Positions 1 through 64,000 of a DNA stretch of 64,000 bases are shown piece after piece. The number at the start of each line of letters is the position of its first letter. Positions within the stretch are counted from its first letter, which is position 1. Source of the DNA: Elusimicrobia bacterium HGW-Elusimicrobia-1 (lineage in GTDB: Bacteria; Elusimicrobiota; Endomicrobiia; PHAN01); assembly GCA_002841695.1 (NCBI GenBank), contig PHAN01000002.1, positions 90,807 through 154,806 of the forward strand, read 5' to 3'. The notes beneath the pieces were generated by a model. The model was not told where the DNA came from, made no database searches, and was given only the letters and a program-made list of their open reading frames with translations. The position numbers and the translations under genes were made by a program.

Positions 1-4
1 GGCG

Positions 5-3000
5 GTGATAAATTCAGTGACGGTTTCAGCCGGCGACGCCTTGTGGCGCGATGCGATTTCCGACCAGAGATCCGATAATCACAGCTCCACGCAACTTGAT
101 ATTTCTTCCGTCGGAATATCCTGTGACGAGTACAATTTATACATGTTTGTCGCTTTCGCGTCAACCGTGGCGGCGAATTTTGACGGCAGAAATTTTATCC
201 AGATAATGCTCGACAACGGCCTCACTTCCACGGAAAGAGTGTTCAGGGGAAGAGGCGTCGGCTCGGAGGACAGTTATGTCTCCGGCGATACCGCGTGGGA
301 GTATCTGTGCGAAATCGTAACGGACAACGATGTTTTCCGTGTCGAAGACAGCCAATTCTCAAACAGAAATTTCGGCGGATACTCGGAGCACAACGACAAT
401 TATTTTTATGAAGTGGCGATGCCTCTTTCAAATCTCGGCGGTAAAGAAAGATTTCTCGGCAAAACCGTTAATTTTACCGTCGCGACATTCTGGAATGATA
501 ACGGAGTAGTAGGCCAGTGGGGCGCAGGTAGTTCAAATATAGTTGATGTCGTCACATCTTCGGGAACCAACACCTGGAACGAGGTTTCCGACAGGGTAGT
601 GGATTATTACATGGCCATAACGCTCTCGACGTCAGGCGCCATAACCGCGGTAAGCGGCGCGACGGCGAACAGTGTTCCTCCGATGACGGAGCCGCAGCCG
701 GACGCCTCGGCCCCTCCGTCGGCGTTGGATTATATGCTTTACAATATTTTCGTTGATGCCTGGCGCGACGGCGACCCCGCGAACAATAATCCCACGGACA
801 CAAACAGTTACGGCGGCGACTTTCAGGGCGTAATGGACAGCGCGGACTACTTTAACGAGATGGGAATAAATATGCTGTGGTTTGCCCCCGTGCATCAGTT
901 CGGCGGAGGAATCTGGGGTTACAACCTTGACGACGCCTATCAGTTTATGAGCAGGTTCGGCGGGAGAGATAAATATATTGAGATGGCGAAGAAGGTTAAA
1001 AATCGCAACTTAAAAACGATGCTCGACTGGGTTCCGGGACAGGTTGGCGGCAAGGATTCTCCGACGGGCAAAAAATATCCTAATTATTTCCAGGACGAAA
1101 TCTTCGGCTACGGATTAAGGCAGGAGTTCGCCGAGCCGAGGGCGTATATGGTCAATAACGCGGTCTGGTGGTCGTCATTTACCGACGGATTCAGATTCGA
1201 TAATCCAAAATTCTGGGACAATGGCGACGGCCCCGGCAGATACGAATTCTGCCGCGTTCTGCGGTTTGCCGTAGACAGATGGAACCCCGAACTCTACATG
1301 ATGGGCGAGATACCTGGCACCGTCGGTAATTTCAACGAATACACCGGCTCTCTGGGACCGATGATTCACGGGGCTATTGATATGGCGAGCGGCGGTTATA
1401 AAGACGCGTGGGACCACCATATATGCGCGTGGGCAAGGCCGGGAGACGCCCAATCGCGAACGACCATCGGCGTGCGTTCGGGTCTCGACGAGCAGCAAGT
1501 GACATGGAAAAATGACCTCTCGATAAATCCGGTGATGATGGAAAACCACGACGAAACCCGGCTTATTTCAAGATACAGGCCCGGCGGAGCAAATGGCGAG
1601 TGGCAGCAGCGGGTGGCTTATATGACGGCTTTTCTCGTCGGCGGGCCCGCGAAGATTTTCTACGGCGGCGAAGTCGGGCTTGAAGGCCCTTACGGCGGCG
1701 GCTCGTCGGAGAAGATGGACAGAAACGGCAACGTCCGCCAGATGCTGTTCAACCGCGCCAATGAGTGGCCGTGGATAGCCGTCAGAGACAGCATAAGAAG
1801 AACACTTCAGGCGAAAGCGAACTTCCCCGAACTCAGGGGCGACCCCAAAAAAGGCGGCCGCGGCTGGTATACGGGCGGACAGTATGACGACAACGTTCTT
1901 GTCGTTGCCCGCACATGGGCCAACCCCGACAGAAAATCAATCGTTATGATAAACCGCTCGGCGGGGAACGTCCAGATGAGCAGTGTGGGCACAGGCGATA
2001 ACAATACTGTCTATAAAGATTGGTTGACCGATAAAAATTTTACTACAAATGCAAGCGGCATTCTTCAGGATAATGATAATACGGACGGAGATGGTAACCT
2101 TAATACTTTTAATGTGGATTCGCATAACGGCAGAATTTTAATCAGGGGCGGATACGACTGGGTGAATATAACCGGTTCCGTCAAAGACGGGGCGGGAAAT
2201 CCTGTCCCGGGCGCGGTCGTTGATATTGACAGAAAAAGTCACTGGACGACGACTACCGACGCCGGCGGTAACTACTCGCTGTCGGGGGATTTAAGAAAAG
2301 TCCTGACGGGCAATCGCACAATACGCGTATGGGCAAACGGTTTCGGCATCGTAGATATCTCGACCAACATTGTGATAGCGGGCGGTGTAAACAGGACGCA
2401 AAATTTCACTCTGACTGCCGACAACGCGCCGCCCCAGCCGCCTACGAACCTGAGCGGTCGGCCCAGAAAAAATGCCGCTATGATTTTCTGGCAGCCGAAC
2501 ACGGAGGGGGACATCCAGTCGTATATCGTTTATAGAAGCACGGTTTCCATTGCCGCCGGCTCATTCCCCGCGCCGTTAGTCGAGATTTTTTCTCCGTATT
2601 ATTATGACAACAATTTTGACGGTCGGATAAATTCCGACGGAAAACACGTGGATCTTCTTGAAAACGGCGCCACATACTATTACCGTGTCCGCGCTGTTGA
2701 CAGGAGCGGGAACAAATCCGCGCTTTCAAATCAAATAGCGATCGTTCCAAGACCGATAAAAGCCACCTTCTGGGTTGATACTAGAGATAGCGGGCAGTCG
2801 GTCGCATCCGTGGATGTGGAGGGAGACGCTCTGGCATTCGGCGATACCAAACCTGAAAGGAACGTCCGGGGATGGACACAATTGTTTTCCAACGGCGATG
2901 GGACATTCCAGAGAACTTTTGATATGGATGATTCCGACTTTATAGAATACAAATACGTGATTACGACCTCCGGCGGAGGAAGGATAGGGGAGGGCGACGC

Positions 3001-6000
3001 GGGGCATTTGTTCAATGACCCCGCAGGGACCAATGGGGCGGAAAATCGCGGCGAGATTTATCTTGACGCCATACCCAATGTGGAAATCAGGGACGAAGGC
3101 GACGGAACGATGCTTTTGCCGAACGTTTGGCGGTGGTATCAGGACAGAGCGCCGAGAGCGCCGTCGGGGGTTGGGATTTCAGCCGGTCCAAACATTTTAA
3201 CAACCGGCTGGACAAAAAACGCCGAGCCGGATTTACAATATTATACCGTTCAACGTTCGACATGGAATTCGGGATTTTCGGGCGCGGTCGCATCGGTTAA
3301 CATCGGCAAGGACCAGATTAGTTATGTCGACACGAATCTGCTCAATGGCAACACTTATTACTACAGGATCAGGGCGATAGACAGAAGGGCGAATATCGGC
3401 GATTGGTCTTCAACCATTTGGGCATATCCTCGGGCGGCGGATACAACCGCGCCTGTATCGCCATCGGGGTTGGCCGCGTATGGTTCGGGAACAAATGGGC
3501 TTGGATCGGTTGAAGTAAGATGGAATGCAAATTATGAAGGCGATTTGGCGGGATATAATATTCACCGCTCGACGGAAAGCGAGTTTGCGCCCGTCGCCGC
3601 CAATAAGTTAAACATCGTTTTGATTTCGCCGTCGCAGGAACCGCTTTACACCGACAAAAACACAACAACCGGCACGCAGTACTATTACAAGATTGTTGCA
3701 ATTGACGACAGCGGCAACACCTCAAACCCTTCCGTTCAACTTTCCGTAAAAATCATTCCGGTGACATTTAATGTCGATATGGGAAATATCAATCCTTCAA
3801 ACGTTCAAATACTCGGGAACACAAAACCGCTCGATTGGAGCGGAACAAATAGTTTGACGTGTCCGGCGGCCAGTACCTACACGATTACACTCGGCTTTGT
3901 TTCGGGAACTACGCTCTGGTATCGCTACGCCTATAACTCGGCTTCCGTCGAGGAACAGCCGTTTGCGACGTCTTCCTCGCAATACCGCGAGTATGTAATC
4001 GGGTATTCCACCGCCGTCGTCAGTAATGACTGGGAGCAAAACCCCGATATGGTTTCAGGCGTCAAGGTTTACGGCGGCGTCAACAAAGCATATCTTTACT
4101 GGGACGCGAACACGACCGCAGAGGATATCGCTGGATATAACATCTATCGCTCCGAGCCGCCCTCGACTACGCCCACACTTAAATTAAATGCGGGGCCCAC
4201 GAGTTATATTCAACCCTATACCGTCACAGGACTGGACACCGGCTCTACATATTACTTTTCGGTAAAAGCGGTTGATTCGGGGAGTCAGGTTTTGGAAAGC
4301 ACCGCCGCCTCGGTCGTTCCTGTTTTCATATCTTCGAGAGTTTACGTCCATTTCGGAATCCCGTTTTCAGTCGGACAATCAAGCGCGCCGTGGGGCGATG
4401 CCGACAAAATAAAGATGTATCTGGCCGTGCACAACTCGACGGATACGGATCTTTCCGTCTGGAACACTTCCGAAAGAGCAAATGTTACTGACGGAAAAAT
4501 GGTGATGACGGCCTCCGGCGACGGAACATATCGCGCTATGGTTCCTTTGGCTGTCGGAAATCGCTACAATTTTACATTCTTCGCGCAGACGACAAACAAT
4601 CCTCCGTCGGGCTTGAACGGCAACACCGAATATTACGATACAGTCCCGGATACGGGGAGTTTTATAGTTTCCAATTCATCAACGGGTATTTCTCCTCCGG
4701 CGGGCGTATCGGCTGTTTTTGCGCCGTTCGGGATAACCCGCGACGCCAGGCGTGTTCTGGTTTTGCCCTCTGATATTGCGGCCGGCTCCACGATGTACGT
4801 CTTTGCGAACTTCGGCTCCTCACCCACCGCGCCGACTTATATACAGGCCGTCGGCGGAAATAATAAAGTTACCCTTTACTGGTCGGCGCCGTACGGTTCG
4901 CCGTGGACGTATCCGTCTCCTGAAAAAACCGGCAATGTCCCTCTGGGCGGCGGCGAGTCGATGAAAGCGGCCGATGTCGTTGCCGGCGGAGTGTACCACA
5001 TTTTCGTCACCACATATAACCACGGCTCGTTTAATTCTTATACCGCAACAGTCACGCTTTCGGGCGGAACGATGAACTATACGTTTACGGGGCTTCAAAA
5101 TGGCGTAACTTATTACTATCTTATGCGTTCATCCGATACTTTCAAGGGACTTGTGGGAAATAATTTCAGCGTTTTGTCGGCGACCGTAAGCGCTCAGCCC
5201 ACGTCGGCGGCGGTTCCCGTAAGTGTCAGAGTAAACCGCGGGGCGCATCCATTGTGGAAAGCGGTGAGAAAAACAATCGCTTTTCAGGAAGGCACAAGCG
5301 TTCCCGCATGGGACGCCGACGGGAAGTCAAATATCACGCTGACAGGTAAAGCGGTAAATATGGTCGCCCCCGCCGATGATGCAACCGAGCAGGAATTCTC
5401 GGCGAACCTCATTCCGGGCACCTCGTATAATTTCATACTTTTCGCATACTCCACTTTTTCTATTGCGGGGCTTGAAACAAACACCACTTATTTTGATACC
5501 GTGCCGAACTTCGGCGCCGGCGGAATGATAACATCGACCTCGACCATTTCTATAACAGGGCACGGCAAAGCGCTTTGCGGGCCGGCGGGGCCGGCTTCCG
5601 ACGCAAGACGGATTTTGTATGTTCCGACCGATTTACCGTCGGGCTCCACACTTTACGTCTACTGCAACTTCGCCTCCAGCCCGAGCGCGGTTTATCTAAG
5701 TGCGTCCGTCGTGAGCACGTTTTCCGTCCAACTCGAATGGACGCCTTACGGCGCATGGGGAACGAGCGGCGAAAGTTTGAAAGCCGCCGACGTCATAGCC
5801 GGCGGACATTATTATGTATGGCGTTCAAGCGTCAGTTCGGCGGGGCCGTGGAATCTCTGGGTTTCGACGTCGGCGAGAAACTGGATTGACGCGGATCTCA
5901 ACGCGCCGGGCGACGGGCTGGGGCTTGAAGCAGGGCGGACTTATTTTTATGTCGTCGTGTCGTCGGACTCATATAGCGGAAACTTTATACCCAATATGTA

Positions 6001-6298
6001 CCGCGCCGGCGCGCCGGAGTTTTCCTCGTCGGACGCATCCGTCACGCCGCGCGAAAAAGCGCCGGTCTATTTCAAAGTCGAAAATAATTTCTTCGACGAA
6101 AGATACGTCCGCGCGATAGAAATCGCCATACTGCGCCCTCACCCCGCCCCTCTCCCATCGAGGGAGAGGGAGTTTTTGCCGCATAGTTTCCTCTCCCCTT
6201 ATCAAAAGGGGGATGGCTGCAAATACCCCGTCAAACCTTCGGTTTGCCACCCCTTTAATAAAGGGGAATACAGCCGGGGTATTATTCCCCTCTTTTAG
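5..6298 (+). CDS. Giant secreted GH13-family alpha-amylase-like protein with long FN3 domain array (5' end lies upstream of window; last ~60 codons run into palindromic repeats)
   Basis: Uninterrupted 2097-codon ORF from window edge. GH13-like motifs: GGDFQGV...MGINMLWFAPV, GFRFD (region II), GEIPG (region III), MMENHDETR (region IV). Repeated FN3-type signatures YYYRVRAVDRSGNKS, YYYRIRAIDRRANIG, YYYKIVAIDDSGNTS. Confidence 0.8.
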   Translation: MINSVTVSAGDALWRDAISDQRSDNHSSTQLDISSVGISCDEYNLYMFVAFASTVAANFDGRNFIQIMLDNGLTSTERVFRGRGVGSEDSYVSGDTAWEYLCEIVTDNDVFRVEDSQFSNRNFGGYSEHNDNYFYEVAMPLSNLGGKERFLGKTVNFTVATFWNDNGVVGQWGAGSSNIVDVVTSSGTNTWNEVSDRVVDYYMAITLSTSGAITAVSGATANSVPPMTEPQPDASAPPSALDYMLYNIFVDAWRDGDPANNNPTDTNSYGGDFQGVMDSADYFNEMGINMLWFAPVHQFGGGIWGYNLDDAYQFMSRFGGRDKYIEMAKKVKNRNLKTMLDWVPGQVGGKDSPTGKKYPNYFQDEIFGYGLRQEFAEPRAYMVNNAVWWSSFTDGFRFDNPKFWDNGDGPGRYEFCRVLRFAVDRWNPELYMMGEIPGTVGNFNEYTGSLGPMIHGAIDMASGGYKDAWDHHICAWARPGDAQSRTTIGVRSGLDEQQVTWKNDLSINPVMMENHDETRLISRYRPGGANGEWQQRVAYMTAFLVGGPAKIFYGGEVGLEGPYGGGSSEKMDRNGNVRQMLFNRANEWPWIAVRDSIRRTLQAKANFPELRGDPKKGGRGWYTGGQYDDNVLVVARTWANPDRKSIVMINRSAGNVQMSSVGTGDNNTVYKDWLTDKNFTTNASGILQDNDNTDGDGNLNTFNVDSHNGRILIRGGYDWVNITGSVKDGAGNPVPGAVVDIDRKSHWTTTTDAGGNYSLSGDLRKVLTGNRTIRVWANGFGIVDISTNIVIAGGVNRTQNFTLTADNAPPQPPTNLSGRPRKNAAMIFWQPNTEGDIQSYIVYRSTVSIAAGSFPAPLVEIFSPYYYDNNFDGRINSDGKHVDLLENGATYYYRVRAVDRSGNKSALSNQIAIVPRPIKATFWVDTRDSGQSVASVDVEGDALAFGDTKPERNVRGWTQLFSNGDGTFQRTFDMDDSDFIEYKYVITTSGGGRIGEGDAGHLFNDPAGTNGAENRGEIYLDAIPNVEIRDEGDGTMLLPNVWRWYQDRAPRAPSGVGISAGPNILTTGWTKNAEPDLQYYTVQRSTWNSGFSGAVASVNIGKDQISYVDTNLLNGNTYYYRIRAIDRRANIGDWSSTIWAYPRAADTTAPVSPSGLAAYGSGTNGLGSVEVRWNANYEGDLAGYNIHRSTESEFAPVAANKLNIVLISPSQEPLYTDKNTTTGTQYYYKIVAIDDSGNTSNPSVQLSVKIIPVTFNVDMGNINPSNVQILGNTKPLDWSGTNSLTCPAASTYTITLGFVSGTTLWYRYAYNSASVEEQPFATSSSQYREYVIGYSTAVVSNDWEQNPDMVSGVKVYGGVNKAYLYWDANTTAEDIAGYNIYRSEPPSTTPTLKLNAGPTSYIQPYTVTGLDTGSTYYFSVKAVDSGSQVLESTAASVVPVFISSRVYVHFGIPFSVGQSSAPWGDADKIKMYLAVHNSTDTDLSVWNTSERANVTDGKMVMTASGDGTYRAMVPLAVGNRYNFTFFAQTTNNPPSGLNGNTEYYDTVPDTGSFIVSNSSTGISPPAGVSAVFAPFGITRDARRVLVLPSDIAAGSTMYVFANFGSSPTAPTYIQAVGGNNKVTLYWSAPYGSPWTYPSPEKTGNVPLGGGESMKAADVVAGGVYHIFVTTYNHGSFNSYTATVTLSGGTMNYTFTGLQNGVTYYYLMRSSDTFKGLVGNNFSVLSATVSAQPTSAAVPVSVRVNRGAHPLWKAVRKTIAFQEGTSVPAWDADGKSNITLTGKAVNMVAPADDATEQEFSANLIPGTSYNFILFAYSTFSIAGLETNTTYFDTVPNFGAGGMITSTSTISITGHGKALCGPAGPASDARRILYVPTDLPSGSTLYVYCNFASSPSAVYLSASVVSTFSVQLEWTPYGAWGTSGESLKAADVIAGGHYYVWRSSVSSAGPWNLWVSTSARNWIDADLNAPGDGLGLEAGRTYFYVVVSSDSYSGNFIPNMYRAGAPEFSSSDASVTPREKAPVYFKVENNFFDERYVRAIEIAILRPHPAPLPSREREFLPHSFLSPYQKGDGCKYPVKPSVCHPFNKGEYSRGIIPLF

Positions 6299-6370
6299 AG
6301 GGGTGTCCGAAGGACGAGGTGTTATTCCCCTTTTACAAAAGGGGTGTCCCGAAGGGACGGGGTATTTGAG
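6137..6370. repeat. Cluster of short CCCCTTT-N-AAAGGGG type hairpins (P1-related) overlapping the 3' end of the giant gene
   Basis: Successive inverted repeats: ccctctcccatcgagggagaggg, cacccctttaataaaggggaa, ttcccctcttttagaggggtg, ttccccttttacaaaaggggtg. Confidence 0.6.
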
Positions 6371-6447
6371 GGGTAAAATGATGGCGCGATTTTAACAGGA
6401 TATGTGATAAAAAAAGTCAAGGGTAAACCCTTGACTGGGAGGTAGTT

Positions 6448-7584
6448 ATGATGTACAGATTGTTTAGGTTGTTGTTGTGCGCCGCAATGGCCGCGTTAGT
6501 GGGCGCTTCGGCGCTTTTTGCGGCATCGGCCAACGCCCCTTGGGGCGACGCAGCGCAGATACAGGTCGGGGTGGTGATTCATCCGGGTGTCAGCGTCCCG
6601 GCGTGGCCGGAAGTCAACAAAAACGATATAACCGGAGACGCCACATCGTTCATCGTTGCGGGGAAAAGCGCGATGGAAGCCGTCGGAGACGGCACTTACC
6701 AGTTCAGAACCGACCTGGTACCCGGTGGCGTCTATAACTATATCTTTGGCGCCAGGATAATGCAGGGCGCATGGGGGTTCGATGCCGAAAAAGATTACGC
6801 CGAACCTATCCCCGACGGTTCCCAGCAGGACGACTCGGGCAATTACGCGACGAGCGATCCCGGCACTTTCGTATCGCTATCCTCGACGGCGTACTCGTCG
6901 ACGGGCGATGGCGGGGTGTCGTACGTCAATATCGTCGTCGACAACAATGGAAATTCAAGAAGAAAGTTAGATATGCCCACGGTTGATCCGGGCACGACCA
7001 TTTACGTCTTCAACAACTTCGGCTCGCTTCCGCGCGGAGTCGCGAATTACTCTGTGAAGATATCGTCCGGACGGGTGGATCTCAACTGGCAAGGCGCGCT
7101 GGGAACGTGGGGGTCGGGTATGCCTTCCGTCGACGCCCTCGGCGGGAGAAATCTGCTCTACGTCAGCACGTCCAACTCCGCGGGGCCTTACTCGCTTCTG
7201 GCGGATCTCGCCGGAACGGCCACGCATTACGCTCACTCGGGACTTGCCAACGGTACGTCGTATTATTTCATATTCGTCTCATCCGATCCCTACGGAGGTG
7301 TAACGCTGTCCACATACACTGCGTCGAAATCGCTTTGGGCGAATCTTTCGCGCGGCATACCGCCGACCGGCACGATGTGGAACTCCGGCGAATACGCGCA
7401 TAATGATAAATACGGCAAGCCGTCGGGCCCCGTTCCGGTCTATTTCAAAGTCGAAAATATCGACGAGAACTACGTCAGGGAGCACGGCGATCTCGTTTAT
7501 CTGACTCCGTGGCACGAGGACGGCAGATTATACCGACACAAGATTCAGGGCGTGTTTCTTTCCGCTTATCTGCCGAAGGGATGA
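6448..7584 (+). CDS. Secreted protein, paralogous to the C-terminal modules of the giant GH13 protein (unknown function)
   Basis: SD GGGAGG upstream of ATG; signal-peptide-like N-terminus MMYRLFRLLLCAAMAALVGASALFAASA; shared motifs GDGTYQF..YNYIFGA, TIYVFNNFGS, PVYFKVEN with gene 5..6298. Confidence 0.7.
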   Translation: MMYRLFRLLLCAAMAALVGASALFAASANAPWGDAAQIQVGVVIHPGVSVPAWPEVNKNDITGDATSFIVAGKSAMEAVGDGTYQFRTDLVPGGVYNYIFGARIMQGAWGFDAEKDYAEPIPDGSQQDDSGNYATSDPGTFVSLSSTAYSSTGDGGVSYVNIVVDNNGNSRRKLDMPTVDPGTTIYVFNNFGSLPRGVANYSVKISSGRVDLNWQGALGTWGSGMPSVDALGGRNLLYVSTSNSAGPYSLLADLAGTATHYAHSGLANGTSYYFIFVSSDPYGGVTLSTYTASKSLWANLSRGIPPTGTMWNSGEYAHNDKYGKPSGPVPVYFKVENIDENYVREHGDLVYLTPWHEDGRLYRHKIQGVFLSAYLPKG

Positions 7585-7635
7585 GGATAAAATATAGAAT
7601 TAAGTAACCGATACAAACGCGTTGGCACATTACGT

Positions 7636-7720
7636 AAAATCTCCCCTAACCCCTCTTTTTCAAAGAGGGGGAATAAGGGAACAATCCCCCTTTATTAAAG
7701 GGGGATAAAGGGGGATTTTT
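7636..7720. repeat. P1 palindromic element (AAATCCCCCT...CCCCCTTTnAAAGGGGG...AGGGGGATTT)
   Basis: Terminal inverted repeat aaaatctcccct / agggggatttt enclosing two internal hairpins; same family at 39948, 40383, 50775, 58173. Confidence 0.7.
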
Positions 7721-7751
7721 GAAATCGTCTCGTTTGTATTAAATTGCTGAT

Positions 7752-8849
7752 ATGAAAAAATCGAAGACGTTTCTATCGGTGGCTCTTTTAGTCGTCGCGT
7801 TTGCGTCGGCGGGTAGGATTTGCGCCCAACTCCCCGCCGGCGCGGGCGCGTTCGCGCAGTGGGGGAATTTCCAGAAAAAAATAGCCCTCCAGCGCGGCGT
7901 CGGCGTAAGCGCATGGGAAGACCGAGGCGACATAAGCTACGAGCAGTACGGGATGTATGCCGCGACGATGTCTCCCGTCGGAGACGGCACGTATCAGATA
8001 AAATTTGATTTGTATCCGGGCGCGGAATATAATTTCGCGTTCTTCGCCGTTTCGACGACGCCTTTGGCCGGCGTCACGACAGGTCTCACTTATTTCGACG
8101 CCGTTCCGAATCACGGCTCGGACGCGGCTTTCATCGCCTCGACCTCGCCCGCGGCGCCGCTTGCTTCCGATACGCGCTCGGCGGAATACAGGTCCATAGG
8201 CGGCGACGCCCGTCGATACGTCGCAATACCGGATCTCGCGCAGGGCACGACGTTTTACGTTTTCAGCAATTGGGCTTCGACCCCATCCGCCCCGACGGAC
8301 CTTCGCGCCCGGCCCGGCGACTCCAAGGTTCATCTTACATGGGGCGCGCCCTACGGCTGGTGGGGCACGGGCTCCCAACAATACAAAGCCATTGATGTAA
8401 TCGCGGGGGGAGCGTATGTTATTTACCGCTCGTCGGTGGCGGCGGGCGGCCCATACGAAATAGTGGCCTCGACTCCCGGACATTGTTTCTCATGGACGGA
8501 TACGAACGTTCAGAACGGAGTGCGATATTATTACGCCGTCTCGTCGAGCGACGCTTACAAAGGCGACGCCGAGGGGGTTCTCGGCGATGTCAATTTATGC
8601 TCGGACGCGGCGTCGTCACAGACGCCGGGAGCATCTCCGGGTCAGGCGGTTCCGATAAGATTCAGAGTCGAAGGCATCGACTGGAAGGTGATAAAAGAGA
8701 AGGGTTATCTCGCGTGGCTCACGCCGAACGCGGCTTCGGATGGGGCGCCGCCGTGCCCGCCCGCAAGAATCCCCGCGCGGCTCGTCGAAGTAAAACTTTC
8801 GAAAACATTGAAAGACAGAATAAGTGATGCGATTAGATGGTTGTTGTAG
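7752..8849 (+). CDS. Secreted protein of the same module family (unknown function)
   Basis: Signal peptide MKKSKTFLSVALLVVAFASAGRICAQ; motifs GDGTYQIKFDLYPGAEYNFAFFA, TYFDAVPNHG, TTFYVFSNWAS, PIRFRVEG shared with 6448..7584 and C-terminus of 5..6298. Confidence 0.7.
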   Translation: MKKSKTFLSVALLVVAFASAGRICAQLPAGAGAFAQWGNFQKKIALQRGVGVSAWEDRGDISYEQYGMYAATMSPVGDGTYQIKFDLYPGAEYNFAFFAVSTTPLAGVTTGLTYFDAVPNHGSDAAFIASTSPAAPLASDTRSAEYRSIGGDARRYVAIPDLAQGTTFYVFSNWASTPSAPTDLRARPGDSKVHLTWGAPYGWWGTGSQQYKAIDVIAGGAYVIYRSSVAAGGPYEIVASTPGHCFSWTDTNVQNGVRYYYAVSSSDAYKGDAEGVLGDVNLCSDAASSQTPGASPGQAVPIRFRVEGIDWKVIKEKGYLAWLTPNAASDGAPPCPPARIPARLVEVKLSKTLKDRISDAIRWLL

Positions 8850-8906
8850 TGTAGGGGGCTTTATGTTCGTAACAAATTTACGTATTTACGCCCTGTAGTG
8901 TAGGGG

Positions 8907-9080
8907 CTTGTCCCCGTAGGCAAAAGGACTTGTCCCCGTAGGCAAAAGGACTTGTCTCCGTAGGCAAAAGGACTTGTCTCCGTAGGCAAAAGGGCTTGTC
9001 CCCGTAGGCAAAAGGGCTTGTCCCCGTAGGCAAAAGGACTTGTCTCCGTAGACAAAAGGGCTTGTCCCCGTAGACAAAAA
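8907..9080. repeat. Tandem repeat, 8 copies of a 22-bp unit (cttgtccccgtaggcaaaagga), ending at the RAYT start codon
   Basis: Eight head-to-tail units with few substitutions, no spacers; first unit overlaps REP-like gtagtgtaggggcttgtcccc. Confidence 0.85.
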
Positions 9081-9538
9081 TGGAACCACCAAAAAAAATC
9101 CGGCTGGAAAAAGAACTATATTCACAACCCGGAAGAATATATTTTGTTACTGTTAATACAAATTTTAAAAAAGGTTTTTTTATAGAGGACAACTTTAATC
9201 GCGAAATTATACAGTGTTTATTGACGGAGAGAAATAACAGATATAGTATTTTCGTATATTGTTTGATGCCTGACCATATTCATTTTTTAATTTCAACAAA
9301 TGCTGAAAATTATTCAATTACTGATTTTGTGAATAGATTTAAAGGATTGACAACAAGAATTGGTTGGAAATACGGTGTTGAAAAAGTTCTATGGCAAAGA
9401 AGATTTTACGATCATATATTAAGAAAGCAAGAAGATGCTAAAAAAATTGCGGAGTATATAGTTAGCAATCCTGTAAGAAAAGGTTTGGTTAAAAATTGGA
9501 AAGAATATCCATATTGTGGGTATATAGATGAATTTTAA
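9080..9538 (+). CDS. REP-associated tyrosine transposase (IS200/IS605 TnpA-like, HUH Y1 family)
   Basis: 152 aa; HUH motif in CLMPDHIHFLIS; conserved C-terminal tyrosine region AEYIVSNPVRKGLV; codon usage AT-rich relative to neighbours. Confidence 0.8.
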   Translation: MEPPKKIRLEKELYSQPGRIYFVTVNTNFKKGFFIEDNFNREIIQCLLTERNNRYSIFVYCLMPDHIHFLISTNAENYSITDFVNRFKGLTTRIGWKYGVEKVLWQRRFYDHILRKQEDAKKIAEYIVSNPVRKGLVKNWKEYPYCGYIDEF

Positions 9539-12215
9539 ATTACGCCCGTGTAGTGTAGGGATTTATGCCCGTAACAAATTTGCGTATTTACGCCCACAAG
9601 GGGCTACATTGCATACGTATTTACGCCCGCAAGGGGCTACACTACTGTTATTATTTATTTGCAATTTGCTTTATGCTCTTGAAATCGGAACTCCTGCGGG
9701 TGAGACGGGCGGCTTTGCGACGCAGCAGAAACATTTTTACGGCGACTATCTTTCGTCGGGCTCGCCTTCGGACTCCGTTTGGAGTTCGTCGGCGGCGATG
9801 ACACGCGAGGCGCTCGCCGACGGCACGACGATATACTTCGCGGACATTCCGGTAACGGCGGGCAACACCTTTTACTACTATTTTAAAACTCAATCGTCGG
9901 GCGAGCAAAAAACGCCGGTATACAGAACTATCTACGTCAGCAGTTCGAATCCCGGCGAAATTATCGTCGACGGAACGGCGTATCCGGCGGCGGGTCTCGT
10001 TGCGGCGGCTACGGTCTGGCACAACTTCTCGGACGCTCCGCCGCCTCCGGCCAATCTCACTTCTTTCTGGTCAGCCGCCAACGACTTCGTATCTCTTGAA
10101 TGGGACAACCCGCTTTTCGACGGAACCGCTGTTTTCGATCTTACGGGCGGAGGCGGTTATGAGATATGGCGCTCAAGCGTATCGTTTTCCGACGGTATGG
10201 CCGTGATATCTTCCGTCACGGCGATTTTAAGCCGCATGAGTTTTCCTGATTCGTCCGTCGAGGCGGGCGCGACTTATTATTACCGCGTCCGCGCCTACGA
10301 CGCGTATCTTCCGCCAATGCTTTCGTCTCCCGCGCAAACTTCGCCCGCATCGAAAAGAAATTACGTCACGGTTGCCCTCGAGGTCGACGTATTCGCGCTA
10401 TCGGGAGTAACCGGGGTTTCCGTTATCGGAGATTTCACCTCGCCGCCGTTTTACAAAGGCCGTCTGAGTATGGATTACGCCGGCGGCGGCAAATGGCGGC
10501 TCGAACACGCCGACGCTTCGCTTTACTCCGGAGCGCTCATCAAATACAAATATCTCGTCAACGGCGAACTTTATGAACCCGATCTGCCGCCTGCGCTCGG
10601 AGGGCCGTACAGAAATGTCGCGATAAAGGATGAGGGTTCGCGCAGAATGACTATTAAAGACGTCTGGTCGGTCTGGACTCCGACGGGAACGCCGTCGAAC
10701 CTGCCGCGGTTTATGACGGCTTTTTCCGCCGAGCCGTCCGCCGGCGCCGTCAAAATCACATGGGACTGCGACCCCTTTTCGACGGGCACTCTTCTGGGTT
10801 ACGCACTTGAGCGCTCGTCGTTCGCCGCCGGCGGTTATTCCGTAATATCTTCGCCGGATATCCTGGGCCCCGCGACATTCTACTACTCGGACGTCCTCGC
10901 CGACGGCTCGACGGCTTTCTACAGGATCGCCGCCGTATCCTCGTCGGGACAATGGTCGGAGTTCTCCGATGCCGTAAAGGCCAATCCTCCGTCCGTCGGG
11001 GAATCTCTGCCGCGATACAATCCCGCCGCCCAAGAGGTTTTCGCGGCGGGCGATTTTATTTGCGATATCGGTAATCTGACGGGTGAAGTCATACTTGCGT
11101 GGAATGCCGCGTCTCATGACGCGGCCTACGGCGCGGCGAGCGCATACATTGTCAAATACGCGACATTCCCGATAATCGGCGCCGATTCTTTTCATCGCGC
11201 AAAGACCGCCGGCGCGGCGCGCGGTTTGCCGTTGGGCGCGACGGGGCGTCTGACGACTTTGAACCTCGGCGGGGACTGCCCGGGTTTTTACTTTGCGGTC
11301 TGCGCGGTCTACGGCTCGTGGCACGTCGTGGGATTTTCAACTTCCGTCGTGGCGGTAGCCCCCAAGGCCTTCGACGCCAAGGATGGCGGCCTCGTCGTCA
11401 AAACGTTGCGTTTCGCGGGATCCTCGCCGGAGGCGCCGAGCGTGGCGGCGATGGAGTTTCCGCCGGGTGCGCTTCAACAGGGCGAATATCTCGGAGTCAT
11501 AAAAAATCTCGGGGAATTACGGCTCGACGGATCGGTCGCGGCCAAGATAGACGCGGCCAATTCACTCGCCTCGCGTGATGCCAGATTCGGCTATGTCGCG
11601 GATAACGAGAACCTTGCGTCGTCGAGCGTTTTCGCTTTCGATCTTTACGATTCGGCGAAAAACGATTACTTTAATCCCGTCGCCGGCAGAAGAGCGCGCA
11701 AAGACATAGTCGTCTCGCTGTCTTACGCAGGGCTGTCCATTGTGCCGGAGGAGTTGAAAGTCGCGCGCCTCAACGAAAAAAACGATTTCTGGCGGATACT
11801 GAAAGATATCAAACCCGATATAGACCGCGACGCCAAGCTCATAAAGTTCAAAACTAAGGAACTCTCGGTCTACGCACTCTTTCGCGCGCCGGCTCCCGCC
11901 GCCGATCTTTCGAACGTAGCGGTTTATCCGAACCCCTTCAAGCCGCACGACGGCTTACGCGAAACGGGCGACTATTCGACGGGAATCAGATTCACCAACC
12001 TCACACGGAACGCGGATATCAGGATTTATAATATAGCCGGCGAATTGGTCAGATACAAAGGGCTTGAAGCCGACGAGATCGGAGAGTGCCGCTGGGACGC
12101 CATGAACGACGACGGTGAACGCGTCGCAAGCGGCGTTTACATTTTCATTGCGAAAGATGAAAGCGTCAAGGTCGGCAAAAACCATTTCACAGGAAAAGTG
12201 GGAATTGTAAGATAA
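9528..12215 (+). CDS. Large FN3-containing surface protein with C-terminal FlgD-Ig/T9SS-like sorting domain (start codon uncertain; N-terminus encoded by REP sequence)
   Basis: 895-aa ORF; FN3 signature ATYYYRVRAYD; C-terminus AVYPNPFKP...IRIYNIAGELVRY...WDAMNDDGERVASGVYIFIAKD...GKVGIVR. Confidence 0.7.
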   Translation: MNFKLRPCSVGIYARNKFAYLRPQGATLHTYLRPQGATLLLLFICNLLYALEIGTPAGETGGFATQQKHFYGDYLSSGSPSDSVWSSSAAMTREALADGTTIYFADIPVTAGNTFYYYFKTQSSGEQKTPVYRTIYVSSSNPGEIIVDGTAYPAAGLVAAATVWHNFSDAPPPPANLTSFWSAANDFVSLEWDNPLFDGTAVFDLTGGGGYEIWRSSVSFSDGMAVISSVTAILSRMSFPDSSVEAGATYYYRVRAYDAYLPPMLSSPAQTSPASKRNYVTVALEVDVFALSGVTGVSVIGDFTSPPFYKGRLSMDYAGGGKWRLEHADASLYSGALIKYKYLVNGELYEPDLPPALGGPYRNVAIKDEGSRRMTIKDVWSVWTPTGTPSNLPRFMTAFSAEPSAGAVKITWDCDPFSTGTLLGYALERSSFAAGGYSVISSPDILGPATFYYSDVLADGSTAFYRIAAVSSSGQWSEFSDAVKANPPSVGESLPRYNPAAQEVFAAGDFICDIGNLTGEVILAWNAASHDAAYGAASAYIVKYATFPIIGADSFHRAKTAGAARGLPLGATGRLTTLNLGGDCPGFYFAVCAVYGSWHVVGFSTSVVAVAPKAFDAKDGGLVVKTLRFAGSSPEAPSVAAMEFPPGALQQGEYLGVIKNLGELRLDGSVAAKIDAANSLASRDARFGYVADNENLASSSVFAFDLYDSAKNDYFNPVAGRRARKDIVVSLSYAGLSIVPEELKVARLNEKNDFWRILKDIKPDIDRDAKLIKFKTKELSVYALFRAPAPAADLSNVAVYPNPFKPHDGLRETGDYSTGIRFTNLTRNADIRIYNIAGELVRYKGLEADEIGECRWDAMNDDGERVASGVYIFIAKDESVKVGKNHFTGKVGIVR

Positions 12216-12257
12216 AGTGGTCAGTGGATAGTGGTTAGTAAATAAAACGGATAATAT

Positions 12258-13250
12258 ATGAGAAAATTGTGTCTTTCGACTAGTGTTTCGACGGCAACTC
12301 GCGGACGAGGACGGCCCCTGCGACGGATTGCCCTTGTCCTTGCCTTTACTATCCACTATACACTGACCACTAACCACTCTCTACACGCCGCCGGCACGAC
12401 ATCCGCGACTTTTCTTAAACTCGGTGTCGGGGCGAGACCGGTGGGGATGGCCTCGGCGTTCGCAGGCGTGGCCGACGACGTCAACTCCGTCGCATGGAAC
12501 CCTGCGGGGCTCGCCTCAGTCGACGCGAAAGAATTTTCGTTTATGCATCTTGAACATTTTCAGGACGTGCGCTACGATTCGCTGTGCTATGCTCATCCTA
12601 TGAAAAAAACGGTCGTCGCATTCGGCTTTGGCTATCTGTATACCGACGAGATAACAAGGACTTTCATAGACGACGATGTTTATGCGGGTTTTCGCGCGCA
12701 GGGAGATTACCGGCTCCAGGATAGGACGTTTTTTGTTGCGGCGGCAAGACGAATCTCCGATGATAAGGCCGTCGGAGCGCTCGTCAGGTGGCTTTCGGAG
12801 AGGATAGAAGATAATGAAGCGACGGGGCTCGCCGCCGACGTCGGATATCTTCATCTCGTGACGGACCGTCTCGCGTTCGGTTTGTCCGTCCAGAATATCG
12901 GCGGGACGATAAGATTCATCGCGGCCGACGAAATGCTGCCGCTGACTTTTCGCGCGGGCTTCGGATATGACGTTGTCGCCGGAAAACTCAAACTCGCGCT
13001 CGACTTCGTCAAGCCCGTCGACTATCAACTTTCGATCAATCTCGGCGCCGAGTACAGGGCGTTTGACGCGCTCGCCGTCAGAGGCGGATGGAGCTTCAAA
13101 GATTTGTTCTACGACGACCGGCTTAACGGAACATCCGGCGCGGCTCTGGGGATGGGGTTTTCTTTTCACAATTATTCTCTTGACTACGCTTTCGCGCCTT
13201 ATGGAGAGCTCGGTTATTCTCACAGAATATCGTTCGGGGGAAAGTTTTGA
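12258..13250 (+). CDS. Beta-barrel outer-membrane protein, PorV/PorQ- or PorP/SprF-like
   Basis: N-terminal motif LKLGVGARPVGMASAFAGVADDVNSVAWNPAGLA; alternating beta-strand-like pattern; C-terminal ...ISFGGKF (terminal Phe). Confidence 0.6.
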   Translation: MRKLCLSTSVSTATRGRGRPLRRIALVLAFTIHYTLTTNHSLHAAGTTSATFLKLGVGARPVGMASAFAGVADDVNSVAWNPAGLASVDAKEFSFMHLEHFQDVRYDSLCYAHPMKKTVVAFGFGYLYTDEITRTFIDDDVYAGFRAQGDYRLQDRTFFVAAARRISDDKAVGALVRWLSERIEDNEATGLAADVGYLHLVTDRLAFGLSVQNIGGTIRFIAADEMLPLTFRAGFGYDVVAGKLKLALDFVKPVDYQLSINLGAEYRAFDALAVRGGWSFKDLFYDDRLNGTSGAALGMGFSFHNYSLDYAFAPYGELGYSHRISFGGKF

Positions 13251-13254
13251 AAAA

Positions 13255-13425
13255 GCAGGGTTTAGAAAGACAGGGTTTAGGGCATAGGGTCTAGGGTTTA
13301 GTAAAATGAATAAAAAACAGAGTATAAAAAAGACAGGGTTTAGGGTTCAGGGTTTAGGGGTTAGGTTTTTTTTCTTTTTTCTTTTTTCTATTTTCTATCC
13401 CCTAACCCATAGACCCTATACCCTG
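13255..13425. repeat. Leader palindrome P3 built from GGGTTTAGGG-type units; contains start codon and signal-peptide coding region of 13306..15414
   Basis: cagggtttagggcatagggtctagggtttag ... cagggtttagggttcagggtttaggggttagg ... ctatcccctaacccatagaccctataccctg; near-identical copy at 22629-22772. Confidence 0.75.
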
Positions 13426-15414
13426 CTTTATGCTACAACCCCCCACACAATTGCTATCGACGGCAACATCGCCGAATGGCGCAAAGACGAGTTGATTTAC
13501 GACGACTCCTGGAACGACTCTCCGTGGGGCGCGCAAAATGAAATCCACCGATTGTACGCCACATGGGACGACTCGGCTTTGTACCTTGGAGTATCGGGCG
13601 TTCAGAAGGACGGCAACAACCTTATCGTCTACATAGACACATCCCCGCTCGACGGAATCGCGGACGCCTCCCTTCTGAAAGATCCGGGTAATCCCTCGGG
13701 GATGTGGTGGTGGCGCAGAGGGAATAAATTCGCCCACGGCTTCAGACCGGATTTTCAGTGGCATCTTTACGAGATGAAACTGGATCCCGCGGATGGCCAC
13801 GGATTTTTCCGGCTCTATCCCGACGATACGACCGCGAATCTCAACGGCTCCGTCGCGCAGAAGGCCTCCGGCGGGGGCGCGGGCAATATCGGTTACGCCG
13901 AGATAAAGATACCGTGGCAGATTTTATTCGGCGCGGCATCTTTCCCGTCGGGAGAGGAAATCAGAATCGCGGCGGCTGTCACGGGCGGTATGGATACGCG
14001 AGGCACGCTCGATTCTTCCGACGATCTTTTCGGCTCGGCGCGCGACACGATACCCGACCAAAAGGCGGTTTTCCCCGAAGTATGGCACGATTCTTCTACG
14101 ATAGACACGTGGCTCGCTCTGAATCTTTCGGGAACCTCCGGCGACCGGTCGCCGGTGCCGCGCTCGCTCGTCTTAACTCCGCAAAGTCCGTTCGATGCGA
14201 AGGTTTCCTGGCAGACGCGCGGGATCATCGAAAGCAATCTCGACGAATACCGGCTGTATTACGCCCAAGACGGAACCGACGGGCGTTACGTCCGCGCGGC
14301 ATCGACGGAGACGTCCGCCGCGATAGAAGGCCTCGTCGCGGGTGCGACCTATCATTTTTTTCTGAGGGCGGTATATTCGGGCGAGGGGGAAGGCGGTTGT
14401 TCTGAAACGTTGGTTTCGCGGCTGCTGCGCCCTTCGCTCGCGCATTCGGCGCAAAGTGTATTTTGCTTTCCCGGTAAAATCCTCGATATTGAAGTCGAAT
14501 CCTCCGCCGCGCCGTCGGCGGTTGCGTTGCGCTATTTGTTTGACTCTGAAAATGTCTGGCGCACGTCGGCGATGAACATCGCCGGATCCAAGGCCTCATA
14601 CGCTCTTTGGCTGCCTTCAATCCCGGCCACACTGAAATATTATTTCGAAATAACGGACTCGGCCGGCACTCATCTTCTGCCCGCCTCGGCGCCGGCCTTC
14701 TCGTATGCCGTAAAGATAGAGTCGCGCGGTTCGGCGTACGCGCCGCTCTCGACGCAAACTTCGACGCTCGATTTCGGGGGAGGAGTCCTGATGGAAATAC
14801 CGCCGGACGGGCTCTCGACCGCGACGACCATCTATTTCGAATATTCATCGTCGAACGGCGATCTTTACGGCGACGGCGGACTCAGAGCGCTCGCGTATTA
14901 CGATTTTTACGCGCTTGATAGAAGCGGCAGCCGCGTCGGAGTGGTTTTCGAAAAGCCCGCGTTGATTAAGCTCAGATATTTCGACGACGACATCGCCGGC
15001 GTATCCGAATATGAGCTTTCCGTCGGGCGCATAGCCGGCGCAAGAAACGTGGCGCTCAAAGGAACGGTTTCCGCGGCCGAAAATAAAATATCTTTCGAGA
15101 CGTCCCATTTTTCCCGCTTTGCGATTTTTTCAGGAGAGACGGCCGTCTCGCCGATTGCCGGGCCGCTTAAAAAAGTCGTGCGGCCCACATTTAATCCGTC
15201 TCTGGGCGAAGTCGTGGAGTTCGACTGCGAGACGCCGTCGAAGATAGAAATATTCGATATGCGCGGTCGCCTAATCCGGACTTTTGACGGGAACTTCTGG
15301 GACGGCCGCGATTCGCTCGGCTCCAAAACTGCGCCCGGCGTATATCTTTATCGTCTCAGTACGCCCGAGCCGGGAAGAAAGAATATTTACGGCAGTTGTG
15401 TGGTAATCAGGTAA
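13306..15414 (+). CDS. Secreted surface protein with N-terminal CBM9/DOMON-like domain and C-terminal FlgD-Ig/T9SS-like domain
   Basis: 702 aa; N-terminal TIAIDGNIAEW...LYATWDDSALYLGVSGV; C-terminus RPTFNPSLGEVVEF...IEIFDMRGRLIRTF...WDGRDSLGSKTAPGVYLYRL...CVVIR. Confidence 0.7.
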   Translation: MNKKQSIKKTGFRVQGLGVRFFFFFLFSIFYPLTHRPYTLLYATTPHTIAIDGNIAEWRKDELIYDDSWNDSPWGAQNEIHRLYATWDDSALYLGVSGVQKDGNNLIVYIDTSPLDGIADASLLKDPGNPSGMWWWRRGNKFAHGFRPDFQWHLYEMKLDPADGHGFFRLYPDDTTANLNGSVAQKASGGGAGNIGYAEIKIPWQILFGAASFPSGEEIRIAAAVTGGMDTRGTLDSSDDLFGSARDTIPDQKAVFPEVWHDSSTIDTWLALNLSGTSGDRSPVPRSLVLTPQSPFDAKVSWQTRGIIESNLDEYRLYYAQDGTDGRYVRAASTETSAAIEGLVAGATYHFFLRAVYSGEGEGGCSETLVSRLLRPSLAHSAQSVFCFPGKILDIEVESSAAPSAVALRYLFDSENVWRTSAMNIAGSKASYALWLPSIPATLKYYFEITDSAGTHLLPASAPAFSYAVKIESRGSAYAPLSTQTSTLDFGGGVLMEIPPDGLSTATTIYFEYSSSNGDLYGDGGLRALAYYDFYALDRSGSRVGVVFEKPALIKLRYFDDDIAGVSEYELSVGRIAGARNVALKGTVSAAENKISFETSHFSRFAIFSGETAVSPIAGPLKKVVRPTFNPSLGEVVEFDCETPSKIEIFDMRGRLIRTFDGNFWDGRDSLGSKTAPGVYLYRLSTPEPGRKNIYGSCVVIR

Positions 15415-15437
15415 CCGTGTGTTAATCGGATAACAAA

Positions 15438-15620
15438 TTGAGTCAATTGAAAAACCCTTATCACGTCATTCCCGCGAAAGCGGGAATCCAGAGTTTCAGT
15501 CGTAGTATGGATTCGTCCCCGAATGTCTTTATCGGGGATAACAACATTCGGGAATGACCCCCGATAAAAACGTTCGAGGGCAGGCATACGGGAAAAAGGT
15601 TGGTTTTTCAATTGACTCAA
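15438..15620. mobile_element. MITE-like element with terminal inverted repeats and nested internal palindrome
   Basis: TIRs ttgagtcaattgaaaaacc / ggtttttcaattgactcaa; internal gtcattcccgcgaaagcgggaatcc ... cgggaatgac. Confidence 0.7.
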
Positions 15621-15660
15621 ATTAAAAGGTGAAAATATTTACGGTGGCTGGCTCGATAAA

Positions 15661-16623
15661 ATGATGATGACGAAACATTCGTTTGCGCGTCTTCGCGCGG
15701 CGGCATTGGCGGCAGCGGTGCTATGTGTTTGCGCCGCGGCGTCGAGATCCTACGAGCCGGGCGCAAACGCGGCTATTTTATCGTCGGCGGGAGGCGGCGC
15801 CGCCGCGATGTCGGCGCATTATGTCTGGCTCAATCCCGCCGCCGCGGCCTTCGCCGCCGACGGATTTGCGTCGAGCGTCGGCTATAAAAAGTTTTTCGCC
15901 GGGGTTGACACTTCCGCCGCAGAAGGAGTGCCGGGATATATCAGGCCGGACATCTCCGAGACGACGCTCGAAGTTCTCTGTCCGTTCGGCGACGGTCTGA
16001 CGGCCGGCGCGGGATTCTATTCGCTCGGGCTCAAGGATTATTTTTCGCGTCAGAACCTGGTTCTTTACGCCGCATATCCGGTCGGGGGCTCGACCTATTC
16101 CTCGCAGGGCGATCATCTGTCGTCGGATGACCGTATCGTCATAGGCGCCGCGCTCAAACAGGTTTCGATTTCTTATGTCGCGGACGAATATACCTCCGAT
16201 TTTTTCTCCGTGTACTCAGGGCGTAAAAGCGCGCTGACTCTGGACGTCGGGGCGATATATACCGCCGGTCGTCTGCGATTGGGAGTCGTCGGGCGCAATC
16301 TCATTCCAGCGAATCTCGGCATCTATGAAAACGCGCCTGAGGATGTCTCCTTCCTCATCGGCGCGGCGGCGGTCTTCCGGCCATACGAGTTGCGGCTCGA
16401 CTTCGCCGCATCAGGATACAAGGGTTTCACCGAAGCGATACCTTCGGTCGAGATAAAAGCCGGCGCGGCGGATTTTCGTCTGGGCGTCAATTCGTCGCAG
16501 GCGGCCGCCGGCGCGACCCTGCGTTCCGGCGATATTGCCCTGACGGCGGCTTTCATATATCCCTACGTGATATCCGGCGGCTTCGGCGATTTCGCGGCCG
16601 AGTTTTCTTACAGGATAAAATAA
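15661..16623 (+). CDS. Outer-membrane beta-barrel-like protein (divergent member of the same partner family)
   Basis: Signal peptide MMMTKHSFARLRAAALAAAVLCVCAAA; motif MSAHYVWLNPAAAAFAADG; stop overlaps start of next gene. Confidence 0.5.
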   Translation: MMMTKHSFARLRAAALAAAVLCVCAAASRSYEPGANAAILSSAGGGAAAMSAHYVWLNPAAAAFAADGFASSVGYKKFFAGVDTSAAEGVPGYIRPDISETTLEVLCPFGDGLTAGAGFYSLGLKDYFSRQNLVLYAAYPVGGSTYSSQGDHLSSDDRIVIGAALKQVSISYVADEYTSDFFSVYSGRKSALTLDVGAIYTAGRLRLGVVGRNLIPANLGIYENAPEDVSFLIGAAAVFRPYELRLDFAASGYKGFTEAIPSVEIKAGAADFRLGVNSSQAAAGATLRSGDIALTAAFIYPYVISGGFGDFAAEFSYRIK

Positions 16624-18014
16624 TGACAATTTCGGCGAAGGACAAAACCCCGCACACCTTTCTCTTCGGCGCGGAACTCGCCGCCCAGACGGCGGTGTTG
16701 CTGTGGATCGCTCTGGCGCTCGCAGTAGTTTTCGTTTCTCTAAGGGCGCCGCAGCACATAATTCTTGTGTATCCGGCTTCCGTCCTCGTAATTTTTTTGA
16801 GTCACATTTTTTCGGGAACGTCCGTCGCGGCGTCATTGCTGGCTTTTTTTACCATAATCTCTCTCGTCGGCGCGATAGCCGCTTCATCGGTGACGAACAG
16901 GGCGACTTTCATCTCGTCTCTGGCGCTCTCATGGGCGGTGTTTTTCGCGGCGCTGAAATACGCGGCTATAATGGATTCCCGTCGGGCGGCATTCGCGGAA
17001 AAATCGGAAGAGTTTGAGATAGCTCTTAACGAGACGCGGCGGTTTGCGGCGGAGCATTCAGAGACCGCCGCTGCCTGTGAACGCAGGATAGAAAACTATT
17101 CTAAAATGGCCGCGTTTCTGCGCGCGGTGTGCGGCCTTCTTGACGCGGAGGATTTTTTTGCGGCATTGAGCGGCAGGTTCGCCGGCTATCTCGGCGAAGG
17201 CGCGATGCTTTCCTTCCGCTCCGCTCCGCCGGATTTTGTGGCGGCCGCCGGCGGAAGCGCGGGCGCGTTCCATGCGACCGGAGCATTTTTCGTCTCCGCC
17301 GATTCGAGGCGCATAGCCGCGACTTTTCTCGACGAAGTCCCCGGGCGCGAATGGGTTTTGGTCGAAAAAACTTCCCGGGCTCTGACCGACGACGATAAGC
17401 GTTTTCTTTCTTTGGCTCTTGATTTTTCAAGGACGGCGGCGGCAAATGCGATGCTTTACGAAAAAACTCAGAAACTATCCATACTCGATGAACTCACGGG
17501 AGCGTATCTGAGGGGTTACCTTATGGAGCGCTTTGATGAGGAATTTACGCTCGCGCGCGGACACGGCGCTCCCCTTTCGGCGCTTATGTTCGACATCGAT
17601 CATTTCAAGAGCATTAACGACGAACACGGACACACCGTCGGAGATGAAGTGCTAAAAGCCATTGCTCATTCGCTCAGGAGGCGACTGCGCGAGACCGACA
17701 TCCTCGGAAGATACGGGGGGGAAGAGTTTGTCGCCGTAATGCCGCATACGGACTGCGCCGCCGCCCTGGCCGTCGCCCAAGAAGTCCGATCGATGATAGA
17801 ACACGAAAGATTCTTCGCCGGACCGGCGTCCGCGGCTCTCCGTGTGACGGTAAGCGTGGGCGCGGCTTCGATGGAATCGTCCGACGAATCCTGGCAACAA
17901 ATTCTCTCTCGCGCCGACAAGATGCTTTATGCGGCCAAAATATCCGGTCGAAATCGCGTGATGCCGTCGCCGGATAGCGGATCGGGAGCAAAACCCGGCC
18001 CTGATAAAAATTAA
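16623..18014 (+). CDS. Membrane-anchored GGDEF diguanylate cyclase
   Basis: N-terminal hydrophobic segments; GGDEF domain LTGAYLRGYL...FDIDHFKSINDEHGHTVGDEVL...RYGGEEFVAV. Confidence 0.85.
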   Translation: MTISAKDKTPHTFLFGAELAAQTAVLLWIALALAVVFVSLRAPQHIILVYPASVLVIFLSHIFSGTSVAASLLAFFTIISLVGAIAASSVTNRATFISSLALSWAVFFAALKYAAIMDSRRAAFAEKSEEFEIALNETRRFAAEHSETAAACERRIENYSKMAAFLRAVCGLLDAEDFFAALSGRFAGYLGEGAMLSFRSAPPDFVAAAGGSAGAFHATGAFFVSADSRRIAATFLDEVPGREWVLVEKTSRALTDDDKRFLSLALDFSRTAAANAMLYEKTQKLSILDELTGAYLRGYLMERFDEEFTLARGHGAPLSALMFDIDHFKSINDEHGHTVGDEVLKAIAHSLRRRLRETDILGRYGGEEFVAVMPHTDCAAALAVAQEVRSMIEHERFFAGPASAALRVTVSVGAASMESSDESWQQILSRADKMLYAAKISGRNRVMPSPDSGSGAKPGPDKN

Positions 18015-18018
18015 GGAT

Positions 18019-19296
18019 ATGAACTTTATCGGATACGTCTACCCTCACATCGGTTACTTCCTGTCGGCGGCTTTTCTGTGGTCACTGACGATGACAGCCG
18101 CCAAACCCCGGGCGATTGCGGCGGCTGTCTCGACCGCAGCGGTTCTGATATGGGTGTTTCCGATACTGTGGCCGACAATCGGGATGGAGTCGCGCGCGAT
18201 CGTCGGGCCGCTTACATTTTTTGCGATATCGGCGATATTCGCCTCGGATTTCTATAAATCACTCGGCCGCGCGGCGAGGGGTTGCGCCGCGAAAATAGAT
18301 GAGATGGGATGCCGGCTCGCCGTCGAAAAAGAGCGACTCGCCGCCGCGACTGCCGGGGCTATTAAGCTTCAGCGAGATCTCGACAAAACGACCGCCGACT
18401 TCGTCGCGGCTAAAGAAACGCTCTCGCAAATGAATAAAGAGGAACTCTGCGAAAATATAACCCGCCTCGTTTCATCGGTCGAGGGAGTGTCGGGCGTCCG
18501 TGTTTTCGACCACAAGGGATCGTGCCTTTCCGCCTTTCCTCGCCTTCCGTCGGAAAGCCACTCGGCCGACGTGCGTGTCTTTTTTGAGAACGGTCCAATG
18601 CCGTCGAACGGAAATTATTTTTTCGGCGCGATATCGGACGGGAACAGGCGGCTCGGCGCGATATTGGCGGAGTTTGTGTCGGCCCCTGCGAGCGACCGCC
18701 TTAGCGCCGTTGAAAATCTATTTTCCGTATTTGCTCTCGGCTATCGCCGCGCGGCGCTCTTTGAAGAGTACGAATCGAAATCGCGCCACGACGCGCTCAC
18801 CGGACTTTTTAACCGGCGTTATTTTTTTCGGAAACTCGACATCGAGATTAAGCGAGCGCACAGATACGGAAGCGGTTTCGCTCTGCTTATGCTCGACGCG
18901 GATAACTTCAAAAAAGTCAACGACACTTACGGACATCCGGCCGGCGATGCGGTGCTCGTCAAAATATCGTCCGTGCTTGCGGCGTTTGAATATCCGGGCG
19001 CTTTCGTCGGAAGGTACGGCGGCGAGGAGTTTGTCGTCTGCCTGCCTTACTGCGATTCCTCAACGGCGCTCGAACAAGCCGAACGCGTGCGACGTTCGAT
19101 AGAGGCCGCGGATTTTTCGGATAATCTTCGGGGAATGATACAATTCCACGTAACGGCGAGCGTCGGCGCGGCCGTATATCCGGATTCAGGCGTTACGGGA
19201 GCGGCTCTATGCGCCGCCGCCGATAATGCTCTCTACGCGGCTAAAGAAAGCGGCAGAAACCGCTCGGTACTCTCAAGTCGCCCGTCCGCGCCATAA
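18019..19296 (+). CDS. Membrane-anchored GGDEF diguanylate cyclase
   Basis: LTGLFNRRYF...MLDADNFKKVNDTYGHPAGDAVL...RYGGEEFVVCLP; N-terminal TM segments. Confidence 0.85.
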   Translation: MNFIGYVYPHIGYFLSAAFLWSLTMTAAKPRAIAAAVSTAAVLIWVFPILWPTIGMESRAIVGPLTFFAISAIFASDFYKSLGRAARGCAAKIDEMGCRLAVEKERLAAATAGAIKLQRDLDKTTADFVAAKETLSQMNKEELCENITRLVSSVEGVSGVRVFDHKGSCLSAFPRLPSESHSADVRVFFENGPMPSNGNYFFGAISDGNRRLGAILAEFVSAPASDRLSAVENLFSVFALGYRRAALFEEYESKSRHDALTGLFNRRYFFRKLDIEIKRAHRYGSGFALLMLDADNFKKVNDTYGHPAGDAVLVKISSVLAAFEYPGAFVGRYGGEEFVVCLPYCDSSTALEQAERVRRSIEAADFSDNLRGMIQFHVTASVGAAVYPDSGVTGAALCAAADNALYAAKESGRNRSVLSSRPSAP

Positions 19297-19325
19297 GCGG
19301 CAAGAATGACTTAACGGAGGAAATT

Positions 19326-20267
19326 ATGCTGGAAAAACTCGTTTCAAGGATGACCCCGAAATGGCGCGACACGACGGTGGCTCTCGTTTTTCTTTCGCCG
19401 TTTCTGGCCGTTTACGCCGTTTTTCTCGTCTATCCGATTTTTTACTCGATGTATCTGAGTTTCAGGACGGTGAGCGTCGATACCGACATGTTCAACGTTT
19501 TTTCAGATATGAGATTTACCGGCCTGAAAAACTATATTGAACTTGCGAAAGATTATCACTTCTGGTGGTCGCTCGCCGTAACTTTTTACTACGCTATCCT
19601 CTATATACCGCTTCTGATTTTCTCCTCGCTCGTTCTGGCAGTGCTTCTTAACAATCATCTCAAAGGGCACTCGTTTTTCCGCAGCGCCTATTTCATGCCG
19701 AATGTCCTGGATATGTTTGTCGTCGGAACCATATGGATGTTCCTCTACGCCCCGCAGGGAGGCGTCATCTCGCAGATTATGAACGCTCTCGGCATAGATT
19801 TTTTTTCGCGCGAGGGAATACTCGGCAGCCCCCGCACCGCAATGCTCGGAGTCGTCGTGGCTTTGGTTCTCAAAAACACCGGTTTCGGAATGATTCTTTT
19901 TCTTGCGGCGATACAAAACATATCACGCTCGGTCTACGAAGCCGCCGACATCGACGGAGCCAGTAACTGGCAGAAGTTCACGAAAATCACGATACCTCTC
20001 GTGAGACCCATAATCCTTTTTATGGTTGTGACGGGTATGATAGGAGCGCTCAACTCCTTCACCGAAATTTACGCGATGACTTCCGGCAAGCCCAACGTCG
20101 TCGTTTTCGGTAAGACGATGGAGGCGACGCGCGTGGCGGGATATTATCTTTTCCGTCAGTGGGACAGGATGAATTACGGTTACGCCGCCGCCATGAGCTA
20201 CGCCCTTCTTTTTATTACGCTGGCGGTCTCTTACGTCAACGCGAAGATTCTTAAGTCGTCGCATTAG
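19326..20267 (+). CDS. ABC sugar transporter permease (MalF/UgpA-like)
   Basis: SD ACGGAGG; multi-TM; EAA-loop-type motif YEAADIDGASNWQKFTKITIPLVRP. Confidence 0.85.
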   Translation: MLEKLVSRMTPKWRDTTVALVFLSPFLAVYAVFLVYPIFYSMYLSFRTVSVDTDMFNVFSDMRFTGLKNYIELAKDYHFWWSLAVTFYYAILYIPLLIFSSLVLAVLLNNHLKGHSFFRSAYFMPNVLDMFVVGTIWMFLYAPQGGVISQIMNALGIDFFSREGILGSPRTAMLGVVVALVLKNTGFGMILFLAAIQNISRSVYEAADIDGASNWQKFTKITIPLVRPIILFMVVTGMIGALNSFTEIYAMTSGKPNVVVFGKTMEATRVAGYYLFRQWDRMNYGYAAAMSYALLFITLAVSYVNAKILKSSH

Positions 20268-20274
20268 AAAAAGG

Positions 20275-20332
20275 ATGTAGCGGTGGGATTGCCATCCCAC
20301 AAATTCGGCGAATAGCAATTCGCCCGCTACAT
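20275..20332. repeat. Palindromic intergenic element P6 (TGTAGCGG...CCGCTACA enclosing two hairpins)
   Basis: gatgtagcggtgggattgccatcccac...ggcgaatagcaattcgcccgctacat; related copies at 21196-21253 and 39231-39288. Confidence 0.7.
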
Positions 20333-20352
20333 TATTTCAACGGAGGAAAAAA

Positions 20353-21195
20353 ATGACATTGATAACAAAAACGCCGGAACTGGCAAAAAAAACATTTCTC
20401 TACGTCGCGCTGGCCGTAGGCGCGGTCTTCGTGCTTTTCCCGTTTTTCTGGATGATACTCGTTGCGCTGAAACCCGACGAACAGGTTTTCGCGCTGAATT
20501 TTATCCTGCAAAAACCGCTTCTTAAAAATTTCGTCGACATCTGGACGAATCCCTCGTATCCTTTCGGAAGATTCTTCGTCAACAGTTTGATAGTGGCGAC
20601 GAGCGGCGGTTTTTTCACGGCGCTGTTCTGCTCGCTGGGCGGTTACGTTTTCGCGAAGAAAGATTTTTATTTCAAAGAGCAGATATTCTGGATTCTTCTG
20701 GCTACGATGATGATACCGGGGATGATGTTTTTGGTGCCGCAGTTCGCCATCGTCACGAAACTCGGGTGGATAAACACCTACTCGGGAATGGTTGTTCCGC
20801 ATCTGGCCAATGTCTTCGGGATATTCCTGATGAGGCAGTACATGGAGACGATTCCGACGAGCATCATAGAATCCGCCAAGATAGACGGCGCGGGCGAATG
20901 GCAGATATTCTGGCGGCTGATAGTGCCGCTTTCCATGACAATAATAACGATGGTTTTTCTTTTGAGCTTTCTTTTTCACTGGTCGAACTTTCTCTGGCAT
21001 CTCGTCGTAAACACGCCCGAGTCGGACAAACTTACTCTGCCCATAGGCCTCGCGCTTTTTAAGGGGCAGTACACCTCCGACTGGGCAAAGATGATGGCGG
21101 CGTCGTGTTTCAGTATAATCCCGATAGCGTTGATATTCGTTGTCGCCCAGAAGTTTTTTATCGAGGGACTGACGTCGGGAGCCGTAAAAGAGTAA
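20353..21195 (+). CDS. ABC sugar transporter permease (MalG/UgpE-like)
   Basis: SD ACGGAGG; multi-TM; EAA motif IESAKIDGAGEWQIFWRLIVPLS. Confidence 0.85.
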   Translation: MTLITKTPELAKKTFLYVALAVGAVFVLFPFFWMILVALKPDEQVFALNFILQKPLLKNFVDIWTNPSYPFGRFFVNSLIVATSGGFFTALFCSLGGYVFAKKDFYFKEQIFWILLATMMIPGMMFLVPQFAIVTKLGWINTYSGMVVPHLANVFGIFLMRQYMETIPTSIIESAKIDGAGEWQIFWRLIVPLSMTIITMVFLLSFLFHWSNFLWHLVVNTPESDKLTLPIGLALFKGQYTSDWAKMMAASCFSIIPIALIFVVAQKFFIEGLTSGAVKE

Positions 21196-21253
21196 ATGTA
21201 GCGCGAGGATTTATCCTCGCTAATAAAAAAGCGAACTTAAAAGTTCGCGCTAC
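21196..21253. repeat. Palindromic intergenic element P6-related
   Basis: atgtagcgcgaggatttatcctcgc...gcgaacttaaaagttcgcgctaca. Confidence 0.6.
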
Positions 21254-21277
21254 AAATCGTAAAAGACCGGAGGGAAA

Positions 21278-22627
21278 ATGAAAAAAATAAGATTAATGCG
21301 ACCGTTAGGGCGAATAGCAATCCCTCGTTTCACTCGGGACAAGTTTCGCCTGCTACTTGTTTCCTTACTTTTTGCTGTCTTTGTCGGTGGTTGCGTCCGG
21401 AAGGCAAAAGAGCCGATTGCCGATGGCGTCAAATTTCTCACCATCTGGCAGACGTACAATAACGAGGAACACGATGTGTTTCTCAAGGTCGTCTCCGAAT
21501 ACGAAAAGAATAATCAGGGCGTGAAGATAAAAGTTCAGCGCATACCGTGGGATCAGCACGTCACGAAAATAAAAGTAGCGATGATAACGCATACGGTGCC
21601 CGACATCGCGCGGGTTGACCCTGCTTTCCTGCCGCGGCTCGTGAGGTCGCGCTCGGTCATCGACTTGAGTGATTACGGCGCGGACAGAATCATCGGAGAT
21701 CTCGTACCCGCTGCGGCGCAGGCGAACGTCTTCCCCGAGTCGTTCTTCGTCCACGGCTCGACGTCGTCGCGCAAAAGGATATTCGGCCTTCCCGATCAGA
21801 CGACCGGCGTGGCGCTTTTTTATAACAAAAAACTCTTCGCCGATGCCGGGTTCGCGCGCGGGCCTGCGACGTGGGAAGAATTCGTCAAATACGCCAAAGC
21901 CCTCACGCGCGACCTCGACGGCGACGGTCGCGCCGACCAGTTCGGCTTTGCGGCGGACCTTTCGCTGTGGTTCACATTTCCGTTTTTTAACACATACGGT
22001 GTGAAATTCATCAGCGACGACGGAAAAACCTGTCTGCTGGACTCTTTGGCGGCGCGCGAGGCGCTTCAACTTAAAGTGGATCTCTACGCCAGGCACAAGG
22101 TCGAGGCGGGCGCCTGGCAGGCGGGCGCGATAAGCCCCGACACCGGATTCATTAACCGCAAATACGCGATGATATTTACCGGCCCGTGGAACCTCAAAAG
22201 ATTCAAGGACGCGGGCATTCCGTTCGGCGTTTCGCTGATACCGCGCGGACCCGCCGGTTCGTCGACAAACGTCGGCGGATCGAGTATGGTGGTATTCAGA
22301 ACATCCCGCCATCCCGACGAAGCGTATAAGTTTCTCATGTATCTTGTCTCGCCGGCGACGCAGAAAAAGTGGGCGGAGGCGCTGAGTCAGATTCCCGTCA
22401 ATATCAAGGCATATCCGATGGTGAACGTTTCCGCGCTGCCGGAACTGAAAATATTCATGGAGCAGATGAAGACGGCCGTGCCGCGCCCGAAGGTTCTCGA
22501 CTATGACGAACTCGAAAGCATAATGAATGCCGAGATGTACACCGCGCTTTCGGGACAGAAAACCGTCGAGCGGTCGCTCAAGGACGCCGTCGAGGAAATC
22601 AACAAGAGGGTGTTGAATCTGGAATAA
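21278..22627 (+). CDS. Extracellular solute-binding lipoprotein of sugar ABC transporter (family 1, MalE-like)
   Basis: SD CCGGAGGG; lipobox-like LLFAVFVGGC; 449 aa, typical size and composition of SBP_bac_1. Confidence 0.75.
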   Translation: MKKIRLMRPLGRIAIPRFTRDKFRLLLVSLLFAVFVGGCVRKAKEPIADGVKFLTIWQTYNNEEHDVFLKVVSEYEKNNQGVKIKVQRIPWDQHVTKIKVAMITHTVPDIARVDPAFLPRLVRSRSVIDLSDYGADRIIGDLVPAAAQANVFPESFFVHGSTSSRKRIFGLPDQTTGVALFYNKKLFADAGFARGPATWEEFVKYAKALTRDLDGDGRADQFGFAADLSLWFTFPFFNTYGVKFISDDGKTCLLDSLAAREALQLKVDLYARHKVEAGAWQAGAISPDTGFINRKYAMIFTGPWNLKRFKDAGIPFGVSLIPRGPAGSSTNVGGSSMVVFRTSRHPDEAYKFLMYLVSPATQKKWAEALSQIPVNIKAYPMVNVSALPELKIFMEQMKTAVPRPKVLDYDELESIMNAEMYTALSGQKTVERSLKDAVEEINKRVLNLE

Positions 22628-22628
22628 G

Positions 22629-22772
22629 TTAGGGTCTAGGGTTTAGTAAAATGAATAAAAATATAGAAAAGACAGGGTTTAGAAAGGCAGGGTTTAGGGT
22701 TCAGGGTTTAGGGGTTAGGATTTTTGTTTTAATTTTTTTCTATACCCTAACCCCTAAACCCCATGCCCTGCT
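22629..22772. repeat. Leader palindrome P3 (second copy), overlapping start of 22651..23760
   Basis: gttagggtctagggtttagtaaaATG...cagggtttagggttcagggtttaggggttagg...ctataccctaacccctaaaccccatgccctg. Confidence 0.75.
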
Positions 22773-23760
22773 TTTCTCCGCGCCGCGTCACACCATTACC
22801 GTCGACGGCGATTTATCCGAGTGGGCGTCCGACGAAACAAGAGTCGCCGATTCCGCCGACTCCGTATGGGACCCGGGCGCCGGCAAAAACGAGATAAAAA
22901 ATCTCCGCGTCACGTGGGATGCCGAGGCGCTTTACGTGGGCGTCGAGGGAATGGCGACGGACAAAGGTATCCTGTTATATCTCGACAGCGGGCGCGGAGC
23001 GGGTTATTCCGATTTGCGCGAAATAAAAACGTGGAACCGCCGCGTGAGCTTCGAAAACTTTGCGCCCGATTTCTTCTACGGCGCGTGGGACGGCTCCGAC
23101 GGCAATTTTTACAGGTTGAGTTCTTCGTGGAGCGCCGAGAACGTAAGTTCAAAGTGTTCGCTGAAAAACTCTAAAACTTCGGCCGCGGCGGGGTGGGAGA
23201 TGAAGATTCCTTTCGACCTTCTTTATTCGCGCGGGAACGCCGTCGATACCGGGGCGCGCATAAAGATATTCGCCTCCCTTGCCACCGGCGACATAGGTTC
23301 GGCCGCGTCCGGAGATTACGGCTATCTCGGCGGTGACTGCGCGCCGGACAACGAATTGACCGGACTCGGCGACGCCCTGATATCAAATTACGCGCAAGTC
23401 GTCGTCGATTCCGACGGCGACGGCCTGCCCGACGACGCTTTTGCGCGCGCTGCGCTTTCCTTCAGAGAGGTGTCTCTTTCGGAGGTTAAGTTTGCGCCCG
23501 CGCTTCACTCCTTGACGATTTTGCGCGTCGAGGTCACAAAAGAATCTTCGGTCTCGGCGGAAATCTACGGCCTCGACGGAAAAAAAATCAGGACGCTTTC
23601 GGCACAGACCTCCGCCCAAAATTTTGTCCTGAGTTTTTCGTGGGACGGCCGGGACGATTCGGGCGCCGATGTCGCCGGCGGCGTTTACATAATCAATCTG
23701 CGCGCGTCTTCGCTCGACGAAAGCGCGCGTCTTAATAAGGCCGTCGTTGTCATAAGGTGA
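22651..23760 (+). CDS. Secreted protein with CBM9/DOMON-like N-terminal domain and C-terminal FlgD-Ig/T9SS-like domain
   Basis: N-terminal HTITVDGDLSEW...LRVTWDAEALYVGVEG (homologous to 13306 and 40565 N-termini); C-terminus SAEIYGLDGKKIRTL...WDGRDDSGADVAGGVYIINL...VVVIR. Confidence 0.7.
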   Translation: MNKNIEKTGFRKAGFRVQGLGVRIFVLIFFYTLTPKPHALLFSAPRHTITVDGDLSEWASDETRVADSADSVWDPGAGKNEIKNLRVTWDAEALYVGVEGMATDKGILLYLDSGRGAGYSDLREIKTWNRRVSFENFAPDFFYGAWDGSDGNFYRLSSSWSAENVSSKCSLKNSKTSAAAGWEMKIPFDLLYSRGNAVDTGARIKIFASLATGDIGSAASGDYGYLGGDCAPDNELTGLGDALISNYAQVVVDSDGDGLPDDAFARAALSFREVSLSEVKFAPALHSLTILRVEVTKESSVSAEIYGLDGKKIRTLSAQTSAQNFVLSFSWDGRDDSGADVAGGVYIINLRASSLDESARLNKAVVVIR

Positions 23761-23784
23761 TTAAAGGCAGAGGACAGAAACCAG

Positions 23785-23870
23785 AAGGCAGAGATTAAGA
23801 GATTGGGAAATTAGGGAACTACTTTTTAGCGCAATAATCCTCTAATCTCACAATCACCTAATCTCATCTT
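23785..23870. repeat. Hairpin with 7-nt periodic arms (gattaag/agattgg family)
   Basis: gagattaagagattgggaaattaggg ... cctctaatctcacaatcacctaatctc; related arm at 28797-28825. Confidence 0.6.
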
Positions 23871-23876
23871 TTCCGC

Positions 23877-24752
23877 TTGCCGAACTGTGAACTTTTAACT
23901 ATGGACTTTTTCTCTCTTTTCTCGTCGGTGCAGAAATTCCCTGTCTTTGTCTGTGCCGCAATATTCCTCGTTTTATGCCCGACGGACGCGCTGGCCGCTT
24001 TCATCCGTTTCCCGTCCTCAGCGAGGGTGTTGTCGCTGGGCGGCGCCTCGGCGGCGCTTGCCGACGACGCATCGGCCGTGCGCTCCAATCCCGCGGGGAT
24101 GGTTCAATCGGATGGAATCGCTCTCGCCTGCGGCTACGCCGATATCTATGCCGCCGATGGATTGTACCGCGCCGAGACGGCTGCGGTTTATGCGCGCGGC
24201 GCCTCGGCGTGGGGCATCTCGTGGGAGAAACTCGGACTTCAGGGGACTTATGACGAGGACGTCGCGGCTATCGCCTTCGCAAGGCAAATCTCCGACAGTA
24301 CGAGCGTCGGGGCGGCGGTTTCTTCTTACAAAAGTGAAGTCAAGAATTTTACGACGCCGTTTTATAAAGGCCCACGCTCGGCCGCGGGCTTCGCCCTCGG
24401 CGTTTTATGGCAGATTTCCGACGACATACTTGCCGCCGCCGTCGCCGACAACATCAACGAACCGCAGCTTGCCGACGGCGAAAAACTAGCTCAATCGGCG
24501 CGGCTGGGCTTAAGATACCATCCATTTGCGAGCGGTCTTGTAACAGCGGAACACGAAACGGCCGGCAATGTTTTGCGCTGCGGATTTGAGGTCGTCATCG
24601 GCGGAATGCTGCCGGTGCGCGTCGGCGTCGAGCGTGGCCGCCCGACCTTCGGATTCGGCATAGAAACAGGTTTTATCTCGATTGATTTCGCCCTGCTTTC
24701 CGACCATAATCTGGGTCAACTCTACCAGACGGGTGTCAGGATGAAATTATGA
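23877..24752 (+). CDS. Beta-barrel outer-membrane protein, PorV/PorQ- or PorP/SprF-like (start may be ATG 23901)
   Basis: Motif SLGGASAALADDASAVRSNPAGMV near N-terminus, same family signature as 12258..13250. Confidence 0.6.
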   Translation: MPNCELLTMDFFSLFSSVQKFPVFVCAAIFLVLCPTDALAAFIRFPSSARVLSLGGASAALADDASAVRSNPAGMVQSDGIALACGYADIYAADGLYRAETAAVYARGASAWGISWEKLGLQGTYDEDVAAIAFARQISDSTSVGAAVSSYKSEVKNFTTPFYKGPRSAAGFALGVLWQISDDILAAAVADNINEPQLADGEKLAQSARLGLRYHPFASGLVTAEHETAGNVLRCGFEVVIGGMLPVRVGVERGRPTFGFGIETGFISIDFALLSDHNLGQLYQTGVRMKL

Positions 24753-26314
24753 AAAAACCGCTTGCGCGCCTCATTCTGGCGGTTATGGCGCTCGGCTTTG
24801 TCGATGCCGCGGCTTGGGCTTCGTCTGTCGGAATCGGCGGTTATTACGAAACCGAATTTTCTTGGCGTAAGGAATCGGATTTCGAATGGAATCTCGCCTC
24901 GCCAAAGCATTACCTGCAGACAAAGTTTTGGGCGAATCCGCGACAAGGTGTGGAAGTATATTCGCAGTTTTCGGCGCGCACGAACGAAAGTTGGAACGAA
25001 AAATATTTTTTCGAACTTGAGCGCGGGTGGGGAAAATGGCGGTTTGGTTCGGGCGAGACATTTTTTCTGCTTAAAGAAGAAAGACACTGGATCGACTCGC
25101 CGCTCTTACGAATATCCGAACAATCGAAGGCCTCATACTTCAACGACGGCTCCGGCGCGCGGATCAACTTTTTCGGCGCGGGGACACCCTTGAGGGCAAG
25201 CGTTGTTTTAACAAAGTCCCTGCCTAAAGCGCGGCAGGAGTGGTACGGCTCTTATTTTGACGAAAACGCGCATAATTTCGTCGCACGCCTTGGCGCGGAT
25301 TTCAGGACACCTATCGAGGCGCTCGACAGAATATCCGTCGGAGGATCTTATCTGAATTCGGCGCTGATACAGCAAAAGTACGATTCCGCCGGCAATTTTC
25401 TCAATGAGCACGCGATGATAAACGACGTCATTTCGCTCGACGCCAAACTTTCGGTTTTCGACGCGACATTGACGGGCGAATGGTCGGGTTCCCAAAAAAA
25501 AGGATCGGCGAACGACCCGCTTCCGTCGGAAAATCAGACGGCGTTCGCCGCCGAGTTGCGCGACTTAAACTTAAGGCCGCTGCGCCTGCAAACGCGTTTC
25601 TACGACTATGGGCCGGGCTATCGTTCGGAGCTGTCGCGCGCCTTCGGGCGGCTCTCCCGCGACGGAAACGACGCCGACAAAGAGTTCGGCCGCCGGGGAT
25701 ATTACTTTGAAACCGGCTATCTGTGGCCGAAAAAAATGATAACCTTCACGTACAAACGAAAATATAGAATGTCTGACTTCGATTACCTGACCAACAATCA
25801 GAATATCCGCGAGGATTATATTATTTACCGGGCCACAGAGACGTATACCGGTTCCTACGACGCTATCGAATCGCGGATAGATTTCGCCAACGGCATAAAA
25901 AACATCTCCGCCGTCGAGCTTTCCGGCGATAGACAAGGATCGTGGCCGGGGTTTCTCTTTGAAATTTCGGGCGATACGCGCGATGTTTATTCGCGCGTCC
26001 AGTTCAGGGTAAAGGACGCCGGCTCCGAAACGGGTCTTGGCGAAAGACACATCATCGGCGCCGAAGTCAGATACAACCTTTCCGATCATCTGCAGCTTTA
26101 TGCGCGCACGGTCTCGGTGAACGCGGCTAAACGCGGCAGAAACTGGTCGAGCGCTTTCTATCAACTTAGATATTTTATGGGATGGGACATCGAGGGTTAT
26201 GTTGAATACGGCGACGGCTGGCACACCGATTCGCTGTCGCACGACTCCGACATAACCGATTACGATCGCTCGCTCGTCGACGTGGTCAGGATACTTTTCA
26301 AGATTAACTTTTGA
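24749..26314 (+). CDS. Outer-membrane beta-barrel protein (unknown family; candidate glycan channel)
   Basis: ATGA start/stop overlap with upstream gene; signal peptide MKKPLARLILAVMALGFVDAAAWA; C-terminal ...RILFKINF. Confidence 0.55.
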   Translation: MKKPLARLILAVMALGFVDAAAWASSVGIGGYYETEFSWRKESDFEWNLASPKHYLQTKFWANPRQGVEVYSQFSARTNESWNEKYFFELERGWGKWRFGSGETFFLLKEERHWIDSPLLRISEQSKASYFNDGSGARINFFGAGTPLRASVVLTKSLPKARQEWYGSYFDENAHNFVARLGADFRTPIEALDRISVGGSYLNSALIQQKYDSAGNFLNEHAMINDVISLDAKLSVFDATLTGEWSGSQKKGSANDPLPSENQTAFAAELRDLNLRPLRLQTRFYDYGPGYRSELSRAFGRLSRDGNDADKEFGRRGYYFETGYLWPKKMITFTYKRKYRMSDFDYLTNNQNIREDYIIYRATETYTGSYDAIESRIDFANGIKNISAVELSGDRQGSWPGFLFEISGDTRDVYSRVQFRVKDAGSETGLGERHIIGAEVRYNLSDHLQLYARTVSVNAAKRGRNWSSAFYQLRYFMGWDIEGYVEYGDGWHTDSLSHDSDITDYDRSLVDVVRILFKINF

Positions 26315-26338
26315 TTTTGTCGTCGAACGGAGACAAAT

Positions 26339-28363
26339 ATGAAAAAGAAAAAAAATATCGCGTTCGCGAACAAGAATCATATGATCATCGCCTCGGCGGT
26401 TTTTGTAGCGCTTCTTGCGGTTTCTTCCGCCGCCGGTCCTTTGGCGCCGAAAGCCGTTCAGGGCGGCGTGGAATTCGCTTACGAAGCCGCCCGCGACGCC
26501 AAAAAGATTGCCGTGGCCGGTGAGTTTAATTCATGGAACCATGAAAAAAAATTTCTAAAGTACGACCCCGTCCGCGGACTCTGGACGACGGTTGTTGAGC
26601 TTGGCGAGGGAAGACACGAATATAAATTTGTCGTCGACGGAACGTGGCAGGAGGGCGCCAATCTCGTCGCCGAAGTGAAAAAGAAAGACGGACGGCTTGT
26701 TGTTGAGGAGCCCGCCTCCGCGCCCAATACGCCCTACTCGGCAAAGATAAATTTCTCGGGCAAGTTCGTCGCCGAACTCGGAGCGCAGTCCCGCCAACAG
26801 CGGGACGACTTCTCTTCCATGCCGCCCGTCAATCACGCGGACTTCGACTGGAATATAACCGCCTCGAAAGACGCCTCGGGCTTCGCGCGGCTTGAATATG
26901 ACGGCGACAAAACCTCGGGCAAACTCCTATTTAAACAGGGCCGGATAAGTTTCGCGCCGACGGGTTTCGAGACGTCGATGTATTACAAGCAGAAAGCGAT
27001 TCAGTTCGACGACCCTCTGCGCGCGACAGACAGGGCCGTGACGCTGAAATACGACGCCGTCGAGTTCTTCGATGAAACCAATCCGCATAAGGCGTTCGGT
27101 CTCTGGGAGCAGGCCGTCGCCGTAAAAACGGATTTTCTCGGCGGGGCCTTTTCCGCGTTTTATTCGGACATGCTCCGTCCGGCGACGTACTTTCACACTC
27201 TTGAAGACAACAGCGGACTTCGTTATGCGCGGAGTTTCAAATCCATCCCGTTGAAAATCGCTTTTACGACGAGGCGCACTCGCGGCGGATGGTGGCCGTG
27301 GGCGAACAGCGACAACAACTGGTTTCCCGATCCCGAAAAGCCGAACGGCTACTCATGGGACGCCGCGGCCAGAGGAAGCGTTGCGACCTGGTATAACGGA
27401 TATCTCAACGAAGATTTCATAGGCGTTGACGGAAAATTCGACTTTCTGCCCGGTGTCGCCCTGTTCGGTGAAACGGCGTCGGTAAAGAAAGAATTGAAAT
27501 CGCAAAAGATATCGGGGGGCAGCGCGCACGAAAAGACGTGGACCATCGAAAACGGCGCCGAGAGTATTTACGGCGTAAAATACTCGCGCGGAAAGATACT
27601 CTCGCTTCAGGCCTCGGCGTCAAGCCGGAACACAACTTTCACCCCGCCGCTTTATGCGGGCGAAACCTTCGCCGCCACCGGCTCCGGTTTTTCTTTGGCC
27701 GCGCGTCTGCGCGCCGGATCTTTCACTTTAGCGGCGGCGGGCTCGTCGCGAAAAAACTCGCGGATAGAAAAAATACTCCCGCTCGACATACATCCCTACG
27801 CGCGGCCTCTCGTCTATCAAGGTCTATTTCCGATGGAAGCCGCGTCCGTCGGATTTCTCGTCCATGCCGTCGAAGAGGAAAATGCCGTTATAAGCGCCGC
27901 GGAATATTCCGCTCCCGCGTTTTCCGTCGGAGCGAAAAGCAGAATATCTTCGCTTAAACTCTTGCCGCGATCCTACGCCGGCGGAATCTGGAATGTCAAT
28001 CCGTTCATCGCCGCGCCCGACGAAATCACGCTTTCCGAGTCGGCGCTCGATGCCGCCGTCAAAATTTGGCCGGATATTACGGTCGAGTCCGCGCTCAGAT
28101 TGTTCGCGTGGGACGATAAAAACGAAGGCGGCTTGAAAGCATACTCGGCGCTTTTTCTGGCGCTCAAATACGACTTCTCGAAAAATTCATACGTGCGGCT
28201 CGGTTGGGGGCTCGACCCCGAGGACACCGACGACGATATTCTCGCGGGATTTGACGCGCGGGAAAGCTTTTTATATAATCTGCGCGAAGCGTCGATTCTT
28301 GAAGCCGCGCGGACGCTTGAGTCGCTTCGGAGAATTTCCGTGCGTATGTTCGTGAGATTTTAA
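26339..28363 (+). CDS. Fusion of N-terminal CBM48 (AMPK-beta glycogen-binding type) domain to a predicted outer-membrane beta-barrel
   Basis: SD ACGGAG; signal peptide; CBM48 motif KKIAVAGEFNSWNHE...GRHEYKFVVDGTWQEGANLVA; 500-aa C-terminal region ending ...RMFVRF. Confidence 0.6.
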   Translation: MKKKKNIAFANKNHMIIASAVFVALLAVSSAAGPLAPKAVQGGVEFAYEAARDAKKIAVAGEFNSWNHEKKFLKYDPVRGLWTTVVELGEGRHEYKFVVDGTWQEGANLVAEVKKKDGRLVVEEPASAPNTPYSAKINFSGKFVAELGAQSRQQRDDFSSMPPVNHADFDWNITASKDASGFARLEYDGDKTSGKLLFKQGRISFAPTGFETSMYYKQKAIQFDDPLRATDRAVTLKYDAVEFFDETNPHKAFGLWEQAVAVKTDFLGGAFSAFYSDMLRPATYFHTLEDNSGLRYARSFKSIPLKIAFTTRRTRGGWWPWANSDNNWFPDPEKPNGYSWDAAARGSVATWYNGYLNEDFIGVDGKFDFLPGVALFGETASVKKELKSQKISGGSAHEKTWTIENGAESIYGVKYSRGKILSLQASASSRNTTFTPPLYAGETFAATGSGFSLAARLRAGSFTLAAAGSSRKNSRIEKILPLDIHPYARPLVYQGLFPMEAASVGFLVHAVEEENAVISAAEYSAPAFSVGAKSRISSLKLLPRSYAGGIWNVNPFIAAPDEITLSESALDAAVKIWPDITVESALRLFAWDDKNEGGLKAYSALFLALKYDFSKNSYVRLGWGLDPEDTDDDILAGFDARESFLYNLREASILEAARTLESLRRISVRMFVRF

Positions 28364-28367
28364 CGAT

Positions 28368-28796
28368 ATGGAAAAATATTCTGCGACAGACCGGATACAA
28401 TCGCGTCGGGCCGGCATAATTCCGGTCGCGGCGACGTTCTTCCTTGCACTCGCCGTATTTTCCGGCTGCGCCACGTTCAACATTATCCGCGACCGTATAG
28501 AGTCGCCCGTAATTGACGGCGCTAAGGTTGTTTTTTATTACGACTCCGATTCCGCTAAGAGCGTCTCGGTGGCCGGTGAGTTCAATGGATGGGAATATCG
28601 TCCCGAACAGCCGCGCGCGATAGTGATGAAAAGAAACGAAAAGGGGGGCGTCTGGCAGGCGTCGTCCGAGATATCTCCGGGCCGATATCAATATAAAATA
28701 GTGATAGATTATCAAACGTGGATTACCGATCCATATAACACCAACACAGTCGATGACGGAACCGGCAATCTCAACTCGCTTCTCGTCGTAAAATAG
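28368..28796 (+). CDS. Small lipoprotein with single CBM48-like domain
   Basis: Lipobox-like LALAVFSGC; SVSVAGEFNGWEY...GRYQYKIVIDYQTWITDPYNTNTVDDGTGNLNS. Confidence 0.65.
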   Translation: MEKYSATDRIQSRRAGIIPVAATFFLALAVFSGCATFNIIRDRIESPVIDGAKVVFYYDSDSAKSVSVAGEFNGWEYRPEQPRAIVMKRNEKGGVWQASSEISPGRYQYKIVIDYQTWITDPYNTNTVDDGTGNLNSLLVVK

Positions 28797-28842
28797 GAAA
28801 TTAGGAGATTGGGAGATTAGGGGGGATAACGGAGGTATTAAG

Positions 28843-29859
28843 ATGAAACGCAGATTTGTGGTTGCGCTGGTTTGCGCTCTGACGGCGGCATTCGCCGTTT
28901 CTTCAGCCGGAGCGAAACTGAGGAAAGTCGGTTCGGCCGAGAGCGGCAAATCCGTCGAATGCGCTACGCGCGTTACCGGCGCGGGCGTCGAGTTCGTTTA
29001 CGAAAACCCCTCGGCGAAAAACGTCTTCGTGGCCGGTTCTTTCAACGACTGGAACTCTTCGCGCGACGCTCTTTCGAAAGATAAAAAGGGTGTTTGGCGC
29101 GCGACGCTGCCGTTGAAAACGGGAACGCATCAGTACAAGTTCGTCGTCGACGGCAACTGGATGGCAGATCCTTCCAATCCTCAAACCTCCGACGACGGCT
29201 TAGGCGGGAAAAACTCGGCTGTGGAAATAAAATCTGCGGCAGATGGAAAACCCGCCCCCGCAACCGCGGCGCCCGGCGCAGGCGGGCCGAAAGTTACGGG
29301 CGAGGGCGTTAGATTTGTCTATAAAAACCCCGCGGCGAAAAACGTCTTCGCGGCGGGCGAGTTCAACGCATGGAACGCGCAGGCCGATCCGCTCATAAGG
29401 CAGAAAGACGGAACGTGGCTGCTCGTCAAGAAAATCCCCCCCGGAAGATACAATTATAAGTTCATCGTCGACGGACAGTGGCTCAATGATCCCGTCAATA
29501 CCGCAACCTCCGACGACGGTTACGGCGGAAAGAACTCGGTTCTGGAAGTAGTCGCAGCCGCCGCGCCGTCGCACAAACTGTCGGCCGCGACGAGACAGAC
29601 CAAGACGGGGATAGAGTTCGTTTACGAAAATGCATCCGCCAAAAGCGTCGCAGTTGCGGGCAGTTTCAATAACTGGAGCGCCTCGTCGCACCGTCTCGAA
29701 AAGGATAAGTCGGGCATCTGGAAGACATCGGTTCCTCTGGGTAAAGGCAAATATCAGTATAAGTTTGTCGTCGACGGCGAATGGAAAGAGGATCCGTCGA
29801 ACTCCCAAAACTCCGAAGACGGCCTCGGCGGGAAAAACTCAGTCATCGAGGTTCGCTGA
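28843..29859 (+). CDS. Secreted protein consisting of three tandem CBM48-like glycogen/starch-binding domains
   Basis: Three internal repeats of VEFVYENPSAKNVFVAGSFNDWN...HQYKFVVDGNWMADPSNPQTSDDGLGGKNSAVEI (second and third copies at ~aa 150 and ~aa 250). Confidence 0.75.
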   Translation: MKRRFVVALVCALTAAFAVSSAGAKLRKVGSAESGKSVECATRVTGAGVEFVYENPSAKNVFVAGSFNDWNSSRDALSKDKKGVWRATLPLKTGTHQYKFVVDGNWMADPSNPQTSDDGLGGKNSAVEIKSAADGKPAPATAAPGAGGPKVTGEGVRFVYKNPAAKNVFAAGEFNAWNAQADPLIRQKDGTWLLVKKIPPGRYNYKFIVDGQWLNDPVNTATSDDGYGGKNSVLEVVAAAAPSHKLSAATRQTKTGIEFVYENASAKSVAVAGSFNNWSASSHRLEKDKSGIWKTSVPLGKGKYQYKFVVDGEWKEDPSNSQNSEDGLGGKNSVIEVR

Positions 29860-29901
29860 TATAAAAGAAGGGAGAAGTTTAAGAAGTAAGAGGCAAGAAG
29901 T

Positions 29902-30253
29902 GAGACCGTTGAAAAAGTTCACCGGATGTCACCCTGAACGAAGTGAAGGGTCTCGTTGTCCGTAGGAAGGCGAGATTCTTCCCAAGTTTTCAACTTGGTC
30001 AGAATGACAAAATAGAGGTTTTTCAACGGTCTCAAGTAAGAAACAAGAATTGTCTTTATCTTGTCTCTTACTTCTCGCCTCTTGCTTCTTATTATGAGAC
30101 CGTTAAAAAAGTCCCCTTGGTCGTCATTACGAGGAGGTCGCCGTGGCGACCGACGAAGCAATCTCGTTTTTCAATCAAAATGTGAGATTGCCGCGCCCCG
30201 CCACACAACGGCGGGGCTCGCAATGACAAATTACGGAGTTTTTCAACAATCTC
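29902..30253. mobile_element. Two adjacent MITE-like elements (gagaccgttgaaaaag ... tttttcaacggtctc TIR family)
   Basis: Element A 29902-30033 and element B 30096-30253, each bounded by inverted repeats; flanking agaagtaagaggcaagaag arms also inverted (29881 vs 30058). Confidence 0.65.
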
Positions 30254-30301
30254 GGTATCTTGCTTTTTTTCTCTTTTTTTGGGGGCAAGGGTGGGGAATT
30301 T

Positions 30302-32470
30302 TCAGAAAATGACTTCGACGGAAATTTCGTCGCCGGGCGCGACACGCTCGGCGTTTACCCGCGCGAAGTTAAAGCGGCTTTCAAGCGTTTCGCCGAATAT
30401 CTTGTTTGTCGTCGAGAACTCGGTTTTCTTCCCTTCGACGAGAACTTTCCTGGCTTTGCGCTTCCCTCCAAAAACCAGAAAACTGATTTCCTGCGTTTCA
30501 GGCGCCCCGTCATAAGAGCCGCCCTCCGCCGCCGATAACTTTATCAAGACCCTGCCGCCGCGCGAGCGCGCAATAACGCGTCTTTTAAGATACGCGCCGT
30601 TGTCGCAGGCGTTTGTGACGCCGTCGTCTTCGTAGTAGTCAAAAAACGTTTCGCCGCGCGACGGAAAAACGAGAAATTCAATATTTTTCGGCACGCCGAG
30701 CCGCCCGGCCGGCGCGGTCGACGGAATTATCGAGCCCTCCCGGGCGAAGAGCGCGATTTTGTCGATGGCGACGTCGATATGGCGCGAGCGTTTTCCTTTT
30801 ATTATCTCGCCGTCCTCAAGTGGTATCCACGTGCCTTCGGGGAAATATGTCATTCTCGTGGAAACCCTGCCCGGCGAGTAAGCGGGCGCGGCCATAAGCG
30901 AAGCGCCGATGAGGTACTGCTCCCTGTAATCGTAGCAGTTTGCGTCCCGCGGATACTCGACGTAAAGCCCGCGGAAAGGCGGCACTCCCGTTTCGTGGCA
31001 TTCGCGCGCCAAAGAGTAAAGATAAGGATTCAGCGCGTATCTCGCGCGGACGTATTTTTTGAAGATAGAAACCGCCTCTTCGGAATAATTCCAGGCGTCG
31101 CGGGACGCGCCCGACGAATGTGTGCGCAAAACAGGAGAAAAACATCCGAACTCTACCCATCTGATAAAAAGTTCCTCGTCTATATTTTTTCCCAGAAACC
31201 CGCCGATATCGTGCGACCAGTAAGCCGCGCCTATGTTCCCGCCCTGATGCGTGAATGCAATCTGGCGCTTTATCGTCTCAAAAGTCGAATATGTATCGCC
31301 GGAGAATTGTACCGGATATTTGTGGGAGCCGATACCGCCCCATCGTGAAAGTATCATCGCTCTGCGGCCGTCGCGGGCATTGGCGGCGGCTTCGTAGTAA
31401 AACCTGTTGAGCCACATCTGAGAGTGCAAGTCCATTATCCCGCCTGAAGCGCCCCAGCCGTCCACCCACCAGAAGTCGATTCCTTCGTCGAGAATTTTCG
31501 TGAATATCTTTTCCGACCACGCGCGCACATAGCGGTCGTCGTTCCACTGAACGCGGAAATCGCTTATATCGGGCAGGACTTTTTTTATTTGGGCGCGGCA
31601 GGGGTCGTCAGGGGGAAGCTCGTCCGAAACGCCGTAGCCGGGGTGGTCGTTGAGGCAGCATTTCACTCCGAGTTTTTTTAGATCCGAGATGAACCGCGCG
31701 GGATCGGGAAAGAACTCGGAGTTCCACTCGTAGCCGTTCCATCCGCATTTTCGCCAGTCGGTGTCTATGACGAAGACGTCCAGAGGTATGCCGAGTTCGC
31801 GGAATTTGTCGACGACGCCGAGGATATCATCGTGGCGGAACTTGTGCCAGCGCGAGTACCAGTAGCCGAGCGCCCATCGGGGTATCATCGGGATTTTCCC
31901 GAATAGTCCGATAAAATCGGCGAAGGCCTTTTTGTAGTCGGTTCCGCAGGCGAAGAAATACCAATCCTGAAAGTCGCTCGACGAGCGCTTTTTTATCCAT
32001 CCGGTTTTTTCGTCGCGCAGAAAATCGCAGTGGTTGCGGTAGACGAAGTAGCCGTTTTTCGAGACGAGGCCCGGCGTGAAGCTCTCGTAAATCTTGCCCG
32101 ACGGATATTTGTAAAGGTCGATGTGCGCGCCGCCGAGGTTTTCGGTGTCTTCGCCCCCCGGTTCGAATACACTCTCGCCCGAGAGCGCGCCGAAGACGCG
32201 GATTTTGAGGTTGCCTATGTCGAAGCATTTTCCGTCGGGAAGGAGTTCCAGCGCGAAGCGGCGGGTTTTGAGGGCGAACAGGCCGTTGGTTACAACCGAG
32301 TGGGGGACTTCCCCGCTGAAATTCGGTTCGAGTATCAGCGGATTTTCGTCGTCGAAAACTCCCTCCGCGGTGTATTCAAGCCGCAGCAGCGAGTCGGAGT
32401 AAACTGTGACGCGGTAGTTTTTGTCGACGAGATAAACCACCGGCGCCGAAGATATTTTGTGTATTTTCAT
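30302..32470 (-). CDS. GH31-family alpha-glucosidase-like enzyme, cytoplasmic (no signal peptide)
   Basis: 722 aa; motifs PRWALGYWYSRW, FWWVDGWG, SHDIGGF resembling GH31 signatures. Confidence 0.7.
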   Translation of the reverse strand: MKIHKISSAPVVYLVDKNYRVTVYSDSLLRLEYTAEGVFDDENPLILEPNFSGEVPHSVVTNGLFALKTRRFALELLPDGKCFDIGNLKIRVFGALSGESVFEPGGEDTENLGGAHIDLYKYPSGKIYESFTPGLVSKNGYFVYRNHCDFLRDEKTGWIKKRSSSDFQDWYFFACGTDYKKAFADFIGLFGKIPMIPRWALGYWYSRWHKFRHDDILGVVDKFRELGIPLDVFVIDTDWRKCGWNGYEWNSEFFPDPARFISDLKKLGVKCCLNDHPGYGVSDELPPDDPCRAQIKKVLPDISDFRVQWNDDRYVRAWSEKIFTKILDEGIDFWWVDGWGASGGIMDLHSQMWLNRFYYEAAANARDGRRAMILSRWGGIGSHKYPVQFSGDTYSTFETIKRQIAFTHQGGNIGAAYWSHDIGGFLGKNIDEELFIRWVEFGCFSPVLRTHSSGASRDAWNYSEEAVSIFKKYVRARYALNPYLYSLARECHETGVPPFRGLYVEYPRDANCYDYREQYLIGASLMAAPAYSPGRVSTRMTYFPEGTWIPLEDGEIIKGKRSRHIDVAIDKIALFAREGSIIPSTAPAGRLGVPKNIEFLVFPSRGETFFDYYEDDGVTNACDNGAYLKRRVIARSRGGRVLIKLSAAEGGSYDGAPETQEISFLVFGGKRKARKVLVEGKKTEFSTTNKIFGETLESRFNFARVNAERVAPGDEISVEVIF

Positions 32471-32487
32471 GTGTGTGCCCTTATAAC

Positions 32488-32618
32488 GAGACCGTTGAAA
32501 AAGTATTTTTTACTATTTTGTCATTCCCGAACGTTTTAATCGGGAATCCATTACTGACGGAAACTCTGGATTCCCGCTTTCGCGGGAATGACATAATTAA
32601 GGGTTTTTCAACAATCTC
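32488..32618. mobile_element. MITE-like element, same TIR family, with internal gtcattcccg...cgggaatgac palindrome
   Basis: gagaccgttgaaaaag ... tgtcattcccgaacg...cgcgggaatgacat ... tttttcaacaatctc. Confidence 0.65.
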
Positions 32619-32644
32619 ATTATGCGAATCTCAATAAGTATTTT

Positions 32645-35083
32645 TCAGCGCGCAACGAGTATCATCGCCGATCCTGCCGGGATGTCCACGGACAACTTCG
32701 ATTTTTTTACTTTCATTAAGCGTGAGGGCTTTGCGACCCTGATTTTTTTTACGACGCGTCCGCCGTCGGCGCCGGGGGCGTCGAAGAGTTCGTAGCGCTT
32801 CTCGCCGAGGATGTCGAAGTACTCCGTTCCGTCGGGCGCGCCCGCGTCGAACGTGACGGCGCGGGAGGCGGCGGAATTGTTGACCGCGACAAAAATCCTG
32901 TCCGCGCCTCTTCTCCTGGCAAAGACGATAATTTCATTTTCGTCGTCGGCGAGCACACTCTCGTAAACGCCGGTATGGAGTTCCTCGCGCGTGTTATGTA
33001 TCGCGGAGAGTTTCCTGTAGTGCTCGTAAATATCGCGCATAAATATTTTATCTTTATCGTCGAACGCAAGGTCTTTCCATACCATAGGCTCGCGGCAGAA
33101 CGGGTCGTCCGAACTCCACATCCCGGCTTCGGAGCCGTACCATATCATCGGCGCACCGGGCAGCGCAAACTGCACAGCCGTCACTTTTTTGAGTTTTTCG
33201 TAGACGTCTTTCGACGGCCGCCCCTGCTTGTACGACGGGTTATAGTCGCCGGTGTCCGACGGATTGAGGCGGTTACCCTTGTCGTAGTGGCGCCCCGGAT
33301 TAGAAAGCATCGAGACGGCGCGGTCGGTGTCGTGGCTGTCGAAGAGATTCTGCTGGACGAAGTTGACCTGATAAGGATAAAGCGCCAAAAGCCGTTTTAT
33401 CTCCGAATCAAACTTCGAGGGCTTTATCCAGCCGTTGGAGAGCCAGTTGAGCGTCGTCTTGATAAAAGGATAGTTCATCTGCGCGTGAAAAAGTTCGGGT
33501 TTCAGCCATTCGGGGGATTCGTCCCATAATTCGCCCGAGATATAGGCGTCGGGGTTGATGGACTTGACAAGCCGCGACCACTCGACCCAGAAAGGCATCT
33601 TGACATTCTCGGGAACGTCTAATCGCCAGCCGTCTATACCGTCGGAAGGATCGCCGTCGCCGTTGGGATCCATCCAGCGGCGGGTGATGTCGAAGATGTG
33701 TTTTTTTGGGCCGGCGACGAGACCGTTTTCGTCTTCCCTGAATTCCGGCAGCCCGCCGAATCCCGCCCAACCCTCGTAGCCGCGGCCAGTGTGCGCTTCG
33801 CGCATGAATAATTCCCAGTCGGTGACACTGAACCAGTCGGCGTATTTCGATTTCCTGCCTTTTTTCTTGACGTCGTTAAATGCCCAGAAGTTATCGCCCG
33901 AGTGATTGAATACTCCGTCGATGATGACGCGAAAGCCCATCGCCTTGGCTTTTTTAAGAAAATCCAGAAAGAGCATGTCGGTCTTTGTCCATTTCCACGT
34001 GGCGGGATCATCCGTCTCGCCCCTGAGTTCGGCGATGTCGCCCTTGAATCCGAGATTGTCGTCTATGTGGCGATAATCCGAGGTGTTGTATTTGTGGTGC
34101 GATTCGGCTTTGAATACCGGCGTAAGATACAGCGCGGTCACGCCCATTTCTTTGAGATAATCAAGTTTTTCGACGAGTCCCTGAATGTCTCCGCCGAAGC
34201 GCCGTCCCCAGACGAAATCGTAGAAGCCGCCCTGCTCCGAGGGATGTTTCCTGGAAAAATCCCATGTCCACGGAAGCGAGCCGTCGGGATTGTTCGCGGG
34301 GTCGCCATCGCGGAAGCGCTCGGGCATTACCTGATACCAGACCGCGCCTTTCGCCCAATCGGGCGTCGCGAACTTTATTTTTGTCGAGGCAGTGAAAACC
34401 GTCCCGGCGGAGGGGTAAATTATCTTGGTGTTTCCGTCGGCCAGGGCAAACGAATATTTGAGATTTTGCGCGTCGCGGGGAATCTCGGCGAAAGCGCTCC
34501 AGTAGTCGAAGCCGAGATAGGTCTTTGTTTTTTCCATCGCAAAACGTTTGCCGCCGCCCGAGACGACTTCGGCGTTTTCGACGTCTCCGGCGAGCGCGCG
34601 AAGTTTTATCTCGGCAAGACCCTTCGTTATTACGTTAAAATATTCTATCTTGCGAGGATCGTGGCGCAGCGCCGCCACCGCGATGTTGTTGAGAATAGGC
34701 GCCCCGTATGACGTTCCCGTCTCACCGACGGCAATGCCCGAATTGAAACCTCCGAAGCCGTCTTCCTTTTTTAGGGCCGCGTCGGCCTTGGGGTCCTCCA
34801 TCCAGCGGTCGCCGTTGACGACGAGTTTGTATAAGTGGAGGCCTTCTTTGAGTTCGAGCTTCGCCTCGAATTTCCCGTCGGGCCGCCGGCGCATCAGGTC
34901 TTTTGAGGAATTCCATTGGTTAAACGATCCGACTACCGCCACGGAATTTACCGCCTCTCCGGGCCGGGGTTCATATAGAAAAGAGATTTTCTGCGTCGGC
35001 GCAATCACCGCCGACAGAGCCGTCGTCATCAACAGCGCGACGGAGAAAACCGCCGCGAAGAAACATTTTTTCGATGAAAACAT
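32645..35083 (-). CDS. Secreted GH13 alpha-amylase/neopullulanase-like enzyme with N-terminal CBM48-like domain
   Basis: Signal peptide MFSSKKCFFAAVFSVALLMTTALSA; CBM48 VAVVGSFNQWNSS...LHLYKLVVNGDRW; GH13 regions VIIDGVFNHSGD, GWRLDVPENV, YISGELWD, FDSHDTDR. Confidence 0.85.
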   Translation of the reverse strand: MFSSKKCFFAAVFSVALLMTTALSAVIAPTQKISFLYEPRPGEAVNSVAVVGSFNQWNSSKDLMRRRPDGKFEAKLELKEGLHLYKLVVNGDRWMEDPKADAALKKEDGFGGFNSGIAVGETGTSYGAPILNNIAVAALRHDPRKIEYFNVITKGLAEIKLRALAGDVENAEVVSGGGKRFAMEKTKTYLGFDYWSAFAEIPRDAQNLKYSFALADGNTKIIYPSAGTVFTASTKIKFATPDWAKGAVWYQVMPERFRDGDPANNPDGSLPWTWDFSRKHPSEQGGFYDFVWGRRFGGDIQGLVEKLDYLKEMGVTALYLTPVFKAESHHKYNTSDYRHIDDNLGFKGDIAELRGETDDPATWKWTKTDMLFLDFLKKAKAMGFRVIIDGVFNHSGDNFWAFNDVKKKGRKSKYADWFSVTDWELFMREAHTGRGYEGWAGFGGLPEFREDENGLVAGPKKHIFDITRRWMDPNGDGDPSDGIDGWRLDVPENVKMPFWVEWSRLVKSINPDAYISGELWDESPEWLKPELFHAQMNYPFIKTTLNWLSNGWIKPSKFDSEIKRLLALYPYQVNFVQQNLFDSHDTDRAVSMLSNPGRHYDKGNRLNPSDTGDYNPSYKQGRPSKDVYEKLKKVTAVQFALPGAPMIWYGSEAGMWSSDDPFCREPMVWKDLAFDDKDKIFMRDIYEHYRKLSAIHNTREELHTGVYESVLADDENEIIVFARRRGADRIFVAVNNSAASRAVTFDAGAPDGTEYFDILGEKRYELFDAPGADGGRVVKKIRVAKPSRLMKVKKSKLSVDIPAGSAMILVAR

Positions 35084-35226
35084 TGTGCCTCCATTACGTC
35101 ACAGAGAGATGGATGAAAAGGCGGCATCGTTCAATTCCGCCGCGAAGCCATTATACAAAAATGACCCTCGCAGGCAAAAATCGGTAAAACGTTTTAACAC
35201 AGGCGGTATCCGCCGTCCGCGCAATT

Positions 35227-35255
35227 TTTGGAAAGCGCCTTTTCATTATGTATAA
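35227..35255 (+). promoter_or_regulatory. Near-consensus sigma70-type promoter (TTGGAA-N17-TATAAT) upstream of the ABC ATPase gene
   Basis: ttggaa at 35227-35232, tataat at 35250-35255, 17-nt spacer, ~34 nt upstream of ATG 35289. Confidence 0.45.
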
Positions 35256-35288
35256 TTCGGCTGACAACCTTGGATAACCGGAGGAAAT

Positions 35289-36392
35289 ATGGCTCAAGTC
35301 ATCATCAAAAATGTCTGGAAAAAATACGGGGACGCCGAAATCGTAAAAAATTTCAATCTTACGATAGCGGACAAGGAATTCTGCATTCTCGTGGGCCCGT
35401 CGGGCTGCGGCAAAACGACCACGCTTCGCATGATAGCCGGACTCGAAGATATTTCATCCGGAGAGATCCTCATCGGGGACGTTGTCGTCAACGGTGTGCC
35501 TCCGAAGGACAGAGACATCGCCATGGTCTTCCAGAACTACGCGCTCTATCCGCATATGAATGTGCGCGACAACATGGCCTTCGGACTGAAGCTGCGGGGT
35601 TATTCAAAAAAACTCATCGACGAGCGTGTCAACGAAGCCGCCGACATTCTCAACATAAAACATCTCCTGGCCAGAAAACCCAAGGATCTCTCGGGCGGTC
35701 AGCGTCAGCGCGTTGCAGTGGGACGGGCCATCGTCAGAAAACCTAAGGTCTTTCTTTTCGACGAACCGCTCTCCAACCTTGACGCCAAACTCCGCGCCCA
35801 GATGCGCGCGGAACTCAAAAAACTCCACCAGCGACTTCAGGCGACGATGATATACGTCACGCACGACCAGATCGAGGCCATGACGATGGGCGATAAAATC
35901 TGCGTGATGAAAGACGGCGTGATACTGCAGGTCGACGAGCCGATTAAACTTTATTCGGATCCGGTCGACAAGTTCGTGGCCGGCTTTATCGGCTCCCCGC
36001 CGATGAACTTTTTCGATTGCAAGGTGGCCGCGAAGGATGACGCGGTGTGGATATCCGAGGGTAGTTTCGATATTAAACTCTCCGCTAAATTCACCGCCGC
36101 GCTTAAAAATCTCGACGGTAAAATGGTTACGGCCGGCATCCGCCCCGAAGATATTCACGACAAACTCTTCTATCGCATAGGCCCCATGGACGGCAATATC
36201 TTCACCGCTACGGTGGACGTCATAGAGCCGCTCGGCGCCGAGATTTATCTGCATATGAACACCGGGAAAAACTCTTTCGTCGCAAAGGTTGATTCGCACA
36301 ACACCGCTAAGCCCAACCAGATTCTCGAACTCGTCGTCAATGTCGATAAAATAAAGATTTTCGACAAGGAAACCGAAACGGCGCTGGCTTGA
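35289..36392 (+). CDS. Sugar ABC transporter ATP-binding protein (MalK/MsmX/UgpC type with C-terminal regulatory domain)
   Basis: Walker A GPSGCGKTT, ABC signature LSGGQRQRVAVGRA, Walker B VFLFDEPLSNLD, H-loop YVTHDQ. Confidence 0.9.
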   Translation: MAQVIIKNVWKKYGDAEIVKNFNLTIADKEFCILVGPSGCGKTTTLRMIAGLEDISSGEILIGDVVVNGVPPKDRDIAMVFQNYALYPHMNVRDNMAFGLKLRGYSKKLIDERVNEAADILNIKHLLARKPKDLSGGQRQRVAVGRAIVRKPKVFLFDEPLSNLDAKLRAQMRAELKKLHQRLQATMIYVTHDQIEAMTMGDKICVMKDGVILQVDEPIKLYSDPVDKFVAGFIGSPPMNFFDCKVAAKDDAVWISEGSFDIKLSAKFTAALKNLDGKMVTAGIRPEDIHDKLFYRIGPMDGNIFTATVDVIEPLGAEIYLHMNTGKNSFVAKVDSHNTAKPNQILELVVNVDKIKIFDKETETALA

Positions 36393-36465
36393 AAGCGGAG
36401 GTAAATGATAAATGGTGAATGGTGAAAAGGATAATGTCTCACTAAATAATGTGCGCTCCGTAAAG

Positions 36466-36545
36466 GTAGTGTAGCCCTTTATGGGCGTTTCTTTATGGGC
36501 GTTTCTTTATGGGCGTTTATTGACGGGGACAAGCCCCTACACTAC
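36466..36545. repeat. REP-family palindrome plus 3 tandem copies of ctttatgggcgttt
   Basis: gtagtgtagccctttatgggcgtttctttatgggcgtttctttatgggcgtttattgacggggacaagcccctacactac. Confidence 0.7.
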
Positions 36546-36572
36546 ACCAAAATAGGAAGTAAGAGGCAAAAT

Positions 36573-38960
36573 ATGAACCCAAAAACAAAAACATTTTTGG
36601 CGGCTGCTTTTTTTTGTGTATCGACGATATCCGGTTTATTCCCGCCGCCCGCGCACGCGCGAGGGCTTGAAACGCCCGTCATCGACGTCGAGGCGGGTTC
36701 CGTCGTCGAGATGCCGCTTGATTTGTTCGTCGGCGCGCCCGTCGCGTCGGGGCCGGCGGTTACCAATATATCCGGCGCGAAGTCCGTCCGCGTTTCCGTC
36801 GCGCCAAAAAGATCCGCCCTCGTCATTTCGGCGCCGGCGGGTTTTTCGGGCTTCGACGCTTTCGTCGTCTCGGCTTCCTCCGACGGCAAAACGACTTTTT
36901 CGCGCGCCGTGGCGGTGAGGGTGACAGCGCCGCGCCGGACTGTTTTGCGCTATAAACCGGCAAAATCCGTCAAATCCGTCGCCGCGGCGGGGGACTTTAA
37001 TTCGTGGAATCCTTCCGCCTCGCCCATGACGGGGCCCGACAAGAAAGGTTTCTACTCCATTGAGCTTAAACTCGCCGCCGGAGAGTACAATTATAAGTTC
37101 GTCGTCGACGGACAATGGCTCGCCGACACGGCCAACCCCGCATCCGTCCCCGACGGCTTCGGCGGAACGAACTCCGTTGTTTTCGTAGGCGCGCCGCCTA
37201 AGTCCGGCCGATGGCACAGCGTTGTCGTCGACGATACAACCGCGCGCGTCGCGTATATCGCCGGCAAAGCCGCGCCGTCTTTCGACGCCGCATCGCTGTT
37301 GCTCGTCTCCGGCGATAAAATCCTCGCCCGCGGAGGCGACTATTCCGTTGATGAAACGCGCGGCGAAATAGCGATTAAACTCGCATCCCTCGGTTCGCCG
37401 CCCGCCGACGTCATGATATTGGCCCGCGATAAATCGGGTGCGATACTGAGCGGCTTCGTCGCCCGCTTTCCGTCGGACGACGGATGGAACGGGCGGCTGA
37501 TGTACTTCGCCTTCACCGACAGATTTCACAGCGGCTCGGCCGCCAATGACCGGCCATCCGGCGACCCTGACGTTGCGCCGGCGGCGGATTTTCGCGGTGG
37601 CGATTTTGCCGGCATCACAGAAAAACTCCGCGACGGCTATTTTGAGCGGCTCGGCGTGGGAGCGCTGTGGATATCGCCTCACTTTAAGAATCCCGACCGG
37701 CCATATATCGACGCTCTTCCTCCGCATAGAAAGTTTACCGGCTATCACGGCTACTGGCCGGTTTCTTTCGACGAGACCGACCCGAGATTCGGGACTATTG
37801 AAGAACTCCGCGAACTCGTGGCCGCGGCCCATAAGCGCGGCATCAAAGTCATTCTCGATATGGTGTTAAACCACGCCCACGAGGAAAATCCCGTCTACAA
37901 GAAAAATCCCGGATGGTTTTCAAAAATTACTCTGGCCGACGGCCGCAAAAATATCCGTCTTTTCGACGAGCGTCCGCTCGACACGTGGTTCGACGACTTC
38001 CTGCCCGACTTTGCCTACGAAGGTAATCCCGCCGCCGTCGAATATATGGTCTCAAACTGCCTCGATTGGATCAAGAAAACAAACTGCGACGGCTTCCGCC
38101 TCGACGCCGTCAAGCACGTGCCTATGGTATTCTGGACGGAACTCCGCCGCCGCATCCGCCGCGACATCGAAATCCCGCGCGGAGAAATGTTTTACCTCGT
38201 AGGAGAAACCATCTCCGGACGCGAAAAAATAATGGAATACGTCGGCTTTGATAAACTCGACGGACAGTTTGATTTTCCGATATACTGGGCGATAAAAGAC
38301 GTCTTCGCCTGGCAAACTAAAGGTCTCGACTATCTCGAACGCGAGAGCGGGAAATCAGCTTTGCAGTACGTCGGATCCATTCCGAGCCCGCTTTTGGGCA
38401 ATCACGACTTTGCCCGTTTCAGCGCTTTCGCCGACGGCGCGATACCTCCCGGTTCCAACGAAAAAGCGCGCTCGTGGGACAATCGCCCCGAAGTCAAAAA
38501 CCGCTCTACCTATCAAAAACTCCGTATGGCTTTCGCTTTTCTTCTCTCTGAGCCGGGCGTTCCCATGATTTATTACGGCGACGAAATAGGCCTCTCGGGC
38601 GCGGGCGACCCCGACAACCGCCGAATGATGAAGTTCGACAAACTCTCAGGCGACGAGCGCGAAACCCTCCAATATGTCGGCGCGCTGGCCGCGTTCCGCC
38701 GTGCCTCCAAGGCGCTCCGTTTTGGCGAGCGCCACACGCTTGTGTCGTCGGAAAACACCCTCGTTTACCTCAAAAATTATTTCGGCGAAACTGCCGTCGT
38801 TGCAATCAACCGTTCGCCCCGCCCCGCCGAAGTCAGCGTTGAACTTCCGCCGTTTTTCAAAAACCCCGCGTCCTTTGAAGACGTAGTAAGCGGCAAAAAA
38901 ATCCAACTCAAAAAGTTGCGCATCCCCCCGATGAGCGCCGTCGTCCTTCGCGGCATCTGA
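36573..38960 (+). CDS. Secreted GH13 alpha-amylase-family enzyme with CBM48-like domain
   Basis: Start at ATG 36573 (after SD aggaagtaagagg) preferred over track start 36495; signal peptide MNPKTKTFLAAAFFCVSTISG; CBM48 AAAGDFNSWNP...GEYNYKFVVDGQW; GH13 regions VILDMVLNHAHE, GFRLDAVKHVP, FYLVGETISG, LGNHDFARF. Confidence 0.85.
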   Translation: MNPKTKTFLAAAFFCVSTISGLFPPPAHARGLETPVIDVEAGSVVEMPLDLFVGAPVASGPAVTNISGAKSVRVSVAPKRSALVISAPAGFSGFDAFVVSASSDGKTTFSRAVAVRVTAPRRTVLRYKPAKSVKSVAAAGDFNSWNPSASPMTGPDKKGFYSIELKLAAGEYNYKFVVDGQWLADTANPASVPDGFGGTNSVVFVGAPPKSGRWHSVVVDDTTARVAYIAGKAAPSFDAASLLLVSGDKILARGGDYSVDETRGEIAIKLASLGSPPADVMILARDKSGAILSGFVARFPSDDGWNGRLMYFAFTDRFHSGSAANDRPSGDPDVAPAADFRGGDFAGITEKLRDGYFERLGVGALWISPHFKNPDRPYIDALPPHRKFTGYHGYWPVSFDETDPRFGTIEELRELVAAAHKRGIKVILDMVLNHAHEENPVYKKNPGWFSKITLADGRKNIRLFDERPLDTWFDDFLPDFAYEGNPAAVEYMVSNCLDWIKKTNCDGFRLDAVKHVPMVFWTELRRRIRRDIEIPRGEMFYLVGETISGREKIMEYVGFDKLDGQFDFPIYWAIKDVFAWQTKGLDYLERESGKSALQYVGSIPSPLLGNHDFARFSAFADGAIPPGSNEKARSWDNRPEVKNRSTYQKLRMAFAFLLSEPGVPMIYYGDEIGLSGAGDPDNRRMMKFDKLSGDERETLQYVGALAAFRRASKALRFGERHTLVSSENTLVYLKNYFGETAVVAINRSPRPAEVSVELPPFFKNPASFEDVVSGKKIQLKKLRIPPMSAVVLRGI

Positions 38961-38984
38961 AACCTCGCGCATCCAATCTCACCC

Positions 38985-39092
38985 ATTGTTATTGCGAGCC
39001 CCGAAGGGGCGTGGCAATCTCCCTATACGCGAGATTGTTTTGTCAGTAGGGACAGGTCGCGACCTGTCCCTACAAAATCCTCGCAATGACAA
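38985..39092. terminator. Nested palindromic structure downstream of GH13 gene, including a perfect 28-bp palindrome
   Basis: cattgttattgcgag ... gtagggacaggtcgcgacctgtccctac ... ctcgcaatgacaacaatg. Confidence 0.45.
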
Positions 39093-39230
39093 CAATGCTC
39101 TCGCCCGCCGTTTTTCGTCGCCCCCTATCCCACAAAAACCTTGACTTTTCGCCGCGAATCTGCTATAAATACCGTATTAAACGCGAAGTGTGATGTTCGA
39201 TTGATGTTTTGCTGCGATATGTGTAGCGGC

Positions 39231-39288
39231 GGGATTGCTATCCCGCAATTATGGCGCATAGCAATGCGCCCGCTACATAATCATACAT
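39231..39288. repeat. Palindromic intergenic element P6
   Basis: tgtagcggcgggattgctatcccgcaa...ggcgcatagcaatgcgcccgctaca. Confidence 0.7.
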
Positions 39289-39321
39289 GAAAGCAATCTC
39301 ATATAAAGCGAGGATATGTAA

Positions 39322-39924
39322 ATGTCAAGAAAACTCCTTAAAATTTCCGAAGCCGCCAAACTTGTAGGCGTCCTTCCATCCACAATCCGTTACTACACCG
39401 ATATCGGACTTTTGAAGTCAAGCGACGAAACCAAAGGGGGGCACCGCCTCTACGACCCCGACGACGTCGCCGCGATCGTAAACAAGATAAAGTTTCTCTC
39501 GGCCCGCGGACTCACTATGGATGCCATAAAAAAAGAACTCGCCGCCGGCAGAAAATCCAAAAAAATACTGGTGATAGACGACGAACCGGAGGTGGGAAAT
39601 CTCGTCAGGGATGTCGCCGCCGAGAAGTTCCCCGACGCCGAAGTCAAAATCGTCTACGACGGGTTCACCGCCGGCCGCGCGCTGTCGGATTATCTGCCGG
39701 ATTTAATAGTGCTCGACTTGATGCTTCCGGGGATAAACGGTTTTGAGGTCTGCAAGCAGATTCGCGCAAGCAAGTTTATGAACGGCGTAAAGATTCTGGC
39801 CGTAACGGGTTATGATACGACGGAAAACAAAGAACGCATAATGAAATCGGGCGCCGACGATTATCTGGCCAAACCTCTTGAGGTGGCGGCTCTGGCGGCC
39901 AAGATTAAGAAGATGATATTGTGA
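39322..39924 (+). CDS. Response regulator with N-terminal MerR-type HTH domain fused to a CheY-like receiver domain
   Basis: LLKISEAAKLVGVLPSTIRYYTDIGLL (MerR HTH); receiver KILVIDDEPEV...DLIVLDLMLPGINGFEV...KILAVTGYD...GADDYLAKP. Confidence 0.8.
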   Translation: MSRKLLKISEAAKLVGVLPSTIRYYTDIGLLKSSDETKGGHRLYDPDDVAAIVNKIKFLSARGLTMDAIKKELAAGRKSKKILVIDDEPEVGNLVRDVAAEKFPDAEVKIVYDGFTAGRALSDYLPDLIVLDLMLPGINGFEVCKQIRASKFMNGVKILAVTGYDTTENKERIMKSGADDYLAKPLEVAALAAKIKKMIL

Positions 39925-39947
39925 TTTTTTTAAGACGTATCCGTAAG

Positions 39948-40027
39948 AAATACCTCCCCCTTTGGAAAAGGAGGATTGAGGGGGAAATCGGCCTCCCCCT
40001 TTTTAAAGGGGGAAAGAGGGGGATTTT
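39948..40027. repeat. P1 palindromic element
   Basis: aaatacctcccccttttggaaaaggaggattgagggggaaatcggcctccccctttttaaagggggaaagagggggatttt. Confidence 0.7.
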
Positions 40028-40033
40028 AATTTT

Positions 40034-40383
40034 ATGATTTTGCCATACAGTCCCAAGTTAAAATCATATTCAAGAGAATTAAGAAAGAATATGACGGATG
40101 CCGAGAAAAAAATATGGGGAAAACTCCGACGGAAGCAATTAAAGAAATGTCAATTTTACAGACAAAGAGTGATAGGTGAATATATAGTGGATTTTTTTGT
40201 TCCTCCGCCAAATTGGTCATCGAAATCGATGGCGGCCAACACTATACGAAAGATGGTATGGGCAGAGATAAGATCCGTGATGATTACATTAAAAATCTCG
40301 GTGTCAAGATATTAAGATTTACGGACAGAGAAGTTTTACAAAATATTGATTTAGTGGTTGGGCAAATATATGAAAATTTGTAA
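40034..40383 (+). pseudogene. DUF559-family endonuclease-like gene disrupted by a frameshift in a T7 homopolymer (or a homopolymer sequencing error)
   Basis: N-terminal LRKNMTDAEKKIWGKLRRKQL...FYRQRVIGEYIVDFF in frame 1; shifting +1 after the T run gives CSSAKLVIEIDGGQHY...GVKILRFTDREVLQNIDLVVGQIYENL ending at 40383; AT-rich. Confidence 0.7.
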
Positions 40384-40462
40384 AAATCCCCCTGTGTCCC
40401 CCTTTAAAAAAGGGGGATTAAGACATTTCGTCGAGCTCCCCTTTTAAAAAGGGGGAATAGAA
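40383..40462. repeat. P1 palindromic element
   Basis: aaaaatccccctgtgtccccctttaaaaaagggggattaag...gctccccttttaaaaagggggaat. Confidence 0.7.
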
Positions 40463-40564
40463 AGCCGCACCCCAAAGATTCTTGTGATTAACGACGAGAC
40501 GGAAGCACGGAAGATTAAGAAGATATTATTCTGATAGGAACGAACAGTCGGTAACTTTGGGTTA

Positions 40565-43500
40565 ATGATGGTTAAACGGATTTTTGCCGCTATCGGAGTT
40601 TGGTTTTTTTTGACGCTTTGCGTTCTGCGCCCCGCCTTTGCCACAACCAATAATACGATAACCATAGACGCCGCCCTCGCCGACTGGCAAAGCAATGAGG
40701 CGCTCGGCACTTCTTTCGGGCAATTTTATTTCACATGGGATGCGAGCAATTTTTATTTTGCTTATAATCGCGGCGGAACTTTTACCGCTGACCCGGATGT
40801 TGTCTGGATTTATATCAGCACAGTAGCGCCAACATCTACCGCCGGAACTTTTACTTCGGTTGATTGGACTGGCACCCATACACTTCCCTTCCGTGCAGGA
40901 TACGTCTATTTATTCAGGCCCAATGCCGAGTATAAAACCTACAGAAATTGGACCGGCTCGGCTTGGTCGGGAGATTGGGCGGGGAGCGCAACTACAAGCC
41001 AGAATTATGGCAGTGGTATAGTAGAGATAAAAATACCCAGAGCAGATATCGGCAACCCTTCTTCAATCAGGGTTACCATGTATATCACTAACGGGTCAAA
41101 TAACTATGTTTTTGGAACTACCCCGAGGGAAAATCCCAATGGCGCGACGGGAAGGTTGATGGGTTTGTCTTGGTATTATCCTAATTGCTCATCCACGGGA
41201 GTGTTCCCGAATTTAATTAGGTACAGATATCCGGGGGTTGTTATTGCTGATGTGTCGCCAAATGCAGGCGCGGCCGGGAATGATTATGTCACACTGTATA
41301 ATCCAAATGACGAGGCATTATATTTAAGTAACCTGCAATCGCATCATGGTTTGCCGACCGGATTAGTGTTGCGCTTTAGAACATATAACGGAGCAACGGG
41401 AACAAATAAAACACTGACTGTGGTTTCTACAAATACGATCTCCTCGCGAGGATTTTCGTTACTCGCATCCGGGACACCGCCGAAAACCGCCGATATAACT
41501 TTTGCTGCTGGGCTGGATACCTCAGATGACGGGGTGGTGATAGCGTATTCCAATACGACAACATTTGGCACCGACACATGGACATTGACCGATCTTTTTG
41601 GATGGGGGGGGCAAACAGTCGCCCTTGAAGGTAGCGCTCCCGCCAATCCTGGCACCGCCGATAGTTTTCAAAGAAAAGCATGGTCAACAACCGCAAGTTC
41701 CGCATCCATGCGTCTTGATGGCGAGGACACATACGCGGGGCATTTCATGGATACACACAACAACTCAAGCGATTTTGTGACCCTGATAAGTTCGTACATT
41801 TCAAATAATAGTTCGGATCCCCGCGAAGGATTCCTCGGCCAGTGCTGGCACATACCGGACAACACCTCCGATTTGGGCGGCATATCAATGCGCAACCCCC
41901 TGACGTATATTTATTTAAACACGCCCACAACTTTTTATGTAGGCAATTATTTTCAAGGAACCGGAAACCCGGGCGATATGTCGGGCGGGACGCTTTATTA
42001 TAAGGCAAAAACGGAACCATCATGGAGTTCCGTTTCTTTTGCCTATGATTCAACATCCGGCAACAATAAATACTGGCGTGCTCTCCTGAATAATTCTTAT
42101 ACAGCGGGGACAACCGTTCAATATTATATCAGCGTAGCATACGCGGACAGCCACGACACCACTCTTCTGTATTACAGCGGCGGACAAAGCAGAAGATGTT
42201 ACGAAACATACATTGCCACGAATACGCCTTCCGAGTTTATTGTTCAGGCGGACGCCGCGCCGGATCCCATAACGCCTACGCTGTCGCGGGCAGATGAGAT
42301 GGGAGCGAAAATTTACGTTACATGGGCAGCCCAGGGCGGGATGGACGGCTACAAAATCTATCGCTCATCCGTATCCGCGATAACGAACGGCAATAGGGGC
42401 GACGCAAGCCACCCCCTCGACGGAACGGCTACGCCGAGCGCCGCGGAATCGTACACTACGTCCGCCCTATTGCCCAATACCACTTACTGGTTCGCCGTAT
42501 GCGCCTATAAAGACGCCGTCGAGGGCGACGTCGGTTCGGCGGTTGCCATACGCACCGCCAGAATCTCGATAGACGGTTCCGCCTCCGACTGGGCGACCTC
42601 CGTGGAGTCGCCGTGGGTCAATGAATCAACGACCACGCTTGCATCCGGCTCCGGCACAGTTCCTTATTACGAATGGTCGTGGCGCGACAAGGCGTGGGAG
42701 CAAAGAACCGATTCCGCTCAGGACGACCGCAATTTCGACCTCAGGAATTTCCGCGTAGCCGCCGACGAGGAATACATTTATTTTTATACGAAATACGACA
42801 ACATCACCGATAAGGATTTTTATCATTTTGCGGTCGCCATAGACACGGGCGGCGCGACGGGATTAAATTGGCTCGGCGACGATTCCAACTCCGACACGAA
42901 CGGCGGCACCGCTATGGGCCTCGGCGGCGAATACGTCGGGGCGCTCAAAGCGGCGGCCATACTGGCTTTCCGCTACATTTCCACAGCCGGCACGGATTTC
43001 AGGATACATATGTACAAAAACGGCGGTTCCGGATGGGACACGCCCGCGCTCACCGGAGCCGGAAACACTGCCTGCTGGCTTACCACCGGCGACGGCGGAT
43101 GGATGGAAGCCAAAGTCCGCCGCTCCGACATAGGCGCCGCCGGAATCAAAACCCTGAAATTCTCCGCCGCGGTTTTCGAGAATCTGTTGGGACTCATAGG
43201 CGACGTGGACTCGACCAAATACTACGCCCCCGACGCACTCGACGCGATGTCCATAGCGCGTATTTCCGCCGCTTCGACCTACAACGATTCGCAGTGGGGT
43301 ATGAACTCCTGGGACGAGGACATATCCGATTCCGACGCGGATTTCTGGGCGCAGGCGCAGATAGACGCCTCGGGCCTCAAAATTAACCAACCTCCATCCG
43401 CGCCGTCTCTTTCGCTTCCCGCCGATGGCGCGGGTGTCGATATATCCACGCCGGCTTTTTCGTGGAGCGACAACGGCGACCCCGATTCTGGCGACGCAGT

Positions 43501-46500
43501 GACTTCGTATATGATAGAGATTTCCACCTCGGCGAATTTTCCGACGCTGGTGCAATGTCGGGTCAACGTCGCGGGGACTTCGTGGACGGTGCCGCAGGGG
43601 GTTTTGGATCAGGGGCAGTACTACTGGCGCGTCAAAGCGCGCGACCGTGGCGGGGCGGCTTCCGTGTCGTCGGCGTCGCGCTCTTTCATCGTGGACACCT
43701 CTCCGCCGGACAAAATCACGAATCTCTCCGCGCTGCCGGGCGATTCCTCCAGTCGGATAAACCTTTCATGGACCGCGCCAGGCGACGACGGCTCCGTCGG
43801 CAATATCACCGGCGGCAAATACCGCGTCAAATGGTCTACATCCGCGGTTTCCGACTGGGACTCGGGGACTTGGACGGACTACGTCAACAAATATTCTCTT
43901 GAGTTCTCCACCGACGCGACTCCGTCGCACACCCACGGGCTGACAATTACCGGCCTGACGGCGGGCGCGTCGTGCCTGCCGTCAGGCGCGACGTATTATT
44001 TCAGAATGTGGACGCGTGACGAAAACGCCAACAACTGGTCGGATATTTCCGTCGGCGCGACGCAGTACTCTCCCGGGTCCCCCGTCGGGCACGCCCACGG
44101 CGACAGAGAAACATTCACGGCGCTGACTTCCGGAGGCGCATACGGCTCGGGAACAAATATCGTCTATGCCAAGACGACCGCCTGCGGCAGATTGTTTTTG
44201 ATACGCGGCGCGTCAAATTTATTTTATGAATACGACATACCCAACGACTTATGGAATTCCAAGGCGACACTTCCTGCCGCGGCCGGCACCGGTTCGGCTA
44301 TGGTCTGGGTCTCCACGGGCACGGAGGCCGGACAGTCGTGGCTTTACGCCATTCGCGGCGGCGCTCAAGACCATTTTTACCGTTATAACATAGCGGAGGA
44401 TTATTGGCAGACGATGGCCAATTTGCCCGATGCCGTCGCGGGCGGCGCGGCGATGGTGTGGACCGGCGGCGCCGATATATTCGTGTCCAGTCCCGCAGCC
44501 GGCGGGCCGTTCTGGCGATACAACATACCCAACAACAGGTGGAACAACGTTGCCGACGGAGGCGACCCCGCCGATTACGGCGTGGCCTTCGGATTGGGCG
44601 GCGGGCTTACATGGGACGGAACATACGTTTACGGCCTGCGCGGCGGCACTCTGAAGACGTTCAAAAGATATTCTCCGTCGGGAGACGCCTGGACCGACCT
44701 GACCGGCGCTCCGGAGAACGTCGGCGCGGGCGGCTCGCTGCTTTACACCGGCGGCAACTCTATTTACGCCATAAGAGGCGGAGGTAACACCGACCTTTGG
44801 CATTACGACATCGAGACGAGTTCTTGGGTAGTCCTTCCCAATCTTCCCTCCCCGGTAGGCACTAATACCGGCAATCGTCTGGCGTATCATTCCGACAACG
44901 GCGCTCTGGACCATCTTTATATCTGGCGCGGTGCGACGGCCAATGACTTGTGGTGTTTTCGGCGGGACATAACCGCCCCGTCGGCGATAGGCGATCTTAC
45001 GGCTTCCGTGGTGGACGGCTCCTGTGTCGCAATTCGTCTTGAATGGACGGCACCCTACGGCGACGGCACCGAAAACGGCCTCACGGAGACGTCGCAGTTC
45101 TGGATACAGTATTCGGATATGGACGTCGGCTGGAGCCGCGCAAACGCCCAGGTAAAAGTAACGGCCGGCCCAGTCGCCGCCGGCGCGCCCTGCGTTTACG
45201 ATATTAGCGTGCCGCATTGGGGGGTAAGTTACTATTTCAAAATATGGACGGGCGACAAGGTCAAAAACTGGTCTTCGTCATCAAACTCCGGCGGTCCCAT
45301 ATCGGTCACAACTACAAAAACGCTCTCCGGAAAAATCACTAACTCCGAAACAGGACAGCCCATTCAGGGAGTGGGCGTGGGACTGTCCGGTTTCAGGAAC
45401 GGCCGTACGTTTACCGACGCGGGGGGAAATTACTCGTTCACCGTGCCGGTCTGCCGACAGTACATCGTGATGCCGTCGAGCGCGGCTCTGCATTTTACCA
45501 CGGCCACGGCAAGCGGCATAGACTCTTCCTATCCCGACCGCTACGAGTTTTCCTCGTTCCCCAACGACCGCAGCGACCTCGACTTCGTGGGGCATCCGAC
45601 TTACGGCAACCTTTATTATTCCACGGACACCCTTACGACCACCGACATCGTCGGAACCACAAAGAAAATGTCGATAAGATTCACCGCGAACGACACCCGC
45701 CCGTACAACCGCGTCTACACCTATAATTCGACCGCCGCCGGCAATGATTCTTACGTGTTCGAGTTGCGCGGCGACGATGGCGATGGCTATCCCGGCATTC
45801 TTTTGTCTTCATCCACCGCGAATATATACAAAAACGACGGCTGGCATTACGCCACCGGCGCGTGGTCTCTCACAAAAGGAACCACATATCATATGGTGAT
45901 ATACTCCACTTACACCGCGGCAACCAACTATAGAATAAGAAAATCCGCGCCGCTTTCGTTCAACCGCCCCACAGACGCCGAGCCCGACTTCGCGGCAAAT
46001 GTTCTGGATTACGGCTTTGACGACAACCCTGATTTCTGGATGGTCAGGAACTTCACGCCCATCTACTACTTCCACTACGCCGCTCCGCCTTATTACCAGG
46101 AAGGCAATCCCTTCGGCGTAATCTCGTCGGGCGCGTACTATCAGGTGAAGGGTTCGACATGCATAGGCCAGATATTCACCATGGAAAAGTCGTCGGTATC
46201 GGCCAAGGCATTCCACTTCTGGGTAAAACGTTCCGCGGTACAGCCGGAAGACGGCCTTTACTGGTTTCTTCTGGGCCCGAATGACTCGTCCAATGTTTTG
46301 TCATCGGGACTTCTGGCCTCTCCTGAGGCCGTCGCCACCGAATTCAACTGGCACATTTCGGAGCAGATGGTGGAATGCCCGGCGCCGCTTTTGAAAGGAA
46401 GCACATACTGGATAATTCTTAAATCCACCGGCTCAACGTCGGGCTACTACGAGTTCGCCACCCTCAATCATGGAGCCACCGAAACTTACAGGGACGCCAT

Positions 46501-47803
46501 TACCTATCGCGGGGCTGACAGTACCCTTGTCGTCAACTACGGAACGACGTTTGACCCGCGTACCTCCCGCGATGCCATATTCCGCGTGCGTCACTCCACG
46601 GTGGTGACCGGCGGACCAAAAACAATTACGGATTTGGCCGCCGCGACTTCACAGGACGCCGAAGGCGCGGTAGACCTTGACTGGACGTACCCCGGAATTT
46701 GCGGTCACGTGGATTTGCCCATAGGCAGCCGCTACTACATACAGCATTCCACGCATCTGGACGCGCCGTTTAACTGGAATGTGGACAATGCTCAGACGGT
46801 AATCTCCACCGGACCGGTTCTTGTGGGGGAACATCAGTTCTACACCAAGATGTCCTTGGACGAAGGCAACACTTATTATTTCACCGTCTGGTACTGGCAT
46901 TCTGATTTTAACGTCACATCTCTTGCCTCCAACGTCGCGACGTCGTGGGCGTCTCTTATAGCGCCCGCGGCCGTAACGAACCTCACCGCGCTTCCCGCTT
47001 TGCGCGGACGTTCCATCGATCTGGCCTGGACGGCTCCCGGCGACAACGTAATGACCGGCGACATAACAGGCGGCGCGTACCGTCTGAAATATTCCACTTA
47101 TGTCGACGGAGGCGATTCGTTCTGGAACGGCGGCGACTGGACCGACCGCACTTATAAGTATGAGATGATATGGTCGACGGATACCTCGCCCGGTCAGGAT
47201 GAGGCGCTCAACATAACCGCGCTTTCGCCCGGCACGACTTATTATTTCCGGCTTTGGACCCGCGACCGCTTCGAAGACAACTGGTCGAACATTTCAAACG
47301 GGGCCACATCGTGGGCGCAGGTGGTAAATCTTTCCGTCTACGTTCTTGATTCGTCCACTTACAATTTCGGAGCCGTGCCCACTCAAATATCGACCGTGTC
47401 GCTGAACGGAATAATCGTCCGCAACGACGGCAACGTAAATGCGTCCTATTTGTTGCGCATCGCCACCGGCACAGTGCCTCCGGCCAACACTATCTGGGAT
47501 ACATCCACGACTATCGGCGCCAACAGATTCGTGTTAAAAACAATGTTCAAAAACGCCCAGCCGCTCGACGGAGATTTCGGCGCGGCCGCGGGAGACGACG
47601 TGCTCACGCTTGAAGATATTTACGCCACCGGTGTCAACTTTTCCGACGGCACTCACGAAGGCCGCTACATAGAGCCGTTTTTGGCGGCTCCGCTTTTGTC
47701 CGACACGACTTTATGGTTCCGTCTCTCCACGCCGCTTTCCACATCGACCACCGAATATCAGACCATACCGGTGGTAATTACAAGCGAGGAGACGTACCCG
47801 TAA
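40565..47803 (+). CDS. Giant (2412 aa) secreted multidomain surface protein: CBM9/DOMON-like N-terminal domain, FN3 domains, probable beta-propeller repeats
   Basis: Signal peptide MMVKRIFAAIGVWFFLTLCVLRPAFA; N-terminal TITIDAALADWQSNE...FYFTWDASNFYFAY; FN3 signatures TTYWFAVCAYKD, GQYYWRVKARDRGG, TYYFRMWTRDEN, TYYFRLWTRDRF; repeated LYAIRGG / YAIRGGG segments. Confidence 0.8.
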   Translation: MMVKRIFAAIGVWFFLTLCVLRPAFATTNNTITIDAALADWQSNEALGTSFGQFYFTWDASNFYFAYNRGGTFTADPDVVWIYISTVAPTSTAGTFTSVDWTGTHTLPFRAGYVYLFRPNAEYKTYRNWTGSAWSGDWAGSATTSQNYGSGIVEIKIPRADIGNPSSIRVTMYITNGSNNYVFGTTPRENPNGATGRLMGLSWYYPNCSSTGVFPNLIRYRYPGVVIADVSPNAGAAGNDYVTLYNPNDEALYLSNLQSHHGLPTGLVLRFRTYNGATGTNKTLTVVSTNTISSRGFSLLASGTPPKTADITFAAGLDTSDDGVVIAYSNTTTFGTDTWTLTDLFGWGGQTVALEGSAPANPGTADSFQRKAWSTTASSASMRLDGEDTYAGHFMDTHNNSSDFVTLISSYISNNSSDPREGFLGQCWHIPDNTSDLGGISMRNPLTYIYLNTPTTFYVGNYFQGTGNPGDMSGGTLYYKAKTEPSWSSVSFAYDSTSGNNKYWRALLNNSYTAGTTVQYYISVAYADSHDTTLLYYSGGQSRRCYETYIATNTPSEFIVQADAAPDPITPTLSRADEMGAKIYVTWAAQGGMDGYKIYRSSVSAITNGNRGDASHPLDGTATPSAAESYTTSALLPNTTYWFAVCAYKDAVEGDVGSAVAIRTARISIDGSASDWATSVESPWVNESTTTLASGSGTVPYYEWSWRDKAWEQRTDSAQDDRNFDLRNFRVAADEEYIYFYTKYDNITDKDFYHFAVAIDTGGATGLNWLGDDSNSDTNGGTAMGLGGEYVGALKAAAILAFRYISTAGTDFRIHMYKNGGSGWDTPALTGAGNTACWLTTGDGGWMEAKVRRSDIGAAGIKTLKFSAAVFENLLGLIGDVDSTKYYAPDALDAMSIARISAASTYNDSQWGMNSWDEDISDSDADFWAQAQIDASGLKINQPPSAPSLSLPADGAGVDISTPAFSWSDNGDPDSGDAVTSYMIEISTSANFPTLVQCRVNVAGTSWTVPQGVLDQGQYYWRVKARDRGGAASVSSASRSFIVDTSPPDKITNLSALPGDSSSRINLSWTAPGDDGSVGNITGGKYRVKWSTSAVSDWDSGTWTDYVNKYSLEFSTDATPSHTHGLTITGLTAGASCLPSGATYYFRMWTRDENANNWSDISVGATQYSPGSPVGHAHGDRETFTALTSGGAYGSGTNIVYAKTTACGRLFLIRGASNLFYEYDIPNDLWNSKATLPAAAGTGSAMVWVSTGTEAGQSWLYAIRGGAQDHFYRYNIAEDYWQTMANLPDAVAGGAAMVWTGGADIFVSSPAAGGPFWRYNIPNNRWNNVADGGDPADYGVAFGLGGGLTWDGTYVYGLRGGTLKTFKRYSPSGDAWTDLTGAPENVGAGGSLLYTGGNSIYAIRGGGNTDLWHYDIETSSWVVLPNLPSPVGTNTGNRLAYHSDNGALDHLYIWRGATANDLWCFRRDITAPSAIGDLTASVVDGSCVAIRLEWTAPYGDGTENGLTETSQFWIQYSDMDVGWSRANAQVKVTAGPVAAGAPCVYDISVPHWGVSYYFKIWTGDKVKNWSSSSNSGGPISVTTTKTLSGKITNSETGQPIQGVGVGLSGFRNGRTFTDAGGNYSFTVPVCRQYIVMPSSAALHFTTATASGIDSSYPDRYEFSSFPNDRSDLDFVGHPTYGNLYYSTDTLTTTDIVGTTKKMSIRFTANDTRPYNRVYTYNSTAAGNDSYVFELRGDDGDGYPGILLSSSTANIYKNDGWHYATGAWSLTKGTTYHMVIYSTYTAATNYRIRKSAPLSFNRPTDAEPDFAANVLDYGFDDNPDFWMVRNFTPIYYFHYAAPPYYQEGNPFGVISSGAYYQVKGSTCIGQIFTMEKSSVSAKAFHFWVKRSAVQPEDGLYWFLLGPNDSSNVLSSGLLASPEAVATEFNWHISEQMVECPAPLLKGSTYWIILKSTGSTSGYYEFATLNHGATETYRDAITYRGADSTLVVNYGTTFDPRTSRDAIFRVRHSTVVTGGPKTITDLAAATSQDAEGAVDLDWTYPGICGHVDLPIGSRYYIQHSTHLDAPFNWNVDNAQTVISTGPVLVGEHQFYTKMSLDEGNTYYFTVWYWHSDFNVTSLASNVATSWASLIAPAAVTNLTALPALRGRSIDLAWTAPGDNVMTGDITGGAYRLKYSTYVDGGDSFWNGGDWTDRTYKYEMIWSTDTSPGQDEALNITALSPGTTYYFRLWTRDRFEDNWSNISNGATSWAQVVNLSVYVLDSSTYNFGAVPTQISTVSLNGIIVRNDGNVNASYLLRIATGTVPPANTIWDTSTTIGANRFVLKTMFKNAQPLDGDFGAAAGDDVLTLEDIYATGVNFSDGTHEGRYIEPFLAAPLLSDTTLWFRLSTPLSTSTTEYQTIPVVITSEETYP

Positions 47804-47912
47804 AGGGCAGTGGTTAGTGGCGAGTGGTTAGTGGATAGAAAGGGCAGTGGTTAGTTTTTTGTTTTTACTATCCACTATTCACTAACCACTCGCCACTATA
47901 CACTAGCCACTT
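47804..47912. repeat. P2 hairpin (agtggttagtggatag arms around T-rich loop), terminator-like, downstream of giant gene
   Basis: gggcagtggttagtggcgagtggttagtggatagaaagggcagtggttagttttttgtttttactatccactattcactaaccactcgccactata. Confidence 0.7.
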
Positions 47913-47932
47913 ACTTTTGATTGGAGGAAAAA

Positions 47933-48883
47933 ATGAAAAAATTCTCATCGACAGGGTCATTGTTTATTCTCTTGTTTATCGTTTTTACTATCCACTACCC
48001 ACTAACCACTAACCACTGTCTTTACGCCGCCGGTCTCTCGTCTCCCAACGCCTCGATGTATCTGGGTAACCTTAAAATCGGCCAGACGTATTCACTCAGA
48101 CAACTGCTGGGCTACCCATTCAAAGCCACCTACAAAGGACGCTCAATGGCCGACCTGTCCATAAGCGTGATCGCGCTGTCCACCGCGACATCCGACGGAT
48201 ACGAACCCATCCCGTCCAACGACTGGATAGAAATCGAACGCTCGCATTTCTCTCTCGATCCGGGCCAGACCGCCGAAACCGACATCCTCATAAAAATCCC
48301 CGACGACACCGCGCATCTTGACAAAAAATATATCGTCATAATACAGCCACAGTCGGGCGCGCCGCGCGCCAGCGGAGCGGGCATTGTTTTCGGCACGGCG
48401 CTCAGGTGCCAGTTGCGCCTCGACATAGCCGCGCTTCCTCCCACGCCGGACGAAATCCGGCAGTTACGGCGCCTTCGGCACGGACAGTCGGTCGGTGTGG
48501 TTGTGTCTCCGGAAAGAATTTTCGTAAACGAAATCGAGGCGGGAAAAAAGATAGACGTCAAAAAAACTTTCGGCGATGTTATAAAAATAGTGAACTCGTC
48601 GGATTTCGACGTAGAGGCCGTCATAGAGTCCGCCGACCCCGCCAAGTTCGGGATGTTCGCCCCGTCGGGTTATGAAACCGCCCCCGATCACAAATGGCTT
48701 GTGCCCGCAAAAAGAAAAATCAAGATTCAGAAAAACCGCATAGCCGAGGCGCCGGTTACCATAAACATTCCTTCCGGCCCGGAACACGAGGGGAAAAGCT
48801 ACTATTTCGCCATTGCCGTAACCGTCAAATCGCCCATAAGAGAAGTCAATCATCTGGTCAGATTCTTTGTGGATATGAAGTAG
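47933..48883 (+). CDS. Secreted protein A1 of duplicated two-gene cassette (unknown function)
   Basis: ATG 47933 with GGAGGA 5 nt upstream (track start 47921 is TTG); leader SLFILLFIVFTIHYPLTTNHCLYAA; paralogous to 51140..52039 (NLKIG, GYEPxP, HLxKKY, ISAPSGY shared). Confidence 0.7.
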   Translation: MKKFSSTGSLFILLFIVFTIHYPLTTNHCLYAAGLSSPNASMYLGNLKIGQTYSLRQLLGYPFKATYKGRSMADLSISVIALSTATSDGYEPIPSNDWIEIERSHFSLDPGQTAETDILIKIPDDTAHLDKKYIVIIQPQSGAPRASGAGIVFGTALRCQLRLDIAALPPTPDEIRQLRRLRHGQSVGVVVSPERIFVNEIEAGKKIDVKKTFGDVIKIVNSSDFDVEAVIESADPAKFGMFAPSGYETAPDHKWLVPAKRKIKIQKNRIAEAPVTINIPSGPEHEGKSYYFAIAVTVKSPIREVNHLVRFFVDMK

Positions 48884-48925
48884 CAGTGGTTAGTGAAATA
48901 AAAAAAAGTGGTTAGTGGATAGTAA
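48884..48925. repeat. P2 arm copy
   Basis: gcagtggttagtgaaataaaaaaaagtggttagtggatagt. Confidence 0.6.
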
Positions 48926-48948
48926 AAATGAAAAAGGGGGGGAATAGT

Positions 48949-49326
48949 ATGATAGGAGTTAGGAGTTATAAAGATTTAATAATCTGGCGAAAAAGTATGG
49001 AACTTGTAAAAATTGTGTACAAAGCGACCAGTAGTTTCCCGCAAAAAGAATTATTCGGATTGACAAATCAGATGAGAAGGGCAGCCGTATCGATACCTTC
49101 AAATATAGCGGAAGGGCAGGCCAGAAACCATACGAAAGAATTTGTGCAGTTTCTGTATCAGGCGTTGGGCTCCCTGGCGGAACTTGATACACAGGCAATA
49201 ATAGCCAAGGAACTGGGTTATCTAAAAGCAGTGGATAGTGGTGAGTGGATAGAAAGACAAACTGCCGAACTTCAAAAGATGACACACGGCCTACTCAAAA
49301 AACTAACCGCTATAGACAGTGGATAG
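48949..49326 (+). CDS. Four-helix-bundle protein (family formerly called 23S rRNA intervening-sequence protein)
   Basis: SYKDLIIWRKSMELVKIVYK...FGLTNQMRRAAVSIPSNIAEGQAR...ELDTQAIIAKELGYL; AT-rich; start at ATG 48949 after GGGGGG SD preferred over 48928. Confidence 0.8.
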   Translation: MIGVRSYKDLIIWRKSMELVKIVYKATSSFPQKELFGLTNQMRRAAVSIPSNIAEGQARNHTKEFVQFLYQALGSLAELDTQAIIAKELGYLKAVDSGEWIERQTAELQKMTHGLLKKLTAIDSG

Positions 49327-49410
49327 TGGCGAGTGGTTAGTGGATAGAAAGGGCAGTGGTTAGTTTTTTGTTTTTACTATCCACTATTCACTAACCACTA
49401 ACCACTGCCC
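49318..49410. repeat. P2 hairpin, terminator-like
   Basis: gggcagtggttagttttttgtttttactatccactattcactaaccactaaccactgccc (13-bp perfect outer stem). Confidence 0.7.
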
Positions 49411-49668
49411 CTAAAAAACCCTTGACTTTATATAATTATTTTGCTATATACTGTATATCAAACAGGAAGCATACTTCTTAATTTAACATCTTGAATAAAA
49501 TGAGACGTGGGTTGGCCCGCCGAAGAAGGGCAGGAGGTGAAAAAAGGTCGTATGATTCAATCTTTAAAAAGCAATAGAGAAAAAGAGCTCGCGGCGTCGG
49601 TGGTGACGGAGTGCGCACCGTCATCCGTGACAGGCGCGGGCAAAAATCAAAAGGAAGAGGGAGGATTT

Positions 49669-50349
49669 ATGAAGAAGCTATTTTTTATGCTTCTGGCCGC
49701 CTCCGTCGTGGGGCTTTTTGCCTCGACGGTAAAGGCAGCCGACTGGGACAACGCCTACGTCGTAGTGCGTTGCACGGTTAACGTGTCGGTTGATGTCGCC
49801 CCCACAGGCACAGACAACGCCTGGGTGCCATACATCAACGACGCGCCGGGTACCGGACCGTACAACGGCGGTGTCAATCAGATATATGTGTCGACGGGTG
49901 TGGCCGTGAGGAACACAAGTTCTGGTGCCATAACCAACTGGACGCTCCATTTGGTATCGACGCAGACCTATTCGGCTACGCCTGATATAGCCGATTTCGC
50001 CAACACGACGACCGCATATCCGGACTGGACGTACGGCAACAATCTTACGGCCAATGGCCCAAACAAGATTGTAATCGCCGCTGTTTTCAAGAGTAATCCC
50101 GCCGTCTTGGGCGATTACAACGACCTGGACGTGCTCTTCTCCACGGGCACGGTCTATAAGACAGGTTCGGCAGATTTAGGCCCCGCTGCCGACGAATATT
50201 TCGGCGCTGTAGCCAGCGGTAACAACCTGAATATGGTCGCGCCGACAGACACAAGGAACCTGTACTTCAGGGTTCTGACGCCCTCGGCCGTTACGGACAG
50301 TATGTATCGTAAGTTCGAGGTATTGGTCAAGGCCGGTTTAGGTCTATAA
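49669..50349 (+). CDS. Secreted protein B1 of duplicated cassette (beta-sandwich-like, unknown function)
   Basis: ATG 49669 after aaggaagagggagg; signal peptide MKKLFFMLLAASVVGLFASTVKA; paralog of 52272..52955 (AYVVVRCTVNV vs AYITLRCTATV; VRNTSSGAITNWTL vs VRNSGVGSIANWTL). Confidence 0.7.
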   Translation: MKKLFFMLLAASVVGLFASTVKAADWDNAYVVVRCTVNVSVDVAPTGTDNAWVPYINDAPGTGPYNGGVNQIYVSTGVAVRNTSSGAITNWTLHLVSTQTYSATPDIADFANTTTAYPDWTYGNNLTANGPNKIVIAAVFKSNPAVLGDYNDLDVLFSTGTVYKTGSADLGPAADEYFGAVASGNNLNMVAPTDTRNLYFRVLTPSAVTDSMYRKFEVLVKAGLGL

Positions 50350-50630
50350 AGATTAGTCACAGCAGTTTAAGGTCAGCGTAAGTTGGTCTTTGGTATCCCG
50401 CCGTAGTCCGGCGGGACTCCATAGGTTAACAAAATTACTCCCCGTAGAGGTAGACTTCCGTGTCCGCCATCATGGACGCGAATGTTTTCGGGTGTCATTT
50501 TCCCGAGACGTTTGCGACCCCGGAATTATCGGTGGCGCCGATGAAGTCGGCGCCCCATCTGTTTAAAGATTATTTTGCCGTCGCGGCTATGCGCCCGACG
50601 GCTTTTGTTTTTTATAGCCGAATAAACGAT

Positions 50631-51000
50631 TTTGCCGGCGGATGCGGTTGTCTATTCTCTACGGGGAGAAAAAACATCACCCATTCGCCGGCCTTCTTTT
50701 TTGCGGAGCGGAGGTCTATCTCTACGGGGAGAAACGCCTGCCGCTCCGCTTACTATTTTGCAGAAACGCGTCGGGAAAATCCCCCTGTATCCCCCTTTAA
50801 AAAGGGGGAATATCGCACCTCCCCCTTTGGAAAAGGGGGACTGAGGGGGATTTCAAAAAACCATTTTGCCGGCGGACCGGAAGTTTGCCTCTACGGGGAG
50901 TGCATCACTACCGGTCCCGCCGGCTTACTTTTTTTTGCGGACGGACACGAACGTCGAACCTCTACGGGGAGGCAGTACGCATCGCCCGTCCGCATCTTTT
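50631..51000 (+). repeat. Array of four ~70-bp hairpin units with conserved loop motif CTCTACGGGGAG and covarying stems, interrupted by a P1 element (50775-50853)
   Basis: Loops at 50657, 50721, 50890, 50961; stems gccggcg/cgccggc, gcggagcgg/ccgctccgc, gccggcggaccgg/ccggtcccgccggc, gcggacgg/ccgtccgc; each unit followed by a T run; reverse-complement motif ctccccgtagag at 50438. Confidence 0.7.
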
Positions 51001-51056
51001 TCGGGGGGCGTACGAGCCGCCCCTTCAACTATCGGGGGCGGACACGGTTGTCTATT

Positions 51057-51090
51057 ATCGGAGTTTATCCCCGCGAAGGCGGGGAGGGAG
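51057..51090 (+). promoter_or_regulatory. Conserved leader motif TCGGAGTTTATCC-hairpin-GGGAGGGAG, ~50 nt upstream of start codon
   Basis: tcggagtttatccccgcgaaggcggggagggag; copies at 56353-56384 and 58101-58136 with compensatory stem changes. Confidence 0.5.
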
Positions 51091-51139
51091 AAAAACACCG
51101 CCGCGTACCGCCCCCATATTTTCTTATCGGAGAAATATT

Positions 51140-52039
51140 ATGACTAAAAATGTTTTCACCCCGCTTGCTCTGCTGATTTTATCGGCATTTATTGCGCCGC
51201 GCGGTTTGGCGGCGGCCTCGATTGCCACCAATTACTCCGACGTTTACGTGGACAATCTTAAAATCGGCGGCTCCTACAATCTTACGGCCACCGCCAATTA
51301 TCCTATGTGGATATTGTGGAAAGGCGGCGACAGGGCGCTGATAAAAGTGACGCCGAAACTGCCTTTCAAGGAAGTTATGCGCGCGGGATACGAACCCGTG
51401 CCCGATATTTCGTGGATAACGGTTTCAAAAAAAGAGTTTGAACTGATGAGCGACGAAACGGCCAATATCGACGTAACGGTAAACGTGCCAAACGACCCGA
51501 AACATCTGGGCAAAAAATATCAGGCGCTCGTCGAGGTTTCGGCAAATCCGCCCAAGGGTTCGCCCGGCGTCTCGATTGCCCTTGCCGTAAACGGGAAGAT
51601 ACTTATGAGCGTGGCCGGCAAGCCGCCGACCGAAGAGGAATTGTCCGAATTAAGGCGCGAACGAATACGCGCAAGGCGGGGGGTGATCATTGAGCCGGAG
51701 CGGCTTGAGGCATCGGTAAAAGCGGGGGGCATCAACGCCGAATTAACGGCCGACGAACCGCTTAAAATTATCAATTCGTCGAGGGAAAAAGTGTCCGTGA
51801 CGATAGAATCCGTCGCGCCCGAAGTCGCCGGGATATCGGCGCCGTCGGGATATGCCAAGGGCGCGGCCAAGGACATAAGTTTTTCAAAGACGTCGGCGTC
51901 TCTTGAGCCGGACAAGATTGAAAATATCGGAGTGTTTCTCAGGAAAGTGCCGTCGGACAAGTCGTTTTATATTGTCAGAATAACCATAAAGTCGCAGACG
52001 CTTGAAGTCGCAAAATTCGTGAGGGTTTATGTCAACTGA
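51140..52039 (+). CDS. Secreted protein A2 of duplicated cassette (paralog of 47933..48883)
   Basis: ATG 51140 preferred over track start 50885, which lies in the repeat array; signal peptide MTKNVFTPLALLILSAFIAPRGLAAA. Confidence 0.7.
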   Translation: MTKNVFTPLALLILSAFIAPRGLAAASIATNYSDVYVDNLKIGGSYNLTATANYPMWILWKGGDRALIKVTPKLPFKEVMRAGYEPVPDISWITVSKKEFELMSDETANIDVTVNVPNDPKHLGKKYQALVEVSANPPKGSPGVSIALAVNGKILMSVAGKPPTEEELSELRRERIRARRGVIIEPERLEASVKAGGINAELTADEPLKIINSSREKVSVTIESVAPEVAGISAPSGYAKGAAKDISFSKTSASLEPDKIENIGVFLRKVPSDKSFYIVRITIKSQTLEVAKFVRVYVN

Positions 52040-52042
52040 GAA

Positions 52043-52162
52043 AAAGTGGGTAGTGGATAGTGACGAGTGGTTATGGGTAGTGGATAGTGGCGAGTGGTTA
52101 GTGGATAGAAAGGGCAGTGGTTAGTTTTTTGTTTTTACTATCCACTAATCACTATCCACTCT
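52043..52162. repeat. P2 hairpin cluster, terminator-like
   Basis: agtgggtagtggatagtgacgagtggttatgggtagtggatagtggcgagtggttagtggatagaaagggcagtggttagttttttgtttttactatccactaatcactatccact. Confidence 0.7.
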
Positions 52163-52271
52163 CTTTAAAGGAGGCAGTATGAACGGTTTAAGTCGTTTCA
52201 AAGATGTCCCGCAAACGGTGCGGGAAACAAAATCAAGTCCCCCGACGGAAACGCGGGGACAGGGAGGCAGT

Positions 52272-52955
52272 ATGTTTTACAAAGTGAAATCCCGCATAGC
52301 GGGATTCGGAAAGTTGTTGTTGTTATCGGCGGCAGCCGTTGGTCTGGGCGCCATTTCGGCGTCTCAGGCGCAAGCGGCCACGACCGCATCGGCGTATATC
52401 ACGCTGAGATGCACGGCCACCGTCGCCATAGAATTGTTCAGCGGCGGGTCACTTCCGACCTCCGCGACCTTCTATGATTTCGGCGAAGTCGGGGCCGCGG
52501 GCGTTTACGTCTCGGCTAATCCCGTGGGCGTAAGAAACAGCGGAGTGGGTTCCATAGCCAATTGGACGCTCGACATCACGGAAATTACGCAGGACGGCGG
52601 AGCCAGCGCGTGGGTCATAGGAAACACGCCGGGGCTTAACAGAATGACGCTTCACGCAAAGTTCTCGACGAACACGCTTACGTCAGGCGACTTTGATGTG
52701 GCGCTGGATACTGTTTCCACGACGGCTCAGGGCGCCAAGGCCTATCGCCTCGACGTGGTGAACGGCAGCCATTTCTATGACCAGATAGCATCTTATGTCG
52801 AGTCGTCATTCAGTCCCAACGCGTCCAAGGTGCTTCCGGCCAGCTATAGCGCGACGAAGTCCGAGCGTCATATGTGGCTCAAGCTCCAGACGCCTACGGC
52901 ATTTGAAAACGCCAACGCCCTTACAGCCATAACGCTGAGGGTCAGCGCTTACTAA
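52272..52955 (+). CDS. Secreted protein B2 of duplicated cassette (paralog of 49669..50349); alternative start ATG 52179
   Basis: GGGAGG before ATG 52272; signal peptide MFYKVKSRIAGFGKLLLLSAAAVGLGAISASQAQA. Confidence 0.65.
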   Translation: MFYKVKSRIAGFGKLLLLSAAAVGLGAISASQAQAATTASAYITLRCTATVAIELFSGGSLPTSATFYDFGEVGAAGVYVSANPVGVRNSGVGSIANWTLDITEITQDGGASAWVIGNTPGLNRMTLHAKFSTNTLTSGDFDVALDTVSTTAQGAKAYRLDVVNGSHFYDQIASYVESSFSPNASKVLPASYSATKSERHMWLKLQTPTAFENANALTAITLRVSAY

Positions 52956-53077
52956 AAGAAGGCGGAGCGGCAAATCGTCCGCGCCGCGCGCAAAGTCCGT
53001 TTTATCATATTGCGCGCCAAGCGAGACAGGATTTCCGTTTTCCGTCGATGTCTCCTTTGTAACAGGGAGTCGCATCG

Positions 53078-56000
53078 GTGAAAAGGAATAAATCTCTTTC
53101 CACTATCTTCTTAAGAGCGCTGCTGACAGGGATTATAGCGGCTCACGGGGCTCCTATGCCCTCGATGCTGTACGCCGCCCCCGTTACGCTTCGCGGCTCA
53201 CCGCCTTACGCGGGACCGCCGAACAGAGTCACGTCCATCATCGCCGCTCCCGATTTTTCAGCGCCGGAAGCGGAGGGGAAAATAAAGTTGAACTGGACGG
53301 CTCCGTCGGACGCCGGAGGTCTGGACGTTTTCTCCTACATAGTCAAGTACGCGACTTTTTCCGTCGCGGATATGGGAGGGGACAAAGACGCCTGGTGGGA
53401 TCATCCGCAATGTATAACCGCCTTTGATCCGGAACTAAACGTTCGCTGGGGCAAAAAATCTCTCGTGTCGTCGCAAGGAAACGAAATAATATCGGTATCC
53501 GGCCTTGAATCCGGAACGTATTATTATTTCGCGGTCAAGTCCGTCGACAGATACCACAGATTCTCCGTCTGGGACATACCTTACGACGGTGTATCCTCGC
53601 AAAGCAACGCTTACGCCACCACTCCGCCGTGGCAGCCCTACATAGTCACAACGCTTGCGGCAGAACCTATGGCGGCAATAAGAGCGGCGGCAATGCTTGA
53701 ATGGTTCGCGCCTTTGTTTGTGGAGAATAATCCGCCTTACGAAATTCTTCCCGGTCACATAAAACAACTCGGACAGTACTGCATCCAGTATTCTACGGCG
53801 CCTCCGCCCGAGCCCGTCAACAGACCCAACCAGCCGAACAACTGGGCGGCTTCTCAAAGAATCATAGTATCCACACGCAACGTCCAATCGGGCGACCTGC
53901 AAAACTACGTCCTTACGGGACTCTCGCACAATACCACCTATTACGTCCATCTTTTCACCAAAAACGAATGGCCTAACAAGTGGTCTTATGCGTCATACCC
54001 AGTCACTACGGTGCGGCCTTACATAGACCTCTCGCCCGTGGACGATCTCGTCGCTACCGCGTCGGCGTCCGCCGACAACGATATAGCCAGTTTCGTCACG
54101 CTTTCGTGGGAAAATCCCGAAAACGAGCAGTTCTTCGCCGGCGCGCGCGTGGGATATTCCACGTCGTCGTATCCGTCATCGCCCGATTCCGGAAATTATT
54201 TTGATGTAGAACCTCTTGCGTCCGGCACATCCACCGACTACGCGCATATCCGTTTGCTGCCGCGGCATAATTATTATTACTCCGTTTGGGCGTACGACTC
54301 CAACCACTTCTACTCCTCGCCGCGCAATGCGCAAACGTTCACATCGTTCGATATAAATCCGCCCGCCGGCGTCAAAAATATAACGTCCTTCGTCGATGTT
54401 TCTACCGACGGAGACGAAGACGCCTATGCCATACGCCTGGCGTGGAGCGCGCCGGACGCATCGGCCGCTATGCTTTACAGGAATATCGACTTTGACAGAG
54501 TCAGGGTCTATGTCAGCACGACCTCGGCCGACCCCGCCGACCACGTGTATCTCTCGACGGCCTCCGCCTCCGAGACGGCGTTTATTCATTCAGGCGCGGC
54601 GCCCTACACGACATACTATTACTCGTTTGCGAGTGTAGACGCAATCTCAAACGAGCAGACGGCCGTAGAGCGCTCGACTCACTCGGTCTATATCTGCGAA
54701 GATCACGTGCCGCCGTCGGCTCCGACTATTGTAACCCATCTCTATACCGCTTCGCGCGAATACGCCGACGGCTGCAAAGTCGCGCTCACGTGGCGAGCTC
54801 CGCCGGAATCGCATTTTGCGCGTATAGTCGCCAGAATATCGCTCGACGGCTTCCCGCTGTCCGTTTCCGACGGCGACGCGCTTACGGAATGGACCGGACT
54901 GCCCGACGCGACCGGCTCCGCGGAATTTAAGCGGCTTGTATCGCTTACCACCAATTACATATCGCTGTTTGCCGTCGCCGAGCGCGGCGCGGCGTCGCGG
55001 CCGGCTAAGGTCGCGGTCTACACTGATATTCCGTGGACGGATACCGTCTCGCCGCACGTGCCGCGCGACGTCAGGATTTCGTCATCGCGCAGGGTTACGT
55101 GGAGCCCCGTGAAATACGACGCTAACCTGGCGGCCATACCCAACTATGCGACGCCGCGCACTGACCAGATTTACTTCTACGAAATCCTCAAATCTACGTC
55201 GATGAAAGGCCCCTGGATCGTCGGAGACAGAATGAATCCGTCGCTGACTTTCTGCGACATCGCCGCGGCGGCGACCGGATATTACAAGATACGGGCCGTC
55301 GACGCGGGACGCAACTGCGCCGACTCATACGCCTTCGACCTCGACGGCAACATATACGTCGCCGCGGGCGATTCAAGCTACGTGAAAGTGCCGGCGGACA
55401 TCGTTTCGTCCTTGCGCACGCCGTCGAATCCGGCCAAGGATTCGCATCTGCTTTCGCTTTCGCGCGTTCCCGCCGACGAGAAAGGCATAATCTATAAGTC
55501 CGTGGAGTTCCGCTCGTCGGCCATATCCGAGACGTCCGACGCTATGCGGCTCCAAGACGTCCCCGGGTTCTCTCTGGGCGCGCCCGGAGCGAAACTGGCG
55601 TTCAGCTATGATACGGACAGAGATTCCGTCGCCGTCGCCGCGCCCTCGCGCAAAGCGCCGTCGCGCCCGGAGATACAGTCGCAGCTCGGAGTGTTCTATT
55701 ACAACGGGGTCGAGTGGCAGAGGATAAATCTCTCGGCTGCCGCGCCCGACGGCTATGTTATCTCGTCCGTGCGGTTCGCGGGCAAATATCAACTCCGCCG
55801 CGCCGCCTCTACGGGCGAGTTCGCTTTCTACGATGCCGTCCCGCGAATCATCACGCCCAATAACGACGGTATCAACGACAGGGCGATGTTCCGCTTTGCC
55901 AATCCGCAGGGACGCTCGATTACGCTTAAAATTTACGACATCAATTCCGTTCTTGTAAGAGACATAGGCGAGACAACGGCCGCGTCGGACACGCCCGGCG

Positions 56001-56119
56001 AGCATATATTCTGGGACGGTCTCGACGACAACAATCGCATCGTCGCGCCCGGCGTCTATGTTTATCAGTTGGAACTTGAAGAAAAAATTATCAACGGCAC
56101 CATAGTGGTGGCCAGGTAA
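53078..56119 (+). CDS. Large FN3-containing surface protein with C-terminal FlgD-Ig/T9SS type-B-like domain (GTG start)
   Basis: 1013 aa; FN3 signatures GTYYYFAVKSVDRYHRFS, TTYYVHLFTKNEW; C-terminus RIITPNNDGINDRAMFRF...ITLKIYDINSVLVRDI...WDGLDDNNRIVAPGVYVYQL...TIVVAR. Confidence 0.75.
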   Translation: MKRNKSLSTIFLRALLTGIIAAHGAPMPSMLYAAPVTLRGSPPYAGPPNRVTSIIAAPDFSAPEAEGKIKLNWTAPSDAGGLDVFSYIVKYATFSVADMGGDKDAWWDHPQCITAFDPELNVRWGKKSLVSSQGNEIISVSGLESGTYYYFAVKSVDRYHRFSVWDIPYDGVSSQSNAYATTPPWQPYIVTTLAAEPMAAIRAAAMLEWFAPLFVENNPPYEILPGHIKQLGQYCIQYSTAPPPEPVNRPNQPNNWAASQRIIVSTRNVQSGDLQNYVLTGLSHNTTYYVHLFTKNEWPNKWSYASYPVTTVRPYIDLSPVDDLVATASASADNDIASFVTLSWENPENEQFFAGARVGYSTSSYPSSPDSGNYFDVEPLASGTSTDYAHIRLLPRHNYYYSVWAYDSNHFYSSPRNAQTFTSFDINPPAGVKNITSFVDVSTDGDEDAYAIRLAWSAPDASAAMLYRNIDFDRVRVYVSTTSADPADHVYLSTASASETAFIHSGAAPYTTYYYSFASVDAISNEQTAVERSTHSVYICEDHVPPSAPTIVTHLYTASREYADGCKVALTWRAPPESHFARIVARISLDGFPLSVSDGDALTEWTGLPDATGSAEFKRLVSLTTNYISLFAVAERGAASRPAKVAVYTDIPWTDTVSPHVPRDVRISSSRRVTWSPVKYDANLAAIPNYATPRTDQIYFYEILKSTSMKGPWIVGDRMNPSLTFCDIAAAATGYYKIRAVDAGRNCADSYAFDLDGNIYVAAGDSSYVKVPADIVSSLRTPSNPAKDSHLLSLSRVPADEKGIIYKSVEFRSSAISETSDAMRLQDVPGFSLGAPGAKLAFSYDTDRDSVAVAAPSRKAPSRPEIQSQLGVFYYNGVEWQRINLSAAAPDGYVISSVRFAGKYQLRRAASTGEFAFYDAVPRIITPNNDGINDRAMFRFANPQGRSITLKIYDINSVLVRDIGETTAASDTPGEHIFWDGLDDNNRIVAPGVYVYQLELEEKIINGTIVVAR

Positions 56120-56162
56120 AGATAAAGAAGTGAATAGTGATTAGTGGATAGTAAAAGAAAAA

Positions 56163-56274
56163 ACAAGAAGCAAGATAAACCGTCATTCTGAGCGAAGCGA
56201 AGAATCCTCGTCATCTTCCGGCGAAGAATCCTCGCCATACTCTAACAAGATCCTTCGCTTCGCTCAGGATGACA
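56163..56274. repeat. Palindromic element (gtcattctgagcgaagcgaag ... cttcgcttcgctcaggatgac)
   Basis: Near-identical copy at 58838-58957. Confidence 0.7.
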
Positions 56275-56352
56275 GATAACAAGAATTTTATGGACAATAA
56301 CAAATATATTTATCGGCGCGTCGCTTCATCGGCGGGCAAACCCAAGTCAATC

Positions 56353-56384
56353 TCGGAGTTTATCCCGCCACAGGCGGGAGGGAG
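56353..56384 (+). promoter_or_regulatory. Conserved leader motif (second copy)
   Basis: tcggagtttatcccgccacaggcgggagggag, 53 nt upstream of ATG 56437. Confidence 0.5.
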
Positions 56385-56436
56385 ATTCTCTGTTTTGTCC
56401 GCCGACGAGGCGATGCCGTCTTCAAAGGAGCATTTT

Positions 56437-58074
56437 ATGAATACACTTATTAAAATCATCAAAAAATTTCCGCCGCCGTCGTCATTGTTTATTCTCTTGT
56501 TTATCGTTTTTACTATTCACTATTCACTATCCACTATTCACCCTCTTTACGCCGCATTCGAGGATATTTCCGTCGGCGGACGTCCCGCGGCTTTTTCCGG
56601 CGCGTATACAGCGGTCGAAGGCGACGCGTATTCCATCTACTACAATCCCGCGGCGCTTGCGGGTATGGCAAGGGCCGAGTTCGGCGCGCAATATTCCAAA
56701 CTTCATACGGGGCTTACGGACGGTTCGGAACTCTCCAACGCTTTTTTCGGCGTGGCGCAGCCGCTTAAATTCGGCTCGGCCGATTACGGCACAATCGGCG
56801 CGGGATGGATAAGATTCGACCTTGCGGAACTTTATCAGGAAAATACTATAATCTTGTCCTGGGCGCGTGACATTGTAAAGAACAAACTTTCCTTCGGATT
56901 CGGCGCCAAAATGCTCTCTATTACCTACGGCGAAAACGACTACACCAAAAACGCCTTCGACAACGAGGGCAACACGACCGGCGCGGCGGACCCGCTTTTC
57001 AACTATGGCTATATCAAATCCGCCGCCGACTTCGACGCCGGAATAAGATACGCTTTCGCCAAAAATTACGCCGTGGCCGCCGTCGCGCAGAATCTGGCGG
57101 GCGCAAATATATCGCTCGTCAACGACCCCAATGTCGCGCTGCCGCGTCGTTACCGTTTCGGCCTTGCTCACACCGGCAAGGCCTACGCGCTTTCGGCCGA
57201 TGTCGCGGGCGCTTCGGACTCTTCGGTAGTGCGCGGAATGGTCGGCGTCGAAAAAAGTTTCGACTTCGGTGGCGCCCTGAGGGCCGGGCTGGGAATGGGC
57301 ACCGACGGATGGGCCAATATCGCCGGCGGTTTCGGATTCAAAGCCGACGCCCTCAGCTTCGATTACGGCCTCGCATGGCCGTTGTCGGGCATAAAGAACA
57401 CTTCAGGCAGTCACAGGGTCTCGGTGAATTTCAAATTCGGGCCCGTTATGCGCCACCCCGAATCCGACTCGGAAACGCAGGTGCGCCTGGCGCAGGAAAT
57501 TACCGCCCGCAAAGAGTACGAGCAGAAATACAGGGTGTCCGAGATAGAACTCGCCCGCGCTAGAGAAGAGATAAGACAGCTCAAAAATCAGATAGAGGAA
57601 TTGCTCAAGCGTCCGTCGGCTCCCATACCGGCGCCAAGAGAAATCGCGTCGCCCAAGCCGACGGTTACGGAGACGCCCGCGGCCGTCAAACCCGGCGTAA
57701 CGCCGGCCGCGCCCGCTATGCCCACCGATATCGACGCTTTGAGAGCCGCTTATGCCAAAGAATTCAACCAGTATCAGCGCGACGCTTCCAAAATGGATAT
57801 TAAGCAGCGCATCGCGGCGGTTGACGTCATAGTCGCGCGTTATCAGGGCAAGATAAAGATAACCGAAGCCGTCGACGAACAGATGATACTCAGGAATGAA
57901 TTCGCCGCGCAGACCAAGTTCTATAACGACGCGCTTACTTACTACAAACGTCTCGTACGGCAGGGTATATCCGTCGAGGAGCGCAAGGACATACTCAATC
58001 GCATGATAACCAAGTACCAGGTGCTCGGCGTCGATGTAACTGTCGCCAAAGAGGAGCTTAAGACGGTAAAATAA
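56437..58074 (+). CDS. Beta-barrel OMP (PorV/PorQ- or PorP/SprF-like) with C-terminal coiled-coil/Pro-rich extension
   Basis: ATG 56437 after aaaggag (track start 56269 lies in repeat); leader SLFILLFIVFTIHYSLSTIHPLYAA; motif GRPAAFSGAYTAVEGDAYSIYYNPAALAG; C-terminal EIELARAREEIRQLKNQIEELLKRPSAPIPAP. Confidence 0.6.
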   Translation: MNTLIKIIKKFPPPSSLFILLFIVFTIHYSLSTIHPLYAAFEDISVGGRPAAFSGAYTAVEGDAYSIYYNPAALAGMARAEFGAQYSKLHTGLTDGSELSNAFFGVAQPLKFGSADYGTIGAGWIRFDLAELYQENTIILSWARDIVKNKLSFGFGAKMLSITYGENDYTKNAFDNEGNTTGAADPLFNYGYIKSAADFDAGIRYAFAKNYAVAAVAQNLAGANISLVNDPNVALPRRYRFGLAHTGKAYALSADVAGASDSSVVRGMVGVEKSFDFGGALRAGLGMGTDGWANIAGGFGFKADALSFDYGLAWPLSGIKNTSGSHRVSVNFKFGPVMRHPESDSETQVRLAQEITARKEYEQKYRVSEIELARAREEIRQLKNQIEELLKRPSAPIPAPREIASPKPTVTETPAAVKPGVTPAAPAMPTDIDALRAAYAKEFNQYQRDASKMDIKQRIAAVDVIVARYQGKIKITEAVDEQMILRNEFAAQTKFYNDALTYYKRLVRQGISVEERKDILNRMITKYQVLGVDVTVAKEELKTVK

Positions 58075-58100
58075 TATATCGGCGGGACACGGGGTCTACA

Positions 58101-58136
58101 TCGGAGTTTATCCCGCCATAGGCGGGTGGGGGGAGG
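58101..58136 (+). promoter_or_regulatory. Conserved leader motif (third copy, diverged)
   Basis: tcggagtttatcccgccataggcgggtggggggagg. Confidence 0.4.
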
Positions 58137-58172
58137 AAAGAACACCCGCTGTCCCGCCGGAAAAGCAAATTA

Positions 58173-58268
58173 GAAATCCCCCTGTATCCCCCTTTTAAAA
58201 GGGGGGTTGAAAGAGATTGTCGGGTGAAGTTCATCCCCCTTTGAAAAAGGGGGAAAGAGGGGGATTTA
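58173..58268. repeat. P1 palindromic element
   Basis: gaaatccccctgtatcccccttttaaaaggggggttgaaag...catccccctttgaaaaagggggaaagagggggattt. Confidence 0.7.
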
Positions 58269-58336
58269 ATGTTGGCGGCTATATTCCGGATTTTTGTCAG
58301 GCGAATAAAGGTAATTTTATGATATGAGGCACAATT

Positions 58337-58702
58337 ATGAAAATAAATAAAACATTCTCAGCCGTAATGGCCGCGCTTGTCGCCTGCGCTTGTCTTGCCG
58401 CGCCGGCGCCGGCCGAGTTCCGTCTCGTCGATGTAAAGCCGCGCGTGCTTACGCCCGGCGGCTCGTCGGGTTTCAACGACCGCGTAATATTTTCTTTCGT
58501 CGAGCCGGACGAAAAGCTCACTTTAAGAATATTCACTCTCGACGGCAGAAAGATAGAGGAAATTGATTACGGCGCGGCCGGAACGGAACGTCTCGTCTGG
58601 AACGCCTGCGCCGCGGGGTCAATGGTGTCGCCCGGCGTTTATATTTATCAGCTTGAAGCCGACGGAAAAGTTTTTTCGGGGACATTGGTGGTGGCAAGAT
58701 AA
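58337..58702 (+). CDS. Small secreted protein consisting essentially of a FlgD-Ig/T9SS-like C-terminal domain
   Basis: Signal peptide MKINKTFSAVMAALVACACLAAPAPA; LTLRIFTLDGRKIEEI...WNACAAGSMVSPGVYIYQLEADGKVFSGTLVVAR. Confidence 0.65.
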   Translation: MKINKTFSAVMAALVACACLAAPAPAEFRLVDVKPRVLTPGGSSGFNDRVIFSFVEPDEKLTLRIFTLDGRKIEEIDYGAAGTERLVWNACAAGSMVSPGVYIYQLEADGKVFSGTLVVAR

Positions 58703-58705
58703 AAT

Positions 58706-58957
58706 AAAGTGATTAGTGGCGAGTGGTTAGTGGTTAGTAAAAGAAAAAGCAAAATGTCATTCCCGCGCCGCGCCGTAGGCGATGCTCCGCAAATGCGGGG
58801 CTGTGGGAACGCGGAAATCCAGAGCAATTAAATAGAGTCAAGAAGCGAGAGTCAAGATAAATCGTCATTCTGAGCGCAGCGAAGAATCCCCGTCATATTC
58901 CGGCGGGGAATCCTCGCCATACTCTAAGAGGATCCTTCGCTTCGCTCAGGATGACAG
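58706..58957. repeat. Composite repeat: P2 arm, gtcattcccgcg palindrome, and gtcattctgagcg...cgctcaggatgaca palindrome
   Basis: agtgattagtggcgagtggttagtggttagt; gtcattcccgcgccg...ggaacgcggaaatccagag; gtcattctgagcgcagcgaagaatcc...ggatccttcgcttcgctcaggatgacag. Confidence 0.7.
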
Positions 58958-59013
58958 CTAAGGTGTTTATGGTTTGTTATTCTCAATGAGAAGCAAGAGG
59001 CGGGAATGATATT

Positions 59014-60459
59014 ATGAGAATACGCACACGACTTACTATTTCATTCGGGTTGTTCGTTGCGCTGGTGTGCTCTATCGCCGCCTTGAATCTTTATATGAGC
59101 GCGATTTTAAGAGACAAGCTGGACTCGAGCATTTCCTACGCCCAGGTACTGTCCTTCTGGCGCGAGACGGATTTTGCTTTTGCAAGGCAGCGCCGGACCA
59201 TAGATTATTACTTGATGTTCGCCACGCCCGCCGAGAAGGAATCGTTCAATACCCAGGGGTTGCTCATCGTAAGGAAAATCGATGAGTTTATAAATCTTAT
59301 AAGATTGTCGTCGGAGGCAAAAGACATAGCCGTCTGGCGCGACGCCTACCGTGATTATGCCGCCGCCGTGAACAGGATGTTCTCATCGCACACTCCGGAG
59401 GAAACTCCGATGAGATACTTTGAACAGCGCGTGGAACCGGCTATGAAAGCGCTCACCGATGATATAACCGGGCGCATAGACGACTACGCCATCCGCATAG
59501 ATTCAATAGAAAAGGATATCGCGGCGCGCACTCGCAAAAGTTTCATATTTTCCGTCATGGGAGGGCTCGCGGCGCTTTTTCTTGCCGCCTATCTGAGTGT
59601 CTCTCTATTCCGCTCGATTTCCGTGCCCATAAAAACTCTGGAAGACGGCGCCCGCTTGATAGGTTCCGGAGACCTTACGCACACCATTATTCTTAAGCGC
59701 GCCCCGCCGGAACTCAAAACCCTCGCGGATAATTTTAATTCTATGGTCTCGAACCTCGCCAAACTTCAGCTGCAAGTAGTGCAAATGGACAGGATGTCGT
59801 CGATAGGTCAATTATCCGGAGGCGTTGCGCACGAAATAAATAACCCGCTTACAGGTGTGCTGGGGCAGGCGCAGCTTTTGCTTGAAAAACTGCCCGAGGA
59901 CTCGCTCTACCGCAGTCACATCGTTAAAATAGAATCGGCGGCGCAGCGGTGCCGCAAGATAGTCCGCTCTCTTCTGGATTTCTCGCGCGACAAGGACTAC
60001 AACTTCGCCCCGACGGACATCAATCAGATAATCGAAGAAACGTTGGACCTTTTGTCCAGCGAATTGCAGTCAAAGAGCATAATCGTCAAAAAAGACCTTA
60101 AGCCGGTGCCCAAAGTCATGGCTTCGCCGTCGCATATGCATCAGGTGGCGCTCAACATAATGACCAACGCCACTCAGGCCATGAAAACCGGAAACGGTAC
60201 GCTTTTCGTATCGACCTATCGCAGCGGACAGGAAGTCGCGATATCGATAAAAGACACGGGAATCGGCATCAAAAAGGAACATATCAATCATATATTCGAC
60301 CCGTTTTTTACGACTAAAGACATAGGCCAGGGAACCGGCCTCGGTCTTACGATTTGTTACGGCATAATTCAAAAGCACAGTGGCTCAATTACGGCGTCAA
60401 GCCCGGGAGAGGGAAAGGGAACGGAGATAATTATTCGTTTGCCGATCGCCAAAATATGA
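59014..60459 (+). CDS. Sensor histidine kinase (TM sensor region, HAMP-like linker, HisKA, HATPase_c)
   Basis: H-box SGGVAHEINNPLTGVLGQAQLL; ATPase motifs NIMTNATQAM, DTGIGI, GTGLGLTICYGII. Confidence 0.85.
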   Translation: MRIRTRLTISFGLFVALVCSIAALNLYMSAILRDKLDSSISYAQVLSFWRETDFAFARQRRTIDYYLMFATPAEKESFNTQGLLIVRKIDEFINLIRLSSEAKDIAVWRDAYRDYAAAVNRMFSSHTPEETPMRYFEQRVEPAMKALTDDITGRIDDYAIRIDSIEKDIAARTRKSFIFSVMGGLAALFLAAYLSVSLFRSISVPIKTLEDGARLIGSGDLTHTIILKRAPPELKTLADNFNSMVSNLAKLQLQVVQMDRMSSIGQLSGGVAHEINNPLTGVLGQAQLLLEKLPEDSLYRSHIVKIESAAQRCRKIVRSLLDFSRDKDYNFAPTDINQIIEETLDLLSSELQSKSIIVKKDLKPVPKVMASPSHMHQVALNIMTNATQAMKTGNGTLFVSTYRSGQEVAISIKDTGIGIKKEHINHIFDPFFTTKDIGQGTGLGLTICYGIIQKHSGSITASSPGEGKGTEIIIRLPIAKI

Positions 60460-60824
60460 AAAGAATAGTGATAGTCGAGGACGATGCCGACGTCGCCGAG
60501 GTTGTAAAAGTCATAGCCGAAAAACTCGGCTTTGAGTACGCGCTTTTCGGCGAGCCCGTTCCGGCCGTGGAGTTCATAAAAAAAACGCTTCCGGATCTCG
60601 TGCTTCTCGACATTATGATGCCCGGAGAAATAAACGGATTTGAAGTGGCCAGAACGCTTCGCGCCGGAGCCCTTACCCGCAAGATTCCCATACTTGCCAT
60701 GTCCGGCTATGATTCCCAGCAAACGCAGTCGCGCATATTTTCCGCCGGCGCCGACGATTATATAGCCAAACCTTTCGACTTGAAGGATTTGGAAAAACGC
60801 ATAAAGTCGCTGACGGGCGCCTGA
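60456..60824 (+). CDS. Single-domain CheY-like response regulator, translationally coupled to the kinase (ATGA overlap)
   Basis: MKRIVIVEDDADVAEV...DLVLLDIMMPGEINGFEV...ILAMSGYD...GADDYIAKPF; track start 60354 rejected in favour of ATG 60456. Confidence 0.8.
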   Translation: MKRIVIVEDDADVAEVVKVIAEKLGFEYALFGEPVPAVEFIKKTLPDLVLLDIMMPGEINGFEVARTLRAGALTRKIPILAMSGYDSQQTQSRIFSAGADDYIAKPFDLKDLEKRIKSLTGA

Positions 60825-60892
60825 TCCGCCGCGAAGACGGATAAAATTATTTTTTGACGCCGAAAAAAATGTATAATTTACGTTCGATAAAA

Positions 60893-63800
60893 ATGCCCTT
60901 GACAAGACCTCAATTATCGAGGTGGGTATTCGCCTCGGCCGCCGTATTTCTGGCGGCCCTCGCGCTCGCCATTCCGTCATATGCCGATTTCTGGACGGAA
61001 AACTCCGCTTCCGATTTCTCCAACGGATATTTCTCCCGCACCACTTCCACCGTAGCGTCGCCGCCGATACGGATCCAAAACGTCGCCGACTGGTACACAG
61101 TTCCCGGCAACACGTGGCAGGAAAGACAGCCCGTTAAAATAACCAACTCCGCCGGAGTACTCACCGAATATCAGCTTCAATTGACGCTGAACACCAAGGG
61201 TTACGTGGATTCGGCCAAATTGCGTTCCGACGGCGCGGATTTAAGAGTAACGGATTCCGACGGCGTAACGCTGTTGCCCTATTGGGTGGACACAAGCACT
61301 CCGATCAACGCCAACACCGCCGCGCCGATATGGGTCAGGATTCCGTCCGTCCCCGTAGGCGAGAAGACCATATATGTTTATTACAATAATTCCAGCACGG
61401 CCTCATCGCTTTCCAACCGTCATAATGTAGACGATTTCTACGAGGACTGGTCGAGCGCGGCCATAGACCCGGGCAAGTGGTCTATGGGCGGGCAGGCGCC
61501 TTTTCAGATTACGACATCATCGAAATACGCCGGCGCTTATTCGGTGCGGTCGGGCACCATAACGCACGGACAGGAATCCTACATACAATTCACGGTGAAT
61601 CCCGCCATGGCTGCCCGCGTCACTTTCTGGTGGGCCACTTCCTGCCAGCCCGAAATAAATTCCGACCGTCTGCGTTTCTATGTGAATAATATGGACTCGC
61701 ATATTTCACTCATAGGCGGTGAAATACCGTGGACGCAAACCACGCAGAACCTTGCCGCGGCGCCGAATACCATCCGGTGGAAATACAACAAGAACACCGA
61801 CGGAATAAGCACAGGGCTTGACCGCGGATGGGTCGATTTCATTTCCGTGCGCAAATATACCGCTTCGCCGCCCACACTCGACTACTCTCAGTCGCCGGAA
61901 ATCGTGGGCTACGAGTATTACTTCGACGGATATTATCTTTCCGAAGTAAAAGATCTCGGCGGCGAGAATACCCACATCAACAGCGCCTCATGGACGGTCA
62001 CGACCCCCGCCGGGACGTCGGCCAATATTCAGTACAGGCGATCCAATTATTCGTTCAGTTTGCAGAGTTCAACGCCCACGCCGTGGACGGCTTTAAGTAA
62101 CGGCGCGCCGCTTACAAATATTCAGGGACGCTACCTTCAATATCGCGCCGACCTCTCGGGACCGGGCACGACTTCGCCGGCTCTTGTGGAAATATCCGTG
62201 GATCACAGCCCTGTGCCGCAGAGGCCTTCGGGCTTCCGCGGGACGGCGGTTTCCTCGACGGTAATTCACTGGGAATGGTCGGATAATTCAAGCAACGAAA
62301 CGGGTTACAGAATATACTCGGGAACGGTTTCCGTGCCCGCCGAGGGTTATGTGTCTTCGCTTACGGGAATGCTCTGCGAACTTGGGGCAGACGCCACTTT
62401 CTACACGGAGCATAACCTGTCGCCCAATATACTCTATAACAGGTACGCAGTGGCATATAGCGCCAACGGCGGCAACGCGTCGAGCCGCTCGTCGGACTCT
62501 CGGCTGCTTCCGGCGGGCGTAACGACCTATTCGCACGCGCCGGTTCCCGTGGCCGAGGAATTCGCTTTTCTGCCGGGTGCGGGCGTTCAGTATAACACTG
62601 TTCCGACGGAAACGGCGATTTATCAGTCGACGTTTATGTTCACGTCGGATATGTCGACTACATCCGTGGAGTACTACCGTTTTGTGTTCAGCACACAGCC
62701 CTCGCACTCGTGGGTTAATACCGAGACGGTGTGGATTCCGAATGTTTCCACGGTAACCCATCCCGACTCCGGCGATCTCCACATTAAAAAGGCAATGATA
62801 ATTCCGCAGGCGGGTTTCAACTCCGAGTCGTGGTATTTCCACGCGCGGACATACAACAAGGGCAATATCCCGTCGGGCATAAGCACGCTCGGACCGTTTT
62901 ACTACCGCGGCTCGCCTTCCGCCATAACGGACCTGACGGCCGTGCCGTCGCCCACGGACGAAGGCCGTGTGGTGCTCTCCTGGACGGCTCCGTCGGACAA
63001 CGCCGGAACGGCGCAACTGACAAACGGCCGTTTTGTAATCAAGCGTCGCGCCGACTTCCTCATAAACACCACAACGCAATTCGACGCGGCGGTTACAGTC
63101 GCCAATATTTCGACCACCGCTGCGGCGGGGCAGCTGCAGACCTATGTGGTTACGGGTTTGACCCCGGGCAGTATATGGGGCTTCTCCATAAGATCCGTCG
63201 ACTATCAGGGAAATTACTCGGATGTTTCCACGCATATTCTGGATTCCGCAAACACCAGAACCGCCGCCGCCAAAGTGGCAAAACTCGTATATGTCACGCC
63301 CGCCCGAACCGGCGAAGTGGGCAGCCCGATAGGTCCTATTACCGTCGAGGCCCGCGACGCTTCGGACAGAGTTTTGCGTCTGGACACCGCTCAAAACATC
63401 TCGCTTGTGACCGACTCTCCCGACGGAGAATTCTCGCTGTCGGGCGACGAAGGCAGCTTCGGAATAACATTCGTAAATATCGCGGCAGGTTCTTCGCAAC
63501 AGTCGTTCTTCTACAGGGACTTGCAGTCCGGCAACCCCACTATTACCGCAGACGAGTCCCCGTCCGCCGATTGGGCTTCGGCTCAGCAGCAGCAGACCAT
63601 CCTTCCGGCCAAGGCCATAAGGTATATGGTAACGCACGACGGCGCCGGAACCATAGGTATCGACGAGAATCTGACGATATACGCCAACGACGGTTACAAC
63701 GCCGGCAACATATCGGTGGAATACGAAGGCGGAATGATATCCACAACCACCTTCTCCGGAATGCAGGTCATTCCGTCCACGCATATGTACGCCTCCGCCG

Positions 63801-64000
63801 ACGCCGGCACAAAAAATTACACATTAAGAAATCTCTTCTACGCCGGTCCCGGCGTCGTGAACGTTTATGAGGCGATAGCACAGAATTACGTCGATGTATG
63901 GGCAGGCGCCGGCGGCCGCGCGTGGGCCGCTGCCGACGAAGGCATCATAAAGAAAACGGCCAACTCCGGCGGCGACTGGTTCGCGCAGCGGTACGCGGTG
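60893..64000 (+). CDS. Large secreted protein with DUF2341-like N-terminal domain (3' end beyond window)
   Basis: Manual translation from ATG 60893 in the frame that continues to the window end; no stop met in the ~1.2 kb translated by hand, remainder unchecked. Signal peptide MPLTRPQLSRWVFASAAVFLAALALAIPSYA; DUF2341-like TEYQLQLTLNT...LRVTDSDGVTLLPYWVD...IWVRIPSVPVGEKTIYVYYNN. Not in ORF track because no stop codon is reached. Confidence 0.55.
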   Translation, partial: MPLTRPQLSRWVFASAAVFLAALALAIPSYADFWTENSASDFSNGYFSRTTSTVASPPIRIQNVADWYTVPGNTWQERQPVKITNSAGVLTEYQLQLTLNTKGYVDSAKLRSDGADLRVTDSDGVTLLPYWVDTSTPINANTAAPIWVRIPSVPVGEKTIYVYYNNSSTASSLSNRHNVDDFYEDWSSAAIDPGKWSMGGQAPFQITTSSKYAGAYSVRSGTITHGQESYIQFTVNPAMAARVTFWWATSCQPEINSDRLRFYVNNMDSHISLIGGEIPWTQTTQNLAAAPNTIRWKYNKNTDGISTGLDRGWVDFISVRKYTASPPTLDYSQSPEIVGYEYYFDGYYLSEVKDLGGENTHINSASWTVTTPAGTSANIQYRRSNYSFSLQSSTPTPWTALSNGAPLTNIQGRYLQYRADLSGPGTTSPALVEISVDHSPVPQRPSGFRGTAVSSTVIHWEWSDNSSNETGYRIYSGTVSVPAEGYVSSLTGMLCELGADATFYTEHNLSPNILYNRYAVAYSANGGNASSRSSDSRLLPAGVTTYSHAPVPVAEEFAFLPGAGVQYNTVPTETAIYQSTFMFTSDMSTTSVEYYRFVFSTQPSHSWVNTETVWIPNVSTVTHPDSGDLHIKKAMIIPQAGFNSESWYFHARTYNKGNIPSGISTLGPFYYRGSPSAITDLTAVPSPTDEGRVVLSWTAPSDNAGTAQLTNGRFVIKRRADFLINTTTQFDAAVTVANISTTAAAGQLQTYVVTGLTPGSIWGFSIRSVDYQGNYSDVSTHILDSANTRTAAAKVAKLVYVTPARTGEVGSPIGPITVEARDASDRVLRLDTAQNISLVTDSPDGEFSLSGDEGSFGITFVNIAAGSSQQSFFYRDLQSGNPTITADESPSADWASAQQQQTILPAKAIRYMVTHDGAGTIGIDENLTIYANDGYNAGNISVEYEGGMISTTTFSGMQVIPSTHMYASADAGTKNYTLRNLFYAGPGVVNVYEAIAQNYVDVWAGAGGRAWAAADEGIIKKTANSGGDWFAQRYAV

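Follow-up and report, generated by a model that had tools for sequence, protein, structure and literature searches.

A conserved gene for a stand-alone sorting-type domain, linked to an outer membrane barrel and a two-component system in Elusimicrobiota

A 121 amino acid (aa) protein of Elusimicrobia bacterium HGW-Elusimicrobia-1, here termed the mini-CTD, is the product of a conserved gene under purifying selection, and consists of a Sec signal peptide followed by a single Ig-like domain, approximately 95 aa long, of the T9SS-CTD/FlgD_ig superfamily. The gene is linked to one for a PorV/PorP-like barrel. In this clade it is also linked to the genes of a sensor histidine kinase and a response regulator, with which it is predicted to be co-transcribed or translationally coupled. 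The protein probably has a function, either in reporting on the export of surface proteins or in tuning it, rather than being the product of a broken gene. By analogy with a system in Porphyromonas gingivalis, we tentatively propose, as a reading a little short of probable, that it is a functional, cargo-less C-terminal domain (CTD) that may use the partner barrel and inform the co-transcribed two-component system of the state of export.

Organisation of the locus

The window, meaning the whole 64,000 nt stretch of DNA that was analysed (PHAN01000002.1:90807-154806), comes from an uncultured groundwater bacterium of the Elusimicrobiota. An ORF check found the three reading frames of 1013, 601 and 121 aa to be present as first described (Table 1). 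The 1013 aa protein contains fn3 domains (34.7 bits), and its C-terminal domain scores just under the curated cut-offs of CHU_C (25.6 against 27 bits) and TIGR04131 (19.8 against 35 bits). Orthologues of 997-1236 aa occupy the same position in loci L007, L011, L013, L014, L028 and L031; in these, as in the window and L033, the partner barrel is encoded directly downstream of the cargo, and such placement of a barrel gene directly 3' of a type-B-CTD cargo gene is a stated rule (PMC12618676). Cargo/partner pairs also exist without any mini-CTD, both in L033 and at 9528-15414 of the window.

Two types of small repeat are scattered through the region. The REP-like element has four arm copies in the window against none expected, and the CCCCCTTT-N-AAAGGGGG hairpin has 20 matches in at least seven intergenic regions of the window against 0.01 expected.

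Table 1. Features of the locus, numbered from the first nucleotide of the window
Feature	Position	Strand	Remarks
369 aa CTD protein	22651-23760		matched by the mini-CTD family profile
1013 aa surface 'cargo' gene	53078..56119	+	signal peptide, fn3 repeats, C-terminal type-B-like sorting domain (ITPNNDGINDRAMF ... GTIVVAR)
REP-like palindromic repeat, cargo-partner gap	56182..56273		covers first ATG of the 601 aa ORF
Partner outer membrane protein gene	56437..58074	+	545 aa from likely start; ORF opens at 56269 (601 aa)
Two CCCCCTTT-N-AAAGGGGG hairpin repeats, partner-mini spacer	58187..58253		
Promoter-like site TTGTCA-18-TATGAT	58294..58323	+	10/12 consensus match alone; just 5' of mini-CTD gene
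Mini-CTD gene, 121 aa	58337..58702	+	signal peptide aa 1-26 (nt 58337-58414), seven-strand Ig-like sorting domain aa 27-121
Mosaic tract within mini-CTD gene	58379..58498	+	signal peptide end, first strand, motif-A loop
REP-like palindromic element, second copy, mini-kinase spacer	58864..58955		
Sensor histidine kinase, 481 aa	59014..60459	+	TM1, ~140 aa helical periplasmic domain, TM2, HAMP, HisKA, HATPase
Response regulator, 122 aa	60456..60824	+	receiver domain only; 4 nt overlap with kinase stop
2267 aa surface protein, 5' part	60893..64000	+	runs past window end; DUF2341, fn3, BNR/sortilin, FlgD_ig-type CTD

The mini-CTD protein and its domain

The signal peptide begins MKINK and continues through a hydrophobic core, modelled by AF2 as a helix at residues 6-18, to a predicted cleavage point between APA and EF. 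This site, in the form AxA followed by (E/A)F, is kept in orthologues; Cys residues are not, and the protein was therefore rejected as a candidate lipoprotein. The start codon is preceded, at 7-8 nt, by a GAGG Shine-Dalgarno sequence, which most orthologues also have. The mature protein of 95 aa consists entirely of the CTD and, with 11 Lys and Arg residues, is nevertheless acidic overall (pI 5.0).

The initial annotation had described the gene as encoding a signal peptide and the same kind of CTD as the preceding cargo, following a cargo/outer membrane protein pair, and both the ORFs and the alignment agree with this: residues 27-121 can be aligned over their full length with the 105 C-terminal residues of the 1013 aa protein (BLASTP E 5e-19, 36% identity); alignments with the CTDs of the 895 aa and 702 aa proteins were also obtained. 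The count of four cargo CTDs likewise holds, as a profile of the mini-CTD family matches exactly five ORFs of the window, namely the mini-CTD itself and the 1013, 895, 702 and 369 aa proteins. Residues I65, G70, W88, G100, Y102, Y104, G115 and V119 are near or fully invariant in the family; I65, W88, G100, Y102 and G115 are invariant in the cargo CTDs of the window too, with which the mini-CTDs have five motif regions in common. In the window's own clade of mini-CTDs, the motif-A loop no longer reads TPNGDGxND, having decayed to TPGGSSGFND or TAGRADGFND.

The window's mini-CTD falls below the cut-offs of both TIGR04183 (21.6 bits, cut-off 23) and FlgD_ig (15 bits, cut-off 27), and has no match to TIGR04131. 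Across the family (n = 47, E <= 0.01), TIGR04183 (type A) matches 41 members, TIGR04131 (type B) 27 and CHU_C 38, with FlgD_ig matching 30 of the 47; the type A and type B models score the CTD family about equally. Two relatives carry the NCBI name 'gliding motility-associated C-terminal domain-containing protein'. Among the best 150 of 1137 hits, nearly all domain matches reach to within one residue of the protein's C-terminus; three multi-repeat giants and P0072 are the exceptions. The AF2 model (pLDDT 88) is a seven-strand Ig-like beta-sandwich, and its Foldseek matches, to a fold that is generic, include the T9SS CTDs of NucA (8glk_D), mirolase (8qb1) and RgpB (7pq4).

Foldseek ranks the copper chaperone CopC first (5icu, E 2.3e-4), and the best PDB sequence match is the FlgD Ig-like domain. 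These matches, along with a gene position typical for a kinase's periplasmic accessory protein, would suit a mini-CTD unrelated to secretion that instead acts as a co-sensor for the kinase by binding a ligand in the periplasm, for instance a metal as CopC does, through an ancient fold common to CTDs. Such a role is very doubtful, given that the sequence specifically resembles the CTD of the cargo next to it, that the domain is always protein-terminal and that the gene persistently adjoins PorV/PorP-like barrels. The family has no conserved His, Met or Cys, its invariant positions being W88, Y102 and G115, and the mature protein contains no His at all; a CopC-like copper-binding identity was rejected on the basis of these missing His/Met ligands.

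Conservation of the mini-CTD gene

Orthologues of the same length occur at 83, 78 and 61% identity. The length is 118-139 aa in 12 distinct kinase-linked lineages, L013 being uncertain and at most 187 aa, and stays within this range in five further mini-CTD subfamilies. Estimates of dN/dS for the mature protein are 0.07-0.13, with 0.30 for the closest pair, and the window's mini-CTD groups with other mini-CTDs, apart from the CTD of its own cargo. An exhaustive search found proteins comprised only of a signal peptide and CTD to be a sizeable family, in which every source-named member belongs to the Elusimicrobiota. Within the mosaic tract of the gene, the near-identical strain L009 carries an L007-like allele.

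We give almost no credence to the gene being a remnant of a deleted cargo, as had been suggested initially, or a spurious ORF. The suggestion arises naturally from a protein that is nothing but the terminal domain of its larger neighbours, but a longer orthologue was sought in the 12 lineages of relatives and none was found. The constant length across these and the five subfamilies, the protein's own signal peptide, a dN/dS of about 0.1, indicative of strong purifying selection, and the clustering with other mini-CTDs all argue against decay; identity as a pseudogene or remnant was rejected on the same-length orthologues, dN/dS and grouping.

The partner barrel

The 601 aa ORF matches the PorV/PorQ family weakly (NCBIfam PorV_fam, 35.8-36.4 bits, cut-off 90). 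Its true start is probably at 56437, since the segment 56182-56273 forms a repeat hairpin and the downstream site is the one chosen by other gene callers. The protein combines a FadL/PorV/PorP-like barrel (approximately residues 80-334) with a helix of 48 residues, a linker rich in Pro and a helical bundle. Within the partner family, PorV_fam is matched by 13 of 14 members and PorP/SprF by 11 of 14, in both cases below cut-off, and NCBI gives the name PorP/SprF to a homologue with 75% identity. AF2 models a barrel (pLDDT 75), for which Foldseek finds FadL (E 2e-10) and chain F of the T9SS complex 8gl6 (E 3e-9). Of the T9SS machinery, which includes a translocon, motor and ring (SprA/Sov, PorK/L/M/N) and the sortase PorU, the window shows PorV/PorQ-family barrels alone, at 12258-13250 (149.5 bits) and, weakly, 56437-58074.

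Throughout the mini-CTD lineages the partner is a PorV/PorP-like FadL-type barrel of 520-700 aa with a helical periplasmic tail, and its gene adjoins that of the mini-CTD in nearly every lineage. The same adjacency is seen in all other mini-CTD subfamilies, in three gene orders, and a single protein, P0048, known from one sequence on one contig, fuses the partner to the mini-CTD.

Linkage to a kinase and response regulator

The mini-CTD gene is the first of a conserved unit in which it is followed by a sensor kinase and then a response regulator. An orthologous HAMP/HisKA kinase gene lies directly 3' of 12 distinct mini-CTD genes, often overlapping or at 4-12 nt; the gap is between -52 and 33 nt in eight of the 12 lineages and 99-311 nt in the remaining four, the 311 nt spacer of this genome being due in part to insertion of REP-like repeats. 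L010 and L027 lack an adjacent cargo/partner pair, yet there too the kinase gene lies next to that of the mini-CTD (9 and 24 nt away). No kinase gene directly follows a cargo gene that encodes the same CTD. Kinase adjacency is limited to the window's clade; in five other subfamilies (L015, L043/44, L045, L046/47 and L048) the partner is present without an adjacent kinase, and signalling is therefore neither the ancestral nor the sole role of mini-CTDs.

In an exploratory mirror-tree analysis of nine loci, with the kinase cytoplasmic domain as an imperfect control, divergence of the mini-CTD correlated with that of two regions, the periplasmic part of the kinase (partial r 0.57, permutation p 0.001) and the barrel of the partner (partial r 0.55, p 0.0085). 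No such correlation with the partner tail was found at these loci (partial r -0.02).

The co-variation with the barrel, together with the fusion P0048 and a partner adjacency that, in spanning all subfamilies and three gene orders, is the most general linkage of the gene, would also fit a structural role, in which the mini-CTD permanently plugs or caps the barrel, or is a minimal surface subunit, and the two-component system regulates the locus without sensing it. The uncleaved CTDs of PorU and PorZ remain on PorV and PorQ. Stable binding of CTDs to PorV-family barrels is known (PMC9143113). This role is possible, if somewhat unlikely. It leaves unexplained both the co-variation with the kinase sensor domain and the kinase adjacency in L010 and L027, where there is no adjacent partner; moreover, the barrel needs no mini-CTD, since cargo/partner pairs lacking one exist.

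That a free CTD might regulate secretion had been proposed in the initial annotation. The direction of this proposal is favoured, but by way of the linkage from mini-CTD to kinase to regulator, which that annotation did not include. Were the mini-CTD instead a decoy, as the initial annotation also suggested, it would vie with the large cargos' CTDs for shuttle or translocon, thereby throttling their export, and the kinase would set the amount of competitor. Retention of the five motif regions of cargo CTDs would be expected of a competitor, and the locus holds two large CTD cargos and their shuttle. Nevertheless, such competition is very unlikely: secretion in Flavobacterium johnsoniae requires each type-B motif, whereas the motif-A loop has degenerated in this clade; the mini-CTD gene is upstream of the kinase gene rather than 3' of a regulator-controlled promoter; and a CTD decoy is without precedent.

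Discussion

The reading that we favour extends the PorA-PorY logic of P. gingivalis, cut down to the CTD alone and hard-wired within one locus, and each of its mechanistic steps is drawn by analogy. The mini-CTD would be exported by Sec, after which the PorV/PorP-like barrel encoded next to it would recognise it in the manner of the adjacent cargo's CTD, either binding it or carrying it out. A fraction left in the periplasm may contact the helical periplasmic domain of the downstream kinase, such that the kinase/receiver pair could read how well CTD-dependent export is running, and adjust how much of the giant surface proteins encoded on either side is made or exported. Indirect support for such contact and signalling comes from the gene linkage kept in 12 lineages and from the exploratory co-variation. 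Against signalling stand the receiver-only architecture of the regulator and the repeat-widened mini-kinase spacer of this genome. PorA activity needs at least six basic residues in its CTD, and the mature mini-CTD exceeds this number yet is acidic overall.

Published work assigns T9SS to Bacteroidota or, at its widest, to the FCB group. T9SS-type sorting parts, in the form of CTD cargos and shuttle-like barrels, are here documented outside that group, in Elusimicrobiota. A broader suggestion, which we consider speculative and unlikely, is that these bacteria run a reduced CTD-sorting pathway, built on PorV/PorP-like barrels whose helical tails span the periplasm and perhaps dispensing with the Bacteroidota translocon, in which the mini-CTD, as both barrel substrate and ligand of the co-transcribed kinase, would be a built-in flux reporter. 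If so, the PorA-PorY principle would be ancient and general rather than a peculiarity of P. gingivalis, and this locus a minimal, genetically compact model of it. CTDs are usually seen as secretion tags, and the idea that one may act as a signalling ligand dates from 2025, based on one protein in one species; a conserved CTD-only family whose operon also encodes a kinase and a PorV/PorP-like barrel offers that idea independent genomic support, and makes it directly testable through three small proteins. In annotation, short genes for a signal peptide and CTD should not be written off as fragments.

Comparison with known systems

The proposal resembles in concept FlgM and ExsE, small substrates whose export or retention reports machine activity, in that a secreted regulator couples secretion to expression. 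These, however, act in the cytoplasm as anti-activators and leave through type III systems, and are not periplasmic kinase ligands as the mini-CTD is proposed to be. In PorU-PorV and PorZ-PorQ, an uncleaved CTD on a PorV-family barrel forms a stable outer membrane complex (PMC12365241); those CTDs anchor large functional proteins, whereas the mini-CTD anchors nothing.

Similarly to SprB/SprF and Fjoh_3952/3951, the locus has a cargo with a TPNxDGxND signature followed by a FadL-type barrel whose family matches the PorP/SprF and PorV/PorQ models. By contrast with those pairs, its scores lie below curated cut-offs, its CTD family fits types A and B about equally, the barrel carries a 200 aa helical or TPR periplasmic tail, and there is a third gene, the mini-CTD, with no described counterpart in them. 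We know of no such tail in PorV or PorP.

The nearest parallel is PorA (PGN_0123), likewise a small Sec-exported protein. PorX, the regulator of that system, carries an effector domain, unlike the receiver-only regulator of the mini-CTD locus. The CTD is the active part of PorA, its C-terminal 69 residues being enough to activate PorXY-SigP, and binds both a PorV-family barrel, PorV, and the periplasmic side of a kinase, PorY, for which a coupling of secretion to expression has been proposed (PMC12152298, PMC7712824); the mini-CTD may act in parallel fashion. The likeness spans two phyla, Bacteroidota and Elusimicrobiota. PorA is 246 aa long with a FimH-like N-terminal domain, for which the mini-CTD, having no passenger, has no room, and orthology over the whole of PorA was rejected on this ground. 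Whereas porA, porV, porY and porX have widely separated locus numbers in P. gingivalis, the parts are contiguous in the Elusimicrobiota locus.

The CTD-only protein and its distribution

The 1013 aa surface protein (the cargo), its outer-membrane partner and the 121 aa gene that follows are all present as the initial annotation described them, as is the composition proposed for the smallest product, here termed the mini: a signal peptide followed by the same type of C-terminal sorting domain (CTD), the 95 residues after the signal peptide aligning over their full length with the cargo CTD (36% identity, E 5e-19). The cargo itself consists of fn3 domains and a C-terminal domain bearing the type-B-like ITPNNDGINDRAMF signature, which falls narrowly under the curated cut-offs of CHU_C (25.6 against 27 bits) and TIGR04131 (19.8 against 35 bits). 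In 'Elusimicrobia bacterium HGW-Elusimicrobia-1', a protein identical to the mini is annotated as hypothetical protein CVU77_01505, and groundwater metagenome contigs as long as 398 kb also carry it. The AxA|(E/A)F site of its signal peptide is conserved; the Cys residues are not, ruling out a lipoprotein reading of 'LVAC'.

A profile of the mini family identified the domain in exactly five ORFs of the window, encoding the mini and proteins of 1013, 895, 702 and 369 aa. Among 47 minis (homologues of the same build), TIGR04183 matched 41, CHU_C 38, FlgD_ig 30 and TIGR04131 27 at the level of family models, and the best PDB sequence matches were to FlgD and, after it, the CTDs of PorU, NucA, RgpB and PorZ. 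The AF2 model of the mini is a seven-strand sandwich (pLDDT 88), which Foldseek matched to generic Ig-like folds, solved T9SS CTDs among them. The top match, CopC, prompted consideration of a similar metal-binding role, rejected as conserved metal-ligand residues are lacking.

When 1.84 billion representatives were searched exhaustively with the profile, 1137 matched at E <= 1e-3, of which 122 reached E <= 1e-10. Among the best 150 of these 1137, the domain match extends to the last or second-to-last residue in nearly every case, and 58 of the 150 are no longer than 175 aa: approximately 50 of these short proteins comprise a Met and hydrophobic signal-like segment with the domain directly after it, and around seven resemble 5' fragments of long proteins. 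All minis of named source are from Elusimicrobiota, two of them being named 'gliding motility-associated C-terminal domain-containing protein'. Related loci were sampled with a narrower alignment, using one or two peptide patterns, which returned 14 and 13 loci. Literature searches turned up no account of proteins consisting of a CTD alone in any organism, nor of a T9SS in Elusimicrobia or Elusimicrobiota.

Positions of features in the window and related loci
Feature	Position	Description
Alpha-glucan enzyme cluster and amylase-like protein	5-6298; 30302-38960
Palindromic repeat sites	6326; 7651-7704; 39956-40013; 40398-40455; 50790-50839; 58187-58253
Transposase gene	9080-9538	Y1/IS200-like
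Second sorting module	9528-15414	895 aa CTD protein, 330 aa barrel, 702 aa CTD protein
Lone CTD protein	22651-23760	369 aa
Regions with secreted-protein genes and shared C-terminal motif	40565-47803; 47921-52955; L033 4278-5825
ORFs with shared motif	49507-50349; 52179-52955
ORFs with different common C-terminus	47921-48883; 50885-52039
bAvd-like gene	48928-49326; L007 19196-19552	23S_rRNA_IVP/bAvd-like four-helix bundle
Spurious ORFs	50460-51147	Created by repeats
Cargo	53078-56119	1013 aa
REP-like 92 nt element	56182-56273; 58864-58955	Copies around partner and mini
Partner	56269-58074	601 aa ORF; likely start 56437, giving 545 aa
Mini	58337-58702 (+)	121 aa
Divergent tract of mini	58379-58498	~120 nt
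Kinase	59014-60459	481 aa, HAMP/HisKA
Regulator	60456-60824	122 aa, receiver-only
L048 sorting and stator-like genes	L048 8001-16399	Elusimicrobia, RIFOXYA12-like

A maintained gene

The suggestion that the mini might be the remnant of a deleted cargo, like any reading of it as a truncation or pseudogene, is refuted by three lines of evidence. Firstly, the three nearest orthologues, with 83, 78 and 61% identity, have lengths of 120-121 aa and share the same synteny, and more distant orthologues found by synteny (P0005, P0008, P0009, P0010 and the minis of L014, L031 and L034) span 118-139 aa; the start of the L013 mini is uncertain, its ORF being at most 187 aa. Secondly, the mature protein has Nei-Gojobori dN/dS values of 0.07-0.13, with 0.30 in the closest pair, and constraint is looser in the signal peptide (0.16-0.43). 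Thirdly, a neighbour-joining tree of CTDs, only indicative given the short sequences, places those of the cargos in one clade and the minis of the window, L007, L008, L010, L011 and L013 in another, so the mini appears to be an old paralogue of the cargo CTD and not the product of a recent shortening of the neighbouring gene.

The locus L009 (GCA_017973855.1) has flanks 97-100% identical to the window at the nucleotide level. Sharp divergence is confined to one tract, in the most variable part of the mini, which runs from the end of its signal peptide through the first strand and the motif-A loop. This tract matches the L007 allele, hence it arose by recombination, generating a mosaic allele. 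A diversity-generating retroelement was rejected as the source, on the basis of this L007-like allele and as no reverse transcriptase was seen; likewise, none was seen near the bAvd-like gene, which lies within the conserved surface-protein cluster at positions differing between strains.

Linkage to the barrel and the kinase

In the window, the cargo (~1000 aa) is followed by the tailed barrel (520-600 aa), the mini, a HAMP/HisKA kinase, a receiver-only regulator and a 2270 aa giant, an order that recurs in L007, L008, L009 (partially), L011/12, L013, L014, L028-30, L031 and L034. The module in L013 (JBGFRZ010000048.1) is complete and of Elusimicrobiota type, with a cargo orthologue scoring 1124 bits, on a contig labelled 'Ignavibacteria bacterium', through either mis-binning or lateral transfer. 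Eight lineages have -52 to 33 nt between mini and kinase (for instance, a 4 nt overlap in L028 and a 4 nt gap in L008); the 311 nt gap in the window results from the insertion of REP-like elements. In L010 and L027, the mini is still followed directly by kinase and regulator, with gaps of 9 and 24 nt, and the cargo/partner pair is absent or displaced. The kinase link is limited to the window's clade, yet is very tight there.

The barrel link is the general one, as a barrel also adjoins the mini in all five subfamilies that have no adjacent kinase (L015, L043/44, L045, L046/47 and L048). In L015 the mini precedes the barrel with a 4 nt overlap, in L046/47 the order is cargo, mini and a barrel matching PorP_SprF, and in L048 it is giant, mini and barrel-TPR. 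Cargo/barrel pairs without a mini occur in L033 and in the second sorting module of the window, the barrel of which is a bona fide PorV/PorQ-family member (149.5 bits); neither this module nor the lone CTD protein has a mini or adjacent kinase. In L048, the giant (5954 aa) has its own CTD, and the barrel-TPR gene is followed by those for a 473 aa FliG_C-domain protein, a MotA/ExbB channel, two OmpA/MotB-like proteins, a 692 aa protein and a PorV homologue; this stator-like module might be the energy source of the sorting system.

The partner is itself a weak PorV/PorQ-family match. Its likely start lies downstream of the first 56 codons of the ORF, since these codons run into a repeat hairpin and the downstream start is the one used by other gene callers. 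Across the family, 13 of 14 members match PorV_fam, 13 PorV2, 12 TraF_2 and 11 PorP/SprF, some having TPR tails, and a homologue with 75% identity carries the NCBI name PorP/SprF. An AF2 model based on database homologues (pLDDT 75) comprises a barrel of ~14 strands, a helix of 48 residues and a helical bundle, the two helical parts being joined by a disordered Pro-rich linker; Foldseek placed FadL at the top of its ranking, with chain F of the T9SS substrate complex 8gl6 in sixth place. From established FadL/PorV topology, we take the tail to be periplasmic. One 681 aa protein, P0048, joins the partner, including its tail (residues 1-522, E 5e-59), to a mini (590-681, 41% identity) through a Pro/Ala linker. 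It is a single sequence, on a Logan contig 19,981 bp long, and either the fusion is genuine or a stop codon has been lost. As its nearest relatives are unfused, it is counted as weak Rosetta-stone support.

The kinase has two TM helices flanking a helical periplasmic domain of ~140 aa, for which no informative solved relative was found, and which evolves much faster than HisKA (13-49% against 68-95% identity in more distant orthologues). In an exploratory mirror-tree test of nine loci, with the kinase cytoplasmic domain as control, divergence of the mini was correlated with that of the kinase periplasmic domain (partial r 0.57, permutation p 0.001) and partner barrel (0.55, p 0.0085), but not the partner tail (-0.02, p 0.52).

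Our tentative preference, by analogy with PorA, is for a mini that is a cargo-less substrate or ligand of the adjoining barrel, its periplasmic pool being sensed by the co-transcribed kinase. The main rival interpretation, which we consider somewhat unlikely, gives the mini a purely structural role, plugging or capping the barrel; a decoy, as the initial annotation suggested, is possible but less likely still. The analysis establishes the homology of the mini, its conservation and selection, its fold class and its linkage, whereas binding, localisation, the direction of signalling and its output are all putative here. The earlier idea of a regulator of secretion is favoured in a more specific form, with kinase linkage and likeness to PorA added.

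Repeats and other surface-protein genes

Two kinds of palindromic repeat occur in the intergenic regions of the window: a 92 nt GTCATTCTGAGCG...CGCTCAGGATGAC hairpin, and CCCCCTTT-N-AAAGGGGG hairpins. These lengthen both spacers flanking the mini and create spurious ORF extensions, including that of the partner. The transposase is possibly a REP-associated RAYT.

The genes upstream of the cargo encode secreted proteins of 226-320 aa in conserved synteny, for which no family match was found. Two of these ORFs, the 2412 aa protein and a 515 aa protein of L033 have in common a C-terminal motif, (W/Y)(L/F)(K/R)(L/V/I)xTP plus ~20 residues, which may denote a further type of signal, used for sorting or assembly via the C-terminus; two others lack it and share a different C-terminus. 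The alpha-glucan cluster includes homologues of GH13-type amylase, cyclomaltodextrinase and alpha-glucosidase, and a MalK/UgpC-like ABC ATPase. The window also encodes an amylase-like domain in a protein with a minimum length of 2097 aa. Together these suggest that starch or glycogen is used and that giant surface enzymes take part.

Comparison with known systems

In F. johnsoniae, secretion by the T9SS requires five conserved motifs of the type-B CTD (PMC12618676). In P. gingivalis, the smallest type-A cargo is PorA, a full-length form of which exists bound to PorV; its CTD binds the kinase PorY and activates PorXY-SigP, the final 69 residues being enough, leading to the proposal that PorA build-up in the periplasm reports T9SS impairment (PMC12152298, PMC7712824). 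The Elusimicrobiota locus, known here from its genes, resembles the same triad of CTD protein, PorV-family barrel and kinase/regulator, pared to its essentials in one operon. It differs in that the mini has no passenger domain and its CTD is intermediate between types A and B, the regulator is receiver-only and the barrel is tailed. Furthermore, the T9SS is held in the literature to be specific to Bacteroidota, or at most FCB-wide, whereas the phylum hosting the mini lies outside the FCB group.

Follow-up and report, generated by a model that had tools for sequence, protein, structure and literature searches.

A syntenic family of hairpins with exchangeable tips in a surface-protein gene cluster of an Elusimicrobiota genome

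The window, by which we mean the whole 64-kb stretch of DNA analysed here, contains a cluster of surface-protein genes that opens with a gene for a giant secreted protein, a gene resembling gene B (see below), an inserted gene for a 23S-rRNA-intervening-sequence protein (IVP) and gene A (49507..50349, + strand). Gene A encodes a secreted protein without a Pfam match, is a paralogue of gene C (52179-52955) and is the probable major-subunit gene. In the middle of the cluster lie an inverted hairpin copy, a degenerate hairpin, a terminator (T0) and an array of direct hairpin copies, followed by gene B (51140..52039, +; also secreted and without a Pfam match, paralogue of 47921-48883), which is the first gene 3' of the array, by gene C and by a gene for a type 9 secretion system (T9SS) cargo-like protein with fn3 and a CHU_C C-terminal domain (53078..56119, +). 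The cluster ends with a further hairpin (copy 2), the gene for a PorP/SprF-family outer-membrane protein (56437..58074, +; PF11751), another hairpin (copy 3), a gene for a small secreted, CTD-like protein with weak CHU_C/FlgD_ig similarity (58337..58702, +), a histidine kinase, a receiver-only response regulator and a giant DUF2341 protein. Cargo with a type B CTD encoded beside a PorP-like gene is a known T9SS arrangement (PMC9143113). Neither an RNA-binding regulator nor a NusG paralogue is encoded in the 64-kb window. Elsewhere in the window, secreted proteins with an FlgD_ig-CTD are paired with FadL/UPF0164-like outer-membrane proteins (9528-13250 and 22651-24752), without members of the hairpin family, and two GGDEF genes are adjacent to each other (16623-19296). 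As for the IVP genes (window 48928-49326; related locus L014 1486-1839, 9633-10004 and 12572-12925), whose products are four-helix bundles with weak likeness to bAvd, they occupy different intergenic sites of the cluster in different lineages and behave like small mobile cassettes.

Our starting point was the 13-mer TCGGAGTTTATCC, which an earlier note had picked out, together with a hairpin, at three sites. The 64-kb window holds exactly three exact matches, all on the + strand (51058, 56353 and 58101), so that the observation stands with the first start moved from 51057 to 51058. Matches with one or two mismatches (2625, 20768, 24224, 30348, 40117) lack the hairpin, fall in coding or unrelated sequence and were set aside as chance. 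The three exact copies are each followed by an inner hairpin with a 6-bp GC stem, namely CCCCGC-GAAG-GCGGGG in copy 1 (51069-51084), CCCGCC-ACA-GGCGGG in copy 2 (56364-56378) and CCCGCC-ATA-GGCGGG in copy 3 (58112-58126). At two positions of the stem, copy 1 departs from the other two copies, each time with a compensating change in the partner base; the compensatory change reported earlier is thus real, while the third hairpin had been misread as ending in gcgggt. The compensation was read directly from the sequence, as MAFFT/RNAalifold runs on the five long copies known in total misaligned the unequal loops. Copies 1 and 2 continue with GGGAGGGAG, in whose place copy 3 has TGGGGGGAGG. Formerly taken for a possible binding site, GGGAGGGAG turns out to consist of two G's and the 3' strand of an apical CUC/GAG helix, whose GAG closes the tip by pairing with CTC; copy 3 does not preserve GGGAGGGAG.

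Each copy of the 13-mer is the tip of a larger hairpin of 77-95 nt, with a long GC-rich outer stem that varies in sequence from copy to copy and keeps its complementarity. A conserved stretch, GTCTA..(A/C)TC, connects the outer stem with the flagged motif. Compared with dinucleotide shuffles, the folds reach z-scores of -3.0 (51034-51115), -5.7 (56320-56414) and -4.2 (58080-58159). Copy 1 (51034..51115, +; outer stem GGGGGCGG/CCGCCCCC; tip module 51058-51090, +) is the last unit of the array and is followed by ATATTTTCTT, a ribosome-binding site (RBS) and the ATG of gene B (51140). Copy 2 (56320..56414, +) pairs 56329-56340 with 56394-56405 in its outer stem, extended to 56320/56414, has its tip module at 56353-56384 (+), carries no T tail and precedes the ATG of porP/sprF (56437). 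Copy 3 (58080..58159, +; outer stem CGGCGGGACA/TGTCCCGCCG; tip module 58101-58136) begins 6 nt 3' of the porP/sprF stop codon (58074); ~200 nt, which include a promoter-like site, separate it from the following ATG (58337).

Upstream of copy 1, a 790-nt intergenic region accommodates the array, and here a second tip form prevails. Its 12-mer, CTCTACGGGGAG, has five exact matches against 0.2 expected, all within 50410-50993, four of them direct and one inverted. The direct ones form the tips of four hairpins with T-rich 3' tails (50634-50692, 50703-50749, 50868-50924 and 50937-50993, all +). Among the 10 nt after the stem, the array copies including copy 1 have 5-8 T's and the single copies 0-3. 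A GC-rich stem followed by a U tract, as in intrinsic terminators, is therefore found in the array copies, whereas copies 2 and 3 and their orthologues lack the U tract; a generic terminator scanner misses the array copies because their stems are long and interrupted. The inverted copy (50410..50471, - strand) contains the 31-mer GGCGGACACGGAAGTCTACCTCTACGGGGAG, which the window, L008 and L015 share without a difference; L014 has it with two differences, and in L016 it is partly N-gapped. Read on the + strand, this copy is complementary to the conserved 5' half and the tip of all direct copies. Between it and the array lie the degenerate hairpin and T0, a canonical intrinsic terminator (50577..50615, +; stem 50577-50602 plus a T run) with counterparts in L008, L015 and L016. 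A search for sigma-70-like promoters around the array, the interval between T0 and the array included, yielded nothing convincing, so that transcription of the array would rely on read-through of a good terminator. Gene-caller ORFs of 223-504 aa over the array were considered and dismissed: the invariant 12-mer falls into different reading frames between copies (50657, 50720 and 50960 versus 50889 in the window; mixed frames in L016), which makes these ORFs spurious, several frames are open at once, and the covarying stems likewise speak against coding. The array is also split by a MITE-like element (50762-50868), flanked by the 7-nt direct repeat ATTTTGC (50755-50761 and 50863-50869) and absent from the syntenic array of L008, and hence a recent insertion.

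Taken as a whole, the element is built of a GC-rich, covarying outer stem, a conserved 5' internal half (CACGGAAGtc.TAC) and an apical mini-helix CUC...GAG. In the short form, this helix is capped by UACG, giving the tip CUCUACGGGGAG and the 12-mer CTCTACGGGGAG; in the long form, it is capped by a 25-nt module, GGAGUUUAU plus the 6-bp hairpin. The earlier proposal of a shared 5' UTR RNA element was correct in that the feature is structured, non-random, common to several intergenic regions of one cluster and located on the sense strand. The unit, however, is not a stem-loop plus GGGAGGGAG but a 50-95 nt hairpin, which in 33 of 38 copies carries the family-defining CTCTACGGGGAG. Copies 1 and 2, whose outer stems end 24 and ~23 nt before the ATG, must lie in the mRNA of the downstream gene.

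We built a covariance model (R1) on the short form and searched the window and five related loci with it (E<0.006), which returned 33 sense copies. In the alignment of these copies, 96% of the cells are paired, as measured on an alignment fitted to the model itself, compared to 44-61% in slid controls. Seven of the nine outer-stem pairs are changed on both sides (34 cells), which none of 500 shuffles attained. The 12-mer of the tip is invariant in all 33 copies, an invariance that is partly one of ascertainment, since copies were collected by a pattern allowing at most one mismatch and then used to train the model. Conservation is lopsided, with 0.89 bit per column in the 5' internal half (consensus CACGGAAGttnTAC) and 0.24 in the 3' half; together with the conserved tip, this suggests that one side of the hairpin may be recognised in a sequence-specific manner. 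In 26 of 34 elements, the fold of the sense strand is more stable than that of the antisense strand (Wilcoxon p = 0.0003), a modest bias is seen in outer-stem pairs (16 G-U versus 9 A-C), and all copies but one are oriented as the genes. Between orthologues, the outer stems differ by one compensatory substitution and one or two changes from G-C to G-U, with no pair broken in direct copies, albeit in small numbers; the predicted inner pairs are not conserved between orthologues, in numbers too small to carry weight.

As to its distribution, the family is narrow. R1 matches are confined to 50.4-58.2 kb of the window and to syntenic sites in L013-L017; there was no match in the other ~56 kb of the window, despite the two other cargo/outer-membrane protein pairs there, and none in L009-L011 or in L018, whose PorP/SprF is 34% identical. 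A pattern scan of public genomes gave six matches, among which L008 is the sole family member; those in L005-L007 lie inside ORFs and were discarded, and those in L009 and L010 represent the tip module in another hairpin. A scan of metagenomes returned only the unrelated GTAGGTCGGGGTTTATCCCCGA repeat, and one of viral sequences returned no match. Rfam 15 at gathering thresholds had no match across the whole window, and at E values up to 10 (50300-58400 and L008) it gave only spurious miRNA/snoRNA-type matches far below threshold. A literature search with the core sequence retrieved only primers and unrelated sequences. L008 comes from an Endomicrobiia metagenome-assembled genome (MAG) and is syntenic with 50411-51005 of the window at 79-84% identity; L013-L016 are syntenic loci that were found via homologues of the outer-membrane protein (PorP/SprF 60-76% identical), and L017 is the same strain in a JGI assembly (99.94% identical).

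Conservation in relatives, which the earlier note had named as a test, was found, in that related elements occupy the same positions there. L008 and L013-L017 all carry short-tip hairpins, and wherever sequence is available 3' of the gene A homologue (window, L008, L014, L015 and L016), an array of 4-8 units is found there. At the copy-2 site 5' of porP/sprF, the window, L013 and L016 have a hairpin, L015 and L019 (the latter from the same MAG as L008) have nothing, and L014 has an IVP gene; copy 2 is thus dispensable, as three related lineages lack a hairpin there. The copy-3 site 3' of porP/sprF is occupied in the window, L014, L015 and L016, and empty in L013. Such gain and loss of single copies is in keeping with DNA that is dispensable or mobile. 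N gaps inside elements occur in two JGI scaffolds, namely at the copy 2 tip in L017 (9960-9969) and in the inverted copy in L016 (4016-4097), due either to repeat-induced assembly breaks or to population heterogeneity at the tips. The former is an N10 gap on scaffold Ga0246098_00070, within the stretch that corresponds to 56353-56384 of the window.

The comparison of orthologues also revealed what the flagged motif is. In L013, the arms and flanks of the copy 2 orthologue are identical to those in the window, and its tip reads CTC-TACG-GGGAG, versus CTC-GGAG+21 nt-GGGAG in the window. Conversely, the short copy at 50703 of the window has an orthologue in L008 with a long tip. The orthologues of copy 3 in L015 and L016 combine a short tip with the same outer stem (TCGGCGGGACACGG...), and L014 has a short-tip copy at the same intergenic site. 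The orthologue of copy 1 in L008 (518-601) is long, and its inner hairpin has changed from CCCCGC/GCGGGG to CCCGAC/GTCGGG with pairing kept. Since orthologous hairpins with identical arms can bear either tip, the flagged motif is a swappable tip module of ~25 nt and, judged from these alignments, the two tip forms are allelic versions of a single element. The motif is a tip variant and should not be catalogued as a separate 'GGGAGGGAG 5' UTR motif' element. Long tips occur only in the lineage of the window and its closest relative, L008. The short-tip model scores the long copies weakly (11-21 bits; 20.9 bits for copy 1; 10-13 bits for copies 2 and 3 with filters off), and the membership of copies 2 and 3 therefore rests on the orthologous alignments.

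We conclude that the hairpins constitute a lineage-restricted, previously undescribed family of structured elements whose kind is known (intergenic terminator, attenuator or REP-like hairpins); their serial architecture, the conserved tip on free stems and the exchangeability of the tip appear to be new. With regard to function, we favour, as a reading about as apt to be right as wrong, that they act as sense-strand RNA elements, i.e. serial attenuators and intercistronic sites that would be read through the conserved 5' half and tip by a putative partner. We infer that they are transcribed within the sense mRNA of this one surface-protein/T9SS cargo cluster. The 4-8 U-tailed array copies would serve as serial intrinsic terminators or attenuators, allowing gene A to be expressed far above the downstream genes, and the invariant tip with the conserved 5' half would present a recognition surface, through which a partner acting in trans may modulate formation or fate of the hairpins. 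This candidate partner might be a protein or a complementary RNA from the inverted copy just 5' of the array; the inverted copy is the only partner candidate visible in the sequence, and a putative protein is equally possible. The tail-less single copies around porP/sprF could be intercistronic sites at which this partner binds the mRNA or affects its processing or stability, and through which it would couple the genes there to the array.

Several known systems resemble this arrangement in part. As in intrinsic terminators and attenuators, a GC-rich stem base is followed by a U-rich tract, and the array sits between the probable major-subunit gene and downstream genes. Unlike these, however, the present hairpins have interrupted stems of 20-25 bp, are invariant in their 12-nt tip and conserved in their 5' half, and come 4-8 in series; members without a U tail are found elsewhere in the operon, and no antiterminator is known. 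The kissing loops of CopA/CopT and RNAI/RNAII offer another parallel, as the inverted copy would likewise give an RNA hairpin complementary to the tips and 5' halves of the direct copies, whose conservation is concentrated on the very part complementary to it. Here, though, the elements are chromosomal, one anti-copy faces many targets, and the pairing is predicted from sequence. A bolder version of the RNA reading, which we regard as speculative and rather doubtful, would make the family a previously undescribed class of regulatory RNA, in which up to eight serial terminators are opened or stabilised by a dedicated partner, possibly an anti-hairpin RNA, and in which the tip is modular and mobile. 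The target of such a system would be an Endomicrobiia operon for T9SS cargo/PorP surface proteins, and its tip module (a UACG tetraloop or the 25-nt GGAGUUUAU-hairpin module) would move between hairpins and be nested in hairpins of other phyla as well.

If the elements do act as RNA, they would represent a cis-regulatory motif family outside Rfam with serial terminators, free stems and an exchangeable apical module, and would provide a handle on the stoichiometry of T9SS cargo, PorP/SprF and the subunit cluster in uncultured Elusimicrobiota. If they are selfish DNA instead, they would exemplify a mini-palindrome targeted to hairpin tips together with a repeat family that stays inside one operon. 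The latter is the main rival explanation, possible though on balance unlikely: selfish or neutral palindromes of the REP/BIME or MITE type would have spread locally as single-stranded DNA hairpins, their tip being the recognition or cleavage site of a Y1/HUH-type enzyme, the long tip a nested mini-palindrome and termination a mere by-product. The genome is indeed full of nested palindromes, and the array itself is split by a MITE-like insertion. Besides, a Y1_Tnp gene lies directly 3' of the L008 array (on one side of it only) and another at 9080-9538 of the window, single copies are present or absent between lineages, tips are swapped at orthologous sites, and assemblies break at the elements. 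Nearly the same tip module recurs in three hairpins of two genomes (copies 2 and 3 of the window and the copy of L008), and an unrelated hairpin from a Vampirovibrionales MAG encloses a module matching at 28 of 33 nt. REP/BIME sequences are likewise intergenic, clustered palindromes in both orientations, and can affect termination and mRNA stability. On the other hand, the present hairpins have variable, compensated stems under an invariant tip, the opposite of REP families, lack a GTAG foot and hold syntenic positions. Rather than being dispersed, they occur within one gene cluster at every locus seen (50.4-58.2 kb of the window and the syntenic sites in L013-L017), and the Y1_Tnp gene of the window is flanked by different, GTAG-type repeats (GTAGTGTAGGGG). 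Synteny persists at ~60% protein identity, with the 31-mer of the inverted copy identical in three lineages, and both the gene-wise orientation of all copies but one and the folding bias towards the sense strand speak against this rival.

With regard to the repeats touched on here, the IS200-like/RAYT-like Y1 transposase gene of the window (9080-9538) is 27% identical to the Y1_Tnp beside the L008 array; its region (8860-9600) has about ten tandem 22-nt repeats (GGGCTTGTCCCCGTAGGCAAAA) 5' of the gene, and GTAGTGTAGGGG-type inverted repeats flank the gene. A link between the hairpin family and this region (8860-9538) was considered on account of a shared TACGGGGA and judged coincidental, the flanking repeats belonging to another family. 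The long-tip module also occurs once each in L010 (5227-5258, -; Vampirovibrionales MAG) and L009 (3143-3173, -; a MAG labelled Gammaproteobacteria, just 5' of a GIY-YIG gene). This module, TCGGAGTTTATCCCTGCGAAGGCGGGG, is identical to copy 1 at 28 of 33 nt and sits in the apex of different hairpins (GGATTCCCG[...]GCGGGAAT and GGACCCCCG[...]GCGGGGGT).

Another alternative, which we hold to be improbable, is a sponge of the CsrB/RsmZ type, where the array tips (UACGGGGAG) would titrate a CsrA-like repressor, the single copies would be its sites on the mRNAs of porP/sprF and neighbouring genes, and the long tip would add CGGAG and GGGAGGGAG as GGA/SD-like motifs. As in CsrB/RsmZ, tandem hairpins display the same apical sequence with a GGA in it, long tips have three times as many GGA motifs, and surface-structure genes are typical Csr targets. 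The CsrA SELEX consensus is RUACARGGAUGU, to which the tip can be likened (UAC..GGA..GU). Yet there is no Rfam match to CsrB, CsrC or Rsm RNAs, Csr sponge hairpins have much shorter stems, the GGA lies partly in the predicted apical helix rather than in a loop, and an independent promoter for the array was not found.

Less probable still is the model derived from the earlier note, in which TCGGAGTTTATCC, the hairpin and GGGAGGGAG would form a 5' UTR element at a fixed distance to the start codon, by way of which a factor or the ribosome would co-regulate translation of the secreted-protein genes downstream. It was right about the spacing in two copies, as the G-run of copies 1 and 2 ends 50 nt (51140) and 53 nt (56437) before the ATG. 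Moreover, the 13-mer is invariant in four of the five long copies, and UUAUCGGAG of copy 1 is repeated in the ribosome-binding region of gene B (51122-51130). Nevertheless, the comparison of orthologues largely refutes this model. The distance is not fixed, as 42 nt lie between the end of the tip and the ATG in L016 and 78 nt in L013. Copy 3, which follows a stop codon and is separated from the next gene by the promoter-like site, lies just 3' of porP/sprF, as do its orthologues, and most copies belong to the array, far from any ATG. Orthologous hairpins at the same sites are short-tipped and devoid of the motif, which is found in two closely related lineages only, and GGGAGGGAG is lost in copy 3.

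Sites of DNA recombination or inversion (inverton, shufflon or attC-like), with the inverted and direct copies as crossover points, would accord with the identical 12-bp core of these copies, the cassette-like layout of paralogous gene pairs and the structure-conserving hairpins of variable sequence known from attC, but are very improbable given that the cluster has no recombinase gene, that all five lineages agree in the orientation of the interior, that the arms lie ~40 nt apart and differ between copies where recombinases need conserved ones, and that the conserved bases are at the tip and not at the foot as in attC R/L boxes, without RYYYAAC/GTTRRRY cores. Integron attC sites in particular do not fit, as the hairpin feet have no R''/R' cores, no ORFs lie between the array units and there is no integrase Pfam match. 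The ops element of RfaH/NusG (GGCGGTAGnnTG) shares with the 5' arm GGCGGACACGGA only GGCGG and the G at position 10, and no NGN/KOW protein is encoded in the window. The type I-E CRISPR repeat is GAGTTCCCCGCGCCAGCGGGGATAAACCG, and the minus strand of the copy 1 tip, CCCCGC-CTTC-GCGGGG-ATAAAC, has the same stem and the same start of the 3' handle. This similarity is probably convergent; what we found are three solitary, nested copies 5.3 and 1.7 kb apart, without spacers and without cas genes in the window.

Several other repeats were noticed in the neighbourhood. The MITE-like element of ~100 nt has terminal inverted repeats AAATCCCCC...GGGGGATTT and internal CCCCCTTTAAAAAGGGGG hairpins, and its copies in the window lie at 50762-50868, 58165-58270, 39952-40023, 40381-40460 and 7636-7719. 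Intergenic heptamer palindromes (AGTGGTT/AGTGGAT/AGTGGCG with the complement CCACTAT...) flank most genes of the cluster as well as the inserted IVP gene (47809-47927, 48900-48931, 49230-49422, 52045-52176, 56129-56160, 58715-58746 and, further away in the window, 12216-12394), and their complement arm extends into the predicted signal-peptide coding regions of the genes at 47921 and 56437; L014 has analogous palindromes made of other heptamers (AGAGGTT/AGAGGAC). Finally, a 122-nt repeat with a long nested palindrome (GTCATTCTGAGCGAAGCGAAGAATCC ... GATCCTTCGCTTCGCTCAGGATGAC) is present at 56158-56279 and 58840-58961 (89% identical), in one case just 5' of copy 2 and in the other 5' of the histidine kinase gene.

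Follow-up and report, generated by a model that had tools for sequence, protein, structure and literature searches.

P1 palindromic repeats of an Elusimicrobia genome: repeat class and a possible link to DUF559 nuclease genes

The P1 repeats in the genome of Elusimicrobia bacterium HGW-Elusimicrobia-1 are, by their sequence architecture, inverted pairs of modules of the BoxC/PIT/intrastrand-triplex type with G5 stems. P1 is a new family of a repeat class that is already known and is in itself ordinary. What appears to be new is the link between such modules and genes of the DUF559 endonuclease family, which is strong when approached from the side of the genes and weak when approached from the side of the repeats. 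The analysis was done on a stretch of 64,000 nucleotides of one contig, hereafter called the window, and on related loci of other genomes and metagenomes.

Architecture and class of the P1 modules

The initial annotation of the window described a family of palindromic elements of 80-95 bp with terminal inverted repeats, present at six loci. The existence of the family was confirmed. On the two strands of the window together, AAATCCCCCT is found 7 times (0.19 expected from shuffles), hairpins of the CCCCCTTTnAAAGGGGG type (short C5-T3...A3-G5) are confined to the loci named in the annotation, and a strict three-block scan of the window recovered 10 modules, compared with about 0.9 in 20 Markov shuffles. 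The P1 copies could be aligned into one single consensus, in which the arms and the hairpin stems are invariant; variation is seen in the loops of the hairpins, in the linkers of 3 nt and in the spacer at the centre. The element of 80-95 bp was nevertheless not retained as the repeated unit: the copies have unrelated spacers (10-28 nt), and what is conserved is a half of about 33 nt, in which a 3-nt linker connects an arm (AAATCCCCCT) to a hairpin (TCCCCCTTT..AAAGGGGGA). All six loci are real, but only copies A, B and E are full. Copies C and D, which had been considered as full copies, lack the right and the left arm, respectively, and form the two flanks of one gene. The locus at 6137-6373, previously taken for degenerate P1, consists of different subfamilies. 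Every copy is intergenic, in agreement with the annotation, and lies between co-directional plus-strand ORFs. The six loci are the following:

58174-58267, no strand assigned: P1 copy A, inverted pair of triplex-type modules, with C-arm and hairpin at 58174-58206, a 27-nt spacer unrelated to the other copies, and hairpin and G-arm at 58234-58267
50777-50853, no strand assigned: P1 copy B, within the hairpin array 50633-50993, with C-arm and hairpin at 50777-50809, a 10-nt spacer, and hairpin and G-arm at 50820-50853
7637-7719, no strand assigned: P1 copy E, inverted module pair, with a diverged C-arm and hairpin at 7637-7671 (stem CCCCTCT), and hairpin and G-arm at 7685-7719
39955-40027, plus strand: partial copy D, tandem hairpin and G-arm modules at 39955-39988 and 39994-40027, directly 5' of the DUF559 gene
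40384-40456, plus strand: partial copy C, with C-arm and hairpin at 40384-40417, an 18-nt spacer and an arm-less hairpin at 40436-40456
6137-6373, no strand assigned: mixed cluster of five modules belonging to subfamilies other than P1

In the mixed cluster, the module at 6137-6172 is close to the BoxC/TMECO sequence of E. coli (CCTCACCCC-G-CCCCTCTCCC..GGGAGAGGG), and two plain hairpins are located at 6190-6216 and 6248-6268. The modules at 6285-6322 and 6325-6373 represent a third subtype, in which a hairpin is combined with an inserted mini-hairpin (TGTCCGAAGGACG) and with an arm of the GGTGT type; this subtype also flanks DUF559 genes in five other loci (L142, L152, L181, L191 and L194). 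Taken as single strands, the full copies fold much better than shuffled sequences (z of about -4.5 to -6), and a folding energy of -55.6 kcal/mol (z = -6.1) was obtained for copy A; these values represent hairpin folding, the triplex character of the modules being judged from sequence architecture.

The class in question is defined by a pyrimidine stem, a loop of 3-6 nt, a purine stem, a loop of about 3 nt and a second purine block, or by the complement of this arrangement (PMC4666352). Each P1 half has the layout TCCCCCTTT-N2-5-AAAGGGGGA-N3-AGGGGGATTT, in which a hairpin of 9 bp (TCCCCCTTT-loop-AAAGGGGGA) is followed by a third block reading AGGGGGATTT, or AAATCCCCCT on the other strand. This block mirrors the purine stem (AAAGGGGGA versus AGGGGGATTT or AGGGGGAAAT, with T allowed opposite A, as needed for a triplex of the purine motif), and the P1 segment AAAGGGGGA-AAG-AGGGGGATTT is compatible with G*GC, A*AT and T*AT triads. 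In the complete set of fetched loci, the third block was exclusively a mirror repeat in 368 sequence windows versus exclusively a direct repeat in 33, with GAGAGGGGA-TAC-AGGGGTGTG as an example of the mirror rule. The terminal inverted repeat of the initial annotation is therefore present, but it corresponds to the third block of a BoxC/PIT/triplex-type module. P1 was assigned to this class on the basis of its three blocks, its mirrored third block, its variable loops, its inverted pairs and its occurrence in multiple intergenic copies.

In E. coli, the TMECO repeats have the consensus CCCTCNCCC N3-6 GGGNGAGGG N3 GGGNGAGGG (Holder 2015, NAR, PMC4666352). According to the same study, strain MG1655 harbours 23 copies, all of them intergenic and including five inverted pairs; TMECOs have conserved stems and variable loops, display no strand bias and are widespread in bacteria. 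Their single-stranded DNA formed a triplex in vitro, which was not shown in vivo, and PIT/TMECO elements had neither promoter nor terminator activity. They are associated with local sequence turnover, most loci are positionally stable, and it was explicitly stated that no mobility genes were seen near TMECOs. Earlier work on the class by Bergler, by Bachellier, and by Hoyne and Maher is cited in that article (PMC4666352). P1 resembles the BoxC/PIT/TMECO repeats in its three blocks, conserved stems with variable loops, intergenic and multi-copy occurrence without strand bias, inverted pairs, spread over distant bacteria and association with local sequence turnover. Unlike TMECO (CCCTCNCCC/GGGNGAGGG), however, its stem is TCCCCCT(TT)/AAAGGGGGA. 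An assignment of P1 to TMECO sensu stricto was rejected, as the stems TCCCCCT/AGGGGGA depart from the consensus and no module other than that at 6137-6172 comes near the TMECO sequence. Searching the whole window against Rfam gave zero matches at gathering thresholds and only meaningless miRNA-hairpin matches at permissive E-values, and a literature search with the literal P1 sequence returned nothing else than noise from NF-kB sites.

When one genome per species was scanned with AAATCCCCCTNNNTCCCCC, at least 120 loci were detected. The matches listed include Gamma-, Beta- and Deltaproteobacteria, Chloroflexi, Nitrospirota, cyanobacteria, Omnitrophota, Parcubacteria, Trueperaceae and Leptospiraceae. 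The number of matches is itself near chance expectation, AAATCCCCCTNNNTCCCCC having 16 specified bases; a complementary G-run hairpin follows in 126 of the 140 evaluable matches among those listed, which is beyond chance. Many of the matches listed are single halves, and convergent P1-like pairs (spacers of 8-106 nt), back-to-back pairs and loci with both arms on one hairpin were also encountered. Since lone halves are common and the spacers of the window are unrelated, the conserved entity can be defined as arm, linker and hairpin. The view of P1 as a lineage-specific, MITE-like unit was consequently abandoned, as the copies show no target-site duplications and the module is known from Gammaproteobacteria to Chloroflexi, cyanobacteria and CPR.

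DUF559 genes and their flanking modules

One feature had been missed in the initial annotation: a frameshifted DUF559 endonuclease gene lies between the copies that it placed at 39948 and 40383. The corresponding features are:

40034-40383, plus strand: DUF559 (Vsr-fold, PD-(D/E)xK) endonuclease gene, stop codon at 40381-40383
39955-40456: cassette of modules and frameshifted DUF559 gene, the window containing three gene-less pairs elsewhere

Besides this locus, the window contains no further copy of DUF559. The gene is frameshifted at a run of seven T (40192-40198) located between the catalytic D and the ExD motif, so that no uninterrupted frame runs through D...ExD. After a +1 frame correction, the protein is full length and is recognized as Pfam PF04480 with an E-value of 3.9e-35 (120.5 bits versus a cut-off of 20.6), and it matches PDB entry 3HRL with an E-value of 1.3e-18. 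The truncated ORF of 93 aa has no record elsewhere. A relative of about 95% identity (L210) displays the same modules, copies C and D both being kept, together with an intact DUF559 gene in which the frame through D...ExD is preserved by a run of eight T (~1181-1188). Given this intact T8 version versus T7 in the window, the window gene is either a pseudogene of recent origin, a phase variant or the product of an assembly error; the T7/T8 difference itself could result from an error of assembly, from recent inactivation or from a slippage-prone on/off switch. The proximal arm of copy D (AGGGGGATTTT) ends 6 nt before the ATG, at the typical position of a ribosome-binding site, and the C-arm of copy C begins on the first base after the stop codon. 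DUF559 belongs to a fold group in common with Vsr, DUF2726 and the homing endonuclease I-Bth0305I (PMC3424549).

The association was further investigated from the gene side with 80 metagenome loci encoding DUF559 relatives (38-66% identity), nearly all of which are bracketed by analogous modules. An inverted repeat of at least 12 bp joining both flanks was detected in 44 of 75 DUF559 loci versus 3 of 198 shifted controls. Strict modules were present within 110 bp of the gene ends for 55 of 74 DUF559 genes, compared with 11 of 100 other ORFs (P = 4e-18), and at both ends for 24 of the 74 DUF559 genes, compared with a single one of the 100 other ORFs of the same loci. The main order is hairpin and G-arm, gene, C-arm and hairpin (H-g, gene, c-H), and solo P1 copies are made of the same halves in the opposite arrangement. 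Deviating arrangements were also observed: the gene is located between two complete P1-like pairs in L159 and L166, inside one P1-like pair in L137, and beside arrays of modules in the same orientation in L128, L178 and L187-L189. In the two loci with two DUF559 genes (L164 and L190), both genes are accompanied by the same module type.

Module types (C5TT, C4TCT with GGGGTGTGT arms, CCCTCC and others) form blocks along the DUF559 tree, in which the window gene groups with other C5TT loci. This clade-wise co-variation of modules and DUF559 could be due in part to shared host ancestry. In non-syntenic loci, DNA homology covers the gene and 40-130 bp on each side, and the sequences are unrelated beyond. 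Units of gene and modules of 0.55-0.7 kb were recovered in unrelated contexts, with 95% identity over 557 bp between L143 and L146 and 98% over 665 bp between L189 and L192. Among the metagenome loci compared, no clean pair of an empty and an occupied site was found. In line with the flanking repeats, DUF559 genes have been reported as enriched, with an odds ratio of 14, among inverted-repeat-flanked candidates for 'programmed inversion' (PMC9881135).

From the repeat side, a tblastn search of about 4 kb around the 120 matches listed detected DUF559 near only two of them (L050 and L058). All-against-all BLAST of the ORFs located within 1.5 kb of the 142 motif instances listed did not reveal any recurrent neighbour gene; the families that clustered were all generic ones (ABC, response regulator and SDR).

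In E. coli, the DUF559 gene ycjD ends inside a C-rich half-module, and a canonical BoxC is located about 200 bp downstream. Of 5426 complete E. coli genomes, 3375 contain the ycjD region; the alternative allele of the sapF-fabI interval is not an empty site but carries the eef operon (eefRABCD efflux). For the comparison with published TMECO counts (Table S7 of Holder), the strains were assigned to phylogroups by us. The gene ycjD occurs in phylogroups A, B1 and C, and in ST69 and ST182 (PMC12817139). The counts amount to 13-30 TMECOs in strains assigned to A/B1/C, 0-2 in B2, 10-11 in E, 13 in D and 6-7 in F (Holder Table S7, PMC4666352). That the TMECO count follows the presence of ycjD is suggestive only: the separation is nearly complete and involves few independent phylogenetic events. 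As side observations, the K-12 locus (L207, 3560-3910, minus strand) contains a 43-nt duplicate of the 3' end of ycjD, followed by degenerate and canonical BoxC modules, and the original BoxC locus by envM/fabI adjoins the DUF559 gene of this genome.

Turnover of solo copies and candidate explanations

The initial annotation had proposed to look for insertion polymorphism between strains. At close range none was seen, as copy A is identical in five assemblies of the source population. In the relative L212, of which the neighbouring protein has 83% aa identity, copy A is present with the same spacer, and copy and whole intergenic region are about 97% identical. At larger distance, copies are missing. 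The genome from SRR4188643 (L211 and L213, 78-81% aa identity) has no module in the 14 kb orthologous to ~47.5-61 kb of the window. Copy A is absent at the orthologous site in L211, and at the position of copy B, L213 displays two more array hairpins and no P1, the hairpins on both sides being clearly orthologous. With copies A and B both missing from this more distant relative, solo copies have been gained or lost. Copy B (50777-50853) does lie inside the hairpin array, as had been annotated, and the claim that it was inserted after the array had formed holds in a broader form: since the array of L213 is free of P1, P1-B entered, or replaced part of, an existing array. The junctions are not clean, and beside copy B the window keeps an apparent 5' half of one array hairpin of the L213 type (GCAGAAACGCG...).

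By analogy with REP/RAYT, a nuclease-repeat partnership between DUF559 and the modules is considered to have about an even chance of being correct. The DUF559 nuclease would recognise its own modules as hairpin or triplex-like (non-B) DNA exposed in replication, and would nick or cut there. Repair, slippage or gene conversion at the breaks would then copy or homogenise the modules. Solo P1 pairs would be non-autonomous copies, comparable to what REP/REPIN are to RAYT, and the copies of the window, with the resident DUF559 gene being frameshifted, would currently be inert. The REP/REPIN-RAYT system is similar in several aspects: its short palindromes occur as single units, inverted pairs and clusters without target duplications, its gene, usually present as a single copy, lies between inverted units of the matching repeat type, and the repeat type co-varies with the gene lineage (Nunvar 2010, PMC2817692). 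P1 cannot be counted as a member of it, as the heads are AAATCCCCCT and similar sequences without GTAG/CGTC, and the gene flanked in the window is DUF559 (PF04480) and not Y1 (HUH). The modules also add a third, mirror-repeat block, and RAYT is an HUH Y1 enzyme whereas the protein considered here is a PD-(D/E)xK nuclease of about 115 aa, so that the chemistry cannot match. The picture of REP/REPIN and RAYT is reportedly also due to Bertels and Rainey and to Ton-Hoang.

Several points count against the partnership. A nuclease of 115 aa has no strand-transfer activity, and any copying must therefore run through host repair. The P1 spacers, being unrelated, bear no sign that entire elements of 80-95 bp were copied and pasted, and E. 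coli lineages without ycjD (D/E/F) retain 6-13 TMECOs. The positional stability of most TMECO loci, near which no mobility genes were seen (PMC4666352), and the low number of listed motif loci near DUF559 (2 of 120) also argue against it. The more general proposal that BoxC/PIT/triplex repeats are the cognate DNA of the DUF559 family of small Vsr-fold nucleases, each lineage recognising its own module of hairpin and mirror arm, lying between two such modules in inverted orientation and driving or maintaining the dispersed gene-less copies, is put forward tentatively, with a probability slightly below even. The published work on TMECO mentions neither an associated gene nor a mobility function, whereas the modules described here systematically bracket DUF559 genes, and no earlier report linking BoxC/PIT-type repeats to DUF559 was found in the searchable literature. 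If true, this would be a second nuclease-repeat partnership beside REP/RAYT, mechanistically different from it. It would give a testable function to the very large DUF559 family and both an origin and a spreading mechanism to BoxC/PIT/triplex repeats, a class that has stayed unexplained for about 30 years, and it would account for the local instability reported around them.

The main rival, regarded as rather unlikely, sees DUF559 as a free-standing selfish gene of the homing type, for which the modules are pre-existing, safe intergenic targets and not products; they would arise or persist otherwise, by fold-back or slippage repair or by selection on DNA structure. I-Bth0305I, a proven homing endonuclease of the Vsr/DUF559 fold group (PMC3424549; PMC3239194), supports such a scenario, with the difference that this enzyme is intron-encoded and has extra DNA-binding domains, whereas DUF559 genes are free-standing, encode about 115 aa and are located between palindromic repeats, not in a host gene. 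Homing would also fit the compact unit of gene and modules in unrelated contexts, the gene inside a P1-like pair (L137) or between complete pairs (L159/L166), the majority of modules among the matches listed being without a nearby gene, and the persistence of TMECOs in E. coli lineages devoid of ycjD. It leaves unexplained why ycjD-positive E. coli lineages have the highest number of modules and why same-orientation arrays stand beside the gene (L128, L178, L187-L189), and the missing clean pair of empty and occupied sites weighs against it. A weaker rival, considered improbable, holds that the modules are immobile structural or regulatory DNA or RNA elements under local selection, such as transcript-end hairpins, stems sequestering the ribosome-binding site or replication-pausing sites, and that DUF559 uses them for the tight control of a toxic nuclease. 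The G-arm at the expected ribosome-binding site, the C-arm overlapping or abutting the stop codon, and stems conserved next to variable loops, as predicted from structural constraint, are in favour of it, and so is the intergenic region of copy A, which is ~97% identical in L212 versus 83% for the adjacent protein. Scans of the copies for promoters and for intrinsic terminators (a G+C-rich hairpin and a T run) nevertheless revealed nothing consistent, the terminator pattern being matched by copy D only and not by A or B, and PIT/TMECO are devoid of promoter and terminator activity (PMC4666352). Local selection alone would hardly produce near-identical sequences across phyla, and copies A and B are missing at orthologous sites of the relative.

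Bacterial MITEs such as Correia/NEMIS and ERIC are small, intergenic, hairpin-forming elements with inverted ends that vary between relatives. P1 has comparable features, with terminal inverted repeats, a size below 100 bp, an intergenic location, a long hairpin and presence or absence between relatives, and could in principle be a classical MITE, i.e. a deletion derivative of an IS moved in trans by a DDE transposase acting on the AAATCCCCCT ends. This origin is judged very improbable. No direct repeat indicative of target-site duplication flanks A, B or E, the internal spacers are unrelated, half-modules are solitary in most genomes among the matches listed, and no transposase recurs beside the 120 matches listed. 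Moreover, the inverted ends follow the mirror rule with respect to the adjacent hairpin, which would be pointless for a transposase-binding end. Unlike MITEs, P1 has neither a conserved interior nor a parent IS, and its half-units are the conserved entity. P1 was thus rejected as a MITE for want of target-site duplication, of full-length similarity among copies and of a recurrent transposase neighbour.

Additional repeats and observations

The array that hosts copy B (50633-50993 in the window, 4478-5165 in L213) is composed of tandem hairpins with the loop core CTCTACGGGGAG, spaced by TTACT(A/T)TTTT. The stems differ from unit to unit and stay complementary. Four units are present in the window versus about 10 in the relative; some orthologous units are identical, while others have been gained or lost. 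Some hairpins of the array type contain an insert of the form GG(T)TCTA..ATCGGAGTTTATCCCGC..GCGGG in place of the CTCTACGGGGAG loop. They were located as follows:

58090-58160 and 51040-51080 in the window
~2850-2900 in L211
4682-4757, 4766-4840 and 5110-5185 in L213

The hairpin just 5' of copy A carries this insert, whereas in L211 the orthologous hairpin has a plain CTCTACGGGGAG loop. The insert has the appearance of a second small element that is nested within the loops of hairpins.

Contigs of other assemblies from the same population (L205 and L206) end inside or just beside copy A and its upstream hairpin, which suggests that P1-type repeats break short-read assemblies. Gene callers also predict spurious ORFs over the hairpin array, for example a 223-aa call in L209. 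Such repeats can therefore be flagged as a cause of assembly breaks and of spurious ORFs in metagenome bins.

Long inverted repeats of tandem heptamers are a further characteristic of the window, with AGTGGTT/AGTGGAT/AGTGGCG in one arm, ACTATCC/ACTAACC in the other and a T-rich centre. They are located directly 3' of stop codons at 12202-12394, 47804-47927, 47969-48033, 49225-49422, 52031-52176, 56115-56166, 56494-56558 and 58694-58752, and some of the C-rich heptamer arms extend into the part of the next ORF that is predicted to encode a signal peptide (e.g. 47969-48033). A second family of heptamer palindromes (CAGGGTT/TAGGGTT ... AACCCTA) is found at 13241-13420 and 22630-22770, both of which contain the identical 32-mer TAGGGTCTAGGGTTTAGTAAAATGAATAAAAA. 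About 9-10 tandem copies of a 22-nt unit (GGRCTTGTCYCCGTAGGCAAAA) occupy 8860-9101, just 5' of the ORF at 9080-9538. Finally, repeated coding segments with the motif YKFVVDG.W..DP.N... were identified in several large ORFs (26609-26648, 28952-29840 and 37068-37192). They resemble a carbohydrate-binding module, and three of them are arranged in tandem within 28843-29859.
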